Assembly: GCA_019057815.1 (NCBI GenBank)
Contig: JAHLWR010000019.1
Coordinates: 1 to 64,000 of the forward strand
Reading direction: 5' to 3'
Source: Candidatus Heimdallarchaeota archaeon
Lineage (GTDB): Archaea > Asgardarchaeota > Heimdallarchaeia > Heimdallarchaeales > Heimdallarchaeaceae
Length of the DNA stretch: 64,000 nt
Positions 1 to 64,000 of this stretch are shown one piece after another. Positions within the stretch are counted from its first letter, which is position 1. Each line of letters starts with the position of its first letter. The translations under genes were made by a program, and so were the position numbers. The notes beneath the pieces are model-generated. The model was given only the letters and a program-made list of their open reading frames with translations. It ran no database searches and was not told where the DNA came from.

Positions 1-2
1 AA

Positions 3-230
3 ACATCAATTAGTCCATCAGAGACTTCAATAGAGACAAAAACATCAATTAGTCCCGATATAGAAGCGATACTGCCTGCAAAGAAGGGAATTGAAACAGA
101 AGTTAAAACTATTATTTCAGATACAAAAATATCGGTGGAAGATATACCTATGCCTAAAATGATACCTAGAGAAGAAAAAAGCAGTATTCACAAATCAGTA
201 AAAGATAGCAAAAAAGAAGAAAAAAAATAG
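3..230 (+). CDS. 3' end of a CDS running in from the left edge; low-complexity S/T/E/K-rich tail
   Basis: Open frame 3..230 ending in TAG (TSISPSETSIETKTSISPD...KKEEKK*), with a short internal repeat. Confidence 0.6.
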   Translation, partial: TSISPSETSIETKTSISPDIEAILPAKKGIETEVKTIISDTKISVEDIPMPKMIPREEKSSIHKSVKDSKKEEKK

Positions 231-282
231 GAAACTATGTTGGAAAGAATTAAAAGTGTTTTAATTAGTAGTCAGACAGATA

Positions 283-1080
283 ATGATGAAAAGTGAATAT
301 CCTATAAAATATAGAGAAAGCGCATATTTCTCTTTCTTCTGGTCTAAAGTTGCTTGTGTAGGTTTTCTACTTTACTATGTCAATGAAATGATAATTAGAA
401 TTATCTTTTTCTCTCCTAGTATGGAATTCCCAGATTATATTAAGACATGGGAAACGATTAATACTATAGGGTTAGCTTTTGTTTTTCTTGTTTTTTCTTT
501 CCAAGCTGTTTCATGGAGAGAAAATTTCCAAGCTATGGAAAATAAAACAAAATCTAGAAATGCTTTCTTCGCTCTTATATTATCTGGTCTCTTTGTAGCA
601 ATTTATCAGATTTTAGTTCTTAATATGCCATTACAACAGAAGGATCAAAGTGATTACACAATACCTTTCTTGATTATGATAATGACTCATTTCTGGGGAA
701 TTAGATTAATAAAGCACATTATGACCGTTATTGGGAGAATCAAAAAAGTTACAACAGGAAAATCTATTTTTTATACTATCTTTGCACTGAACCCTGCAAT
801 AAGATATTTGGCACAGTTTTTATTATTCGTTTTTACTTCATTAGCATCAATAAACCCATATCTATTCATTTTCTATAGTGAACTGATAATGACCTACATT
901 GCTTCTGTAATAACTATTATTTTTATGATATTTTTCTTAAAAGACATAAAAAAGATAAAAATAGGTCAGCAACTAGAGTGTTTAGAATTAGAACTTAGTC
1001 AAATAACAAAAGAAGAACAAGAAAATAAGATGAAGAAGCAAGAAGCTAAATTACAAGAGATGGAAGAGAATCCAAAATGA
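283..1080 (+). CDS. Multi-pass membrane protein with C-terminal coiled coil, unknown function
   Basis: About 6 hydrophobic segments and an E/K/Q-rich helical tail. Confidence 0.7.
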   Translation: MMKSEYPIKYRESAYFSFFWSKVACVGFLLYYVNEMIIRIIFFSPSMEFPDYIKTWETINTIGLAFVFLVFSFQAVSWRENFQAMENKTKSRNAFFALILSGLFVAIYQILVLNMPLQQKDQSDYTIPFLIMIMTHFWGIRLIKHIMTVIGRIKKVTTGKSIFYTIFALNPAIRYLAQFLLFVFTSLASINPYLFIFYSELIMTYIASVITIIFMIFFLKDIKKIKIGQQLECLELELSQITKEEQENKMKKQEAKLQEMEENPK

Positions 1081-1082
1081 TT

Positions 1083-1775
1083 TTATCTCAAATTTTCTTC
1101 GTTTTTCTTCATTTTTATCATTGCAGTTACTAATGATGCCTTTTGTTGATCTTTTCTTAAGCTTTTAACTAAGAAGTAAATAACTAATAAGGAAACTCCA
1201 ACTCCAATAATGATGAAAAATACTTGCAGTAGATCTCCTTGTTCTGTAAATATATCGCTTGTATATGATTCAGAAATGTGAGATATTCCGTAACCTATTC
1301 TCTGTTCAAGAGTACTCTGTCCTACATATCCTGAAAAACTAGCAACTATACTTCCAGAGTCATCTAGAATTACAGTTGTTGGAACATATTCAACGTTGAA
1401 GAGTCGTTCTGAACTATCAGTTGAGTAACCTATTACCCAATTTTCACTCAAAGAATTTTCTTCTCGAAATTCAATTAGTGTCCCATTAGAACTCTCATTG
1501 TCGACACATAAAGTTATTACAGTAAAGACGTATGAAGATTCAGCTTCAATTTCCTTAAGTGTAATAATCTGACTATGGCAACCAGAACAAGATACTTTAA
1601 AGAAAAGTACTATTCTCAGCCCTTCATAGTTACTCACATCATCTTCATCCATGTTAATATTCCAAAAAGAAATGTTTGTGTCAGCTTTAACAATAGTATG
1701 AGAAAATGTAGTTATACAAAGAGCAAATAAGAGAATAAAAGAAATGTTTGTTCTTTGCTTGTTGTTGATAATCAT
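1083..1775 (-). CDS. Membrane-anchored TlpA/thioredoxin-like disulfide oxidoreductase
   Basis: Signal peptide, CxxC (CSGC), cis-Pro loop YVPTTVILD, C-terminal TM plus basic tail. Confidence 0.8.
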   Translation of the reverse strand: MIINNKQRTNISFILLFALCITTFSHTIVKADTNISFWNINMDEDDVSNYEGLRIVLFFKVSCSGCHSQIITLKEIEAESSYVFTVITLCVDNESSNGTLIEFREENSLSENWVIGYSTDSSERLFNVEYVPTTVILDDSGSIVASFSGYVGQSTLEQRIGYGISHISESYTSDIFTEQGDLLQVFFIIIGVGVSLLVIYFLVKSLRKDQQKASLVTAMIKMKKNEENLR

Positions 1776-2890
1776 TTGAATTCTACTAACTCTTCTTTTT
1801 CTACTTTTGCGATAGCAGAGAAATTCTTAACTATTTTTCTATCGTCAATAAATATATTGTTACAAATCACAGATTCAATGATTTGAGATTCTTTTCCAAG
1901 TTCAGAATTATCCCAGATAACACTTTGATCGATAACACATTTCTCACGAATTGTCACATTGTGTCCAATAACAGAAAATGGTCCTATCAAAACATCTTCT
2001 TCAACTACAACGTTATTCCCAATTATCACAGGTTGTTTGAGTATAGCCTTGTCTGATATTTGAGTGTTCTTCCCTAACCAAATACCGTTATTATTAATCC
2101 CCGGAGGAGCAAAACCTTCAACGAAACCTCTAAGAATGTCGTAATTTGCCCATAAATAACTCTTGATGTTGCCACAATCAAGCCAATAGTATTCAGCAAC
2201 ATATCCATTTAGTTTAAACCTTTCTTGAAGCAAATATGGAAAAACATCTTTTCCAAAATCAATAATGTCACTGAATTTATCTAGTATTTCTAGAACTTTG
2301 TGCTGAAAGACATAAATTCCTGTGTTAACTAGATTCTGGTGAAATTCCGTAGCTGGTCGGTATGCGAATGCTAAAGTGGTGAAAAGTAAATCTTGGGGTA
2401 AAGGCTTTTCAAGAAAAACATCGATATTTTGATTCTCATCAAGCATAATTACTCCAAATTTCTTTGTGGGAAAATCGATATTTTTTAGGCTTATTGTAGC
2501 ATATGCGCTTGTTTTTTTGAAGAAATTGATCATTTTCGTAAGAGACAAATTTGATACTATATCAGCCATTGTAACAACAAAATCTCCATCTATATAATTG
2601 GATACTAAACGAACTGCATCAGCTGTTCCGATGGGATTAATGTCTGGGATAATAAACTCAATATCTGTGTATTTAGGGCTTGTTTCTAAATAATCTCTGA
2701 TTTGGTCCCCTAGATATTTCACAGCTACAATTATCTTTTTTATTCCTGCGTCAAGTACCTGTTGAATAGCGAAATCTATCATAGGAGTTAAAGCTACAGA
2801 AATAAGTGGTTTGGGCGTGTTTGACGTTAGAGGAAAGAGTCTAGTTCCTTTTCCTCCAGCTAATATAACAGCACAGTTTACTGAACTCAT
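1772..2890 (-). CDS. NDP-sugar pyrophosphorylase (mannose-1-phosphate guanylyltransferase family)
   Basis: ILAGGKGTRLFPLT..PKPL motif, FLEKP, C-terminal hexapeptide left-handed beta-helix. Confidence 0.9.
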   Translation of the reverse strand: MSSVNCAVILAGGKGTRLFPLTSNTPKPLISVALTPMIDFAIQQVLDAGIKKIIVAVKYLGDQIRDYLETSPKYTDIEFIIPDINPIGTADAVRLVSNYIDGDFVVTMADIVSNLSLTKMINFFKKTSAYATISLKNIDFPTKKFGVIMLDENQNIDVFLEKPLPQDLLFTTLAFAYRPATEFHQNLVNTGIYVFQHKVLEILDKFSDIIDFGKDVFPYLLQERFKLNGYVAEYYWLDCGNIKSYLWANYDILRGFVEGFAPPGINNNGIWLGKNTQISDKAILKQPVIIGNNVVVEEDVLIGPFSVIGHNVTIREKCVIDQSVIWDNSELGKESQIIESVICNNIFIDDRKIVKNFSAIAKVEKEELVEFK

Positions 2891-2942
2891 TAAATAACTA
2901 AATAAACTATGTTTTAATAAATCTCACTACAAACGTTGATTT

Positions 2943-3416
2943 TTATTCATCAGTTTTTTTATCTTCATTTGGGATTAATTTTTCTTTAAGCCAACCTACT
3001 GAAAGATTTTTCATGTCTTGACAATCAAAAAACGGCACGAAAGGTTTGATATCTATTAATGGAGTGTTGTTTAATACATCTATACCCTTTACTAGAATTT
3101 TATTATTTTCGATTTTCACTAGTTGAACTATAGATAAACCTATTTTGTTTGGTCTATTTTGATGACGAGTTGCAAATATCCCTTTTGGACTTTCGTCTAG
3201 ATATGGTTTAACCCTTAATTGAGTATCATCAGACTGGTCAAAATAATATATTAGTATGACGTGAGAAAAGCCCTCTAAATCCTGTAATCCATCTGCATAA
3301 TCATCAAATATTTCTACAGTTCCAAACTTATCAGAATAACAAGGTTGAATCGGTGTGTTCTTATGATTATTAAAAGGACTCTCGATACTACCAATTGGTT
3401 TAATAGTAAATTCCAT
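2943..3416 (-). CDS. tsaA: TsaA/TrmO (YaeB) family tRNA t6A37 N6-methyltransferase-like SAM-binding protein
   Basis: IKPIG, GLQDLEGFSH, GIFATRHQNRPNKIGLS, TPLIDIKP; start moved to ATG 3416 (MEFTIKPIG). Confidence 0.88.
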   Translation of the reverse strand: MEFTIKPIGSIESPFNNHKNTPIQPCYSDKFGTVEIFDDYADGLQDLEGFSHVILIYYFDQSDDTQLRVKPYLDESPKGIFATRHQNRPNKIGLSIVQLVKIENNKILVKGIDVLNNTPLIDIKPFVPFFDCQDMKNLSVGWLKEKLIPNEDKKTDE

Positions 3417-3587
3417 GGTCAACAATCTTGTTTCAGCATTAATAAATATCTGGTCTATAAACACTTCAAAATAATTCAAAACTTCCTTCCGACAAAATAA
3501 CTTTGTAGGCTGTAAAAACATTTCCTACAACACAATTATTAAATACTGCGTGGGGATACATTATTGAGAAGAAAAGGGGTTAAACAT

Positions 3588-4154
3588 ATGAGTCAACGCA
3601 TTTTCAAAATTTCATTGCTTGGCGAAGGAGCAGTAGGAAAAACTAGTCTACGAAGAACCTACATGGGTGAATCATTCACTTCAGGATATATGATGACGGT
3701 AGGTGCCGATTTCGCTGTTTCCAAGCTCTCTGTCGATGAAATTGAATTTACTTTACAAATTTGGGATCTTGCAGGTCAACAACGTTTCTCAGCTGTCAGA
3801 GAAGTTTATTACAGAGGTACATCAGGAGCGCTTTTAGTTTTTGACATTTCACGTCCTGAGACTTACGAAGCTATTCCTAACTGGCTTGCTGAATTAATTC
3901 GCAACAACAAGAATCGTATTGTTCCACTAGTTTTAATTGGTAACAAAGCTGATTTAAGGGAATCTACACCTTATTCCGTTCCTGCTAGTTATGCTCAAGA
4001 TTATGCACAAACACTTTCTACATGGAGTGGGTTCAATGTTCCATATTTAGAAACATCTGCGCTAACTGGATTGAATGTTGAAGAAGCCTTTAAAGTACTA
4101 ACTTCACAAATAATTCAATACTATGAACAACAAAAAATGAAAGCTTCATATTAA
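3588..4154 (+). CDS. Rab-like small GTPase (Ras superfamily)
   Basis: G1 GEGAVGKT, G2 TVGADF, G3 WDLAGQ, G4 GNKAD, G5 ETSAL; no C-terminal prenylation Cys; probable start ATG 3588. Confidence 0.92.
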   Translation: MSQRIFKISLLGEGAVGKTSLRRTYMGESFTSGYMMTVGADFAVSKLSVDEIEFTLQIWDLAGQQRFSAVREVYYRGTSGALLVFDISRPETYEAIPNWLAELIRNNKNRIVPLVLIGNKADLRESTPYSVPASYAQDYAQTLSTWSGFNVPYLETSALTGLNVEEAFKVLTSQIIQYYEQQKMKASY

Positions 4155-4225
4155 CTCCTTTCTTTCTCATTTTCTTCTACCGATAATTTTATGATATTAT
4201 CTTTACTTGCATCTTTCGAAGTTAA

Positions 4226-4720
4226 ATGATTGATTCTATCATATTTCTAGAGTATATGAAAAGTAAGAATTTTTCTTTAGCAATTGGTGTTCCTTGTTCA
4301 TATTTTAGCAACTTACTTATCGAGCTAGAGAGGAGTAGTGAAATACAGTATGTTCCTGCAACAAGAGAAGATGAGGCTATAGGGATAGCTTCAGGTTATT
4401 ATTTTGGGGGAGAAAAAAGTTTTGTTATCATGCAAAATTCAGGATTAGGAACTATTGGCGATGCACTAACATCCCTTGCTCAACTTTACAATATTCCGAT
4501 GTTAATTTTTGTTAGTTATAGAGGATTAACAGAAGATGAAGATTTCCCTGAACATTCTATTATGGGGGAAATTACTGAAAATCTGCTTAAAAGCTTGAAT
4601 GTTTCTTTCAGCATTCTTGAAGAAGAAGGTTGGCAAGATACTTTAGCTCATTCCATTGATCAATCCCTAAAAGAGAGTCAACCTGTCTGTTTATTGATTA
4701 AAAAAGGAGTCTTTGGTTAA
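4226..4720 (+). CDS. comD: Sulfopyruvate (or phosphonopyruvate) decarboxylase alpha subunit
   Basis: GVPCS, TREDEAIGIASG, MQNSGLG, SYRG...PEH motifs of the TPP Pyr domain. Confidence 0.8.
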   Translation: MIDSIIFLEYMKSKNFSLAIGVPCSYFSNLLIELERSSEIQYVPATREDEAIGIASGYYFGGEKSFVIMQNSGLGTIGDALTSLAQLYNIPMLIFVSYRGLTEDEDFPEHSIMGEITENLLKSLNVSFSILEEEGWQDTLAHSIDQSLKESQPVCLLIKKGVFG

Positions 4721-5303
4721 GATGAAAGGAGCTGAAGTAATTTCTCTATTTAGTGAAATCTTACAAGGCAATGAAATGATCGTAGCATCTAATGGTAATG
4801 TTAGCCGTCAAGTTTACCATCTTCTAAACAAACCCCAAATTTATCTTAGAGGTAGCATGGGATTACCTCTATCTGTAGGATTGGGTTTATCTCTATCTCA
4901 ACCAGAGAAGAAGGTTATTGTTATAACAGGTGACGGTAATTTTCTCATGGGGTTGGGTTCATTAACTACTATAGCCCATTTTCCCCCTGAAAATCTGCGT
5001 ATAATCATTCTTGATAATGAGATTTATGCTACTACAGGAGGACAACCAACTGTTTCTTCAACACTCAATTACAAGTTGTTAATAAAAGGTTCAGGAGTCG
5101 AAAATGTATATTCTCTCTCATCCATAAATAATGAAAAAGAAGTTAATAAATCACTAATTAAGCTTCTTAAACAAGGAGGATTACAAATTCTACACATTAA
5201 AGTTGAAAGAGATGACATTGAACTAGTCAATATAGACTGGCATCCTACAGAAATCACTAAAAAATTCCATTTTGGTCATAAAATACATTTTAAAAGCAGT
5301 TAA
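4713..5303 (+). CDS. comE: Sulfopyruvate (or phosphonopyruvate) decarboxylase beta subunit
   Basis: GSMG, TPP motif GDGNFLM...DN, YATTGGQ; overlaps the alpha gene. Confidence 0.8.
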   Translation: MVKMKGAEVISLFSEILQGNEMIVASNGNVSRQVYHLLNKPQIYLRGSMGLPLSVGLGLSLSQPEKKVIVITGDGNFLMGLGSLTTIAHFPPENLRIIILDNEIYATTGGQPTVSSTLNYKLLIKGSGVENVYSLSSINNEKEVNKSLIKLLKQGGLQILHIKVERDDIELVNIDWHPTEITKKFHFGHKIHFKSS

Positions 5304-5319
5304 CTATGTGTGAACATAT

Positions 5320-5604
5320 ATGAAGATTATAATTCAAACCTTTGGACAAATACGATCAATAACTAAAGAACAGTTTATCGAGCTTGAACTTGATGAAAAA
5401 TCCACTGTTGCTCAAGCGATTAGACATTTTACAGAAAAATTTGGTCCTGATGTTCAGAAGTTACTTTTTCACGAAGGAAAATTCAGAGATTTTTATACTG
5501 TAATGATAAACAAAAATAGCATAACGAGAGAAAAAATTAACACCTACAAACTCTCAGAAGGGAATGAAATCTCGTTAATACCCTTTGTTGCTGGAGGAAT
5601 GTAA
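5320..5604 (+). CDS. MoaD/ThiS/SAMP ubiquitin-like sulfur carrier with a one-residue extension after GG
   Basis: Beta-grasp pattern, LSEGNEISLIPFVAGG-M*. Confidence 0.85.
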   Translation: MKIIIQTFGQIRSITKEQFIELELDEKSTVAQAIRHFTEKFGPDVQKLLFHEGKFRDFYTVMINKNSITREKINTYKLSEGNEISLIPFVAGGM

Positions 5605-5619
5605 TCTACCAATCTGCTC

Positions 5620-6342
5620 TTATTCATTGTAATAGGAGAAGAAAAGGTGTAAAATCCCTTCTAATTCATCTTCTGTGCAATAGGCTACAATATGATCTTT
5701 TTCATCCTTAAATCCGAAAACAGCGAGTTTTTCTTTGCTTTCTTTGGGTAAGGTTATTCTATATCGCATACCTTCTTTCTTTATAACAATAATTCCAATT
5801 TTGGTTCTAATTATCGCTTTTTTTGCAAAAGTGCTAATTTCCAGATTTCCGAAAGTTCCCCATTTTTCTAACAAGTTTCTTCTCTTCATGAAATAATTTT
5901 GACTGATGTATCTACCTCCAGAAACACCTATTAATCCTATAGATGCAAGAGGAAGTATTATGATAGATGCTTCAGAGAAAACAATTCCAAATATATCTCC
6001 CTTTCCAAGATATGCATTTTCCACTAAAGTAGAATCTGATACTGTTCCGTCAGTGGATTGTGTTTCAGCTGTAGTGTATGAATCCGTAACAGTAGTATTT
6101 GTAGTGGTTGTAGTAGTTGTAGTGGTTGTAGTAGTTGTAGTAGTTGTAGTAGTTGTAGTAGTTGTAGTAGTTGTAGTAGTTATTCCATTTGGAGTATCAC
6201 CAGGAAGAGCAAGGAAAGTAATTGAAATAAAAATCAAAGCTGTAAACATAACTACTATCATGTAGAATAGAGTTCTTTTCCAGTTAAATCCCTTCTTTTC
6301 CATTTGAATTAAAGGAGATATTGATTTTGGTTTGCTTTTCAT
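5620..6342 (-). CDS. Two-TM membrane protein with a poly-Thr loop
   Basis: TM segment, ~27-Thr run, second TM, basic C-terminal domain; 4-bp overlap with the upstream wHTH gene. Confidence 0.75.
   Translation of the reverse strand: MKSKPKSISPLIQMEKKGFNWKRTLFYMIVVMFTALIFISITFLALPGDTPNGITTTTTTTTTTTTTTTTTTTTTTTTTTTNTTVTDSYTTAETQSTDGTVSDSTLVENAYLGKGDIFGIVFSEASIIILPLASIGLIGVSGGRYISQNYFMKRRNLLEKWGTFGNLEISTFAKKAIIRTKIGIIVIKKEGMRYRITLPKESKEKLAVFGFKDEKDHIVAYCTEDELEGILHLFFSYYNE
6101..6181. repeat. Coding 9-bp tandem repeat (GTAGTRGTT, about 9 copies) encoding poly-Thr
   Basis: Visible directly in the sequence. Confidence 0.9.
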
Positions 6343-6692
6343 GTTTTATTCTCCAATATCTTTTGAATAACCTCTAAATATTCTTCACCGTGTTCTTTAG
6401 TTAATTTTATCAGTCTGCTGAGTAAAGGATTGTCATGGTTGAGTCTTATACTGGCAACTTTAGGGGTTAGTTTGTCCAAGTAAATCAGCTCTCTTTCTTG
6501 CAAATCGTCTAATATTCCCCTGTAAATTGTCCTAGCCTTCATTGAATATCCTAGTAATGATGAGAGTTGAGTAGCAGTTATAGCTTTAGGATATAGATGA
6601 CTTAAGATTAGCAAAACTCGGATCTTATTTGATCCCAGCGTGCTTAACAGTAACAGTAAGTCATAATCCTTTTTTTCATCCTCTGTTTCCAT
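6339..6692 (-). CDS. Winged-HTH (ArsR/MarR-like) regulator
   Basis: KIRVLLIL..ITATQLSSLLG..TIYR..LDDLQERELI pattern. Confidence 0.7.
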   Translation of the reverse strand: METEDEKKDYDLLLLLSTLGSNKIRVLLILSHLYPKAITATQLSSLLGYSMKARTIYRGILDDLQERELIYLDKLTPKVASIRLNHDNPLLSRLIKLTKEHGEEYLEVIQKILENKT

Positions 6693-6859
6693 TACAGAAT
6701 ATTAATTCTTATTCTATATAAAATTATACGAACCTATGATATAGTCATTATTGTGTTGTCACCTACACATCCAATAACTTGCAAAACTCTTAATCACATG
6801 CTTTTTATCGGTTGTTACTTTGGTTAGATTTATAATAAAGTACACTAAAAATAGAATTA

Positions 6860-7996
6860 ATGGTAAGCTCACAAGCTGAACTTTACATCAAAATTGTCCA
6901 ATTATCTATTATTTTTATTATTACATCATATTTTGTTTTTAGAAGAGTTAAAGATAAAATTATCGGATTTAACTGGTTCATTTTCATTTTTGGAATGGCG
7001 ATAGTTCAATGTATCATAGAACTTGCACTTTATTTTCCAATGAAAAACAACCCAGAAGCCTTTGAAAATATAAGCTCAATACAAGAGATTCACATTATTC
7101 CATATGCTGCTGGATTGTTTGGGCTTTTTCTATATTGTGAGTTAATACGCAATTCTAAGCCTAATACTCTATTCTTCGGAATAACTACAGCTTTATTGGG
7201 AGGGTATATAGCCATCTATTTCATAGAACTTGGTTTCAATTTACAAAGTGCTTACCCTCCAGAATATAGAGTCAGTAGATTTTTCTTTAGCATTTTCCAA
7301 GCACTAGTACTTGCAGAAGCTCTTTACACATTCATACAAGATGCTATAAAAGTCGAACACAAGAAATTAAGAAATTTAAGCATTTTCATCTCTGTGGCTT
7401 TTTCAATAGCTTTTCTTTCAGCACTCTACAAAATTGTTGAACAATCTACATATTTGATAACAAAAACAGATCCAGCATTCCAAATTTATGGAGCGATACC
7501 ATTTTCTCTAACTTTCGGAATTATGGCAATAGTATTTATTTTCAACCCATTTTACGTTTATTTATTACCAACAGTCCTCAATAAAGTAATTGTTATCAAT
7601 GATGCTGGAATCCTGTTTTACTCTGTTAATATAGGTAAAGATATTCCTGATGATGAGTGTGAAGATGAACTGTTCTCTGGAATAGTAGCAGCCCTTAAAT
7701 CATTCCTTGAAGATACAACAGGGTCTACATCCGATCTCCGCAAAATAAGTTTCAGAGACAAGAAAATGATTATAGCTCAAAACAAGGAAAAAAGGGTTTC
7801 AACTATAATTCTTGGGGACAGTGATAGTTTCATACTTAATACAGCTGCACAACATTTTACAAATGCTTTCTGTGAAAAATTTGAGAAACATATAGAAAAA
7901 TTTGATGGGACTGTAGATATCTTTGAAGAGGCAACTAGCATTGTCAAACGAATCTTCCCTTTTGTTCCACCAGAAGAGATTATTGAGGCTAAGTAG
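6860..7996 (+). CDS. 7-TM membrane protein fused to a C-terminal longin-like domain
   Basis: Seven hydrophobic helices, then VIVINDAGILFY..DELFSGIVAALKSF..LRKISF..FCEKF..FDG, the pattern of Asgard longin domains. Confidence 0.7.
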   Translation: MVSSQAELYIKIVQLSIIFIITSYFVFRRVKDKIIGFNWFIFIFGMAIVQCIIELALYFPMKNNPEAFENISSIQEIHIIPYAAGLFGLFLYCELIRNSKPNTLFFGITTALLGGYIAIYFIELGFNLQSAYPPEYRVSRFFFSIFQALVLAEALYTFIQDAIKVEHKKLRNLSIFISVAFSIAFLSALYKIVEQSTYLITKTDPAFQIYGAIPFSLTFGIMAIVFIFNPFYVYLLPTVLNKVIVINDAGILFYSVNIGKDIPDDECEDELFSGIVAALKSFLEDTTGSTSDLRKISFRDKKMIIAQNKEKRVSTIILGDSDSFILNTAAQHFTNAFCEKFEKHIEKFDGTVDIFEEATSIVKRIFPFVPPEEIIEAK

Positions 7997-8016
7997 TCAC
8001 TAATTTTAGTTTTGTT

Positions 8017-9174
8017 TCATTTATTACCGTTCGTATTTTTTAATTTGCATTTTTTGATTTCTTTCTCAAAAGAGAAATGATACTGAAATAGAGCTAATTC
8101 ATCTTTCATTTCAACTAATTCATCTTGAATGCTTTTATTTAAAGGGACTCCTTGCTCTCGAATTCTTTGTTCAGCTTCATACTCCTTCTCACCAGCAGTA
8201 TAGATTCTCTCCTCATCTGGAGCTTTTTCCGAATTTCGTAAAGCTCTACATATATTCCCTGAAATATTTTTAAAAGAATCTAAATCTATGAAATGTTCGA
8301 TATCAATGGCAATAAAGAAATGTCCAAGATAGAAGTGCGTTTTTTCTTCTTTTTCATCTAATCCAGTGAGATCTTTTAGGAATTTGCCATTTTGCAAAGC
8401 AGCAGAGAGTATTTCCACGACTGTAGAATAACCATATCCCTTATGACCAGAGAGTTTTTCACCAATTCCTCCCAAAGGCAGAAGAGCAGCTTGTTTTAGA
8501 ACTAAATCTAGAAGCACACCTTTAGAATCTGTTCTAGATTCACCGGTCAATTTGTCTATTATAACTCCTTCAGGAAGAGGTTTATCTTCTCTAGAATAAA
8601 CTTCTATTTTTCCTCGTTGAATAATAGATGTGGAGCAATCTAGAACAAAAGGGAAATCTTCATCTGTAGGAAAACCAAAAGTTAAAGGATTTGTTCCCAA
8701 CATCCCCTCAACACCGAAAGTTGGAGCAACACTTGGTCTAGCATTTGTTCCAGTTATTCCAATACAACCTTTTTCTATAGCCATCAAAGGATAATAACCT
8801 GCTATTCCATAATGAGTACTATTTCGTACTGTAACCATACCTAAACCATATTTTTTAGCTTTTTCAATAGCCATTTCCATACTTTTAAAGGAAATAAAAT
8901 GACCATTACCATGATTGCCATCAATAACTGCTATTGCATCCTGATCTTTTACAATCTCAAAAATAGTCTTGATTTTGTGTTGACCATTTCTCATCCTATC
9001 AAAATACATCTTAAGTCTTTGAACTCCATGAGAAGTAATTCCTCTTAAATCAGAAGCAATGAGAATATCAGCGCTAACACCAGCTTCTTCCTCAGGAGCT
9101 CCAAGACCAATATAAACATCTTTCATAAAAGAATGAAGCATATCAACAGGAATATAAGAAACATTATCCGACAT
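8017..9174 (-). CDS. Ldh2/ComC-family (malate/L-lactate/L-sulfolactate) dehydrogenase
   Basis: SDLRGITSHG, NSTHYGIAGYY, GTNPL, LDCSTS, GHKGYG motifs. Confidence 0.88.
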   Translation of the reverse strand: MSDNVSYIPVDMLHSFMKDVYIGLGAPEEEAGVSADILIASDLRGITSHGVQRLKMYFDRMRNGQHKIKTIFEIVKDQDAIAVIDGNHGNGHFISFKSMEMAIEKAKKYGLGMVTVRNSTHYGIAGYYPLMAIEKGCIGITGTNARPSVAPTFGVEGMLGTNPLTFGFPTDEDFPFVLDCSTSIIQRGKIEVYSREDKPLPEGVIIDKLTGESRTDSKGVLLDLVLKQAALLPLGGIGEKLSGHKGYGYSTVVEILSAALQNGKFLKDLTGLDEKEEKTHFYLGHFFIAIDIEHFIDLDSFKNISGNICRALRNSEKAPDEERIYTAGEKEYEAEQRIREQGVPLNKSIQDELVEMKDELALFQYHFSFEKEIKKCKLKNTNGNK

Positions 9175-9319
9175 AATTAGAAATATAAAAGTATGAAATA
9201 ATTAAAATATTTGGTTTGTGATGTTAATAAAAACTAGTGTTTGTTTATATCTTAGTAGAACTAGACGATAGAAAATAACTATTTGCATGAAAATCAGTAT
9301 ATTGCTGAAGTTTACTGTG

Positions 9320-9505
9320 CTATTTATAATGCTCTATCATAGATTTCATAAGCATTTTAACTGCATATTGAGCCTCTTCAGAAAGATCAGAAAGAGTTTT
9401 ACCACATTTAGGACAAGGCTCGAAACCATCAGGATCTGATTTTTTGAATTTTTCTCCACATGCAAAACAATAGACTGTTTCTGGCAATCCACTCATTTTA
9501 ACCAA
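9320..9505 (-). CDS. Small zinc-ribbon protein
   Basis: CFAC...CPKC. Confidence 0.7.
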   Translation of the reverse strand: MVKMSGLPETVYCFACGEKFKKSDPDGFEPCPKCGKTLSDLSEEAQYAVKMLMKSMIEHYK

Positions 9506-9699
9506 TGTACCATTTGCTATTAGATTAAATAAATCTTATGTAAAAAAAGAAAATTAGGAGTTATCTATAAACAAAGAAATTGCTAATATATGAAAAGCCA
9601 GAAAACCTAGACAAATTACTGTCGAAAACTAAAGAAGAGATTAATTGTTGACTTTATATCTTCTTTTATCTATAGTCTTGATTTTTGTACATTTTTGTT

Positions 9700-9959
9700 G
9701 CACAGCAATCTTGCGCTTCAAGAACCCCTTCGAGGGGGAAGCAATCATCGCACCGTTGAAGATGGACTATAGCACCTTAGCCACAGAAACTGGAGAAGAC
9801 AAACCTTTTCCGCTCATGTGGAACATGTGACCTTGTAAAGGTCATCTAACCTTCCTTCTAGGGAGACGAACCCAGGGGGAAGGACCCTATCATACGTCTT
9901 GTTCTTTAGAGATTATCCTGACACACCGTGCCAGCAGTGATGGTTCCACACCACTGTAC
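9700..9959 (-). ncRNA. Unassigned structured RNA of about 260 nt with a probable pseudoknot
   Basis: GC-enriched intergenic island; terminal helix GUACAG/CUGUGC; several hairpins whose G-U pairs work only on the - strand; 8-bp loop pairing UGUGGAAC/GUUCCACA; TATA box 25 nt upstream. Confidence 0.65.
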
Positions 9960-9976
9960 TATTATTCTGATAATCT

Positions 9977-9984
9977 TATTTAAA
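9977..9984 (-). promoter_or_regulatory. Archaeal TATA box for the putative ncRNA
   Basis: TTTAAATA beginning about 25 nt upstream of 9959. Confidence 0.5.
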
Positions 9985-10027
9985 GCTAACAAAATTTGTA
10001 CAAAAAAGTCTTCCATGAAATAGCATT

Positions 10028-10588
10028 TTATTTACTCATTTCTAGTTGATTAACTAGCCAAGTAAACGCTTCATAGACTCCTCGACCATTCAATGCACTA
10101 CAATCAAAAACAGTAAAAGTTCGATCTCTCATTTCTATGTGAAGTCCTAATAATTGAATTAGCAATGGAGCTTGAATTGCTTCTGGTAAATCTTGTTTGT
10201 TTGCTATAATCAATACTGGAATTTTTTCTAAATATGGATTGTTGAAGAGATGAGTTTTTAAAACATCTCTCGCTTCTGGAAGACGTTCAATATCCGCAGA
10301 GTCTATAACAAAGATAGCAGCAGAACTCCCCGCATAATGTATATCCCATAAAAATCTAAATTGGCTCTGACCTGCAACATCAACTATTGTTATACCCCAT
10401 CCTTCAAAATTAATTGTATCTATATTTTGACCAATAGTTGGTACAGATGGTTGATATTCTCTTGTCTTCACATATTTCATTAGAGTTGTTTTACCTGCTG
10501 AATCTAACCCTAAAACTAGTATTTTTGCTTTTTTTTCAGCTCTTAGTTTCTTTAGTAACCACTTAGAGAAGGATGAAATTGCACTCAT
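10028..10588 (-). CDS. Arf/Arl-like small GTPase with an N-terminal amphipathic helix
   Basis: GLDSAGKT, PTIG, DVAGQ, NKQD, CSAL; N-terminus SSFSKWLLKKL. Confidence 0.92.
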   Translation of the reverse strand: MSAISSFSKWLLKKLRAEKKAKILVLGLDSAGKTTLMKYVKTREYQPSVPTIGQNIDTINFEGWGITIVDVAGQSQFRFLWDIHYAGSSAAIFVIDSADIERLPEARDVLKTHLFNNPYLEKIPVLIIANKQDLPEAIQAPLLIQLLGLHIEMRDRTFTVFDCSALNGRGVYEAFTWLVNQLEMSK

Positions 10589-10784
10589 TAAGACACATTA
10601 TTAACTTCTATCAACCACTTGATAAATCTAATTCAACACACTATTTTTATTATTATTATTATTACACTTTTGATTCTGACAGCTTCAGTAATAACAATAA
10701 AACAGATGAACAATAACAAACATTGTTGTTAGTTTTTAATTTACCTTAAAGACTAAAATTTGAAAAAGAAGAAACATGAAAAAA

Positions 10785-12980
10785 TTATTGGTGTTTTTTC
10801 ACTAATTCAATCAACTCAGGAAAATCAATTCCCAATTCTTTGATTTTTTCAATTGTTGGAACACCACTATTTGTCCAACCACGTCTCTTATAGACTGCAT
10901 TCTTTAGTTTCTCGTATCTAGCTTCTCTTAATTTTCTTAGTTCTTTCATCTTTTCTTCAGTTGAAAGATTTTCTACATTAATTCTAGCTTCTTCTTTGAG
11001 TTGTTTCAGATAGTACTTGTCTTCTCTGGATAAGTATTCTTCTTCAGTAACAGGTCCCATTGCTCTATAAGGAATAGTATCTAAATCTCTGTATGTTACA
11101 CCTTCTGGTATTAAGAGTAAATTCATAGATCTTTGGAAATTGTAAACCCTTTCACTCATCTTGATGTAGTCAACCGAACTAATATTCTTTCCAGTGACAG
11201 CGTTATAATATTCTATATAGTTCAGAACATGCTCAGGGATTTTTGCTGGATCTGCTAAATCTTCTGGAACTTTCATACCATTTTTTTCTATTGCTCCTGT
11301 AGCAAATTCGCTATTATCTTCAGGTACTATGTCATTCCATGGTAATTTGCATAAACCTAAGAGACCGAATGATGTCCTCCACATTGGGAACCACCAGAGG
11401 GCATTAGCTTTTTGTTCAAATGTGGGCATGTTGTTACGTACCATATCTTCAAAAATTAGCCACGCTTCATCGTGTTGTGGACCTTTGAGGGCAAAACCAT
11501 ACCCACCTTGCTGAGCTAAACTTTCTTTGGTTATATATTCACTGAATTCCAGTCCTTTAGACTCCATTCCTATATCATGCACTAGTTTGATTTCTTCTTC
11601 GTTTAGACTATATTCCTTTGCGAAATATTCTTTCATCTTTCTGATACCTTTACCAACAATAGTTCCGAAACCTTCTCCTCTAGCTATCTGGTGAATAAGT
11701 TCTAATGCATCATCGTTGTTTCCCCAAGAGAGATCTAACCCTCCAGTTCTTTCATTGTTTAAAATACCATACTCGTATAGTTCCATACAGAAAGCTATAC
11801 CTGTTCCTATACTAATAGTATCAAGACCATAGGTGTCGCAGTAGAAGTTGGTTTCAATTATTCCATCTGGATCACTAACATACCAACTTGATCCACAACC
11901 TGCTATAGTTTCGTATTCTGGACCATCAACTGAAACTTTTTGTCCTTTATAGGGACCTGTTTTACACTCAAAATTGCTTACACCATGACTACAACCAACA
12001 GCACAGCCCTTCCAACAGGGGTCTGGTCCTTTATTGAAGCGTTTACGGTATGCTTCTTTACCAATTTTTTCATGCTCATCAAACCTACCATATTTGAAGT
12101 TCTTTGTTGGTAGTAAATCAAAATCGTGCATGATGGGTACAAGATGTACTGTCCCTATTGTTCTCATTTCATTTTGTTTTGAATCAAGCTCAACCATTTC
12201 TTTGGTGTGTTTTCTTCCGACTTCTTTTAAAGAATCTAAGTCATCAGGGTTGTTTCCTTGAGTTCTCACGTCTCGTTTCTTAATAACAATTGATTTTATG
12301 CGTTTATTCCTAAAGATTGTCCCTGTTCCCCCTCGACCAGCTTGTTTATATCTTACATATCCTCGTCTTGTGTCATACCAGCTAAAGTTCAGACATCCCC
12401 AGTAGGAGTTTTCGGCTCCCGGACCAGCAGATATTACAGAAACCTCTCTTTTATCACGTTCATCATCAGCGTATTTTTCTGTCATCAGAGTTCCAATCTT
12501 ATAAGTTTCTGATGGTATATCCTCTGCATCTTCAATTACAATCTTGCCTGATTCGCCATCGATGAAAATTGATATTTCTTTTTCTGATTTACCTTGAATT
12601 GCAATAGCATCAAAGCCTGCATATTTGATGAATGGACCAGCATAGCCACCAACATTACTATCAATTATTATTCCGGTAAGAGGAGAAATCGCAGTAACAA
12701 TACTTTTTCCAGAACCAGGGAAATTACTTGTTCCACCAAGAGGACCAGAAGCTATACATAAAACATTATCCGGATCATCCCAAGTAGTTTTCTTATCCTT
12801 TGGTAGATATTTCCACATAAGATACAAATCGAATCCCTTACCACCTGTAAATATCTCTTTCATTTTAGGAGTAACATCTTCAATTGTGATTTTCATCTTG
12901 TTAAGGTCAATGTAAAGTGTCTTACCCGCGTATCCTTTCGATAACTCAGGAACATCGTAATTAAATTCTAAAATAACCAT
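10785..12980 (-). CDS. Aldehyde:ferredoxin oxidoreductase family (W/Mo-pterin)
   Basis: SPLTG..DSNVGG, AGRGGTG, C-x2-G-C-x3-C (CWKGCAVGC), GPEYET, GLDTIS, RGW..GVPT; SD AGGTGA upstream. Confidence 0.9.
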   Translation of the reverse strand: MVILEFNYDVPELSKGYAGKTLYIDLNKMKITIEDVTPKMKEIFTGGKGFDLYLMWKYLPKDKKTTWDDPDNVLCIASGPLGGTSNFPGSGKSIVTAISPLTGIIIDSNVGGYAGPFIKYAGFDAIAIQGKSEKEISIFIDGESGKIVIEDAEDIPSETYKIGTLMTEKYADDERDKREVSVISAGPGAENSYWGCLNFSWYDTRRGYVRYKQAGRGGTGTIFRNKRIKSIVIKKRDVRTQGNNPDDLDSLKEVGRKHTKEMVELDSKQNEMRTIGTVHLVPIMHDFDLLPTKNFKYGRFDEHEKIGKEAYRKRFNKGPDPCWKGCAVGCSHGVSNFECKTGPYKGQKVSVDGPEYETIAGCGSSWYVSDPDGIIETNFYCDTYGLDTISIGTGIAFCMELYEYGILNNERTGGLDLSWGNNDDALELIHQIARGEGFGTIVGKGIRKMKEYFAKEYSLNEEEIKLVHDIGMESKGLEFSEYITKESLAQQGGYGFALKGPQHDEAWLIFEDMVRNNMPTFEQKANALWWFPMWRTSFGLLGLCKLPWNDIVPEDNSEFATGAIEKNGMKVPEDLADPAKIPEHVLNYIEYYNAVTGKNISSVDYIKMSERVYNFQRSMNLLLIPEGVTYRDLDTIPYRAMGPVTEEEYLSREDKYYLKQLKEEARINVENLSTEEKMKELRKLREARYEKLKNAVYKRRGWTNSGVPTIEKIKELGIDFPELIELVKKHQ

Positions 12981-13184
12981 AAAATCACCTAGTTGTGATT
13001 CGCTTAAATATATCGAATTTTAAGTTTATGCCAAGACACTCAAACAGTTTTAGCATTTTTCCTTAAATTACAACTTGTTAGAAAAATAGACTGTGTAAAG
13101 ATATTATATTAACAGAAAAAATTAATTAAAAAACCTTTTATTTAACTAGCTATAAAATCTATCAAAACGCTTAGAGGTAAGTAG

Positions 13185-15008
13185 ATGGGAAATATAAAAT
13201 TTTCAAAGAAGATAAAAATAGATAGTGCTTTACTAATAAATTCCTTTTTACTAGTAATGGTTTTTGGATTTCAATCACCCCTAACAGCAGATAATCAAAG
13301 AATCTATCCTGATTCTAACCTAATATCAGCTTATGTTCCTCACGATCCTATTCAGATTTCTAATAATGGAAATTTCACAGATTATGGATTCGGAGGAAGT
13401 GGAACAGAAATCGATCCTTACATAATTGAAAATATCGAAATCATTACAGAGGAAATTTCTGCGATAGAAATTTTTGATGTTACGGTATACTTTGTTATTC
13501 AACATTGCTACTTAGAGGCTGATTCTATCGGGATAAATATTGAAAACGCTGCTCAAGGGACTGTTATCGTTTTCAACAATACTTGTATGTATAATTTCCA
13601 ATATGGTATCCGTATAGAGGAGGCAGAAGAAACTACTATTTTAAACAATACAGTTGATGATAGTCATCGAGGAATTCATGTGTATCACGGAGAATATACT
13701 CTTATAGAAAATAATACCGTTATGAACTGTGACTATGGTTTAAATATAGTATATACAGATCCTATAACTATCAAGAATAATTTTCTTTATAATTGTGGTA
13801 TATATATTACAGCTGATGAATCTGATTACCCATTCTACATTTTAGAGAATAATTTCGTTAATGACAAGATTGTAGGATATTTTGTCAATATTAACAATGT
13901 GATTTTTGAAGATCCAATTTATGGACAATTAATCTTCGTTTCTTGTTCAGACATTACGATAAGAAATCAAGAGCTAAATAACGCTAAATTTGGTCTGATG
14001 TTCAGATACAGTGAGGATATACACATAATAAATAACATTTTTAAAGAAAATAATAATGCAATATCCCTTTATCTAACTATATCTGTTGAAATAATTAATA
14101 ATACTATTGAAGACAATAGTGGAGGAATGTTTATACAAAATTCAGATAATGTTATTATCAGAAACAATTACTTCTTCAATAACTACTATGCTAACAATAT
14201 ATTGTACTGTGATTCCCCTATTATAGAAAATAACCTTTACGTAGACAATACTAGAGGGATATTTTTCCAGTACACAGATAACGCAATAATCCAAAACAAC
14301 ACCTGTAGAAAGAATGAATACATTATAAATTCATACGGAATTTATTTACACAGTTCTGATAACGCAATAATTAAATTAAACACTATTGAAAACGCTATTA
14401 GATATGGTTTATCTCTTGCTAGTTCATCAGAAAACAATTTGGTTTTTCTCAACAGTTTTATCAATAATAATCCTTCTGGTCTTTCTCAAGCTTCAGATGA
14501 TGGGATTGATAATTTATGGTATTCTCCTTCATTGAATGTTGGTAATTACTGGGATGATTTACTAGGTTCAGAAAATTATACAATTGATGGTAGTGCTGAT
14601 TCTATAGATCTATTCCCTATAGAAGAAAATGATGTTCCTCCAGTTATCAATCATCCTGATAACGTTGAATATGAGGAAAATTCTGTTGGAAACACAATTA
14701 GCTGGGTAGTTTATGATTTAGATCCAAATACCTATATTATCTACTTAAATGGAACTGAAGCTGAACAAGGTTCATGGGTTTTTCTTAATGAACTAACTAT
14801 TAATATTGACTTCCTTTCAGTTGGAACATACAATTACACAATTGTACTTTTTGATACTAATGGAAATTTCATAACAAATACAGTAATCGTAAATGTAATC
14901 GCTACAATTGACGAGTTTAGTTTATTCAATGCTTTGCTCCCTACATTTATTCTTCTAATAGCTTTTGTACTGCTTCCTCTCTTACGAAAAAAGAAAGATA
15001 GATTGTAG
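13185..15008 (+). CDS. NosD/CASH parallel beta-helix surface protein with Ig-like domain and C-terminal anchor
   Basis: PHDPI..GSGT..DPYIIE cap, PbH1 repeats, YGQLIFV, GNYWDD, PPVINHP Ig-like domain, TM plus RKKK. Confidence 0.85.
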   Translation: MGNIKFSKKIKIDSALLINSFLLVMVFGFQSPLTADNQRIYPDSNLISAYVPHDPIQISNNGNFTDYGFGGSGTEIDPYIIENIEIITEEISAIEIFDVTVYFVIQHCYLEADSIGINIENAAQGTVIVFNNTCMYNFQYGIRIEEAEETTILNNTVDDSHRGIHVYHGEYTLIENNTVMNCDYGLNIVYTDPITIKNNFLYNCGIYITADESDYPFYILENNFVNDKIVGYFVNINNVIFEDPIYGQLIFVSCSDITIRNQELNNAKFGLMFRYSEDIHIINNIFKENNNAISLYLTISVEIINNTIEDNSGGMFIQNSDNVIIRNNYFFNNYYANNILYCDSPIIENNLYVDNTRGIFFQYTDNAIIQNNTCRKNEYIINSYGIYLHSSDNAIIKLNTIENAIRYGLSLASSSENNLVFLNSFINNNPSGLSQASDDGIDNLWYSPSLNVGNYWDDLLGSENYTIDGSADSIDLFPIEENDVPPVINHPDNVEYEENSVGNTISWVVYDLDPNTYIIYLNGTEAEQGSWVFLNELTINIDFLSVGTYNYTIVLFDTNGNFITNTVIVNVIATIDEFSLFNALLPTFILLIAFVLLPLLRKKKDRL

Positions 15009-15220
15009 AGAGTGAAGTAATACTTTTGTTCTTTTTTCTCTAAAATAATTTGTACCTTCTTTTTTGTATTTTTTATGGTTTTTACTGCAAAGTCTTTTCA
15101 TCTAATCCATAGTATTAGATCTATAGCTATTATTATACTATCAACTAATTTCCTAAGAATTTCTGATTTGATGAATTTCCCACTTTTCCTAAAACTCTCT
15201 TCATATTTTCACATTTTGGC

Positions 15221-15637
15221 TTAAAACTCATCGTGTCCTATTGGTTTTTCATTATCATCAAAAGATTGAATTTCTAGTGTATACCCCATCGGATCACTAT
15301 AAAATCCATTATAAATTTTGTATTTTTTGGTATATTCTGGAGTTCTGATTATGTTTATATCATTTTTAACTAAATAATTATGCCATTCATCAACTTCTTC
15401 TTTATTTTCTACAACCATAGTTAAACAAATTTTATTGGTATCTTGAATCATATTCTCTTCTTTAGTTTCACAGAATCCCCAGTAACCATATTTTCCAACT
15501 TGATAGATAATACAACCCCCTTGGTTCAGAGCTTGTGGAAGTTTAAGGACTTCATTATAGAATTCATTTGTTTTCTCTAAATTTGTTGTCCTCAAGAACA
15601 TTATTGGATATATTGGTTTAGCAAGCATGGTTTTCAA
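15221..15637 (-). CDS. VOC/glyoxalase family protein
   Basis: NLEKTNEFYNEVL...FYSDPMGYTLEI. Confidence 0.85.
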   Translation of the reverse strand: MKTMLAKPIYPIMFLRTTNLEKTNEFYNEVLKLPQALNQGGCIIYQVGKYGYWGFCETKEENMIQDTNKICLTMVVENKEEVDEWHNYLVKNDINIIRTPEYTKKYKIYNGFYSDPMGYTLEIQSFDDNEKPIGHDEF

Positions 15638-15681
15638 AAAAAGAAAGGTAATCTATACAAAAACTTTTGGTATAACTGTTA

Positions 15682-16764
15682 CTAATTGAAGAAAAGCTGG
15701 TCTTTAGTAAGATATGGGAACATTTTTGGCAGTATTTCTACTGCTGCTGAAAATGGTGAAACATCTCCAGTAAAGCTTTTTATCTCTTCTTGAAACTTGG
15801 TATAAAATTCTTCCACGAAAACTTTATGCGAGTTTCTGAAAAGACGCATATCTTTGTCTACAATCAATAAACCTGTTATATCTCCGTGAGTATGAGTTAA
15901 AATAGTTCTTCCTTCGAATTTTATTGAAAGTAGATTCTGATTTGGAGCTTGTGCTACATCACCTATTAAAGAAGTAAAAGCGGTTATCACTCCTCCAGCA
16001 AGCGTTTGATCCGTTTTCCTTTCATGATATTGGATATCTATCATAGTGGCGCCTGTCTTGTTGATTATGAATAGGCGATAAAATGACGCTGTTGTTGCAT
16101 AGACGAATGAAGGCCATATAATATAAATCATTAACAGACCTATTATCGATACTCCAAAACCTATTGCTCCATATATGTCGAAACTCTCCAATACGTGTTC
16201 AAGTATTTCTGTTATTGATACAACAAAACTTACCACAAACATAAGGAAAAACATCGATGTTGGAAGAGCAAATTTAGTTTTCCATGATTTGATAAATAAA
16301 ACAGCGCTTCCAACCATACAAAAAGTAAAGATGTATAATTGATAAGTATCAAAAATAATCATAAATAGCCAGTCGTTAACATGTGTTGCATTTTTGAGTA
16401 TTGAACCAGATATAGTCTCGACAGTATAAACTGTCAGAAAGGAAACTATAGTAGAAATGCTTACCCATAGATAAATTGTGCTCAATCCCATGAAATAAGA
16501 AATGTGCAAGAATAGTGATAATAATATTAGAGCGTAAGGTATAAAATGAATAAATGCGAGAGGATCTGTCTCAGAATTAAGATCTGTTAATTTGTAAACA
16601 AGAATTTCAATAATACTCTGTATCGCGCCAAAAACTAATGTCGACATTAACCAATGGTAACCTCTTATTCCTTTTCTATACCTTCTGTAAAGGAAAATAG
16701 AGAGAACTATAAGCATAAAACTCAGTTGAACAATCTTTATAATTAAATCAGTATCATTATCCAA
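15682..16764 (-). CDS. 7-TM membrane protein with C-terminal longin-like domain (paralogue of 6860..7996)
   Basis: Shared motifs IKIVQLS, HxIPYA, IYGAI, PxxVY, and longin tail LFIINKTG..LAGGVITAF..FYTKF..FTGDVSPF. Confidence 0.7.
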   Translation of the reverse strand: MDNDTDLIIKIVQLSFMLIVLSIFLYRRYRKGIRGYHWLMSTLVFGAIQSIIEILVYKLTDLNSETDPLAFIHFIPYALILLSLFLHISYFMGLSTIYLWVSISTIVSFLTVYTVETISGSILKNATHVNDWLFMIIFDTYQLYIFTFCMVGSAVLFIKSWKTKFALPTSMFFLMFVVSFVVSITEILEHVLESFDIYGAIGFGVSIIGLLMIYIIWPSFVYATTASFYRLFIINKTGATMIDIQYHERKTDQTLAGGVITAFTSLIGDVAQAPNQNLLSIKFEGRTILTHTHGDITGLLIVDKDMRLFRNSHKVFVEEFYTKFQEEIKSFTGDVSPFSAAVEILPKMFPYLTKDQLFFN

Positions 16765-16907
16765 TTGGGCTCAATGTAAGTCATTGAGACGCTTGATAAA
16801 GTTTTCGGGAATCTGTAGCTTAACAGTTCTTGATTAATTGAATAACTATCCTTGTTCAGATTTCAAGATTTAAAAGTTAACAGATAGTTTTATAAGGGAA
16901 TCTTTTT

Positions 16908-17238
16908 GTCGAAAGAAAAGTGCGACTTAGATTTGGTTAACAAGAGAAAAGGATAAAAAATGGAGTAAAAAAGGTTGAAACGGGAATATTGTGATAAAAG
17001 ATTTTGTCGAAGAAAAAGGTAGACAAAATTGTTGAATCATCAAAAAAAAAACTACTGAGTAATTTGAGAGTATAAAACAAGCTTTTGGTAATGTTGTCGT
17101 ATGTTTGATACGACTACTTATGTATCAGCCGTTAGTTTGAAACGACTTTGGATGTTAGTGCTTACGAAAAGGGTTAAGAAGAGAAACAAGAGCACTACTT
17201 TAAATAGGGGGGTAGATAAGTCGTATAACATACACTAC
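16908..17238. repeat. Array of five palindromic GTCG-N11-CGAC-type sites
   Basis: Copies at 16908 (perfect), 17006 (GTCG/AGAC), 17096 (perfect), 17128 (GCCG/CGAC) and 17220 (GTCG/CTAC). Confidence 0.7.
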
Positions 17239-17370
17239 TTAGAAGTTAACAGCAAATTGTACCACCAAACCTTGAAACTTTATCTGTTACACATTCTTTG
17301 TACCAATCTAATTATTGGTAGTCTATGGTATTTAAAGTGGGTTGGTTTTGATGAGTAGAATTATGTTTGT

Positions 17371-17625
17371 ATGGGAAATTTTTGTATTAGGAAGAAATCT
17401 TAAGACATCAGTAAAACAAATAAAACCAAAGAAGCTAATGATGTTAATGATCCAATATTAGTTCAAGAAACCAACAATGTGGTTGAATTTTATTTTTGTT
17501 CAGAGTGCGGAAATAAAACAAAAACAACCTCAAAATTTTGTTCTGAATGCGGTACAATGATATTAATAAAAAAATATAGTAAGTTAGTTCTATTATTTTT
17601 TAACAAGTTATTTATTACCTATTAA
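17371..17625 (+). pseudogene. Remnant of a protein with a C-terminal zinc ribbon
   Basis: Frame reads MGNFCIRKKS* DISK...FCSECGNKTKTTSKFCSECG..., with an in-frame TAA at 17401; absent from the ORF track. Confidence 0.55.
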
Positions 17626-17649
17626 GTACTTGAATTTCTACCTTATAAT

Positions 17650-18522
17650 TTAGTTTCTTTTAGAGGTTGTTATTATATCTAAATAATATCGTGAAAAAAG
17701 TACTTTTAGTCCTTTAGGTAAATAGGGATCAAATGGTTTTTTTGTGGATAATAGTTCACCATTCCATTTGAAAGTGTTAGGTTTGTAAAAAAAACTTTGT
17801 TTAGTCCATTCGACATATCCATTTCTGTAAACAAAACCTTGTTTATACGGATTATAAGGACAAAGATCATTATCAGCAAGAGCAATATGCTCTAAAGCTG
17901 GACATTTAGCTAAAGGGTATAAATCTATAGTTTTTAGTTTGTTACGTTGGATGTCAATTTCGGATAAACTTGAGCATCCTTCCAGAGGTTTTAAGTCTAT
18001 GGCTCGAAGTTTATTGTTATCAAGTCTGACATACCTGAAAGAGGTACTATCAGCAATAGAAGGTAAGGTAATTTTAGTTAGTTGGTTTTCTTCAAAAAAA
18101 ATTCCCAGTAAGTTTGGGCTGTTGCTTAAAGGAGTACAATCTACACAAGTCAGTTGATTCCAATTGAGAGAGATAATTTCTAGTGTAGGGTGATTTTCAA
18201 AAGGGCTTAAATTTATGTTTGTTAATTTATTTCTTGAAAGATCGATTTTTTTTAGTTTTGGGCATTTAGCTAAAGGAGCTAGACTTATACTTGTAATTTT
18301 ATTACCTGAGAGGTCAATCTCTTCCAAATTAGGACAGTTGGCTAAAGGTCGAAGATTGATACTTTTCAAGTGATTATAAGAGAGATTCAAAGTCATTAAT
18401 TTTTTACTCTCCTTAAAACCACTAAAATCGACTCTATCCAGTTGTTTGTCATTATAATCTACATGGTAAGGATTATATCCATACTCAAATCTTTCAACTC
18501 TTTTACCTTTTATTTTTGACAA
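17650..18522 (-). CDS. Leucine-rich repeat protein, cytoplasmic
   Basis: About 8 LxxIxLxxNxLxxIxLxPL repeats; no signal peptide or TM. Confidence 0.9.
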   Translation of the reverse strand: MSKIKGKRVERFEYGYNPYHVDYNDKQLDRVDFSGFKESKKLMTLNLSYNHLKSINLRPLANCPNLEEIDLSGNKITSISLAPLAKCPKLKKIDLSRNKLTNINLSPFENHPTLEIISLNWNQLTCVDCTPLSNSPNLLGIFFEENQLTKITLPSIADSTSFRYVRLDNNKLRAIDLKPLEGCSSLSEIDIQRNKLKTIDLYPLAKCPALEHIALADNDLCPYNPYKQGFVYRNGYVEWTKQSFFYKPNTFKWNGELLSTKKPFDPYLPKGLKVLFSRYYLDIITTSKRN

Positions 18523-18928
18523 TTTTAAATCATCCCTTTTATTTTTAATATAATATTAGTATTTTAAGATAAAAACCTATCTAAAAGTCCATCCAAGGAT
18601 TTTGTATTTTTGAATCTATAAATAATATCAATGAATCTATAGAATTTTTTTTAAGATAGTTTTGGATGTTATTATAATTTTCTAACTATTCTAGTCGGAA
18701 ATATCTTCTTATTGGTTTATTGTTTATCAAAATTATTTTAAAAGCGATATTGATTACTTAAGATTTTGATAGTATTAACATAAGAGATTCTCTTTCATAA
18801 TGTGTTCAAATAATTCAAAATATTGCCAGAAAGATGAGCCAATTATTAAACTATAATCAAAAAAGTACTAAGAAAAAAGAAAGAAAAGGTATAGATTAAG
18901 ATTAAAGATACTCATAGAGTGTTGTATG

Positions 18929-21900
18929 TCAATAAGTTTTTTTGCCAAACATTCCTCCAGCACCCCAGAAATCTACATATTTCATGATACAATGAGCCCA
19001 GTTAGTAGTATCATCATCATAATCATAATCATCTATTTTATAAGGTCCTTTATCCTGTGCATCTTCATACTTGTGTGCTTGTTCATAAGGTTTATCGAAA
19101 TTTTGTGCAGCTATGTCAAATTGTCTGAAAAGTTCAGGGGGGCGTCCATCAAAACATAAAGCTTCAGGAACAAGATAACGTAAATTTTCTACTCTATTAA
19201 AAATTTTCAAACTACTAATTGTTGGGAGAGTGTTCAAGTTTATTTCTACCTTAAAAGTTCCTGCTGTTTCTGTTTCTTTAGGTTTAATTTCTATATATCG
19301 TAAGTATCTGATGCTCCTATCCTGCTTATATTCTAATTTTTTATCTTTAATAAATGAACAATAATCGTCTAATTTTTCTACCATACCGATAAGTGCAATA
19401 GAATCGATAATCTCTCTGTCAGATAAACCTTTCAAAGATATAGCAGGCTTGTTATTATGCGGTTTTTCATGGTCGATATTTATATACATTAACTCTAATG
19501 CTTTTCTAGCAGCGTTTAAAGATTTTCCCCTTACACCATCCAAATCATTAATAAGATTTATTAAAGAGCGGTCTGTATTTTTATATTCTTCAAGATTGGT
19601 TGTAGGCCACCTTATTTCCGAATTATCGACTATCTTTCCACCTAATTTAGTAATAAGAGATTTTAAAGTATCTACATTACACTCAAATTTGTTTAGATTT
19701 ATTATAAAAGCTCTCTTTCCTCGGTCTCCTTTTTCTACGAAGAAAATTTTAATACCCGCACCACTTTCTATTATTGTCACCATCTTGTTTTTTAGTAAAG
19801 GTTTGAGATAGGCATTATTGTTAAAATGGTCGAGAACGCGTTTATATAGTATATCTCTAGCGGTTTTCCCATCTTTGGGTGTAATGTCCTTTTTTATGTT
19901 ATTAACAAAATCAACATTGTTTTTTTTGCTTATCGAATCTCTGAATTTTTGATAAAAGGAGCTGTACATTAAGTATTTAGTATAAGTTTTTGACGCATGT
20001 TCGTGTATAAGATTGACTCTATTAGCTCTGAACCTTGACGCATAAGGTCGATATTTTTGTAACATATCTTTTAAAGAAACACTAGGGTCTTTAATATCTT
20101 TATGTATATAGCGTGTATAAATATCGGTTATCAAAGAGCTTTGGAAGTAATCTATACCGTCAGCAGCGTTTGTACGATAACGCCAAGGATCAGTCTCTTT
20201 ACCTAACAGACCTTCTTTTTTAAGTCTTAAATATGCACCATCGCCACCCATAACAACCTTCCTAGCATTAGTATTTTCTTTGAAGGCATCAGTTAAGAAA
20301 TCCATATGTTTATCATAAAGACTAATAGCATCGTCAAGGTCTAATATAGATGAATCCATAACATTGCAGTGTTTGTAACCAAGATAATAAGGATTGAAAA
20401 TTGTTTCCTCCACTCCTATTTCGGTATCAATGTCAAATTTGAGTGTGGTTTTAGTATAACAGTCGATTTTAGGGGCATTATTAAGATCCTTATAGTACTC
20501 TATTGTATCCGATAGTCTTGCAATCACAGCATCAGATTTACATCTAGGATCAATACCCATGTTTTTTATGAGGAGATTGTAAATAGATTCTATCGTTTTG
20601 CTCTTAGTACCAACATCAGTTTCGCTACTTGTTATATCTTTTTTCAGTTCTTCCATCTTTTTTATAGCTAAACTAATATCCACCCATTCATAAGAGACAG
20701 AAATTTTAGTTATTCCATCCACTGTTTTAGTATCTGTTTTCAAGTAAGGAACATTGTTGGTTGTTAAAAGGGAATAAAGAAAAACTCTCTGATATCTATA
20801 GGATAAGTCATTAGGGTGTTTATCCGTTTTGTAATCACAACCCATAATCCCGCGTTTGAAGAAAAGTTTAATCATACCATCTATTTCATCTCCCTTCATA
20901 TCTCTAAGCGTCAAATAAGCCCCTTTTATAGAGTCTATTTTAACGTGATCGTAACTGAGAGGTGAGATAAGAATAGTTTTAGAAGGAGAAGGATCAACAC
21001 CTTCAGGAGCAGGGAAGTTCCTACCATCCAGATAAACCATTTCGAATAAATGAGGTTTAGTGGGGTCATTTACTGTCTCTGAGGTATATTTTATTATAGA
21101 TGTTGATAAACCGTCAGAGTCTGTTTCAATGTCTATGCCTGTACCCAAGCAGTTTTTACCTGTGTTAATCCCCTCTACCTCATCCTTATTTATGAAAACC
21201 TCTAACAAAGGTCTGGTGTATAACTTGTAATCATCATGAATTCTTTTAATATCCTCAAAGTCGACAATATAGTTACTTCTTACACCATCTTTATTGACCA
21301 CAAAACAAATAGATCTAATAGGTTTATTACCAATCTTAGGTTGAGGTACATTTACCATAAAAGCAGCTTCTATATATGTATTTTCCCCCTCAAGTTCTCC
21401 TTTAAACAGTGAGTTTTTATATGTTAGAAATGTCTTGAGTGTGTCAGTGTTAACTGAAACATGATAAACTTCATCTATATCGATTAAAGTAGTACCATCT
21501 CCATCTTTGTAACCCATATTGTGAAGTTGTCCTCTTCCTGATGCATCGATAACTTCTGCTGAAAAAACATCTTTAAGGAATACGAGGTTAACAGTTAATC
21601 CAGAGATAAGCATAATCTCGAGTTGTAGCTTTAAAGCTAGCCTTTTCGCTGTTTCGAAGTCAGTTTTTAGGCCATTACTTTTCTCGTCTATAGTTCTAGT
21701 AAAAGTATTTAACAAACGCATAAGATTAAGTTCATTAAATTCTCGTTTATAACCAGTTCCTTTTTCATATCGGATGAACTGTTCAATTTGGTCTTTAGTC
21801 ATAATATCTATACTTAGAAGTTTACCCTCACTATCTACAAAATAATTAGGGATGAATTTCCTTTTTATAAGCGTAGCGAGGGTTGACATATCCCGACCAA

Positions 21901-24900
21901 GGCTAGACTGTACGTTTGCTGATGATACAACATTCATACCTTCCCAAAGCCTATTATTCTTGAATTCCCAAGCCCCATGTTTTGTTACCATGTCAAAACC
22001 TTGGATATTAAGAATCAATTGACGGTAGTTAGTGTCATCAATTGATCTAGGGCCTTTAGGTGTTATATAGTCTATATTCATATCTATAGGCCCCCAATCT
22101 TTATCTTTGAAAGTTATACCTTTATCTGCATCATATTCTATTTGGCTCACATCGAATTTGAATATACCATTAGAAGTAGTTATAACACCAACATCATCGA
22201 CAGAATTTCTATCAGGTCCAAAAACAACAGGTAAAATAACTCCACCAGCACCCATCAACGTAAGCTGTTCTTGTAATTCTTCCCAAATTATAGCAGCTTT
22301 CTTTTTAGCACCATTACCATCGGTGGGTTTGGGATCATCTTCAGTATGTGTATTTAAACGTTTTTTAAGTTCATCGTTGGCCCATTTCATAACAAGATAA
22401 ATGTCAAATTTTGTTGCACATTCAACAAGTTCACCAACAGTCTCTTTAGGAACAGCTCTAAAACGTTTTAGAGCATCTTTGCTTACAAGTCTATCATCCA
22501 TTAAATCTTGGAAAGTTTTAAGATGTTGAATAAAAGCAGGATATTTAGTGACTGGATTACCATTCTCATCTATAGTGATTATACCTTCGGACTCTATTAT
22601 TTTCTTAGCAACAATATCAAGTTCTTTTAGAACATTCTCACCGAGAATGTTCTTAGGACTAATATTCTTATCAAGAGCCATTAAAGCGAGTATTAGAGAT
22701 GTTTGTAAGGTATTCACTTGTGAAGAGGTTCTACCTGGAACAGCATAATTGAAGAAACCATTTTTAAAACTGTCAATAGCTTTCATTTTAGCATCTATAG
22801 AGGTAACAGTAGATCCCGTGTAACGGGTATGCATTCTATCGATATGATCATTACTAATAAATGAAAAACCATATGTTAATCTAGCAATATTAAGATTGGT
22901 ATCAACACCTGTTTTTCCTGTAACGGTAGAATCAGGGGGGATAGTGTCTGTGTCTGTAAGAGAGTTTTTAACCATAACCTCACTAGATGTTACTTCATTC
23001 ATCTGCGAAAAGAAGGTTGACGGAGTGAGTATCTTAATGAAATTATCTAAACGCCCGTCTTTTTCTAGAGTAACGATTTTAGATAAACTTGTAGCGAAAA
23101 CCTCGAAAAGAGCAAAAATTGAACCTAATCGTTGTTTTTTAATTAACATCTCAAGAGATAGAATACTTGCAAGAAAGTCTGGTAGACGAGCAAAAGCTCT
23201 ATTAGATTTGATAAGAGCTTTTCCGAAAGATTTCATAAACAACTTCATTGAACCTTGGAAAGCACCCCAAGGAAGGAAAACAGTATATTCAAGATAACTC
23301 CAAGCTTGACGAAGAGACGTGTGTATATTAATTATACTCTTTTGTTTAGTAGCAAATTCAATCATTGATAGTTGGTGACCCAAAACATCATCGACTAGCT
23401 TTGCATTCCTTGAGGAGGCTTTTATGCTATTGCGAAGAAGGCTTACACGAGTGAAAATATCTACAATGTCCATAGGTATTTGGATACGTGACAATGCACG
23501 GAAGAAACTGTTTTGAACAATGATTGAATCTCGAACATCTTCATAAAGAGCTATGACTGGGAAAATGTTGCCTATCATTTCAATAGTGGTGAGAAATTCC
23601 AGTTCAGTGATACCAAATTGGATGTAAATTTGGTCTATAGAAAGTTTATAATGTTTATCGAGACTAATAAGCCACTTATAGGAATCTCCATCAGCTGTAC
23701 TTGTACCATCCCAAACAGCTATAACAAGGTAGTGATCGTCAAAACCAAGAGGTTGGATATTAGACGCCATCATTTCCTTAGTGTAAACACCTATGCTATA
23801 AGGACCATATTTGAGGAACTTACTCTTAAACCAGAGGAAGATGTTAGAGTCTCTTTCACACATGTTATAAGCTTCAGGTTGGTAATTAGGAGAAGTAACC
23901 CAATCACGCATGTTAGCCAGATCGGAATCGGTAGAATTAACAACAGCATCAGCGTATGCACTATCAGCAAAAGGCAATTTAGAATTTACATTGCTTATGG
24001 TTTTTGTGGAAAGGTGGTTAAGATAAGCGTCCCAAAGATAATCAAATTCCAAAATACTATGAGTACGGGTACATTTGTCTTTATCTAATACAGTATAAGA
24101 TTCACTTGCCTCACCAGTATAGTATGAAAGGGGTATGCCTGCTCCTTCACTGTTACCTAAAATAAGAGCCCAAAAGAACATAAAAGCGCTGTGGAATTTA
24201 ACATAAGCATAATCAGTACGTTGTTGAAGCATTTCTCCTTTATCACCACCAGTAGCACCGAGACTAAAACCTGTCATCATCCTCCAGAAGAATTTGATAA
24301 CATTCCAAGCGATACGCAAAGCTTTACTGACAAAACTCCAGATTTTATACCAAGTGCTATGAGTAGGTGAGTCCTTGAAAGGATCATAAGAACCTTGAAT
24401 AAGGTCAAAAATACCTTCCATCCAGTCGGTAAACCGGTCTTCCATACCCTTGAGATTGAAAACATCACGTAGAACACGGACATCGATATAATTTAATCCT
24501 GAAACATCTACATCTAAAAGCTTAACTTGGTCTTGGGTATTATAGTCAGCTAAATTAAGACATTGCCACTTAATTTTACCATCCTCCATATAATAACTAG
24601 AGTAATCGACAGCGTCTCCGACATCTAATTGTTCTTCTTGATTGAAACATTGGATAATAAGCTTTTCAAACCATTCAGCGAAAGAAGATTTAGTAGGATC
24701 AAAATAATCTGCGTCTTCATAAGTTCCAGAGAGAGATAAAGGAATCTCATAAGGTAGATCTATTTTAGATTGAATTGCTTGAATAGTTGCAGGGTTATCA
24801 AAAACGCCGACGTAAGTACCAGAATAATCAGGATTGTCAAGATTGTTAGAATAAATAGTGAAAGAGCCAGAGGAAGTTATATATGTTTTCTTGTATTTAT

Positions 24901-27900
24901 CAGCATCAGCTTTAGGAATAACTTCAATATATCTGTTATGAAGTGTCCAGATAAAATCATTATCATTAGCAGTTATAATAATCTCAGTGTTTATACCAAC
25001 TGTACGAATGATCTCTGTTTCAACATCAGTAGTAGCATTAGTAAACGTGAAGTAATGTGTAGTGGAATCTGTTTCGCTATCAAGGTTTAGTAAGTCAATA
25101 TATTGGTTTGAATATTCATTGAAACTAAGATATCTTGTTATCTCAGGGTCACTTTGATGAATGTCATCACCAACATAATCTCCTTCCATAAGAGTGTAAC
25201 CATCAATATTATATCCTTCAGCAGTAAAGTTTCCATGTATAGCTGGATCATAAATAAAATTGGCTCTAGATTGACCTAAACCATCTAGTATAATCTCTGT
25301 ATCACCAACTAAATAACAAGCGGTATTAGTTGAAGAGCTGGAAGTAAGGGAAAGAGCACCCAATTCAGAATTAATTTGAGATATTTCTTCCTCTGATAGA
25401 ATAGGTGCTGCCGGAGCAGTAAGCATTTCATAACTACCATTAACGTCAGGTACAGTTCTAAACCACCATCTACCTGCAGTGATAGAATAAGTATTCATAT
25501 AGTTATTATTAAAACCTTCATCAATCTTAATGGCAAAGTTCATGTTAAAGAGTACATAACTGGCAAGAGGTACACCTGTTCCTCCGTCATATATTTGAGG
25601 AATACCTAAATTATCTTCATCTTCTTCGTCAAGTCTATAATAACTTTCAACCTCAAGTTGAGTTTCAAAATCACTGGCACCTAAGAAGTAAATACGGTAA
25701 GTATGGAAACCACCAAGGTCATCCCTGAAGAACCCACCTGCAAGGACATGTTCATTATCAATAATACTTGTTCCACCAGCAACCTCGTCAAAAGGCTTAC
25801 TTTCGTACATTAACGTATCTAATCTGGAAAGAACAACGTTATAATTAACTCTAATAGGTGAAGGTTCGAGAATTTCAAAAACCTTATCCATTCGATTCTT
25901 AAGTCTAATACTGATATTAAGAGGTTGAGAAGTGTCTGTGATTTGAACTAACATTAATATTCGATGGAAACCCTTAGAATCGATGCCAAGTTTATACTCG
26001 TAATACGTTTCTAAATCTTGATCTCCAGTTAAATCATCGTAAGGATTGTTACGAACAACGTAATCACCCTCCATCCAATTCATAGGTCCTGGATCAAGAC
26101 GTGGACGTATTAAATCAATTCCTAATCTTCCTCTATAGTCATCGTAGCCTTGGGTGTAAACAGAAGGAATAGCATAGCGATTTAATAAGGGGATGGTTAA
26201 AGTGTTAGAACTAGTATCTACTTCATTGAAAATAGAATCCTCATTTTGTATCAATTGGTAACCATCGATAGAAAAGAGTTTGATATCAAACCCAAAGTTA
26301 TTGTCTAATCCTTTTTGTATAATAAGTTCAGCGTCTTCGAGATCTTGAGCGTAATAGAGATTAGTGTAAAGAATAATGTAATCTTCAGCACTAGGTATAA
26401 ATTTTATATCAGATCCAAAGTCAATATAGAAAGTATCTTCGTCATTTTCTAATTGATTAAATTCAAGGTTGCCATAGGGTGTTTTGAGTCTGTCTCCTTT
26501 TTTAGGACAGATATCATTGATTAAACCTATCAATCCTTCAGTATTATGCAAAACTTCAGAACCAAAAGGTTGGGTATAAAGCCATTGAGTAATGTACTCG
26601 TTTTGCTGGAAAACACTTCCACCAATAGAAATATCCCCAAAAGCAATATACGAAATATGCATCAAATGGTTAGGATTATCACTAGGTCTAACAATTTTGA
26701 ACAAGATAGGAGAAGTACCTCCATGAACGTTGATAGGGATAAAAGCGTTATTACGCTTGAAATCGCTTTTAGTATAAATAGCTATACCAGACTGATAAAT
26801 TGTGAAAGGTAAGTCACTGTCAATTTCAATAAAAATTGTTTCAGCAGCGAAAGAATCAGCATAAATCATGAAGTAGTAATTATCAACGGTATTAGGTTCA
26901 ATAGCACGTTCAAAAATCGTATCGATGTCAATAACACCAGTTTCACCTAGTTCTTTAATTTTCCATAGAGCAGAAGTTTGTTCCCCTTCAGAAGAATCAA
27001 TAGTGATCTTACTTTCACTTGAGGGAAATTCGCCTATGGTTGATCTTTCGAGAGAGTATTTGAAATCTGCAAATAGTAAAGATTCAACCATCTCTTTAAG
27101 TGTCTGGATATTTGGCATAATCTTAATTACATCAAAATTAAATGTTCTTGTAGGATATTTCAAGCTTAGATTATCAATCGTTGAAGTTTCTCCATCATAA
27201 GCAGGTATATGTGCTAAAGCTTGATATAAATCTATTTCAAAATACTGCCATTTCTCTTTATCTTCTAAGAGAGTAAGGGGGAAAGATGCAGTTATATATA
27301 TGTGATTATCCACATCAACAGTATAAGTAGCCGAACCTTCATACCAGATACTCTTTTCTCCAAAAGTAAACTCGAGCTCTATGTGTTGATTTCCTCTACA
27401 GAGTATTTCTTCAATAACTATTTTTCCTTTACCTTTAACGAATCCAGAAAGGGTTAAACCTTCTTTAACGTCTATAGTATCTAAAATATATTCAATTACA
27501 CCACTATCTTGTACGAAAACAGGATTAATAATAGCATTATTTTCCGTTACTTCTGAATAATCCCCTGAATCTGGATCTATTGTAGAAATGATATCTTTCC
27601 ATTCCCTCTGTTCTTCAAGATTGTAAGTTTCAGCGGTATACAATATATCAGTTACGGACTCTCTAGTAGCGAGCGAGAAACCATAGACAGAAGTAAGACC
27701 TTGTGAAATAAATCGCAATTTAAGGATGTTATTAGGTGAGTTTCCAATAACGTTTAGGTTGATAGGATAGCGATGGTACTCAAGATTGGGGAAAGGAGAA
27801 GATTGTGTCCATGTATCTCTTAAAATGTAATTGTCATTAATTATTATTGTAATGTTACTTAAACCATCTTGAATCGAGCAACCAATAATAGTCAAATAAA

Positions 27901-30900
27901 GATTAGTTGTGTAAGCATTGATAGATATTTTCCAATAGCCACCTTTAACAGTTATTTCCCAATTATCCTCAAAATCCTTCTGAGTGCTGAAATATTCGAT
28001 ATAGTTGAAAACTTGGATGTTATCGTAATGGACGCTACCTATGGAATTGGATAAAGTAAAACGATATTCACCTGAACCAACAACCACAGAGGTATTGAAA
28101 CTATATTCATCTTCATTAATAACTAGAATGAAATCTCCTTCTCTGATAGTAACATTGTTTTCGTCAATAATATCAACAATTGGTGAATAATAATAGTTTA
28201 AAGAAATATGGTTCCATTCATGTTCTTTGATAATATCACCACTAGTGATTTGAAGTAAAAGATCACTGTTGTTGCCGAAAAGAACACCATTGTGAGTGAT
28301 TTTAATGTAGCCGACAGTTATCCATTCATTGATAGTGTCGTTATAATATTCATTAGTGATAATTGTTTCAAAGTCGGTTGAGGGCATAAAGTCCATGCTC
28401 CATTCAGGACCGGATGAACCATCTTCAGTAGAATAAACAAAATTTACACTACCAGTGCAGTTAAGCATTTGATTTGTATTATATCTAAGATAATAATCAC
28501 CTAATTCTCCTTGACCATTCATTGAAGGAAGTTGAGTGAGAATCTCATCATCTTCATAGTGGAAGGTGTTAGAGAATATACTATGAACGAATAATAAACT
28601 TCCACCCACGCTTATGTAAGGCTTAATTCCTGTAGTATCAAGGTTGTTGGTAGTAGTATCAATTCTAACTTCAATATAATTATCTAAATCGATAATCTCA
28701 TCCCATTTCCATATCCAGAAACGCATAATGTGAGTAGTTTCATCATATTGAAGCCTTACAAAGAAGTTCTTATATGTAGATAAATGTGATATAACTTCAA
28801 GGTTATAATATGTATGGTCTTCGTCTACTTCCCCTACAGCGACAGAATCACTACTCCGCCACTCGTTATAAAAGGAACTATAACCGAATTTCATACCAGT
28901 ATAGTAGTAATTCGAATAGGGGTCGACTTTAGCTAATCCTATCTCGATACTGTTATCTAAATCTTCTATGTTCATAGCGAACATATCCAAATCAAATGTT
29001 ATATCTATGTTACCTGAAAGCTTATCTACAAATCTGAATTTACTATTGGGGTACATTATCAACGAATCAGAATAACCTGTCCCCATGCCCGTTGTACCAC
29101 TCCAAGAGTAATCTCCTTCAAGTTCTTGTATTTCTTCTTCATCAAAAGAATCAGTTATAGGAATGTAATCTATATAGGTAAATTGATCATTACCAAAGCC
29201 AACAGTAAAACCAAAACTTCCATCGTTATAGATATTGTTTAACCTATATTCTTCCGAATCAGTGAAATATGCACTATTTTCAAATGCAACTTTATGGTCA
29301 CCATGTAAAGGTATATAGTTTGGGTGTACGTATTCAAAACCGTATTTATCATTTGTGCCTTCTATGATATACTCTGTATGAACGTTTGCGTTTTCCATAA
29401 TATCTTTAGTAAAGGGAACGTTCTGCATCGAACCGTAATACTGATTGTAATAATACCAGTTTAAACCTTCATTATATCTAGGACTATCACAGTAAATGTT
29501 GATAAGATATTCATGGACTGTATCTCTTGAAATTAATATCTCAAAATTAATTATTATTTCTTCACTTGCTGGAAAAGCACCTAGTAAAGCATTACCAATG
29601 TAAACATATGTGATATCTTGATGTTCAAGTCTATGTTCATTATTACGATTGTTTATGTCATTAGTGTCATATTTTATTGTCCATTCACGATCTTCATTAT
29701 GACCATAATGTAGAATTTTTATTCTTAGAATCTCAGGTTCGTTTTCCCCTGGAAGTATTAAAGCACCAGATGTAAATAAGACGTCTGTTGGTAAGTCATT
29801 TGAAGACCATTTGTCAATCTTAAATTCAGCTTTTAAGAGGAATTTATCTGCTATTGGCCCATCGTAATTAACGATTCTGTGAGGAAGATCGTCATTAAGA
29901 AGGATATAATCAACCGCTTGACCATCAGGCTCACCTTTCAATTCACCTAAATAACCATGACCACCAAAGGACATCCATTCGTTGTAGTGGTGCATATAAT
30001 AATTATAATAGTGTCCATAGTAACCACAAGATAAATAGAAACTATTCTGTTCCCAGAAATCTTTTGTGTCACTATCATAAAGCCATTGTATGCCTTTAGG
30101 TCCAGAATCAATAGAATATGGGCTTGTAAAGTCATATGGACTTTTATCAAGAATTGACCAGTCTCCACCAATAGCATTTGAACCATCAAGCGACAGATAA
30201 GAACTAGGTGTGTGAGTGAAGAAAGTTAAATATAAACTGTCAATAGTAGACGCATATCCCCAATCTTGATTATTAATGTAAATATTTTTAGTTGATTGAA
30301 AAGAGACTTTGTTTAATTCTGGTAGAGTACTGTTTGTTAATTTTTTGTGAATATAATTATGGACTTCAGTAAGTGTATGATCACCAAATAATTGGTTCCA
30401 TCCATTGGTTTCGGTTTCTAAGGTGAGTCTACCACAACCATATACTAAATCTAAGTAATATTCTGAAATATTCAAATTAGCGTTAAGAATAGGTTCAATC
30501 CTTGTTCCAATAGGAAGATTGAGGTAATCTGCTGATGAAAAACTATCTTTATACATTTGTGTAAGTGTAGGAGTATTTATCTCAAACTCACTATATTCCA
30601 ATAAAGATAATTCTTCTCCATTATAGTTAGGAAAGAGTTTTCGGTTAACTGTCCAATCCATATCATAAGAAATGGGAGCAGCTCCAAGGGCGAGAAAAGT
30701 TTGAGTAAACAGAGGATATTTATTAAGATAATTGATAAGTGAAAGATCATCGTCATCTACAAAAGGATTTGTTAAGTAATTTTTATCCTCTTTTGTCCCA
30801 CCTAGTAAAATGTCGTCACCAAATGAAACAGTAAATCCCTCAAAACTACCACAAGTGCTAGGATAATTAAAATGCTGTTTTTCCTCAAAATCGTATAATA

Positions 30901-33900
30901 ATGAATAAGCTACATTGTGCCTATAATCGTCATCATCAATCATTGGGTTACCATAATAGGGTCTACCGTAATTTATTGTTATTATGTAATCATTATCATA
31001 ATAGATGTAACTAGTGTCGAAGGGTAAAGCAGAATAGGTGACATTATCAATAACGTTTGGAGACCATGTATCTTCGATAGACCAAATTATTTTACAATCA
31101 GGAATAGAATCTTCAAAAGGTCCATCGTCCTCTGTGATTTTGAAGAGTTGACCTTTAAGTTTTATATTATAATTTTCATTAACTGTATCTCCATAGATAT
31201 AATCATGTATATTATTTCCCATGTCATAATACTCATAATAACCTTGAGAAAGTTTCTTTCTAAGTGTATCAACAAAATCCAATTCTATCAGAACTTCTCC
31301 GTCTCGAGCATCATTATCAAGATTAGAAATACTAAAACTTAATTCCAATATAGTTGCTGCTGGTGACAGATAATTTGGAAGAAGTGGAACCCTAGAAGTA
31401 TAATCTTGTTTGTATGATTCAAGTATTTGATCTTTGTTATATTTCCAAGGTTGATTTGTATTAGAAATGAATAAAGGTGCTAATCCATCTCGTTCTTGTA
31501 AGAACCAAGATAAATCTTCAAGGGATAAATCATAATCATCGTTATTTAGAAAATCTACCAATTTATCATCTGAAGTATATGGGTTGTGAATATTAGGGTT
31601 ATCTAATCTTTCTATATAAAAAGGACTAAAATCTGTGAGTAAAATATTAGAAATATATGGTGCGTAATCTTTGTTATTATAATCATCAAATGTTTCAACG
31701 TTCTTGATTCTGTATACATGAATGTTTTTGAAAATAACAGGGTGAGAACATTGGTAACTATCGAAAATTATCTTGACGAGTTTTAAAGAACTATCTTCTA
31801 CTCTTCCATCACCATCAGGATCTTCTCCAATGATGTTTGCAAGTATGAAACTTTTAGTTAAACTATTATCGTGAATGTTATTAGGATTGATGGTAAATTC
31901 ATATTGATTACCCTCATTATCTTCAAATGTCACTTTTGTTGCATTAAGTGGGTTAGTGGAGTAAATTTCAAAATAAATATAGGGAAAATGACTATGATCG
32001 ATAGGAATGTTGAGATCCTCAAGAGTAACTGAACCAATAAAAGCAGCGAGATTGCCTTCAATTGGGGTAATAATAGCATTTGAAACGTCATCCCAATCCG
32101 TTAGTTGCTGGAATACACCGTCAACTAGAATATTTTCAACTAAAGGTTTGTGAAGAGTGTAATAAGCGTCTTCCTCCCAAACATCAAATTGAGTAGTCGA
32201 TTTAGCTTCATTAGTATTGAAATCTAATTGCCAAACATTTTCGAGATTGTGGTCGGTATAATCAGTATGAGCTATCGCACTACTAGTAATGGGACGAGTG
32301 AGAATGTAATGGATAGTAACATTTTCATAAGCATCATGTGGATGTTGAAGCACTATTTCATAGTCCCCATAACTGAAATCTAGAAAAATTACGTGTCCAA
32401 AGACCTTTTCTTCATTTTCAGTCCAAGTAATAGTTCCTTGGAAAGAGTAAGGCTCAGCACTAAACAGTTTTCTTGTATAGACATCGATTGATATTCTAGG
32501 TAGAATGTTGTCTACAAGTACTCCCACTTCAAATAGACATGGTTCTCGAATATTAATATCGTAAGATGCAATAAAATTATCAGGAGTATTAGTCTCATAA
32601 GAGTAAGACAATGTATCCTCTACCATCTCACTCGTTACTCCCTTGTCGAAATAGTTGATAGGATTGATTTTAGTATTAAAAGGGTTAATACCCAAAACAA
32701 GCATTGGTCCAAGATATACAGGACTCTGTAAAGGACGAGGATCATTGTTAATGATACTAATCTGTAAATATTCCAACCTTCTCAAATCTGGAGTTTTAAA
32801 GTGTAAGTAAGAATCTTTATTGGCTAGAACGTCTTTAACACCTAAAGATTCTACTGTTGCAATACCAAAAAGGTCAAAAACTGTATGAGTTACTTCAACC
32901 TTGATGTTTTGTTGAGATTTAATCAACATGATAAAACGAGATGAATCTCTTCTAACAGGCCCAGAGACACTAATCGATTTAAATTCAATAATTTGGGCTT
33001 TAGAGTTTGTAGAGCATTTTGAGAAGAATCCCATATTTCCTCCAATGGCCATTCCACCTAAAGAAGGAGTATAATAGTATTCCTCACCATTTAGAGTTAT
33101 TAAATATGCGTTATAACCAAAGGTTGTTTCAACACTGATGGTATTATCTTTCAGAAGATTATAATCAGAATTGAGAAATATTATTTCATCTATAGCGTCA
33201 TTTACATAGATGAAAATAGCAGGTTTATCATTGGTTCTACCTATTCCAACCTTGATATTCCTGTAACCACTTATCGATATACCTGCAATAATATCGTAAG
33301 AAGATAAATTGAAAACAAGTGATGTGTAGAAATCACCAACATTGACATCTTTTCGCACAGCTTCGCAACTTTCACTTACCGAAATACCGGAAAGTTCTAA
33401 ATCTTCGAAAATAGCTACATCTTCAGTAGTATAGTTATTCTGAATAAGTTCTGTAGTTAAGTAATCTGCGTATCGAAGTTGATCGTTTTCAATAAAGTAA
33501 GTAGCAAGATAACCTTCTCTATCTGTAGCTAGAGCGGGATAATATTCCCCAAAGAACGTTGTAATGTCATAATATGCGTGATTGTTAGAATGGATAAATT
33601 CCCAAGGAGAAAATTCCTCGCTAACAGGATCAGAATAACCGTTAGTGAAAATGTTTGCTTGATAAATAACAATGTCTACACCGTCAGTACAGTCTAGACG
33701 AGTATCGGGCGAACTAAAAGAGAACTCAAATTTGAGTCTTTGACCACAATAATCTGTGAGTGAAAAAGTGTTGAAAGCAGGATAATTCCAGCTTTCGTAA
33801 ATAGTGTAAGAACTTAATATTTCTCCATATTGTTGTTCAGGGTCATCAAGATTGAAGATTTTAATTGTATATGTATAATTATATGTTTCATATTCATAAC

Positions 33901-34621
33901 TTACAGGAGTCATTACATCAAAGAAGAAAGAGAAGTTTACTATGGGTTGCCAAGGGATATATACTCCTGGACTCTCCAAAATTATCTTGTTATCCCAAAG
34001 AGGAACTTTTATTGTTTTTGTGTAACTCCAACCATCTCCCCAATCAGTATCTGTAACCGCACCATGGTTTTCAAATGTAAAACCATCAGTTAGAAAATCA
34101 TGATAATATCTGTTGGGAGTATAAAGTTTAATTGAACCTATCGACATATAACCCGAAAGTTCTATACGCATAGAATCGATACCAGCAATGAGATATCCAG
34201 GAATTTGAATGTGGACTGTGCTTGAATCGATATTGTTTTTCGTTAGTGTGTATAGAACTCTTTTAGTGTTTCCATCTTGAAGAGTGATTGTTGATCCACT
34301 TGAAAGTTTGGTTGTAGCGATATTTTCTATTAAAAGCCAAACTTCAGAAGTTATATCACGTATGACATCAAAATTGTTAGTTATGGCAATTTGTCCATCT
34401 TTGACAACAATTTTAGAACTATATTCCCTAACATTGAAAGCACCATTCCAATTATTTCTTGAATATTCTTCATTATCGAAATCATCGATAAAGAACCATA
34501 CTTTGTTATGAGCTGAACTGGGACCGGTAGCTAGTATAGAAAACATCTGTAAAAGAAATACAGAGATTAAAATTGCAGATAAAATTTTATTTTTTGATTG
34601 TTTTTTTAACCATTCGTTCAT
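18929..34621 (-). CDS. Giant secreted protein of about 5230 aa: acidic beta-rich N-terminal two-thirds, hydrophobic hinge, Lys-rich C-terminal region
   Basis: Uninterrupted ORF; signal peptide ILSAILISVFLLQMFSILA; LamG-like motifs (EWNHISL..FILVIN..YDNIQVF); probable start ATG 34621 overlapping the upstream TAA (TAATG) with a GGAGG SD; no C-terminal anchor. Confidence 0.85.
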   Translation of the reverse strand: MNEWLKKQSKNKILSAILISVFLLQMFSILATGPSSAHNKVWFFIDDFDNEEYSRNNWNGAFNVREYSSKIVVKDGQIAITNNFDVIRDITSEVWLLIENIATTKLSSGSTITLQDGNTKRVLYTLTKNNIDSSTVHIQIPGYLIAGIDSMRIELSGYMSIGSIKLYTPNRYYHDFLTDGFTFENHGAVTDTDWGDGWSYTKTIKVPLWDNKIILESPGVYIPWQPIVNFSFFFDVMTPVSYEYETYNYTYTIKIFNLDDPEQQYGEILSSYTIYESWNYPAFNTFSLTDYCGQRLKFEFSFSSPDTRLDCTDGVDIVIYQANIFTNGYSDPVSEEFSPWEFIHSNNHAYYDITTFFGEYYPALATDREGYLATYFIENDQLRYADYLTTELIQNNYTTEDVAIFEDLELSGISVSESCEAVRKDVNVGDFYTSLVFNLSSYDIIAGISISGYRNIKVGIGRTNDKPAIFIYVNDAIDEIIFLNSDYNLLKDNTISVETTFGYNAYLITLNGEEYYYTPSLGGMAIGGNMGFFSKCSTNSKAQIIEFKSISVSGPVRRDSSRFIMLIKSQQNIKVEVTHTVFDLFGIATVESLGVKDVLANKDSYLHFKTPDLRRLEYLQISIINNDPRPLQSPVYLGPMLVLGINPFNTKINPINYFDKGVTSEMVEDTLSYSYETNTPDNFIASYDINIREPCLFEVGVLVDNILPRISIDVYTRKLFSAEPYSFQGTITWTENEEKVFGHVIFLDFSYGDYEIVLQHPHDAYENVTIHYILTRPITSSAIAHTDYTDHNLENVWQLDFNTNEAKSTTQFDVWEEDAYYTLHKPLVENILVDGVFQQLTDWDDVSNAIITPIEGNLAAFIGSVTLEDLNIPIDHSHFPYIYFEIYSTNPLNATKVTFEDNEGNQYEFTINPNNIHDNSLTKSFILANIIGEDPDGDGRVEDSSLKLVKIIFDSYQCSHPVIFKNIHVYRIKNVETFDDYNNKDYAPYISNILLTDFSPFYIERLDNPNIHNPYTSDDKLVDFLNNDDYDLSLEDLSWFLQERDGLAPLFISNTNQPWKYNKDQILESYKQDYTSRVPLLPNYLSPAATILELSFSISNLDNDARDGEVLIELDFVDTLRKKLSQGYYEYYDMGNNIHDYIYGDTVNENYNIKLKGQLFKITEDDGPFEDSIPDCKIIWSIEDTWSPNVIDNVTYSALPFDTSYIYYDNDYIITINYGRPYYGNPMIDDDDYRHNVAYSLLYDFEEKQHFNYPSTCGSFEGFTVSFGDDILLGGTKEDKNYLTNPFVDDDDLSLINYLNKYPLFTQTFLALGAAPISYDMDWTVNRKLFPNYNGEELSLLEYSEFEINTPTLTQMYKDSFSSADYLNLPIGTRIEPILNANLNISEYYLDLVYGCGRLTLETETNGWNQLFGDHTLTEVHNYIHKKLTNSTLPELNKVSFQSTKNIYINNQDWGYASTIDSLYLTFFTHTPSSYLSLDGSNAIGGDWSILDKSPYDFTSPYSIDSGPKGIQWLYDSDTKDFWEQNSFYLSCGYYGHYYNYYMHHYNEWMSFGGHGYLGELKGEPDGQAVDYILLNDDLPHRIVNYDGPIADKFLLKAEFKIDKWSSNDLPTDVLFTSGALILPGENEPEILRIKILHYGHNEDREWTIKYDTNDINNRNNEHRLEHQDITYVYIGNALLGAFPASEEIIINFEILISRDTVHEYLINIYCDSPRYNEGLNWYYYNQYYGSMQNVPFTKDIMENANVHTEYIIEGTNDKYGFEYVHPNYIPLHGDHKVAFENSAYFTDSEEYRLNNIYNDGSFGFTVGFGNDQFTYIDYIPITDSFDEEEIQELEGDYSWSGTTGMGTGYSDSLIMYPNSKFRFVDKLSGNIDITFDLDMFAMNIEDLDNSIEIGLAKVDPYSNYYYTGMKFGYSSFYNEWRSSDSVAVGEVDEDHTYYNLEVISHLSTYKNFFVRLQYDETTHIMRFWIWKWDEIIDLDNYIEVRIDTTTNNLDTTGIKPYISVGGSLLFVHSIFSNTFHYEDDEILTQLPSMNGQGELGDYYLRYNTNQMLNCTGSVNFVYSTEDGSSGPEWSMDFMPSTDFETIITNEYYNDTINEWITVGYIKITHNGVLFGNNSDLLLQITSGDIIKEHEWNHISLNYYYSPIVDIIDENNVTIREGDFILVINEDEYSFNTSVVVGSGEYRFTLSNSIGSVHYDNIQVFNYIEYFSTQKDFEDNWEITVKGGYWKISINAYTTNLYLTIIGCSIQDGLSNITIIINDNYILRDTWTQSSPFPNLEYHRYPINLNVIGNSPNNILKLRFISQGLTSVYGFSLATRESVTDILYTAETYNLEEQREWKDIISTIDPDSGDYSEVTENNAIINPVFVQDSGVIEYILDTIDVKEGLTLSGFVKGKGKIVIEEILCRGNQHIELEFTFGEKSIWYEGSATYTVDVDNHIYITASFPLTLLEDKEKWQYFEIDLYQALAHIPAYDGETSTIDNLSLKYPTRTFNFDVIKIMPNIQTLKEMVESLLFADFKYSLERSTIGEFPSSESKITIDSSEGEQTSALWKIKELGETGVIDIDTIFERAIEPNTVDNYYFMIYADSFAAETIFIEIDSDLPFTIYQSGIAIYTKSDFKRNNAFIPINVHGGTSPILFKIVRPSDNPNHLMHISYIAFGDISIGGSVFQQNEYITQWLYTQPFGSEVLHNTEGLIGLINDICPKKGDRLKTPYGNLEFNQLENDEDTFYIDFGSDIKFIPSAEDYIILYTNLYYAQDLEDAELIIQKGLDNNFGFDIKLFSIDGYQLIQNEDSIFNEVDTSSNTLTIPLLNRYAIPSVYTQGYDDYRGRLGIDLIRPRLDPGPMNWMEGDYVVRNNPYDDLTGDQDLETYYEYKLGIDSKGFHRILMLVQITDTSQPLNISIRLKNRMDKVFEILEPSPIRVNYNVVLSRLDTLMYESKPFDEVAGGTSIIDNEHVLAGGFFRDDLGGFHTYRIYFLGASDFETQLEVESYYRLDEEDEDNLGIPQIYDGGTGVPLASYVLFNMNFAIKIDEGFNNNYMNTYSITAGRWWFRTVPDVNGSYEMLTAPAAPILSEEEISQINSELGALSLTSSSSTNTACYLVGDTEIILDGLGQSRANFIYDPAIHGNFTAEGYNIDGYTLMEGDYVGDDIHQSDPEITRYLSFNEYSNQYIDLLNLDSETDSTTHYFTFTNATTDVETEIIRTVGINTEIIITANDNDFIWTLHNRYIEVIPKADADKYKKTYITSSGSFTIYSNNLDNPDYSGTYVGVFDNPATIQAIQSKIDLPYEIPLSLSGTYEDADYFDPTKSSFAEWFEKLIIQCFNQEEQLDVGDAVDYSSYYMEDGKIKWQCLNLADYNTQDQVKLLDVDVSGLNYIDVRVLRDVFNLKGMEDRFTDWMEGIFDLIQGSYDPFKDSPTHSTWYKIWSFVSKALRIAWNVIKFFWRMMTGFSLGATGGDKGEMLQQRTDYAYVKFHSAFMFFWALILGNSEGAGIPLSYYTGEASESYTVLDKDKCTRTHSILEFDYLWDAYLNHLSTKTISNVNSKLPFADSAYADAVVNSTDSDLANMRDWVTSPNYQPEAYNMCERDSNIFLWFKSKFLKYGPYSIGVYTKEMMASNIQPLGFDDHYLVIAVWDGTSTADGDSYKWLISLDKHYKLSIDQIYIQFGITELEFLTTIEMIGNIFPVIALYEDVRDSIIVQNSFFRALSRIQIPMDIVDIFTRVSLLRNSIKASSRNAKLVDDVLGHQLSMIEFATKQKSIINIHTSLRQAWSYLEYTVFLPWGAFQGSMKLFMKSFGKALIKSNRAFARLPDFLASILSLEMLIKKQRLGSIFALFEVFATSLSKIVTLEKDGRLDNFIKILTPSTFFSQMNEVTSSEVMVKNSLTDTDTIPPDSTVTGKTGVDTNLNIARLTYGFSFISNDHIDRMHTRYTGSTVTSIDAKMKAIDSFKNGFFNYAVPGRTSSQVNTLQTSLILALMALDKNISPKNILGENVLKELDIVAKKIIESEGIITIDENGNPVTKYPAFIQHLKTFQDLMDDRLVSKDALKRFRAVPKETVGELVECATKFDIYLVMKWANDELKKRLNTHTEDDPKPTDGNGAKKKAAIIWEELQEQLTLMGAGGVILPVVFGPDRNSVDDVGVITTSNGIFKFDVSQIEYDADKGITFKDKDWGPIDMNIDYITPKGPRSIDDTNYRQLILNIQGFDMVTKHGAWEFKNNRLWEGMNVVSSANVQSSLGRDMSTLATLIKRKFIPNYFVDSEGKLLSIDIMTKDQIEQFIRYEKGTGYKREFNELNLMRLLNTFTRTIDEKSNGLKTDFETAKRLALKLQLEIMLISGLTVNLVFLKDVFSAEVIDASGRGQLHNMGYKDGDGTTLIDIDEVYHVSVNTDTLKTFLTYKNSLFKGELEGENTYIEAAFMVNVPQPKIGNKPIRSICFVVNKDGVRSNYIVDFEDIKRIHDDYKLYTRPLLEVFINKDEVEGINTGKNCLGTGIDIETDSDGLSTSIIKYTSETVNDPTKPHLFEMVYLDGRNFPAPEGVDPSPSKTILISPLSYDHVKIDSIKGAYLTLRDMKGDEIDGMIKLFFKRGIMGCDYKTDKHPNDLSYRYQRVFLYSLLTTNNVPYLKTDTKTVDGITKISVSYEWVDISLAIKKMEELKKDITSSETDVGTKSKTIESIYNLLIKNMGIDPRCKSDAVIARLSDTIEYYKDLNNAPKIDCYTKTTLKFDIDTEIGVEETIFNPYYLGYKHCNVMDSSILDLDDAISLYDKHMDFLTDAFKENTNARKVVMGGDGAYLRLKKEGLLGKETDPWRYRTNAADGIDYFQSSLITDIYTRYIHKDIKDPSVSLKDMLQKYRPYASRFRANRVNLIHEHASKTYTKYLMYSSFYQKFRDSISKKNNVDFVNNIKKDITPKDGKTARDILYKRVLDHFNNNAYLKPLLKNKMVTIIESGAGIKIFFVEKGDRGKRAFIINLNKFECNVDTLKSLITKLGGKIVDNSEIRWPTTNLEEYKNTDRSLINLINDLDGVRGKSLNAARKALELMYINIDHEKPHNNKPAISLKGLSDREIIDSIALIGMVEKLDDYCSFIKDKKLEYKQDRSIRYLRYIEIKPKETETAGTFKVEINLNTLPTISSLKIFNRVENLRYLVPEALCFDGRPPELFRQFDIAAQNFDKPYEQAHKYEDAQDKGPYKIDDYDYDDDTTNWAHCIMKYVDFWGAGGMFGKKTY

Positions 34622-37600
34622 TATTTCATCCTCCAAGAGAAATTACTATTTTTTATAGATTTGAGAGAAAAGGTTTTACCTATACGAAGTTTAGATCTGA
34701 AAATAACCGAAACAATAATACAGAGAGAAAGTCCAACAATAACGACAGGTAGGACGATAGTATTATCATTAGAACCATTGTTGAGAGTGTATAGGTAGTA
34801 GATTTTACTTACAGTTTCATGACCTGAGGTATCAGAAACTTTGATCCTGAGACAGTATCCTGGAAAATCTTTGGCTTTGAAACTTACATAATATTTTCCA
34901 TCCTTAAGACGCATAGTCTTGTCTTTGTAAACTTCGAGTACTTTGTTGTCGTCTTCTCGTAAAAATTCAAGTTGAACATCGTTAACGTTCTTTTCTTTTA
35001 TTATCGCATTTACATCAATTTGATCACTAATATTTACTAGTTGTGGAATATTGACTTCTAGAATTTCAGGGTAATAGATATCCCCAATTTCGTAGTTATA
35101 AACGTCTGAACTATAGATTTTATGATAATCATTAAAAACAGAGATATAGAACTCTATTTCCTCTTTATATAGAAGATCGATTATCGCACTAGCTTTATCA
35201 AGTTCTTGTGTGTTTGAAAGTAGGGGATATTGTAGATACTCTCCGGTTGATTCTTTAATATTTAACATAACATAATAGTCTATTACAGGTAACTCAAAGG
35301 CTGTACTGAATTCATGAGTAATTTTATCGAAAGACCAATCTAATAATCGTTGCTCTTTAAGTAACCACTGAAAACCTCCTTCAGATGTGAAATATTTATA
35401 AGCTGTAGTAGTTGTTCCTCCATCCGAAGTGGCAATAATACGATAATATGTTCTAACTCCAGCAACAACCCATGCCATGACATAATCATAATGGTAGTAA
35501 GTACCACTTCCGTGTATCATAGTATTAGTTTGATGAGATTGACCGTTGACATACCATTCAACTTCTACTGTTAAGGGACTATCTGGTTCGCTAACATAAG
35601 CGTAAACTGTTACAGCTGTCCCAACTTCTGGTACTCCAGACTTTCCGTAAGAAGTTACGCTAGGTGGAGTAGTATCAAAACCTATTATGTCTACTGTTAC
35701 TGTAGAGGAGAAAACGTTATTGTTTGCCTTATCCCACCCTTTAGCTTGGAATCGCACTTGTCCTCCACCAAGATCAGTCCAAGCTCCAACATTCTTTTTC
35801 CAAGTATTAGAGTCTTCAACATCCATAGTCCCGGAATAGTAAACCCAATCACTCCAAGTACTTTCTCCTTCAGCTTTAGTCTGGTATTTTAACTGGACAT
35901 AATCCATCCCAGAAGAACCCATGCTTTCTTCACTATCTACAAAATCGAAATATAACCAGAAAGTTTCGTCTTCGTAAATAGTACTATCACTTATTGAATA
36001 AGTTTGGTAGATAGGATCTTGATAATCGTCAATTTTAATGAAGTTTTCTACAATATGAGTGCCCCAGTTATAATTAGAATCTTTAGCATCTATTTTAATA
36101 TCATACCATCTATAAGCATCACCGTTGGGTTGCCATGTAAAGGCACTAGAAGGCAAAGTCATATCAAAATTTTGATAAAGGAAAGGATGTTGTGTCATCC
36201 ATCCAAGATAAGTCCAAGTACTTGAATAATGAGGTTTGATGTATATTTTAGCACTAGCAATTTCATCAATTTCGGTTGAGTCACTGATCGTTACATAAAC
36301 TTCAAGTGTTTCGTCGTATTGTATAATATTATCTGTACCACCATTATGTGATAGTGAAACTACTTCAGGACCAGTTTCGTCAAAAATAATCTCAACTACT
36401 TGTGTAACATAGTTGAAATTTGAAGATATTGGACGATTGTCACTTGCAACCCATCGACAGTGAATAGTATCTCCAAGATTCATAGCAGAATTGGGGATAG
36501 TAGCAGAGAAAGAGTTTCCATTCTGTGTAACAGTAAGATAAGTTCGACTGTTAGGATCTGTGGTGTAATAATCAAAACTTACAGCAAGTATGTCGTAACC
36601 TGTAGATATTATTGTTGCTGAAACAGGAAGATCACCATTGTCTCCATAGTCGTCAACGATATAATAAGAAGAGATACCAGGAGCGTAATGGTCATCAATT
36701 GCTAATGTTCCACTAGTTACAGCAGAAGGATTATTTGAGTTATCATACATTTTGACTTCGTAATTGATTGTATCACCAAGATAGATTTCGTCGAAATCTT
36801 GTAAAATAAATGCTAATTCGTTATCACTATAAAATGATAAACTCTGCCAACTGCTCCAACCAACACTGTTTTCGTTTATTAATCTAATATCATCTACCAT
36901 AAATTTCGCACTGTTAGGTGAGAAATATTTACTAGCGTCGTTTGATTGTAACTGAATACGCAAAAGGTTAATATCTGTAGCATCTGTATCTGCATGGAAT
37001 GAATCAAAATAATATTCAAATTCATACCATGTATTTATTTGTGTTATAGTCCAACCAGAATACCTCCATGTATCACTTGCCCAGAAATTAGATGGGTTAG
37101 AGGCAATACCTACACTTAATCGACATGCTGTGGCACCTATTGGTAATTCTGTAATTTTAACTTTAATTTTGAATAAGTTGTATCCGCTGTTTAACATATC
37201 TATTGGACTGGTAAGATAATTATAAACTCCATAATAATAACGAGTTCCTGAACTATCTACTGTGAGTTCTAAGTTTCCTCCAGTTGATGAACGTGAAGAA
37301 TAAAAACTTGAGTCCCATCCATCTAAATCTTCATCAAAATCCCAAGGATCATTTAAGTAATTTGTCGCATAATCACTTATTTCTTTATATCTATATTCAC
37401 CACTTGAACAATAATAATCTCCTGTTGGACCATTATCAATACTTGAAACTTTTATTGTAGCCGAAGTGTCTTCAGCGTTATTGTTAATATCCACATAATC
37501 AGGAGGGTTATTCAGAGTTGGTTGGTTAGGAGCATAAAGATCTAAACTTTCAACATAGAATGTGTGACTTCCTGGGTTACCTAAAGTATCTGAAAATATC

Positions 37601-40600
37601 ACATAACATTGAATGGTATAAACATCAACATGGTCATCATCATTAATAGTTGAAGAGAAAACAACATTATCAGAGGTAGACATTGTTACATAACTTGTCC
37701 ATGCCCCACTAGGAGTTTTATGTTTGAATTGAACTGTGTTAGCATCAACTCCCGTAAGATCGTTCAGCGTTATTTCTACAGGTATTGCAACATCCCACGC
37801 ACTATCAGGAGCATTAACTGATTGAACAGTAGGTGCAACATTTTCCATAACTATGATATATATTATTTTACTACCTGCATTACCGTTATTGTCACCTACA
37901 GATATAATTACTTCTATGACATCATCAGTAACATAAGTTCCTCCTAGAATAGTTGCAGTGAAATGTGTTCCTGGACTTTCAGGTATATCAGCAAAAGACC
38001 ATGGGGGGGAATCTCCTAGAAGTTTATGTCTAACATTAACTCCATCATGTGTAAGTTGGTTGATAGTAGGATCTATTTCATCAATATCTATAGTAATCGT
38101 CCCATCGCAACTTTCTTTGAAAACAGATATACTACTGATTGTTATTATTGGTTTAACGTTATCTATAATAGTAAAATCCAAATTATAGGCGTTAACTGTT
38201 CCTCCTGAACTAGTTGCTCGTATTTCTCCGTTAATTACATACTCATAATAATATTGAGGTATTATAACTTCATATTTTCCTGTTTCATCATTAAGCGTCA
38301 TTGTGAAAGTAATAGTTCCTCCACCGTTAATAGTATATCGAAAAACTACGGAAGAAGGATCTTCACCATTAGTTGTGATAACAGTGTTTATGTATCCATT
38401 ATCTAAATATCCAACATCATCGTTTGATACATTGGGTAATATTTCAAAGAAGTCGATATCGATAGTATCTCCGTTCATTGAATACGGAGTAGAACCCTCT
38501 GTTGTATTTGTAATATATAATCGTATATAACAATAAGTTTTATCGGTGTTTAATGTAGTTGTGACAGTATGCCAATCTCCATCGTCATTAATATTGAACC
38601 AATAACTATCAGAAGTAGCTCCAAAGGGTTCAATATAAAATAATATTCTAATTCTGTTGATAGAGTTTGAAACCTTTTGAGGAATGCGGTAACGGAAAGA
38701 AAGTTGAGAATAATATTCTGTCGAGAAAGGATTGGATTGTAAGTCTACCTCTACGCACCTCCATGTACCACCAACACTTACAAGATGGATGTAGTCATTA
38801 TCTACTGTTTTTGTCATACCCATTCCGTCCCAACCTAACGAAACGTCTTCCCAATCCCACGCTTTAGAAGGTTTTAGTTCAGTCGATGAAATACTTGGAG
38901 CTATTTTGTCTGGAATGTCATAAAAGAAAATCTCGCTAGTATAGGCGTTATTTTTGTTATCATAAACAACTGTATAGTAATATAAATCTAAACCAGCATC
39001 AAGATAACTTTGAGCAATATAAGAGTCGAAATGACTTACACCATTGAATTCTAGAACAAAAGTCATTTGATGGTCAAACCATGAGATATTGTCTTGACTA
39101 TAATAAATATAGGCTCTTTCTATTCCTGAACCACCTAAATTGTCTTCTGTAGCTACTTGAACAAGATAAGATTGATCATTTCCAAGACCATTAGGAAGAT
39201 CTATATCTGCATATACTGGTGCGATTGTGTCAACAACCCATAAAATATAATGACCGCTGAGAGTTAGTAAATTACCCTGAGCATCTCTAATGAGAAAAGT
39301 TATAACTATTTGATCATTATATTCGTAGCCACCACATTCTGTAGGAGTAATAGTATAAACAAATCCTCTATATGTCTCTCCTTCAATAATATTCCAATAA
39401 GAGTCATAATCCATGTTAATAGTACCACTTTGATAACTGGTAGTTCCAGCTGATTCATCGTAAACATAATATGACATTTGGATGGTTACAGGATTACTAA
39501 ATTCATCTCTAGCTCGTAGAATAACATCGAAAGAATAACCAGGATTAATGCTCGATGGATAAATGTGGTTTATATCGTTAGAATAGACATAAGGGTCAAT
39601 CCCATCTGTAAGGTCAACTGTAACATTACTAAAAGTACCCATGTTGCCGTAAATATCAGAATACACATAATGATATGTTAGAAAACCGTCAGTGTACCAG
39701 TCTATGTCGGTATTTGTTACTGATACCCCGTATATTCCGTTGTATTCATTTCCTCCTGCAACCATGCTCATTGGGAAGTAATAACTTGTTGAAGGTTCGG
39801 TCTCTGTTCCATAAGCTACATAAATCCATAATCCCACGCCTATTGTTTCATCTATTCCCGACCAATCCTTAAGATTTATCTGGAAGTCTATATTTTGAGT
39901 ATCATAGTTGTACTCTGTGTGTGTATTTATTTCCGCTAATAGTGGCTCTTCCACGTCTTCAACCCAATAAAATTCAATTATTTCTTCTCCCTCTCCCCCA
40001 TTCCCAAGTGTATCTACAGTTATTATCTTGATAAATAGTCTAGAAATGGTATAAGGTTCATCTACTGAAGGGATATTTGAAAAAGAGAAAGTGTTTTGAT
40101 TATATATTGTACCAAATAGTATCCAGTCTGGATCCGTATTATCAATCATAGCTGAATAATGATTGCCGTCGTATAACGTATCATACCACTCATCCCAATT
40201 AGTCCAGTCTCGCATATAGTAAAAATCAGCTTGCTCAACTCCTGTAAAATCGTAAAGTGTCCCTTCAAATGTGAAGGTATCAGGACTATTGGTAGTACTA
40301 ATAAAATTTGTTAAAGTTGAATCTTGTAATTCAGGACCATAAATATCAATCATAAATTTAGATTCAGGATCATAATCGTTTCTAAAGATAAATTCTATAT
40401 CGTCTATTTCTAACCAATAGCTAGTAGAATTTACACAATTGCTTTCATAAGTTACAATTAATTTCTTAAAACTAAAAATACTTTCGGGCAAAATATCTTT
40501 AATACTGAATTCCAATGTTCTGTAATATTCATCCACAAAATAATAAGGGGTAGAAGAGTCATAGATTAAATATTCATTATCAAGAATATCATAAATTGTT

Positions 40601-42321
40601 ACAGATTTAATAATAACAGAATCAGGTTGAACATCATCGTTAAATTGTACTATCCTAGATTCAATAGTTATTTTGTCCAAATAAGAACTAGGAAGTAAAG
40701 ATGAGTATTTGTCATAAGTAAGCGTTGCTATGTCAAGGTTTGAACTATCCGGAGAGTGATCGATTTTGTATCTTCTGTATCTATCGAAAGGACTATTAAC
40801 AATAAAATAATCTTCGGCAATAGTGATTGTTTCTTTTGATATCCATTGTTCACCAAAAGAACGGATCTCGAAGGAACATGTATCCCTCCAACCGCCAACG
40901 AGTACATCCAATGAAGCTGTTAGTGTAAGTTCTGTATTGAAAGCAGGGTCTATGCTGAGATCGTAATCTGTTTTACTATGAATACGATGTACATATTCAG
41001 GATAGGAAAATGTACCAATCTCACCAAAAGTATGTAGGATTTCGTCCATCCATGAGGTAGTAATTGATGTTTCATGGACGTTTGAACCCGGTTTGTAGAC
41101 ATCATAATTGAGTTCTATATAAGAATAGCGAATATAATCTTGATAGTTAGGTGTAGTATTTTCGAAAATTCCATTCCAATAGTCTAAATACTCCCCATAA
41201 CCCTTCACTGTAGTATCTGTTTCACAGAAAGCATCAATATCCCAACTTTCTGAACGATAGTCTGTTCCCAGAGTTGGAGAGAAATAGAATTGTACTGTTG
41301 TTGTATCATTATCTTTTAAATCCAGAACCAAGTAATAATTTTCTGTAGAAAAGAAAATAGGCTCGTCAGTATCACTTTGAACAACAGTTAATACCCTTTG
41401 TGAACGAGTGTTGTACCACTTGCTAAGTGGTGCAGACATGTAATGTATAAATTCATCTACTAAATAGCCCAAAGTGTAACTAAAACTAATTGATTCAATG
41501 TAAGAGTAATTATTAGGGTCATAATACCAGTAATCATCATCTGAAAATTCATTAACTCCTAATTCAATACCAAACCAAGGATTAGTATTTTCGCCAGTAC
41601 TTGGAAAATTGGTTTGGAAGTGATATATATTATTTTGACCTATAGCGTTTTCAATTGTATAAGGGCTACGCTGATTCATCCAACTCATTAAATCATTAGG
41701 ACTGATTAAATTAAATCCTTCATTACTCCCATCACCAAAAGATATTTTATAAGTATGGTTGGCATTAAGGGTAATGTCTTGAGCACAATATAAAAACGAT
41801 TTTCCATTGAAGTCATATAGCGGAAAATCAGGTAATAATAACGTAGTATATGTTTGATGGGGCTCATCTAGGAACAAGGGATAGGCATTAGTATCATCAT
41901 AAAAGTCTGGATCTGGAGCATTATAACTAGAGTTTATCCAGTAATAATATGTATAATAATCATTGGTATTTTGCCCCATTTTAAAAGTCTTTAAACGACC
42001 TTCATTAACATAGAAACTGTCTGCTACAGAGAAATAATAAGGGTAAATATGGAAATCATAACTTGTGTAATCCCAATACCAAGATTCCCAAGTACCATCA
42101 TCTTTGTTATAATCCTGAGTTGCAGCAATGCAAAACTTTCCTTCTCCTATAGTGTCAAAATAATTTGTTGTCATATTATTTTGTGATTCAAAGTCATTAT
42201 AATAATAGTCGTCAATATAGTCATGCTCTTGAAATATAAGATTCTGAACTACATTCAGATAAATCGTTCCCAGAAAAGTCATACCTAATTTGGTAAAGTT
42301 TAAGATAATCGATTGTAGCAC
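34621..42321 (-). CDS. C-terminal part of a giant Ig-like/CBM-like repeat surface protein with C-terminal TM anchor
   Basis: Repeated D-x-x-x-P..D-x-SG..Y..D-x-x-GN Ig-like units, WDFDEDLDGW..VDDIRL lectin-like unit, TM IVLPVVIVGLSLCIIVSVIF plus basic tail; no signal peptide of its own. Confidence 0.8.
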   Translation of the reverse strand: MLQSIILNFTKLGMTFLGTIYLNVVQNLIFQEHDYIDDYYYNDFESQNNMTTNYFDTIGEGKFCIAATQDYNKDDGTWESWYWDYTSYDFHIYPYYFSVADSFYVNEGRLKTFKMGQNTNDYYTYYYWINSSYNAPDPDFYDDTNAYPLFLDEPHQTYTTLLLPDFPLYDFNGKSFLYCAQDITLNANHTYKISFGDGSNEGFNLISPNDLMSWMNQRSPYTIENAIGQNNIYHFQTNFPSTGENTNPWFGIELGVNEFSDDDYWYYDPNNYSYIESISFSYTLGYLVDEFIHYMSAPLSKWYNTRSQRVLTVVQSDTDEPIFFSTENYYLVLDLKDNDTTTVQFYFSPTLGTDYRSESWDIDAFCETDTTVKGYGEYLDYWNGIFENTTPNYQDYIRYSYIELNYDVYKPGSNVHETSITTSWMDEILHTFGEIGTFSYPEYVHRIHSKTDYDLSIDPAFNTELTLTASLDVLVGGWRDTCSFEIRSFGEQWISKETITIAEDYFIVNSPFDRYRRYKIDHSPDSSNLDIATLTYDKYSSLLPSSYLDKITIESRIVQFNDDVQPDSVIIKSVTIYDILDNEYLIYDSSTPYYFVDEYYRTLEFSIKDILPESIFSFKKLIVTYESNCVNSTSYWLEIDDIEFIFRNDYDPESKFMIDIYGPELQDSTLTNFISTTNSPDTFTFEGTLYDFTGVEQADFYYMRDWTNWDEWYDTLYDGNHYSAMIDNTDPDWILFGTIYNQNTFSFSNIPSVDEPYTISRLFIKIITVDTLGNGGEGEEIIEFYWVEDVEEPLLAEINTHTEYNYDTQNIDFQINLKDWSGIDETIGVGLWIYVAYGTETEPSTSYYFPMSMVAGGNEYNGIYGVSVTNTDIDWYTDGFLTYHYVYSDIYGNMGTFSNVTVDLTDGIDPYVYSNDINHIYPSSINPGYSFDVILRARDEFSNPVTIQMSYYVYDESAGTTSYQSGTINMDYDSYWNIIEGETYRGFVYTITPTECGGYEYNDQIVITFLIRDAQGNLLTLSGHYILWVVDTIAPVYADIDLPNGLGNDQSYLVQVATEDNLGGSGIERAYIYYSQDNISWFDHQMTFVLEFNGVSHFDSYIAQSYLDAGLDLYYYTVVYDNKNNAYTSEIFFYDIPDKIAPSISSTELKPSKAWDWEDVSLGWDGMGMTKTVDNDYIHLVSVGGTWRCVEVDLQSNPFSTEYYSQLSFRYRIPQKVSNSINRIRILFYIEPFGATSDSYWFNINDDGDWHTVTTTLNTDKTYCYIRLYITNTTEGSTPYSMNGDTIDIDFFEILPNVSNDDVGYLDNGYINTVITTNGEDPSSVVFRYTINGGGTITFTMTLNDETGKYEVIIPQYYYEYVINGEIRATSSGGTVNAYNLDFTIIDNVKPIITISSISVFKESCDGTITIDIDEIDPTINQLTHDGVNVRHKLLGDSPPWSFADIPESPGTHFTATILGGTYVTDDVIEVIISVGDNNGNAGSKIIYIIVMENVAPTVQSVNAPDSAWDVAIPVEITLNDLTGVDANTVQFKHKTPSGAWTSYVTMSTSDNVVFSSTINDDDHVDVYTIQCYVIFSDTLGNPGSHTFYVESLDLYAPNQPTLNNPPDYVDINNNAEDTSATIKVSSIDNGPTGDYYCSSGEYRYKEISDYATNYLNDPWDFDEDLDGWDSSFYSSRSSTGGNLELTVDSSGTRYYYGVYNYLTSPIDMLNSGYNLFKIKVKITELPIGATACRLSVGIASNPSNFWASDTWRYSGWTITQINTWYEFEYYFDSFHADTDATDINLLRIQLQSNDASKYFSPNSAKFMVDDIRLINENSVGWSSWQSLSFYSDNELAFILQDFDEIYLGDTINYEVKMYDNSNNPSAVTSGTLAIDDHYAPGISSYYIVDDYGDNGDLPVSATIISTGYDILAVSFDYYTTDPNSRTYLTVTQNGNSFSATIPNSAMNLGDTIHCRWVASDNRPISSNFNYVTQVVEIIFDETGPEVVSLSHNGGTDNIIQYDETLEVYVTISDSTEIDEIASAKIYIKPHYSSTWTYLGWMTQHPFLYQNFDMTLPSSAFTWQPNGDAYRWYDIKIDAKDSNYNWGTHIVENFIKIDDYQDPIYQTYSISDSTIYEDETFWLYFDFVDSEESMGSSGMDYVQLKYQTKAEGESTWSDWVYYSGTMDVEDSNTWKKNVGAWTDLGGGQVRFQAKGWDKANNNVFSSTVTVDIIGFDTTPPSVTSYGKSGVPEVGTAVTVYAYVSEPDSPLTVEVEWYVNGQSHQTNTMIHGSGTYYHYDYVMAWVVAGVRTYYRIIATSDGGTTTTAYKYFTSEGGFQWLLKEQRLLDWSFDKITHEFSTAFELPVIDYYVMLNIKESTGEYLQYPLLSNTQELDKASAIIDLLYKEEIEFYISVFNDYHKIYSSDVYNYEIGDIYYPEILEVNIPQLVNISDQIDVNAIIKEKNVNDVQLEFLREDDNKVLEVYKDKTMRLKDGKYYVSFKAKDFPGYCLRIKVSDTSGHETVSKIYYLYTLNNGSNDNTIVLPVVIVGLSLCIIVSVIFRSKLRIGKTFSLKSIKNSNFSWRMK

Positions 42322-45300
42322 AGAAATTATCGTAATATTCAGGATAAATTCTCAATTCTATTCCCCAGAATTCTTCAGGACGAGAAAGGGAAGAATAATA
42401 AGTGCCATTACTGTTTATGTCATTAATTAGAATGGACCAAACAGCGTCAGGACTATATTCATAATCTGTAAATTGAGTTGGAACTGATTCATCATACGAA
42501 TGGTCATAAGCCATATTAATATAATTTGGACCATTCCAAGCATAATAATTTAGAGCTACAACATCTATTTTACAATTTGTTACTTCTGAGAACATAATTT
42601 TGAAAAATGGCATAGCTTTTGAGAAACTTAGAGGAATACGAACTTTAATACATCTTTCTGAATTAGGTAAATCATTTACATCATAATTATACGTGTCAGA
42701 ATTTGTATAATCATCAACCTTAAAACCCTCATCATGATATCCTGGTCCATCCTCCAAATAGGGTCCATCTGTGTCTGAGATTTTAAGAAATCCATCCCTA
42801 GCTATTGCATTACTATCCCATTCACCGCATTCTGGATTATTCATATCAAAGCCTGAATAGGGGTTTTTACTCATCAAAAATTGGTTTAAAGGTTGTTTGA
42901 TAAGATAGTTGCCAAGATCATATTCACCATACTGCCCATTGCCACCGTAATAGAGAGGATTAAGTGTCCATAATTCTTGCTCTGTTTCACTCCATGATTC
43001 TCCTGTTGCATCAAATAATATATCATAAGCATCTCTTCCGTTATCAAATTCTAATTTTTCTACATTTAAAGTATATATAACTTCTTCATTTGATTTATCA
43101 AAATCATAAGCGTAAATAGCTGCAGTATGTCTTCCTACTTGATCTCCATACTCGTAGTTAGAGATACGATAAGGTGTATAAAGTAAATCGTAAAAGTGAT
43201 CCCAAGCGGGTTCAAATGTAGTGTCACACCCTGGTGGATAATCGATGTCCCACAAATCTACTCCATAACCTTCAAAATCCTCAAAGCCTTCAAGAGTACC
43301 ATCTCTCCTCCAAGTACCTGGAATCGGAGTAATACCATCATCCATATAAACTATAGCAGGAATACCATCACTAAGAATTAAGGATACATCATCATTGGGA
43401 TATTCACTGAAATCCTCAATTAATAATGCTTGTCTTGATTCAAAATGTTCGATGACTCCAACATCAAAAGTGTTTCCACCGTAGTCACCAGCTATTTTAG
43501 TAGGTAGAGTTGCTCCACTCCTACTATCAATTTGCAAATTCCAATATTCATCCATGAAATAGATGTAATAATCAATAACGTTTCCAATATCAATTTCGTT
43601 AGTATCAAAATCAAGTGTTACGTCAAAATGATAAACTGTTAACTCACCAAGAGGTTCAGTTGAAGTTAAAAATGTAGGATTAGCGTCATACGAACAGAAA
43701 TATTTCAAATCCCAAGAATAAGAGTTAGTCCAAGGTTCAAGCAACATACTATTGTAAATACCATAATAAACATACCCTTCAACATCACTTCTATCAATTA
43801 AATTGAAAGATATAGAAGCTGTAAAAGTGGGAGGAGAGAGTATTTCGACATCTACTTCCTCACTAATGAGGGGTTTATCACCATCAACAAGAGTGATTAA
43901 TAGCGATTGTTCGAGAGGATATGATTTTTCATTTACTTCATCATATACATCTACAATTACCAGTTTAAATGTCATATCCTTTTCTGGTGACCAGTAATTA
44001 TCCGAACTTGGTCTTGTAATAACAAAAGTGTAATTATAGGTATTTCCTTCATGCCAATATCTATCCCAATCGATCCTTCCAGGATAATCTTTATCTTCAA
44101 TTGTTCCTACTAAGGATATCGATTGAATCATAGAATGATCTCTAACTGTTAACCTAATTTCTATGTCTTGATTATATCTAGCATGAATGTTATCGGGTTC
44201 ATAATTTAAAACTGTAAAGGAATTTGTATCATATTCTGGTGGTGTAATATCTTGAATTATTATTGTTCTAACACTTGAAGTTATTTTATTTCCTTCTCCA
44301 TCTTCTATAATTGCGTACCAATAAAGATATCCCGCAACATAGAGGTCATAGCCATAAATTGTTAGAGAATAGTTATTATTAACTGTAGGTTCGAGTAAAA
44401 GAACGTTTTCTTCTCCTTCCCACATAGCGCTTTGAGACGTATCCAAAGGATTAGTCCAACAAATCGATACGCTTTTTATACCTGAATGTTCATCAGATAC
44501 TAAATCTACTTGTAAGTCTACTTGTGTATCAATATTTATAGTAGTGGCTGTTTCATTAACAATAAAGGTAGGCAAAACTGTTTCAGAAACAAATACAGAA
44601 TGAAGGTTTGATTGTTTAATATTATTGAATGTGTCACTTGCTGAGACATAATATTCTATTGTCATATTATAGTTGAAAGAAGTTAAAGAGAAATTATCGG
44701 GATATAAATGGTAATAGAATTCACTAGTAGTGATATTTATCATAGAAATAGGAGTTTCAGAAAATGGTTTGTCGGGATCAAAAATTTCATCATCATCAAA
44801 ATATCTATAATAAAGTAGAGGGATGTTGATTTCACTATTATCATTGACTAAACATCCAACGGGAATATATTCATCAGTAAAATCTATTCCGTAAACATCA
44901 TTTACAGATAAAGTTGGTGGAAGACCATCAACAACAGTTAAGATAAGATTACCATACTCTGATACTTTATTGGTATAAACTGTTTGACGATAATCTGTAA
45001 GCGAGAGATAACAGTCGATTGTAGTATCTTGTCCAATAGGTAGATAATTTCCGTGATAAACAGCATAATCGTTGTCGGTAGAATAACCTGTTTTTTGCAA
45101 TCTGATTTTATCTATAATTAATGTGTCAGAATCAAACAGACCACTATAACAAGTGAATTCCAGCCATATTTTTTTAGTGTTTTGAATATTAGAATTTGTA
45201 ATATTAAGGTCATGGATGTTTATAGTATTAAAGGAATTTTTTTGAAGTAACTCATCTCCTGTCCAAGCATAATCTCCTCCTATACTATCTTTTATTCCTG

Positions 45301-46876
45301 TAAATAAAATAGTATTTTGAGTAACAGCTTTCCACGTGAAAGCAAAATTATTATACAGTTCAAAATTAACATAATCTTTTAGATCAATACCAATGTAAGC
45401 AATATTAGTATTATCAAAAGTTAGTTCAATGTAACTATCTGTTCCTGTATTATTCCATTTTACCCAATTGATATAACTTTCTTCTAGATACAATCCATCA
45501 AAAGTGCTATCATATAGAAGTTCATTATCATATTCCATATTTTCACAGAAACTTATACCATCATCACCATATTCACCAATATAATTCAAATAATCAGTAT
45601 CATCTCTTAATAATGATACTCCATGAGTACCATAGTTGTCTTCAAACCAAGCTGTTACATGATAGGTACGAATATTATCGTAAACATAAGCTTCAATATT
45701 AGCTGTGTCTTCTTTGTTATATTTTAGTTCTGTTTCTTCATTCGTAAAGAGAAGGTGATTAGAGACTATGGATGAAGGAATTTCATCAAAAACAGAGAAT
45801 AAATATTTTTTAACTAAAGTTGTATCTGTTTGTCCATCACCATCTGAATCATAGATAATGTTCAGCTGTACTTCTAGTGTTCCCCTTTGATGAGTAGGAG
45901 CCATATATCCTTCAAATAAATATTTATTATTTCTCTCCCAAATAGTACCAGTACGACATTGTATTGAGTTAATATAACAAGGGGCATAAACACTCATTTC
46001 TAATATTGATTCTTTATAAAATATTTCCGCGTATATTGTTACACCATCTTCTGTTGTAGGAACAGAGGGACTCAAGTAAACATTATTGACAAAAGGTTCA
46101 TTACCTATAACTTTTATTTCTTCAACTCTCGTATAACCTGTCTGATCGTGTTCGTCTGTAGCATTAACCCAATAATAGATAATATCATCAATACTCGCAT
46201 CTAGAGATTCAGGAGAAGGAATCTCAAAAATACAATTAATCATATCTTGTTCTTCAAAAAATGTTGGAGATTTAGATGCTGTGGCTATATCACCGAAGTT
46301 AATCCTATAACTAAGGTGGATGTCGACTTCACCACCATTGATATAGTTAATATCGTCTGCATCATAAATAGAGTAGTTAAATGAGATAGATGTTATCTGA
46401 TCATATGTAACAAAAGACGGATTTTCATCATTAGAGTCTATTCTTGGTTCTCCATCTTCAGCTACACGATAATAATATCTCAACGAAGTAGTGGAAGCGT
46501 TATATTCTCCAGCATCATATAATTCTACAACATAACTTACAACCGTTCCAACTTCTTTTTTTGGTATCACTCCCCAATAAACTGCTCCTTGCGACCAAAA
46601 AGCTGTAATATATTTCATTGGAACAACAGTTGTTATACCGCTTACGTCATAGAGTAAACTGACTGAACTAATTCCATCTGTGCTGTTTGCGTCAACGAAC
46701 ACAGTAACGTTGTCGAACTGGTTTGGATGCGCATGTGAACGCCAAACATCTATAACATTTGGACCATAAACTGTATCTGCTGAAACATTTATAGCTGTTG
46801 AAATTATTGGGGCTATAAAAAGCCATAAAATTACTGAAAAAACTAGTTTTTGATTGATTGTATTTTTTCTTTTCAT
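42221..46876 (-). CDS. N-terminal part of the same giant Ig-repeat protein (joined length about 4080 aa)
   Basis: Signal peptide, AAGGAG SD, same Ig-like units, no anchor; 101-bp out-of-frame overlap with the next ORF. Confidence 0.8.
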   Translation of the reverse strand: MKRKNTINQKLVFSVILWLFIAPIISTAINVSADTVYGPNVIDVWRSHAHPNQFDNVTVFVDANSTDGISSVSLLYDVSGITTVVPMKYITAFWSQGAVYWGVIPKKEVGTVVSYVVELYDAGEYNASTTSLRYYYRVAEDGEPRIDSNDENPSFVTYDQITSISFNYSIYDADDINYINGGEVDIHLSYRINFGDIATASKSPTFFEEQDMINCIFEIPSPESLDASIDDIIYYWVNATDEHDQTGYTRVEEIKVIGNEPFVNNVYLSPSVPTTEDGVTIYAEIFYKESILEMSVYAPCYINSIQCRTGTIWERNNKYLFEGYMAPTHQRGTLEVQLNIIYDSDGDGQTDTTLVKKYLFSVFDEIPSSIVSNHLLFTNEETELKYNKEDTANIEAYVYDNIRTYHVTAWFEDNYGTHGVSLLRDDTDYLNYIGEYGDDGISFCENMEYDNELLYDSTFDGLYLEESYINWVKWNNTGTDSYIELTFDNTNIAYIGIDLKDYVNFELYNNFAFTWKAVTQNTILFTGIKDSIGGDYAWTGDELLQKNSFNTINIHDLNITNSNIQNTKKIWLEFTCYSGLFDSDTLIIDKIRLQKTGYSTDNDYAVYHGNYLPIGQDTTIDCYLSLTDYRQTVYTNKVSEYGNLILTVVDGLPPTLSVNDVYGIDFTDEYIPVGCLVNDNSEINIPLLYYRYFDDDEIFDPDKPFSETPISMINITTSEFYYHLYPDNFSLTSFNYNMTIEYYVSASDTFNNIKQSNLHSVFVSETVLPTFIVNETATTINIDTQVDLQVDLVSDEHSGIKSVSICWTNPLDTSQSAMWEGEENVLLLEPTVNNNYSLTIYGYDLYVAGYLYWYAIIEDGEGNKITSSVRTIIIQDITPPEYDTNSFTVLNYEPDNIHARYNQDIEIRLTVRDHSMIQSISLVGTIEDKDYPGRIDWDRYWHEGNTYNYTFVITRPSSDNYWSPEKDMTFKLVIVDVYDEVNEKSYPLEQSLLITLVDGDKPLISEEVDVEILSPPTFTASISFNLIDRSDVEGYVYYGIYNSMLLEPWTNSYSWDLKYFCSYDANPTFLTSTEPLGELTVYHFDVTLDFDTNEIDIGNVIDYYIYFMDEYWNLQIDSRSGATLPTKIAGDYGGNTFDVGVIEHFESRQALLIEDFSEYPNDDVSLILSDGIPAIVYMDDGITPIPGTWRRDGTLEGFEDFEGYGVDLWDIDYPPGCDTTFEPAWDHFYDLLYTPYRISNYEYGDQVGRHTAAIYAYDFDKSNEEVIYTLNVEKLEFDNGRDAYDILFDATGESWSETEQELWTLNPLYYGGNGQYGEYDLGNYLIKQPLNQFLMSKNPYSGFDMNNPECGEWDSNAIARDGFLKISDTDGPYLEDGPGYHDEGFKVDDYTNSDTYNYDVNDLPNSERCIKVRIPLSFSKAMPFFKIMFSEVTNCKIDVVALNYYAWNGPNYINMAYDHSYDESVPTQFTDYEYSPDAVWSILINDINSNGTYYSSLSRPEEFWGIELRIYPEYYDNFCATIDYLKLYQIRYDFSGNDLSECSSESYISRA

Positions 46877-46889
46877 TTTCTTTTTCTCC

Positions 46890-49604
46890 TTATTTTTTCT
46901 TTCTTATTCTTATAACCATACTAACTGTGAAAATGACAAGTATCGCTGATGCTACACTTATTCCTATAATCATTCCTTGATTCCCTCCTCCGTTATCTGT
47001 TGGCTGAGTGCTATTTGTTGTATCAGTAGTTGTAGTCGAAATTGTTTCAGTAGTTGTTGTCGTAGTTTCATGTTGAAGGTTGAACATTCTTTCTAAGGTT
47101 GTCGTTCGATTGAATTCATCTGTTACTTCAACAGATATTTGGATAGACTCTTTTTCTTCGTAGTCTGCTGGATCAAGCATAAATTCGTAGATATATTCTA
47201 CATTATTGGGTTCTGTTTCAAAGTAAGTTTGTTCATCAACTTCTAAAACAAATTTCCTTATGTTGTTTCCATCTTCGCAAGTGAAAAAGATTGTTGTTTG
47301 TTCCGAGAATGTCTCATCATTAGGTTCTGAACAGTTTATTATTGGTGGATCAACATCGTTTTTCCAAGTGTAAACTATGTATTCACATTCATACCATGGT
47401 TCTGTAGTAAAGTTGAATATTAGTGTGTGTTCTCCATCCTCTATTTCAGTGATATAATACTCTCCTGGTTTAGATTTATATTTCTCAATACTTTGTCCAT
47501 CCATAGTTATAGAGAGGTAACCATTACGGAAATCCACGTCTATATTCAGGTTAGGACTTACTCTTGTAGGTTCATAGATTAAAAGATCTCTGATTACAAA
47601 GATGGGTTCAAGTGTTGTATATACTGACATTGTAAGGTCAACATGAGTATCGTCTTCTAAGTATCGAACAATGATAAAGACATCCTTCCCATTTCCCACC
47701 ATACCTGTGAGTCCTACTGCTCCCCAGTTCCCCCCATTTATTGTTGTTTCTTCATCTTCTAAATAACTTACACTATAACAAGGATCTTCAAAGAATGCCC
47801 ATACATGTATAGAATTAGTAGCTGTCCAATTAAGAGTATAATGAAATTCTTCATAAGTTTTAAATTTGTAGACTTTGGTAAGTTGCTCATTTAAACTTAT
47901 ATCACAAGCAAAATCTGTTCGTTCGTCGATAAATGGTCGGAAACTTATCTCTTCGGGTTCAGAATAGTAAAAGTCTCCATAGCCTTGTGCGCTGTCAGGA
48001 TTATGATATGTTCGTTCTGGAATACCATACCAATTAATATCTGGAAGGTATTCGTAATCTACAAATTCAACGGTATTCATTATTATTTGATTTTTTATCC
48101 TTACAACGTTATACCAATCCCATTCCCAATCATAGTTGTTAGTAAATGATAAAGCTACTCCTGATATTAACGCTGCTGAGAAACTTGTCCCTACACCAGA
48201 AGTCAAACTATCATTTAAACTGCTATTAGCACAAGTTATCTGGGGGTTAGCTATAATTCCTTCATCAGTGTTGATATAATATGATCCTCCAGGTGCTAAA
48301 AGTTCGGGTTTTATCCATACACTATATCTACATGAGTAGGTTGTTAGTTGGTGATAAGCGTTATACGCTCCTACTGTTATAGCTTTTCGACTAAGTCCAG
48401 GAGATGCTATTTGTATGTTTGGTCCATTGTTTCCTGCTGCTGCTATTACACATAAACCATTTTCGCATAATTCATTTACTGCATCAGTTACTTCTGAAAC
48501 ATAAACATCCCATGCAAAAGACAAATTAACTGTTGTAACATTATATTCTTCTTTTATACCTAAAAGATAGTCACAAGCGTCTAAGAAGGTCGATGTTGTC
48601 CCTATACCTTCATCGTCCAGAACTTTCAATATGACCATATTAGCTAGTGGTACTATTCCATGATAAGGTGAATAACTGTCACTTGTCACTGTGCTGTTAA
48701 TCGTTAAAGGTTCATCAGAGAGGATTTTAGTCAATGAAACGTTGAACATACCGAAAAAGCTTATATTGTGAGGTGAAGTGTAAGTTATATTCTGTTCCTC
48801 TCCACTGAAAACTAAATCTGTAGCAAGGACATGTTTGGTTATACTCCCATTTCTATATAATTCTATGAAACTTACAGTTGCTAAAGCGTTAGTCATATTA
48901 TAAATTGTAAATGTTGCTGATTCGTCTTCTAGCAGTTTTAGACCATCAAATTGTTTGAATAAATCATCATTATCGTTTCTTTCTATCCACTTGTATTCTA
49001 ACCCTTCAGTTTGTTTTCCTGCTATTATCGAAGCCATAGCTGTTCCATGACCAGAATAATCGCAAGGTTCATCGTAAAGATCTCCATAAGTGTCGTAATC
49101 TGCTCCTACAAAATCTTTCCAATCCAGTAATTGTTCTTGATCGAACATCAAGTGATTGATATTTATCCCACTATCCATTATACATACAGTGTGAGATCCT
49201 TTTTCAAACGAATTATCAGGTGAGATACCCATTAACTCTTGAGTACTGAGCATCTGAGCAGTCATCAACTGGTCTTTGTAGATTTTCAATCCTTTCAGAG
49301 TTAGCTCTTGTTCTGCTTTTTCGCTATCACTGACTCTATAGATTGTTAATCCCAGATTTCTCAAAACTTTTTGTCTTGTTAACCCTTCTATTTGTCCTTC
49401 TATTCCTTGAACGATTATTGTTTCTCTATCTTCTAGATTATATTCTTGGTTAGTGAACGGTGGTTGAACTGAATAATTCTTTTCACCTTCATTTTTCTCA
49501 ACGCCAAAGGAATAGATCGATTCTACTTTACTGATAGAGGAACAACTTGAGAAAAGCAGTAGATTCACTAGTAATAATACATACAAACTGCTCTTTAATC
49601 TCAA
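46890..49604 (-). CDS. Membrane-anchored subtilisin-like S8 serine protease
   Basis: IMDSG (Asp), HGTAMA (His), AAAGN (oxyanion Asn), GTSFSA (Ser); signal peptide and prodomain; Ig-like domains, Thr linker, C-terminal TM plus RIRKKK. Confidence 0.92.
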   Translation of the reverse strand: MRLKSSLYVLLLVNLLLFSSCSSISKVESIYSFGVEKNEGEKNYSVQPPFTNQEYNLEDRETIIVQGIEGQIEGLTRQKVLRNLGLTIYRVSDSEKAEQELTLKGLKIYKDQLMTAQMLSTQELMGISPDNSFEKGSHTVCIMDSGININHLMFDQEQLLDWKDFVGADYDTYGDLYDEPCDYSGHGTAMASIIAGKQTEGLEYKWIERNDNDDLFKQFDGLKLLEDESATFTIYNMTNALATVSFIELYRNGSITKHVLATDLVFSGEEQNITYTSPHNISFFGMFNVSLTKILSDEPLTINSTVTSDSYSPYHGIVPLANMVILKVLDDEGIGTTSTFLDACDYLLGIKEEYNVTTVNLSFAWDVYVSEVTDAVNELCENGLCVIAAAGNNGPNIQIASPGLSRKAITVGAYNAYHQLTTYSCRYSVWIKPELLAPGGSYYINTDEGIIANPQITCANSSLNDSLTSGVGTSFSAALISGVALSFTNNYDWEWDWYNVVRIKNQIIMNTVEFVDYEYLPDINWYGIPERTYHNPDSAQGYGDFYYSEPEEISFRPFIDERTDFACDISLNEQLTKVYKFKTYEEFHYTLNWTATNSIHVWAFFEDPCYSVSYLEDEETTINGGNWGAVGLTGMVGNGKDVFIIVRYLEDDTHVDLTMSVYTTLEPIFVIRDLLIYEPTRVSPNLNIDVDFRNGYLSITMDGQSIEKYKSKPGEYYITEIEDGEHTLIFNFTTEPWYECEYIVYTWKNDVDPPIINCSEPNDETFSEQTTIFFTCEDGNNIRKFVLEVDEQTYFETEPNNVEYIYEFMLDPADYEEKESIQISVEVTDEFNRTTTLERMFNLQHETTTTTTETISTTTTDTTNSTQPTDNGGGNQGMIIGISVASAILVIFTVSMVIRIRKKK

Positions 49605-50152
49605 ATCGAATCACCATACCAATTAATTAACTCTGTAGCACAAGAATGTTGTCCACCTAAAAATGAACAAATGCTCAAGTGTTCTGTGTCCCCAACAAAT
49701 AGATTTAGGGAGAATGAAGGAAGGTTCATATTTTCTGATAACCTATTTATTACACCAAACCCTCCTTCCTTACACTCTTTTCCCTTTTCACGCATGTAGC
49801 AGGGGGAATAGTGGGGAGAGAAGAAATTGTAAAAATTAAAGAAACAGTCAATACCACATTCTTGCTCTTCCCAGAAATACACAGTTGACGTGAACTGTAC
49901 GAACTTAAAATTCTCAAAAAAGTTAAGTTGAAAATGTGTTCTTAAATAATTATAAAAGTTGCCATCAAACTGTTTTGAAACAATTTTGTTTTGAGTTTTC
50001 ATTGTTGTCATACTTCTTTGTTTGTAGGAAGATAGTTTGACGGAACCTTCGTTATAATTACTAGTTGAATAAAAAGTTTCATATTTAAAGGTGGTAAAAT
50101 TTTTTTCTTCCAAAAAACCCTCAGTATTTGTGTAAAAACTCTCTAAAAACAT
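49601..50152 (-). CDS. Hypothetical Cys/aromatic-rich cytoplasmic protein
   Basis: Lies between the MinD and protease genes (4-bp gap, 4-bp overlap) with an AAGGAG SD. Confidence 0.6.
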   Translation of the reverse strand: MFLESFYTNTEGFLEEKNFTTFKYETFYSTSNYNEGSVKLSSYKQRSMTTMKTQNKIVSKQFDGNFYNYLRTHFQLNFFENFKFVQFTSTVYFWEEQECGIDCFFNFYNFFSPHYSPCYMREKGKECKEGGFGVINRLSENMNLPSFSLNLFVGDTEHLSICSFLGGQHSCATELINWYGDSI

Positions 50153-50156
50153 CTTC

Positions 50157-58758: not shown

Positions 58759-61315
58759 TTTTTCACCTTGTTATCCTTACACTTCGACGGATGGGTTTTT
58801 GATAAGAAGATAGGCAAGTGTAGTGTTTTTATCAATTTATATATCTATTGTCTCATATTTAAAGAAGGAAAAAAAGCTATTTCTTTCTTCGTTGTAGCAC
58901 CACTAAACCAAAGACTAAAAATAGAAAAGTTATCGCAGGAAGGAGAAGAGAGAGCGTTTGAAATTCTGACATAACCTCAGAAACAGTAAATGAGTGATAT
59001 AAACCAACGTTGTCATCGATAGCTTCATTGTGGTCAGCAGAATTATCTATAGCTTTAATGTAATATTCAATTGTGTCACCAGCTGTAAAAAGACCAATAG
59101 TTACGCTGTAAAGATTACCACTTATAAGAGTCATACTAACTTCTAACCAAGTTCCACTATTGACTCTATAGTGGAGAGTAACGGATTGCACACCAGACGC
59201 GTCAGTGATGGTAACATTGATACTAATAATATCTAGTTCTGTAGGTGTAGAGGGAGCGTGAATAATATCAACAATTAGTGGAGGATCAATGTCTACAATT
59301 ACTCCAAGAGGATATATGTCAACTGAACCAGCTGAACCATCAATATCATAAGTACCTGTTCCTGACCAATCTGACCAATCGTTGCCATATTGTGTTTCAG
59401 TATCATACCAAAAGTTGTCAAATCCTTCATCATACGCTTGTGAAGTTCCTCCTAGTCTATTGTCTACAAAAGTATTATGGTGAATAAAATTATTATCAGA
59501 ACCATATCTTAAGTATACTCCATAGCCTACATTTTCTTGTAGAACATTGTAAGTAACGACACAGAAATCCGAAGAACTAAGATAGATGCCATAATCGTTG
59601 TTGTTGCAAGTGTTGTTTGTAACAGTAGAAGAATCAGAAGAGCTAAGATAGATGCTTTCCCAGTTGTTACTGTTACAAGTGTTGTTTGTAACAGTAGATC
59701 TACTAGAATCTTCAAGATAGATACCGTATTGGTTATTGTTGCTACATGTGTTGTTTGTAACAGTAGAAGAATCAGAAGAGCTGAGATAGATGCCAAAATA
59801 GTTGTTGCTGCAAGTGTTGTTTGTAACAGTAGAAGAATCAGAAGAGAAAAGAAATATACCCTCGATATTGTTACTACAAGTGTTGTTTGCAACAGTAGAA
59901 CTAACAGAATACCGAATATAGATACCGATTTGGTTATTGTTATTACATGTGTTATTTGCAACAGTAGAAGAATCAGAAGAGCTGAGATAGATGCCAAAGT
60001 AGTTGTTGCTACAAGTGGTATTAATGATAACTGAATTTGAACAGTAGTAGAGAGATAGACCAGTTCCAGCGTTATTTAATATTTGGTCACGTATTGTAAT
60101 ATTAGTACAATTAACTAATATTAATTGACCATAAGGTTCAGCAATTATCGTAGAGTCTAGGTTAATGTAAAAACCCATTTTTTTCTCATTCACCCAATTA
60201 TTCTCGACAGTATATGATAAATAAGCATCAACCGTATCTTCCCTTATCTCTAAACCGCAATTAGTAAAAGTGTTGTTTACAACAGTAGAACTAACAGAAT
60301 ACCGAAGATAAATGCCTTCCCAGTTGTTATGGTTGCACGTGTTGTTTACAACAGTCGAATTATCAGAATAGTAAAGATAGATGCCATAGCTATTATTGTT
60401 GCTACAAGTGTTGTTGGCAACAGTAGAACTACCAGAAGCGGAAAGCACGATACCTAAATTGTTGTTGTTGTTGCATGTGTTATTAATGACAGTAGAACTA
60501 CTAGAAGAGTAAAGCAAGATGCCGTCCCAGTTGTTGCTACAAGTGTTGTTGGCAACAGTAGAACTACTAGAAGAGTAAAGCCTGATACCATTCGCTCTAT
60601 TGCTACACGTGTTATTAGCAACAGTCGAATGACTAGAATAGTAAAGATAGATGCCATAGTTGTTATTGTTGCAAGTGTTGTTTACAACAGTAGGAGAAAC
60701 AGAATAGTCAAGCAAGATGCCACAACCATTGCTATTGCAAGTGTTGTTTACAACAGTAGAACTCCCGGAATACAGAAGATAGATGCCATCATAGACATTG
60801 TTACTGCACGTATTGTTGACGACAGTTGCTGTTCTATAAGCTACCCCATAGATATGAATTCCATAATTGCCTGCATCAACATAGCAGTTACGAACAGCAA
60901 AATATCTCGTTGTACCAGTAATATAAATACCATTGACATCAGTTGTTGTGATATTGTAATCCTCAATAAGATAAGGATCATCAACAGTTCCTGCACCTGG
61001 AAAACCGTAATCGGTAAAATTACCATCTGAAGTAATGTATATTGGGTCATGTGGGATTAAAGAGGATAGTGACAGATCCCTTTCATTTTTTTCTGTTATT
61101 TGTATTCCTTTAGTTATTCCTTGACTAAGATTTAGTATTAACACCACTGTTACTATTAATCCTATTGCTGTTCTTATTGAATAATTTGAAATTTTCTTCA
61201 TTTTTTCACCTTGTTATCCTTACACTTTGACGAATGGTTTTGATAAGAAGATAGGCAAGTGTAGTGTTTTTATCAATTTATATATTTTTAGTTTTATATT
61301 TAAAGAAGGAAAAAA
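58600..61315. repeat. Direct duplication of about 270 bp covering promoter, SD and signal-peptide coding sequence (about 58600-58876 and 61045-61315)
   Basis: Near-identical DNA including non-coding ttcaccttgttatccttacactt..gataagaagataggcaagtgtagtgtttttatcaatttatatat. Confidence 0.85.
58877..61201 (-). CDS. Intact NosD/CASH beta-helix surface protein with Ig-like domain and anchor
   Basis: Two blocks of GIYLxxSxxSTVxNNTCxNN repeats, DPPLI..DASGV..DNS Ig-like domain, TM plus QRRKK; SD AGGTGA. Confidence 0.9.
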   Translation of the reverse strand: MKKISNYSIRTAIGLIVTVVLILNLSQGITKGIQITEKNERDLSLSSLIPHDPIYITSDGNFTDYGFPGAGTVDDPYLIEDYNITTTDVNGIYITGTTRYFAVRNCYVDAGNYGIHIYGVAYRTATVVNNTCSNNVYDGIYLLYSGSSTVVNNTCNSNGCGILLDYSVSPTVVNNTCNNNNYGIYLYYSSHSTVANNTCSNRANGIRLYSSSSSTVANNTCSNNWDGILLYSSSSSTVINNTCNNNNNLGIVLSASGSSTVANNTCSNNNSYGIYLYYSDNSTVVNNTCNHNNWEGIYLRYSVSSTVVNNTFTNCGLEIREDTVDAYLSYTVENNWVNEKKMGFYINLDSTIIAEPYGQLILVNCTNITIRDQILNNAGTGLSLYYCSNSVIINTTCSNNYFGIYLSSSDSSTVANNTCNNNNQIGIYIRYSVSSTVANNTCSNNIEGIFLFSSDSSTVTNNTCSNNYFGIYLSSSDSSTVTNNTCSNNNQYGIYLEDSSRSTVTNNTCNSNNWESIYLSSSDSSTVTNNTCNNNDYGIYLSSSDFCVVTYNVLQENVGYGVYLRYGSDNNFIHHNTFVDNRLGGTSQAYDEGFDNFWYDTETQYGNDWSDWSGTGTYDIDGSAGSVDIYPLGVIVDIDPPLIVDIIHAPSTPTELDIISINVTITDASGVQSVTLHYRVNSGTWLEVSMTLISGNLYSVTIGLFTAGDTIEYYIKAIDNSADHNEAIDDNVGLYHSFTVSEVMSEFQTLSLLLPAITFLFLVFGLVVLQRRKK

Positions 61316-61378
61316 GAGAAAGGGTGTATGTTTTGCTCTTGTTAATACTTCTTTTCTATGCAGTTTCTAACAGCTAGT

Positions 61379-62836
61379 CTACTTCTTTTTCTTCTTTGAG
61401 ATTATCCTTGTGAGTATTAAGGGTACTACTAATATTAGGAGAGTAAATGTAAAGTTTAATGGATTTTCATCTGTAGTCGATTCAACTGAATGTTCAGCAA
61501 GGTTCATCAAGAGGATATAAATCTTCTGTACCAGTTGAACCATCAATAGCATAAGAACCTGTTCCTGACCAATCTGACCAGTAATTACCTTCCAAAGTTA
61601 AAGTATCATACCAATAGTTGTTAGTACTATCATCAAGAGCTTGGGAATTTCCTTTTAGATTATTGTCTACAAAGGTATTATGGTGAATAAGATTATTATC
61701 AGAACTAAGGAATAAGTATACTCCATATTTGATATTTTCTTGTAGAAGATTGTAAGTAATGACACAAAAATCAGAATAGAAAAGCAAGATACCTTCCCAG
61801 TTGTTGTTACTGCAAGTGTTGTTAGCAACCGTCGAACTATTAGAAAGGGAAAGAGAGATTCCTCTGTAGTTGTTGTTGCAAGTGTTGTTGGCAACAGTCG
61901 AACTACTAGAAGACTCAAGACTGATGCCATGCTTGTTATTGTTTTCGCACGTGTTGTTAATAATAGCTGAATATGTACAGGAGTAGAGAAATAGACCAGT
62001 TGTAGCGTTATTTAATATTTGGTCACGTACAGTCACATTAGTACAATTAACTAATATTAATTGACATTAAACTGGTTCAGCAATAGTAGTAGAGTCAAGG
62101 TTAGTGTAAAAACCCAGTTTTTTACCATTCACCCAATTATTCTCAACAGTATATGATAAGTAAGTGTCAACTGTATCTTCTCTTATAACCAAACTACAAT
62201 TAGTAAAAGTGTTGTTTGCTACAGTAGAGCTACCAGAAGAGTAAAGCAAGATGCCGTCATCACCATTGTTGATGCACGTGTTATTTGCAACAGTCGAACT
62301 TCCAGAAGAACGAAGCAAGATACCTCTGTTGTTGTTGTTGCACGTGTTATTTGCAACAGTCGAACTTCCAGAATTGTAAAGCTTGATGCCCCAGTAGTTA
62401 TTGCTGAATATGTTGTTAATGACAGTCGAACTATCAGAAGACCAAAGATAGATTCCATCCCATTGATTGTTGCTACACGTGTTGTCCTCAATAGTTACAG
62501 TACCATCAGCTGCATCATCGATATAAATGCCATAATCACCTGCGTCAATATAGCAGTTACGAACAATGAAATATCCCGTTGTATCAGTGATATAAATACC
62601 ATAGTCAGTCCATGTTGTAATGTTATATCCCTCAATAATATAAGGATCTTCAGCTGTTCCTGTTCCTAGAAAAACCTCAAAATCGCTATCACTTGTTATT
62701 TCAATAGGATCATGAGGAGTTAGCTCTAACGAAGTAGGTCTATAATTATTCTCTTGGGCAGTTATTTGTACATTGATATTCGATGCATACATTGACAATA
62801 TCAGTATTATAGTACTATTATTGTTCTCTTTTTCAT
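61379..62836 (-). pseudogene. Beta-helix surface gene with three lesions
   Basis: Frameshift in the signal peptide (MKKRTIIVL/IILILSMY, near 62810); in-frame TAA at 62067 (EPV*CQL against EPVYGQL in a paralogue); frameshift near 61499 before the anchor ..DENPLNFTFTLLILVVPLILTRIISKKKKK*. Confidence 0.85.
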
Positions 62837-63029
62837 AAAATCACACTTATTGAAACTCTTTATCGAATAAATATTTTGTGCAACAAATTCTTCGTTAATA
62901 ATCATAACTGGAATATTTTTCGAGTTTATAAACCAATTTGAGAATAATAGGTCAAACCCATCAGTTCTAATATCTTCCTATCTTCAAAAAACCCAAAAAG
63001 AAAGCATAAAATTACAGAAGGACTATTTC

Positions 63030-63443
63030 ATGATGGAAGAACTCTTAGAACGTCAATATTCAGTAACAGTCAGTATTCTAGAAAAGGTCATCTTTATCTT
63101 TTTCACTCTTCTTTCTGTTATTGCTTCTGTTCTTTCATTTACTGATTCTTCTGATAATTCTTCTTATTCCCTTGTTTTCAAAATCTTCATCGTTTTCTTA
63201 ACTCTCTTAATTTTCCTCTATTCTTTCATCATCACAGTCCTTATTCCTGTAATTGCCAAGAGTATTCTTCCAAAAATAGTTGACTTGCTTAACTGCAATT
63301 TTACTTCTTTTAGGTTTTTTTCTACTTATAGATTGGAATCTTTCCAATACAAGAATTTCCAAGAGAGAGATCTATGTGAGGATATTAGATTTGAAGAGAA
63401 TAAGGATAAAGAGGATTTATCAATTTCAGGAGGTATTAACTAA
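63030..63443 (+). CDS. Small two-TM hypothetical protein
   Basis: Two hydrophobic segments. Confidence 0.5.
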   Translation: MMEELLERQYSVTVSILEKVIFIFFTLLSVIASVLSFTDSSDNSSYSLVFKIFIVFLTLLIFLYSFIITVLIPVIAKSILPKIVDLLNCNFTSFRFFSTYRLESFQYKNFQERDLCEDIRFEENKDKEDLSISGGIN

Positions 63444-63445
63444 CT

Positions 63446-63712
63446 ATGTTGTGGGAATTAATTTTCGAAATTGAACATAAAGTCAAAGGAATAACTGTCG
63501 GTTTAGCCAATTATAAAATCTCTACTAGAGATGATTTGGAATATTTTTTGAGTCATTGTGTAAATGAATCTAATACTCCTGATGAACTATGGGAATATAG
63601 AGCTGTGCTTTTAGATGAAAATGGTAAAAAAGTAATTTTATCCGATCTTAATGAAATAATTATTAACAAAGAAAAATGCTTTGGTTCTGATACTATTCCA
63701 ACTAGCGTTTAA
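63446..63712 (+). CDS. Hypothetical protein
   Basis: GGAGG SD upstream; starts 2 bp after the previous stop. Confidence 0.55.
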   Translation: MLWELIFEIEHKVKGITVGLANYKISTRDDLEYFLSHCVNESNTPDELWEYRAVLLDENGKKVILSDLNEIIINKEKCFGSDTIPTSV

Positions 63713-63851
63713 AGTTAATAGTATTGAAATATCTGAATAAAGAAAAAAAAAGAACAAAAATAGGTGTTAACTCCACCCACATTGGTGACAGTTAATAATT
63801 TATGAACAATTAGCTTAAATATTGTTATAGCTTAAATCAGGTGACTGAACT

Positions 63852-64000
63852 ATGTTACTTAATGAAAAAATTAATCTTTTCGAAAAGAGAGTTCTATATG
63901 AACTTCTTGAAATTGCTGACAAAATTACAAATGGATACGAAGATTTTCCTGCGATTCCTTTTTCAGACAAAGCAACTCTCGCTATTATTCTGAGTTATTT
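63852..64000 (+). CDS. 5' part of a CDS running off the window
   Basis: AGGTGA SD, then ATG and an open frame MLLNEKINLFEKRVLYELLEIAD... Confidence 0.6.
   Translation, partial: MLLNEKINLFEKRVLYELLEIADKITNGYEDFPAIPFSDKATLAIILSY

Follow-up and report, generated by a model that had tools for sequence, protein, structure and literature searches.

The omegaRNAs of TnpB proteins are encoded in the 3'-end region of tnpB elements, and in the omegaRNA of ISDra2 a pseudoknot joins positions -5 to -3 with positions -103 to -105 (PMC10097598). Stand-alone omegaRNAs acting in trans have been described (PMC10691335; PMC10055086), and PATE-like derivatives of IS200/IS605 elements often keep the omegaRNA and need both TnpA and TnpB in trans (PMC10055086). 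In IStrons of the IS607 type, the core dinucleotide forms the end of the TAM, which is not identical to the end of the scaffold (10.1101/2023.11.20.567912). Protein-less omegaRNA elements are already a known type.

Here, we describe a gene-less element in a 64,000-nucleotide stretch of DNA (the window; positions 1 to 64,000 of contig JAHLWR010000019.1, assembly GCA_019057815.1) from a Candidatus Heimdallarchaeota archaeon. A first-pass annotation of this DNA had singled out part of the element as an unassigned structured RNA with its own promoter. We consider it highly probable, at roughly 0.88, that the locus is a non-autonomous mini-element of a Heimdallarchaeal TnpB family, possessing both ends, a TATA-like box and a complete omegaRNA used in trans, and carrying no protein gene. 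Its features and neighbours are as follows.

9672-10016, minus strand: the whole protein-less element, 345 bp including the AT at both ends.
10015-10018, minus strand: target motif TCAT at the left junction, the predicted TAM; its AT is the common core.
9995-10007, minus strand: left sub-terminal repeat, a T-run plus palindromic TGTACA, 7 nt inside the AT; conserved in the MITEs and in the TnpB elements.
9977-9984, minus strand: TATA-like box TTTAAATA, with a predicted transcription start near 9956-9959.
9830-9959, minus strand: 5' RNA module of about 130 nt specific to gene-less elements and without counterpart in TnpB-coding copies; four hairpins, namely 1 (9956-9935), 2 (9934-9918, then GAUAAUC), 3 (9883-9850) and 4 (9844-9828).
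9672-9829, minus strand: omegaRNA (reRNA) scaffold core common to the TnpB elements, assigned by homology and covariation.
9781-9821, minus strand: stem CCAC (9821-9818)/GUGG (9784-9781) around an inner hairpin; it uses bases of the pseudoknot proposed in the first-pass annotation.
9759-9778, minus strand: hairpin AAGGUG/CAUCUU (helix 3; 99.3% paired, 3/6 pairs compensated).
9769-9765, minus strand: UAGUC, the loop of that hairpin and 5' arm of the conserved pseudoknot.
9681-9691, minus strand: right sub-terminal repeat TGTACAAAAAT, 7 nt inside the terminal AT.
9673-9677, minus strand: GACUA, 3' arm of the guide-adjacent pseudoknot (helix 4; 99.2% paired, 3/5 compensated).
9652-9671, minus strand: host flank, the predicted guide, about 16-20 nt, a length taken from known TnpB systems.
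10028-10588, minus strand: Arf-family GTPase gene (Pfam Arf, E 2.9e-46), a neighbour only.
9320-9505, minus strand: small zinc-ribbon ORF with weak, sub-cut-off Pfam matches, a neighbour only, 167 nt beyond the element.

The element resembles several described systems and is identical to none of them. As with the stand-alone omegaRNAs of OMEGA systems (PMC10691335), it is mobilised without a nuclease or transposase of its own, has a flank-derived guide, and coexists with nuclease-coding copies in the same genome; unlike these, it resides in an Asgard host, belongs with a Cas12f-like clade of TnpB proteins confined to a single family, and possesses a dedicated 5' module, its use in trans being proposed by analogy. 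The PATE-like IS200/IS605 derivatives of Geobacillus stearothermophilus (PMC10055086) are likewise protein-less and retain both ends, but no sub-terminal Y1-type DNA stem-loops were seen when the ends of our element were inspected, its repeats are symmetric around the AT, and a related single-contig genome (G004) has elements while no Y1 gene was found there. A two-base core at the ends and at the target, with no target duplication, is shared with IS607, IS1535 and the C. botulinum IStron (PMC6188088, 10.1101/2023.11.20.567912), and, as in the IS607 family, the TAM ends in the core and the scaffold end is one or two bases off the TAM. Unlike IS607, the core is AT rather than GG, no copy contains tnpA, and the inverted repeats, which in IS607 lie at different distances, are equidistant from both ends. 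Finally, as in the ISDra2 omegaRNA (PMC10097598), the RNA overlaps both the 3' end of tnpB and the right end, and a pseudoknot connects the 3'-terminal bases of the scaffold with a segment some 100 nt further upstream; in our element a hairpin loop supplies the 5' arm, unlike in ISDra2, and the likeness is one of architecture, with sequence similarity not expected. By analogy, the element would act like a stand-alone omegaRNA or a PATE, without being a PATE proper (it has no Y1-type ends) or, given its AT core, symmetric repeats and lack of TnpA, an IS607 element proper.

The window element is repeated, and inserts after TCAT with one common AT. Its bounds, 9672 and 10016, are where similarity to the copies on contigs C43 and C27 of the source genome (G000) stops, and the empty sites of sister copies in a related genome (G001) agree. 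These two full copies, identified in a DNA search, extend over about 350 bp (C43:256652-256995, 91%; C27:9294-9636, 89%), and one 3' partial copy lies on contig C1. The other copies occur in unrelated genomic contexts, one within a gene that is left intact in G001. Because a T-run and the palindrome TGTACA lie 7 bases inside each AT, the ends are symmetric sub-terminal inverted repeats; the minus-strand RNA region between them is a GC-rich island (0.42-0.50, versus about 0.3 in the surroundings). At the window locus, the left end was seen after the Arf gene in none of eight relatives inspected, and the predicted empty site corresponds to a 9-nt match after the Arf gene of G001, which carries little weight because the flanks have diverged. 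A pattern search of metagenomes returned mostly chance matches and about seven true elements.

In G001, the empty sites corresponding to the C43 copy and to a tnpB element on C1 both read TCAT/GG, with AT present once. Among left junctions, T at -2 and C at -1 were each found in 24 of 25 distinct sequences, the AT itself being fixed by the search pattern. A 3-bp ATG core is compatible with those two empty sites, but right flanks, including that of the window copy, also begin with A, T or C. Scaffolds end in CTAT, CGAT or TGAT, as against TCAT at the left junctions. Since the TAM of the IS607 IStron ends in the core dinucleotide and is unlike the scaffold end, TCAT is by analogy the predicted TAM, the flank at 9671-9652 the putative guide, and the empty site its putative target. 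No convincing second target for the window guide was detected in the genome.

The structure of the scaffold is supported by covariation. In 25 distinct sequences, pairing within five helices amounts to 97.4% of cells, and compensation is seen at 18 of the 28 pairs, a level reached by 0 of 500 shuffles, while slid controls gave 38-49% pairing; because the sequences are related, these counts, which are of cells and not of events, overstate independence, and the slid control retains that relatedness. Both-side changes were observed in 4/7 and 6/6 pairs of helices 1 and 2, in the region of the CCAC/GUGG stem, and one element copy has the first pair of this stem broken. The pseudoknot UAGUC/GACUA, which in the window joins positions -6 to -2 with about -98 to -94, a spacing close to that in ISDra2, appears elsewhere as UCGAC/GUCGA, UCAAC/GUUGA and UCACC/GGUGA (the last at locus L004). 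Conservation ends sharply after the terminal AT, leaving a conserved scaffold and a variable flank, the predicted guide.

These results confirm a good part of the first-pass annotation and revise the rest. The motifs that it listed are all present on the minus strand where it placed them; it was right that the RNA is structured and non-coding; and the TATA-like box that it reported, TTTAAATA at 9984-9977, lies 25 nt before G9959. The RNA is absent from Rfam: no family matched the annotated interval, even at E<=10, no match over the whole window reached the gathering score, and nothing relevant was found on 11 homologous loci; ARAGORN detected no tRNA. It had also been described as lacking RNase P and SRP signatures, and neither covariance model matched at the locus; canonical genes are found elsewhere in the genome (RNase P RNA on C42, 149.5 bits; SRP RNA at C43:220804, 90.5 bits, just below the cut-off), so that the window RNA is not needed as either. 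A diverged RNase P RNA and an SRP Alu domain were rejected as its identity, as was a group I intron, for which a loop resembles the S element, yet no partner P7 strand was seen.

Several of the individual helices require correction. Hairpins CUGGCAC/GUGUCAG and UGACCU/AGGUCA are maintained in close copies. The 8-bp pseudoknot UGUGGAAC/GUUCCACA is complete in the window copy only; 7/8 pairs form in three close copies, its middle is broken in a fourth, and a fifth lacks it. Dinucleotide shuffles contain a perfect 8-bp complement with a spacing of at least 30 nt in 33% of cases, and in the 25 homologues the CCAC of GUUCCACA pairs with the downstream GUGG, with compensation. The conserved pseudoknot was missed because the annotated interval ends 28 nt before the end of the element and excludes the partner GACUA (9677-9673). 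The proposed closing helix GUACAG/CUGUGC competes with a longer hairpin, CAGUGGUG/CAUCACUG, and loses (pair probability 0.0 versus 0.94-0.98), and helices UAAUCU/AGAUUG and AAGAC/GUCUU are uncompensated and broken in diverged copies. The assignment to the minus strand stands, fixed by homology to tnpB 3' ends; folding energy is indecisive in this respect (z -1.72 for minus, -3.00 for plus).

The ends of the window element also bound tnpB-only elements, 1.4-1.5 kb in length with a single ORF, in six relatives. In the source genome, one such element (C1:40720-42144) interrupts a host gene that is whole in G001, with one AT at the empty site. Its intact tnpB gene (C1:40773-42062) encodes a protein of 430 aa that scores above the NCBIfam guided_TnpB cut-off (124.6 versus 100 bits), has Cas12f/TnpB as its nearest solved structures, and retains all of the nuclease residues D186-E278-D369. 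The tnpB ORF overlaps the RNA region, its stop lying about 50 nt before the element end. Over its 3'-terminal 158 nt, the window element has 64-76% identity to the corresponding ends of six tnpB elements, and comparison of these sequences shows them to be the conserved, covarying right-end RNA of TnpB elements. A covariance model of the scaffold has matches in 10 of 61 genomes, all of one family, with 17 and 19 in two single-contig genomes. Relatives of the family assign the host to the Heimdallarchaeia. The C1 protein is the only intact TnpB of the family in the assembly and has its own scaffold, to which that of the window is 69% identical; as the closest scaffold (76%) is in another genome, use in trans within the source genome is assumed.

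Other elements in these genomes have related designs. At least three further TnpB-only families in the source genome display the same geometry of AT, 7 nt and inverted repeat, with different repeat sequences and unrelated TnpBs (C39:27527-29290, C30:68195-69970, C26, C40 and C10; C33:134718-136151, C1:106506 and C44:26306; C48:183536-184905). A second gene-less element, of 234-240 bp (C27:13308-13541 and about ten copies on C44, C1, C43, C30, C26, C48 and C5), has the same TGTACA ends around an interior of its own, one part of which matches the 3' end of a different TnpB family; judging from this element, ends and guide RNA appear to be modular. A 355-bp deletion derivative of the TnpB family with CCCCAC ends (C38:45774-46128) has its promoter fused directly to the right-end RNA and illustrates a simpler way for a stand-alone guide RNA to arise. 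In genome G007, locus L044 has its left flank in common with L053 and its right flank with L048 (L043, L048 and L053 being in G004), which suggests that recombination between two element copies rearranged the chromosome.

The alternative that fares best, and that we nonetheless regard as improbable, is that the element is a passive relic, mobile by virtue of its DNA ends, whose RNA is unused by any TnpB here and whose structure is inherited rather than maintained. The cognate parent element was not found in the source genome, where the scaffold is 66-69% identical to local TnpB elements; one copy, as noted, has a broken pair in the CCAC/GUGG stem, and relatives contain many eroded right ends. 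Against this, three gene-less subfamilies whose mutual identity is only 53-67% have all preserved the TATA box, a stem like hairpin 2 and the pseudoknot, with compensated sequences particular to each subfamily, and shorter end-only derivatives exist, so that the RNA is not required for being flanked by ends.

The putative promoter region is similarly retained: TTTAAATA or TTTATATA is present in 9 of 9 MITE copies examined, and TTTTTATA or TTTATATA occupies the equivalent place in TnpB elements. A sigma-70 promoter scan, whose model is unsuited to archaea, was at chance level. In the 5' module, hairpins 1 and 2 are paired in 98% of cells in 11 sequences, with variable loops and one fully compensated pair. 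A positional likeness of the module to the ADxNxxRN codons of tnpB was noticed; derivation from the tnpB 3' coding region was rejected, as nhmmer gave no match and all but one of 16 local alignments had z<=1 (the exception, 2.4). Our guess is that the module may be a stabilizing or protein-binding domain. An RNA with hairpins 1 and 2 and a TATA box also exists in six genomes of another genus (L008:450-640, L009, L013, L025, L027 and L032), between orthologues of the window genes at 6860-7996 and 8017-9174, its stems conserved and its loops variable. No right end follows it at this fixed locus in the six genomes; five of them also match the scaffold model, and the RNA is therefore most likely a truncated relic.

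Copies of the element family contain no transposase, and the searches for one acting in trans, which covered IS607 TnpA, Y1, IS110, IS630, tyrosine recombinases and Cas1, were largely negative. MerR-type IS607 TnpA was not found in either single-contig genome, and the IS607 elements of the source genome lack the window-element ends. Y1 transposase was not found in four of six element-bearing relatives, including single-contig G004; among the element-bearing genomes searched it is present only in G000, G001 and G007, and the ends of the G000 Y1 element differ. IS630 had no match in six genomes. XerA-type tyrosine recombinase was not found in G000, G001, G004 and G017, and is present in two of six genomes. 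A Cas1 search of element-bearing genomes yielded strong full-length matches, none of them in G017. A genome-wide scan for the same end geometry revealed, among the matches followed up, only TnpB-only or non-coding repeated elements. Beside this, locus L055 (C27:145985-148550 of the source genome) contains an IS607-type tnpA with stops next to a 652-aa TnpB-like ORF with His in the third RuvC motif.

Host-like serine recombinases are encoded in 29 of 31 family genomes and are, among the enzyme types searched, the only candidates found in every genome tested. We tentatively suggest, as an idea with the odds against it, that the transposase-free TnpB group uses such vertically inherited chromosomal serine recombinases (usually two paralogues) on its AT-centred ends, and that gene-less copies gained a 5' module replacing the part that overlaps tnpB. 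The differing repeat sequences argue against one strict enzyme, and the serine recombinases are thus a lead only. In G000 and G001, element ends adjoin a serine recombinase gene, but this arrangement is not kept in four other genomes and hence gives no evidence of a link. The source genome encodes serine recombinases of 240-280 aa at C1:82593-83312, C24:157170-157940 and C21:46265-47101 (L058-L060), whose upstream regions have a short motif, ACCTTCTT, in common. Where no tyrosine recombinase was found, these host-like enzymes may do the job of Xer.

A different role for the RNA, as an IS110/IS1111-type bridge or seek RNA that guides a recombinase and whose loop UAGUC recognizes the donor end, appears very improbable. 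Sub-terminal inverted repeats, a 2-bp core and the absence of target duplication resemble IS1111 (PMC11187229), and the loop does match the right end; but the IS110 transposase domain PF02371 was not found in the six genomes searched, two of them single-contig, the RNA is located at the 3' end of tnpB genes, the complementarity of loop and end is explained by the omegaRNA pseudoknot, and the flanks have only TCAT in common, with no longer target. The first-pass proposal, in which the locus would encode a novel non-coding host RNA, a ribozyme or a riboswitch-like leader for the zinc-ribbon gene, is just as hard to credit, and is refuted for the element as a whole: the lack of an Rfam match, the TATA-like box and the related 5' module at a single fixed position in the six genomes of the other genus would fit it, but this is a dispersed, multi-copy MITE in unrelated contexts, an outcome that the annotation itself had listed as refuting it, with one copy in a gene unbroken in G001, it was not at the orthologous site in the relatives inspected, RNase P and SRP RNAs lie elsewhere, and its 3' half is homologous to TnpB right ends.

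For a TnpB mini-element, we propose the following life cycle. A transcript would begin near 9957, span the scaffold and extend 16-20 nt into the flanking DNA, and would load in trans onto the family TnpB encoded on C1. After excision, the rejoined site would consist of TCAT plus the guide sequence and would be cut by TnpB, and repair from an element-bearing copy would restore the element. The occupied site would be spared because the scaffold ends in CTAT and not TCAT. Movement itself would proceed through exchange of 2 bp (AT), with a recombinase provided in trans; a serine recombinase is the most plausible kind.

Elsewhere in the window, a 7.4-kb segment (49682-57036) that includes a ParA/MinD-like ORF and an HTH ORF has a 91% duplicate on C38 and a partial one on C39, and an internally repeated coding region (56500-63800) with many paralogous matches genome-wide probably represents a repeat-rich surface-protein family. 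A membrane-protein ORF at 5620-6342 contains a run of about 30 threonines. The genes at 6860-7996 and 15682-16764 encode paralogous multi-pass membrane proteins with a soluble C-terminal domain, and lie near the Rab-like (3564-4154) and Arf-like (10028-10588) GTPase genes.

The analysis removes a candidate new Asgard ribozyme and provides, for an uncharacterized clade of compact Cas12f-like TnpB proteins, an omegaRNA model tested by covariation, a predicted TAM (TCAT) and natural guides, which together make the nuclease directly testable. The natural stand-alone form represents an omegaRNA released from overlap with a coding sequence. Given the unusual ends and the lack of a detected transposase, several unrelated TnpB families in this lineage appear to have a mobilization route in common.

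Follow-up and report, generated by a model that had tools for sequence, protein, structure and literature searches.

A giant gene of an aloposon-derived locus in a Heimdallarchaeota archaeon and its candidate role in effector delivery

The giant gene and its neighbours

The window, i.e., the stretch of 64,000 nucleotides of a Candidatus Heimdallarchaeota genome that was analysed, contains a giant ORF of 5235 aa, surrounded by the genes listed in Table 1. The ATG at 34618, located behind a GGAGG, is a likelier start than the TTG at 34636. The N-terminal hydrophobic stretch is the only strong one in the protein, with a Kyte-Doolittle value of 2.44. The stalk that follows is 23–28% identical to the aloposon giants of Ca. 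Heimdallarchaeum (E 1e-75 to 1e-78), and this relatedness is confined to residues 1–3804.

Table 1. Features of the giant gene and of its surroundings in the window.
Feature	Position	Strand	Remarks
Cytoplasmic LRR protein, candidate immunity factor	17650..18522	-	
Giant ORF, 5235 aa	ends 18929, from TTG 34636	-	residue numbering counts from TTG 34636
Terminal 509 residues	18929..20458	-	duplicated with LRR gene at C24 of the same genome (G000)
Exchangeable tail module, residues ~3950-5235	18929..22789	-	cytoplasm-type composition, sequon-depleted
Alpha/beta core, most conserved part of the tail family	20447..20953	-	model pLDDT mostly 54-87
Candidate PD-(D/E)xK nuclease domain	21919..22429	-	E4119 (22282), D4215 (21994), E4224 (21967), K4226 (21961)
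Post-motif amphipathic helices and T/D/P linker	22790..23431	-	orthologues conserved up to +250 residues
Family-defining helical motif, E..DxxD..PxD	23432..23605	-	hinge alignment; sequon avoidance begins here
Hinge: amphipathic helices, conserved W..G helix, small alpha/beta domain	23606..24438	-	
Acidic stalk, predicted extracellular, ~3360 aa	24439..34528	-	aloposon-giant homology; without Pfam domain
ATG start and signal-peptide-like N-terminus of giant	34529..34618	-	GGAGG upstream; hydrophobic residues 18-36
Upstream twin giant, 1551- and 2566-aa ORFs	34621..46876	-	apparent frameshift near 42230
Membrane-anchored subtilase (S8), candidate processing protease	46890..49604	-	D/H/S motifs present; 25% identical to PR6 locus
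183-aa ORF and MinD/ParA-like ATPase	49601..51053	-	ATPase 24-25% identical to PR6 loci
Winged-helix regulator	51316..51642	+	39% identical to one upstream of PR6 aloposon

Aloposons carry the Otus and Ephialtes giants in Ca. Heimdallarchaeum endolithica PR6 and Ca. Heimdallarchaeum aukensis PM71 (Wu et al., 2022; PMC8813620). They are recognized by tandem giants, by four genes upstream, one of which encodes a MinD/ParA ATPase, and by integration at a tRNA gene downstream, and the text of their description assigns no function to the giants and never mentions toxins (PMC8813620). The window likewise holds tandem giant genes in the range of 3000–6000 aa, both homologous to Otus/Ephialtes (E 1e-75 for the 5235-aa ORF against PR6/PM71), with MinD/ParA and winged-helix genes upstream. 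It differs from the PR6/PM71 aloposons in having an LRR gene downstream, a frameshifted twin and a tail that is not alignable with that of the PR6/PM71 pair. Additionally, this genome lacks a homologue of the ~390-aa gene that lies upstream of ParA in aloposons. ARAGORN, with or without introns, detected no tRNA on the window's contig, nor did Rfam in positions 1–19500, and none was found near the giants on contigs C16 and C38. By homology, the gene is thus an aloposon giant, and the locus is aloposon-derived rather than a full match, because the contig has no tRNA and synteny with another genome (G001) ends at ~16870. GTCG-N11-CGAC sites were rejected as element-specific ends, as they occur in 23 copies genome-wide and at none of the giants on C16, C38 and C39. 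The original prediction, made without database searches, had missed that the locus is of the published aloposon type.

The two ORFs of the upstream twin match a single gene in Ca. H. endolithica, 4229 aa long, and the twin possesses an N-terminal signal and a C-terminal membrane anchor. An LRR gene follows five of 12 giants as well as an orphan tail gene on C24, compared to well under 1% of genes. The remaining seven giants have no adjoining LRR gene, and two of the LRR matches are below the Pfam cut-off.

Composition, hinge and cargo boundary

The original prediction divided the giant into a beta-like stalk, a hydrophobic hinge, a pre-toxin-like motif and a Lys-rich cargo. The three motifs it quoted are present at residues 3429–3451 (24352–24284), 3484–3494 (24187–24155) and 3687–3705 (23578–23522). 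The compositional breakpoint that it proposed to look for was found as well: K/R content divides best at residue 3712, being 6.4% before and 13.8% after it, with a log-likelihood ratio of 34.7, compared to a maximum of 8.8 among 500 shuffles. A similar step is present in three paralogous giants. While the step is real, the tail is not basic, as its K+R and D+E contents (14.1 and 14.7%) equal those of 438 TM-free ORFs of the same genome (13.5 and 13.8%). It is the acidic stalk (6.2 and 15.3%), not the tail, that is compositionally unusual; the tail is charge-neutral and typical of cytoplasmic proteins in this genome. The reading of a Lys-rich composition as a sign of nucleic-acid binding is not supported.

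Helices are indeed present in the hinge (model pLDDT ~62–86 across residues 3558–3730), but they are amphipathic rather than hydrophobic: the 19-residue Kyte-Doolittle average in residues 3400–3950 peaks at 1.57, which is below transmembrane hydropathy and below the 2.44 of the signal peptide, and the helix at 3435–3452 has the highest hydrophobic moment of the whole protein. The motif that follows is kept in 16 giants, the tails of which do not align across families. E3686, D3700 and D3703 are invariant and P3721 and D3723 near-invariant. The motif loosely resembles PT-TG in being a short helical segment with paired aspartates ahead of a variable tail, most closely in the G044 giant. Pfam PT-TG (PF14449) does not match this genome or the 16 hinge sequences even at E ≤ 1, in a search whose control matched Bacillus subtilis and four other genomes, and the hinge alignment has no TG motif after the aspartate helix. 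PT-TG membership was therefore rejected, and the E..DxxD..PxD segment is regarded as a candidate processing or entry motif of its own.

In each of three independent orthologue pairs, identity declines 250 residues past the motif (from 90 to 58%, 84 to 36% and 100 to 48%). Past this boundary, dS rises from 0.11–0.16 to 0.36–0.89, against a housekeeping background of 0.11–0.14, and dN from 0.02–0.03 to 0.14–0.30. This cargo boundary at about residue 3950 (nt ~22790) was missed in the original prediction. The tail module also occurs free-standing, in orphan genes (C24, C22, G001:C34 and others), or fused on the cytoplasmic side of transmembrane receptors; the receptor-fused copy of the window's module is still 98% identical. 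In this genome, two different tail modules are joined to one receptor family (C16:23305-30795 and C23:13389-18266). The C24 duplicate of the terminal 509 residues is 63% identical, with a dN/dS of ~1.0–1.4 over residues 4907–5026. These comparisons show that tails are swapped by recombination about 250 residues past the motif, from a pool common to orphan genes and membrane receptors. Polymorphic toxin systems are likewise marked by variable C-termini that are swapped at a constant position, with orphan cassettes besides. An A-biased, DGR-like mutator was rejected, as the substitution spectrum is unremarkable.

Sequon avoidance and a nuclease-like motif in the tail

The tail of the window's giant contains one N-glycosylation sequon against 9.5 expected. 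In the tails of 15 giants, N-x-S/T is found 21 times against 144.7 expected, whereas the stalks have 395 against 419 and the ratio in cytoplasmic controls is 0.95. Control patterns range from 0.89 to 1.03, and N-P-S/T is tolerated. The stalk of the window's copy is partly sequon-poor too (20 against 36.5). Receptor-fused and two standalone copies of the tail are sequon-neutral (observed/expected 8/10.7, 10/12.1, 10/11.3 and 11/11.1). As depletion is seen on the giants and neutrality on these copies, the giant tail appears to be exported and yet to work unglycosylated, which supports export followed by activity in a cytoplasm. Type-I membrane topology, in which the tail would stay cytoplasmic, was rejected, since it would leave sequons neutral.

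While no known catalytic motif could originally be identified, a G-x-D...E-x-K pattern aligns within each of five tail families, making D4215, E4224 and K4226, and possibly E4119 as a fourth, candidate catalytic residues. The three are retained in five of seven lineages of the window's tail family and in PR6_5328; the glutamate is lost in the other two. All 24 divergent members of a sister family, C38, have the E, D and K, and 21 of them the ExK glutamate. Profile comparison found no link between the window's nuclease-like domain and this family. No HMM, PDB-sequence or fold search named a tail domain: nothing significant came from Pfam, NCBIfam or PDB sequences for the giant, whether whole or tiled, for the hinge or for the nuclease-like segments, Tox-REase HMMs did not match the tail, an ESM Atlas feature search gave no usable match and word-index searches no match. 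A search of 1.84 billion proteins yielded four relatives only, all of the terminal part. Both AlphaFold models are of low confidence (mean pLDDT 48 and 49; ~30 at the putative catalytic strands in the model of the tail), and Foldseek, VIA and Atlas searches gave generic helical matches only, which speak neither for nor against a fold.

Effector delivery and its alternatives

An exported, swappable tail that resembles a cytoplasmic enzyme and has a nuclease-like motif suggests that the giants deliver a DNA- or RNA-cutting payload to neighbours. CdiA-type contact-dependent inhibition is a counterpart, using CdiB. The giants share with polymorphic toxin and CdiA systems an export signal, a conserved N-terminal carrier, a conserved motif ahead of the variable tail, orphan cassettes of that tail, the D...ExK motif, a linked protease and an LRR gene. 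They differ in using archaeal Sec and a membrane-anchored twin instead of CdiB, in lacking RHS, FHA and HINT, in sharing a multi-domain tail of ~1300 aa with membrane receptors, and in having the LRR gene at only five of 12 loci. The established repertoire of polymorphic toxin systems includes Tox-REase and Imm-LRR, and Sec export is among their routes (Zhang et al., 2012; PMC3482391).

In such a system, the whole giant would be exported via Sec past the N-glycosylation machinery, as the signal peptide and the sequon avoidance of the tail indicate. It would be displayed at the surface, probably held by the upstream twin, with the stalk reaching the neighbouring cell. Release or unfolding of the part from the E..DxxD..PxD motif onward would follow, for which the linked subtilase is a possible agent, and the amphipathic helices would carry this part across the target membrane; the tail would have lost its sequons because glycans hinder this crossing. 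In the target cytoplasm, the PD-(D/E)xK-like domain is predicted to cut DNA or tRNA, while the linked LRR protein would bind and protect the producer or its kin. Recombination past the motif would renew the payload from the shared pool. Several points count against delivery: the size of the tail (~1285 aa, far larger than typical toxin tips), its retention in homologous instead of unrelated form among close relatives, the lack of a transmembrane-grade hinge helix in the window's copy, the apparent frameshift in the window's twin, the giants without an LRR neighbour, the lack of any search that names a tail domain, the lineages without the glutamate, the missing profile link to the C38 family and a motif pattern that was defined after inspection of the same sequences. 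Altogether, the original interpretation is partly supported, with a conserved hinge followed by a variable cytoplasm-type cargo that has a nuclease-like motif, orphan copies and an LRR neighbour, and we give somewhat better than even chances to a contact-dependent, polymorphic-toxin-like delivery system carried by the aloposon, with toxicity, immunity and translocation as predicted properties.

It is unlikely that the delivered tail is rather the mobility or invasion factor of the element, i.e., a site-specific endonuclease opening a tRNA locus or a killer of element-free recipients, with alleles tracking target sites instead of competitors. PD-(D/E)xK domains do serve mobility in TnsA and RLE retroelements. 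Near-identical PR6 and PM71 elements, ending ~30 nt from different tRNA genes (Asn and Gly), differ mainly in the tail, and no integrase or transposase is among the shared features in the aloposon description (PMC8813620). However, the window's contig and the surroundings of the C16 and C38 giants lack a tRNA, many standalone and receptor genes carry tail modules without a surrounding element, and Sec export does not carry DNA.

The two tail modules that members of one receptor family bear on their cytoplasmic side, and the many giants without an adjoining immunity candidate, would also agree with an effector of defence or suicide directed at the cell itself. Sensing of a virus or attacker by the stalk would then bring the exported tail back into the producer or its kin, so that the giant would amount to an enlarged receptor-effector fusion of the kind that carries the same modules. 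This is slightly less probable still, as a simple type-I topology predicts neutral sequons where giant tails avoid them, and as kin discrimination accounts better for the exchange of alleles and the co-duplication of the LRR gene. Least probable is a tail that acts outside the cell as a non-catalytic tip for adhesion or recognition and evolves under diversifying selection, with an incidental acidic/lysine motif and glycans avoided for folding or binding: no database confirms the nuclease and the window's stalk is partly sequon-poor as well, but homologous modules occur without a signal peptide or behind transmembrane segments, the tail has the composition of cytoplasmic proteins, and D and K are invariant throughout the C38 family.

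For the delivery system, a wider reading is tentatively put forward, at somewhat less than even chances: the giants may be an unrecognised Asgard machine for cell-to-cell protein delivery, in which a Sec-exported carrier of 5000–6000 aa with its own hinge family brings a multi-domain nuclease cargo of ~1300 aa into the cytoplasm of another cell, while membrane receptors draw on this cargo pool for signalling into the cell, and the spread of the element may be served too. Among prokaryotes, Asgard archaea are most closely related to eukaryotes, and the ways in which they antagonize or manipulate their neighbours are little known; the aloposon giants were published without a function. Now that the cargo boundary is fixed and candidates have been named for four catalytic residues, an immunity protein and a protease, the proposal is open to tests in laboratory hosts. 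Comparing one module in pairs, sequon-depleted on a giant and neutral on a receptor, offers a way to spot archaeal effectors that are exported and then cytoplasmic from their sequences only.

The giant ORF and its hinge

The 5235-codon giant ORF was confirmed as real, the ATG at 34618 being a likelier start than the TTG at 34636 from which residues are numbered. The protein consists of an acidic stalk, a hinge with a DxxD motif and a tail module, and the three motifs named in the original prediction were found where it had placed them. A step in K/R content at residue 3712, from 6.4% to 13.8% (LLR 34.7 vs at most 8.8 in 500 shuffles), bears out the predicted compositional break. The tail is nevertheless not basic: its K+R (14.1%) and D+E (14.7%) equal those of the TM-free proteins of the genome (13.5/13.8), and the compositional outlier is the stalk.

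The hinge helices are amphipathic, none attaining transmembrane hydropathy, with the highest hydrophobic moment at residues 3435-3452. An alignment of 16 hinge sequences shows no variation at E3686, D3700 and D3703, and hardly any at G3494, E3678, P3721, D3723 and P3789. The proposed likeness to PT-TG pre-toxin motifs fell on testing, with no PT-TG match in the window's genome at E<=1 or among the 16 hinge members, and no TG motif in these sequences. The predicted hinge structure is usable for approximately residues 3558-3730 only, and this model gave no significant structural match. The hinge motif is family-specific, occupying the position expected of a pre-toxin motif.

Locus and relation to aloposons

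The operon comprises a divergent wHTH gene, a ParA-like ATPase, a 183-aa ORF, a membrane-anchored subtilase, a frameshift-split upstream giant of which both ORFs match a single 4229-aa gene, the giant and an LRR gene. Three further giants (4628-6010 aa) are present in the same genome. Of 400 genomes of the phylum searched with a hinge profile, nine contain giants; all nine fall within one order, and the named ones are Ca. Heimdallarchaeota. The giants of two single-contig genomes, probably Ca. H. endolithica PR6 and Ca. H. aukensis PM71, align to the window's giant over residues 1-3804 (E 1e-75). They are the elements that Wu et al. (2022; PMC8813620) described as aloposons, in a text that proposes no function for the giants and says nothing of toxins. 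In the PR6 and PM71 aloposons, only ~30 nt separate the stop codon of the giant from the 3′ end of a tRNA gene (Asn, Gly) that contains an intron. No tRNA target was found at the window's locus, which is therefore aloposon-derived rather than a full aloposon.

Since the giants of the window and C38 loci are barely related despite a shared upstream module (table), module and giants have been reshuffled separately. That the tail itself is a mobility factor of the element is unlikely, although it is the best placed of the alternatives.

The LRR protein has no TM or signal segment. Its gene directly follows 5 of the 12 giants with a visible next gene (the window's, two in the sister genome G001, one in G005 and, convergently, one in G044) as well as the C24 orphan, while LRR genes make up well under 1% of genes. 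It is absent from this position at the other seven, so the LRR gene is a frequent, not an obligatory partner.

Features of the window and related loci
Feature	Position	Observation
Giant ORF	18929-34636 (-)	
Upstream giant	42221-42351	apparent frameshift, genuine or an assembly error, giving ORFs of 1551 and 2566 aa
Upstream module	49682-57066; G000:C38:178201-185600	90.6% identical over 7.4 kb
Dispersed repeat	16866-17280	GTCG-N11-CGAC, two copies; synteny break vs G001
NosD/beta-helix surface-protein genes	13185-15008; 54500-63000	many; family with dozens of copies across genome
Receptor fusion L004	G000:C16:23305-30795	signal peptide, multi-TM; window-family tail
Receptor fusion L091	G000:C23:13389-18266	signal peptide, multi-TM; C38-family tail with textbook G-F-D-D...E-Y-K motif
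Standalone tail L092	G000:C22:20924-23761	~900 aa, C38 family; such genes common in archaeal family
Lone ParA paralogue	G000:C8:20965-21822	60% to window's ParA; 153-codon tail remnant near matching G001 region; possibly decayed element site
PR6/PM71 giants	L038:18355-18508; L039:18639-18769	last ~30 residues differ, beside tRNA-Asn/tRNA-Gly

The dispersed repeat has 23 exact copies genome-wide (vs 1-3 for other spacings), one of them beside a gene pair on C8 that reads as IS200/IS605-like, and is probably IS-derived, not an aloposon end. In G001, a different locus adjoins the gene to the left of 16870.

Exchange of the tail module

The tail module starts near residue 3950 (nt ~22790), and tails from different giant subfamilies do not align with each other. 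In three independent orthologue pairs, identity drops 250 residues past the DxxD motif (from 90 to 58, 84 to 36 and 100 to 48%). Before this break dS is 0.11-0.16, equal to that of housekeeping genes between the window's genome and G001 (0.11-0.14); past it, dS is 0.36-0.89, dN 0.14-0.30 and dN/dS 0.33-0.51 (vs 0.15-0.19 before). That dS and dN rise together suggests that old alleles have been exchanged and that selection has been relaxed or diversifying.

Homologues of the window's tail start at the matching place (residue 3962 in G014). They occur as standalone ORFs (G005, G014, G026), contig-end fragments (G016, G024), remnants (C24, G001:C34) and, in G000:C16 (2496 aa) and G012, as the cytoplasmic part of a multi-TM receptor. 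Between the window's genome (G000) and G001, the copy fused to the receptor shows 98% identity, and fast divergence is therefore specific to the giant context. C24 is an internally deleted copy of the window's locus, in which the last 509 residues of the giant (63%) and the LRR gene (68%) adjoin a copy of the gene that the window has from 53180 onward. The unrelated tail of the C38 giant follows the same pattern, standalone at C22 and receptor-fused at C23. Of 30 genomes of the archaeal family, 17 have matches to this tail, many more than the 6 that carry a hinge.

The two receptor fusions, each with a different aloposon tail module, apparently belong to one receptor family, and the G012 homologue has the same layout. 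Such fusions are a possible receptor-nuclease defence or signalling family. That the giant's tail is a self-directed defence effector is rather improbable, slightly more so than a role in mobility.

Sequon avoidance and proposed role

After residue 3950, the window's giant contains one N-x-S/T sequon where 9.5 are expected. The tails of 15 giants, which are not independent although depletion is present in every subfamily, contain 21 against 144.7 expected, compared to 395 against 419 in the stalks and an observed/expected ratio of 0.95 in TM-free control ORFs. The window giant's own stalk is partly depleted too (20 vs 36.5). Only the true sequon is depleted (0.16), five control patterns lying at 0.89-1.03 and N-P-S/T being tolerated, and the loss sets in at the DxxD motif. 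Sequons are neutral in the same tail module when it lies behind TM segments (8/10.7, 10/12.1) and in two standalone tail genes (10/11.3, 11/11.1); other tail fragments are depleted, as expected if recently derived from giants.

AglB attaches glycans to sequons on the outer side of the membrane. Read most simply, these counts mean that the tail of the giant travels past AglB and has to remain bare; it appears to be exported yet kept glycan-free. Composition and homologues would, again most simply, place its work in a cytoplasm, and a non-catalytic tip is the least probable alternative.

The aloposon itself was already known; the literature searched offered no delivery role for its giants. The comparisons establish the architecture of the giants, where the tail begins and that it is exchanged, the avoidance of sequons, the conservation of the motif and the linkage of the neighbouring genes. 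On balance, we slightly favor a Sec-exported, surface-displayed carrier that, tethered and processed, would translocate swappable nuclease-like cargo into neighbouring cells for cleavage there, with the LRR protein possibly conferring immunity at some loci.
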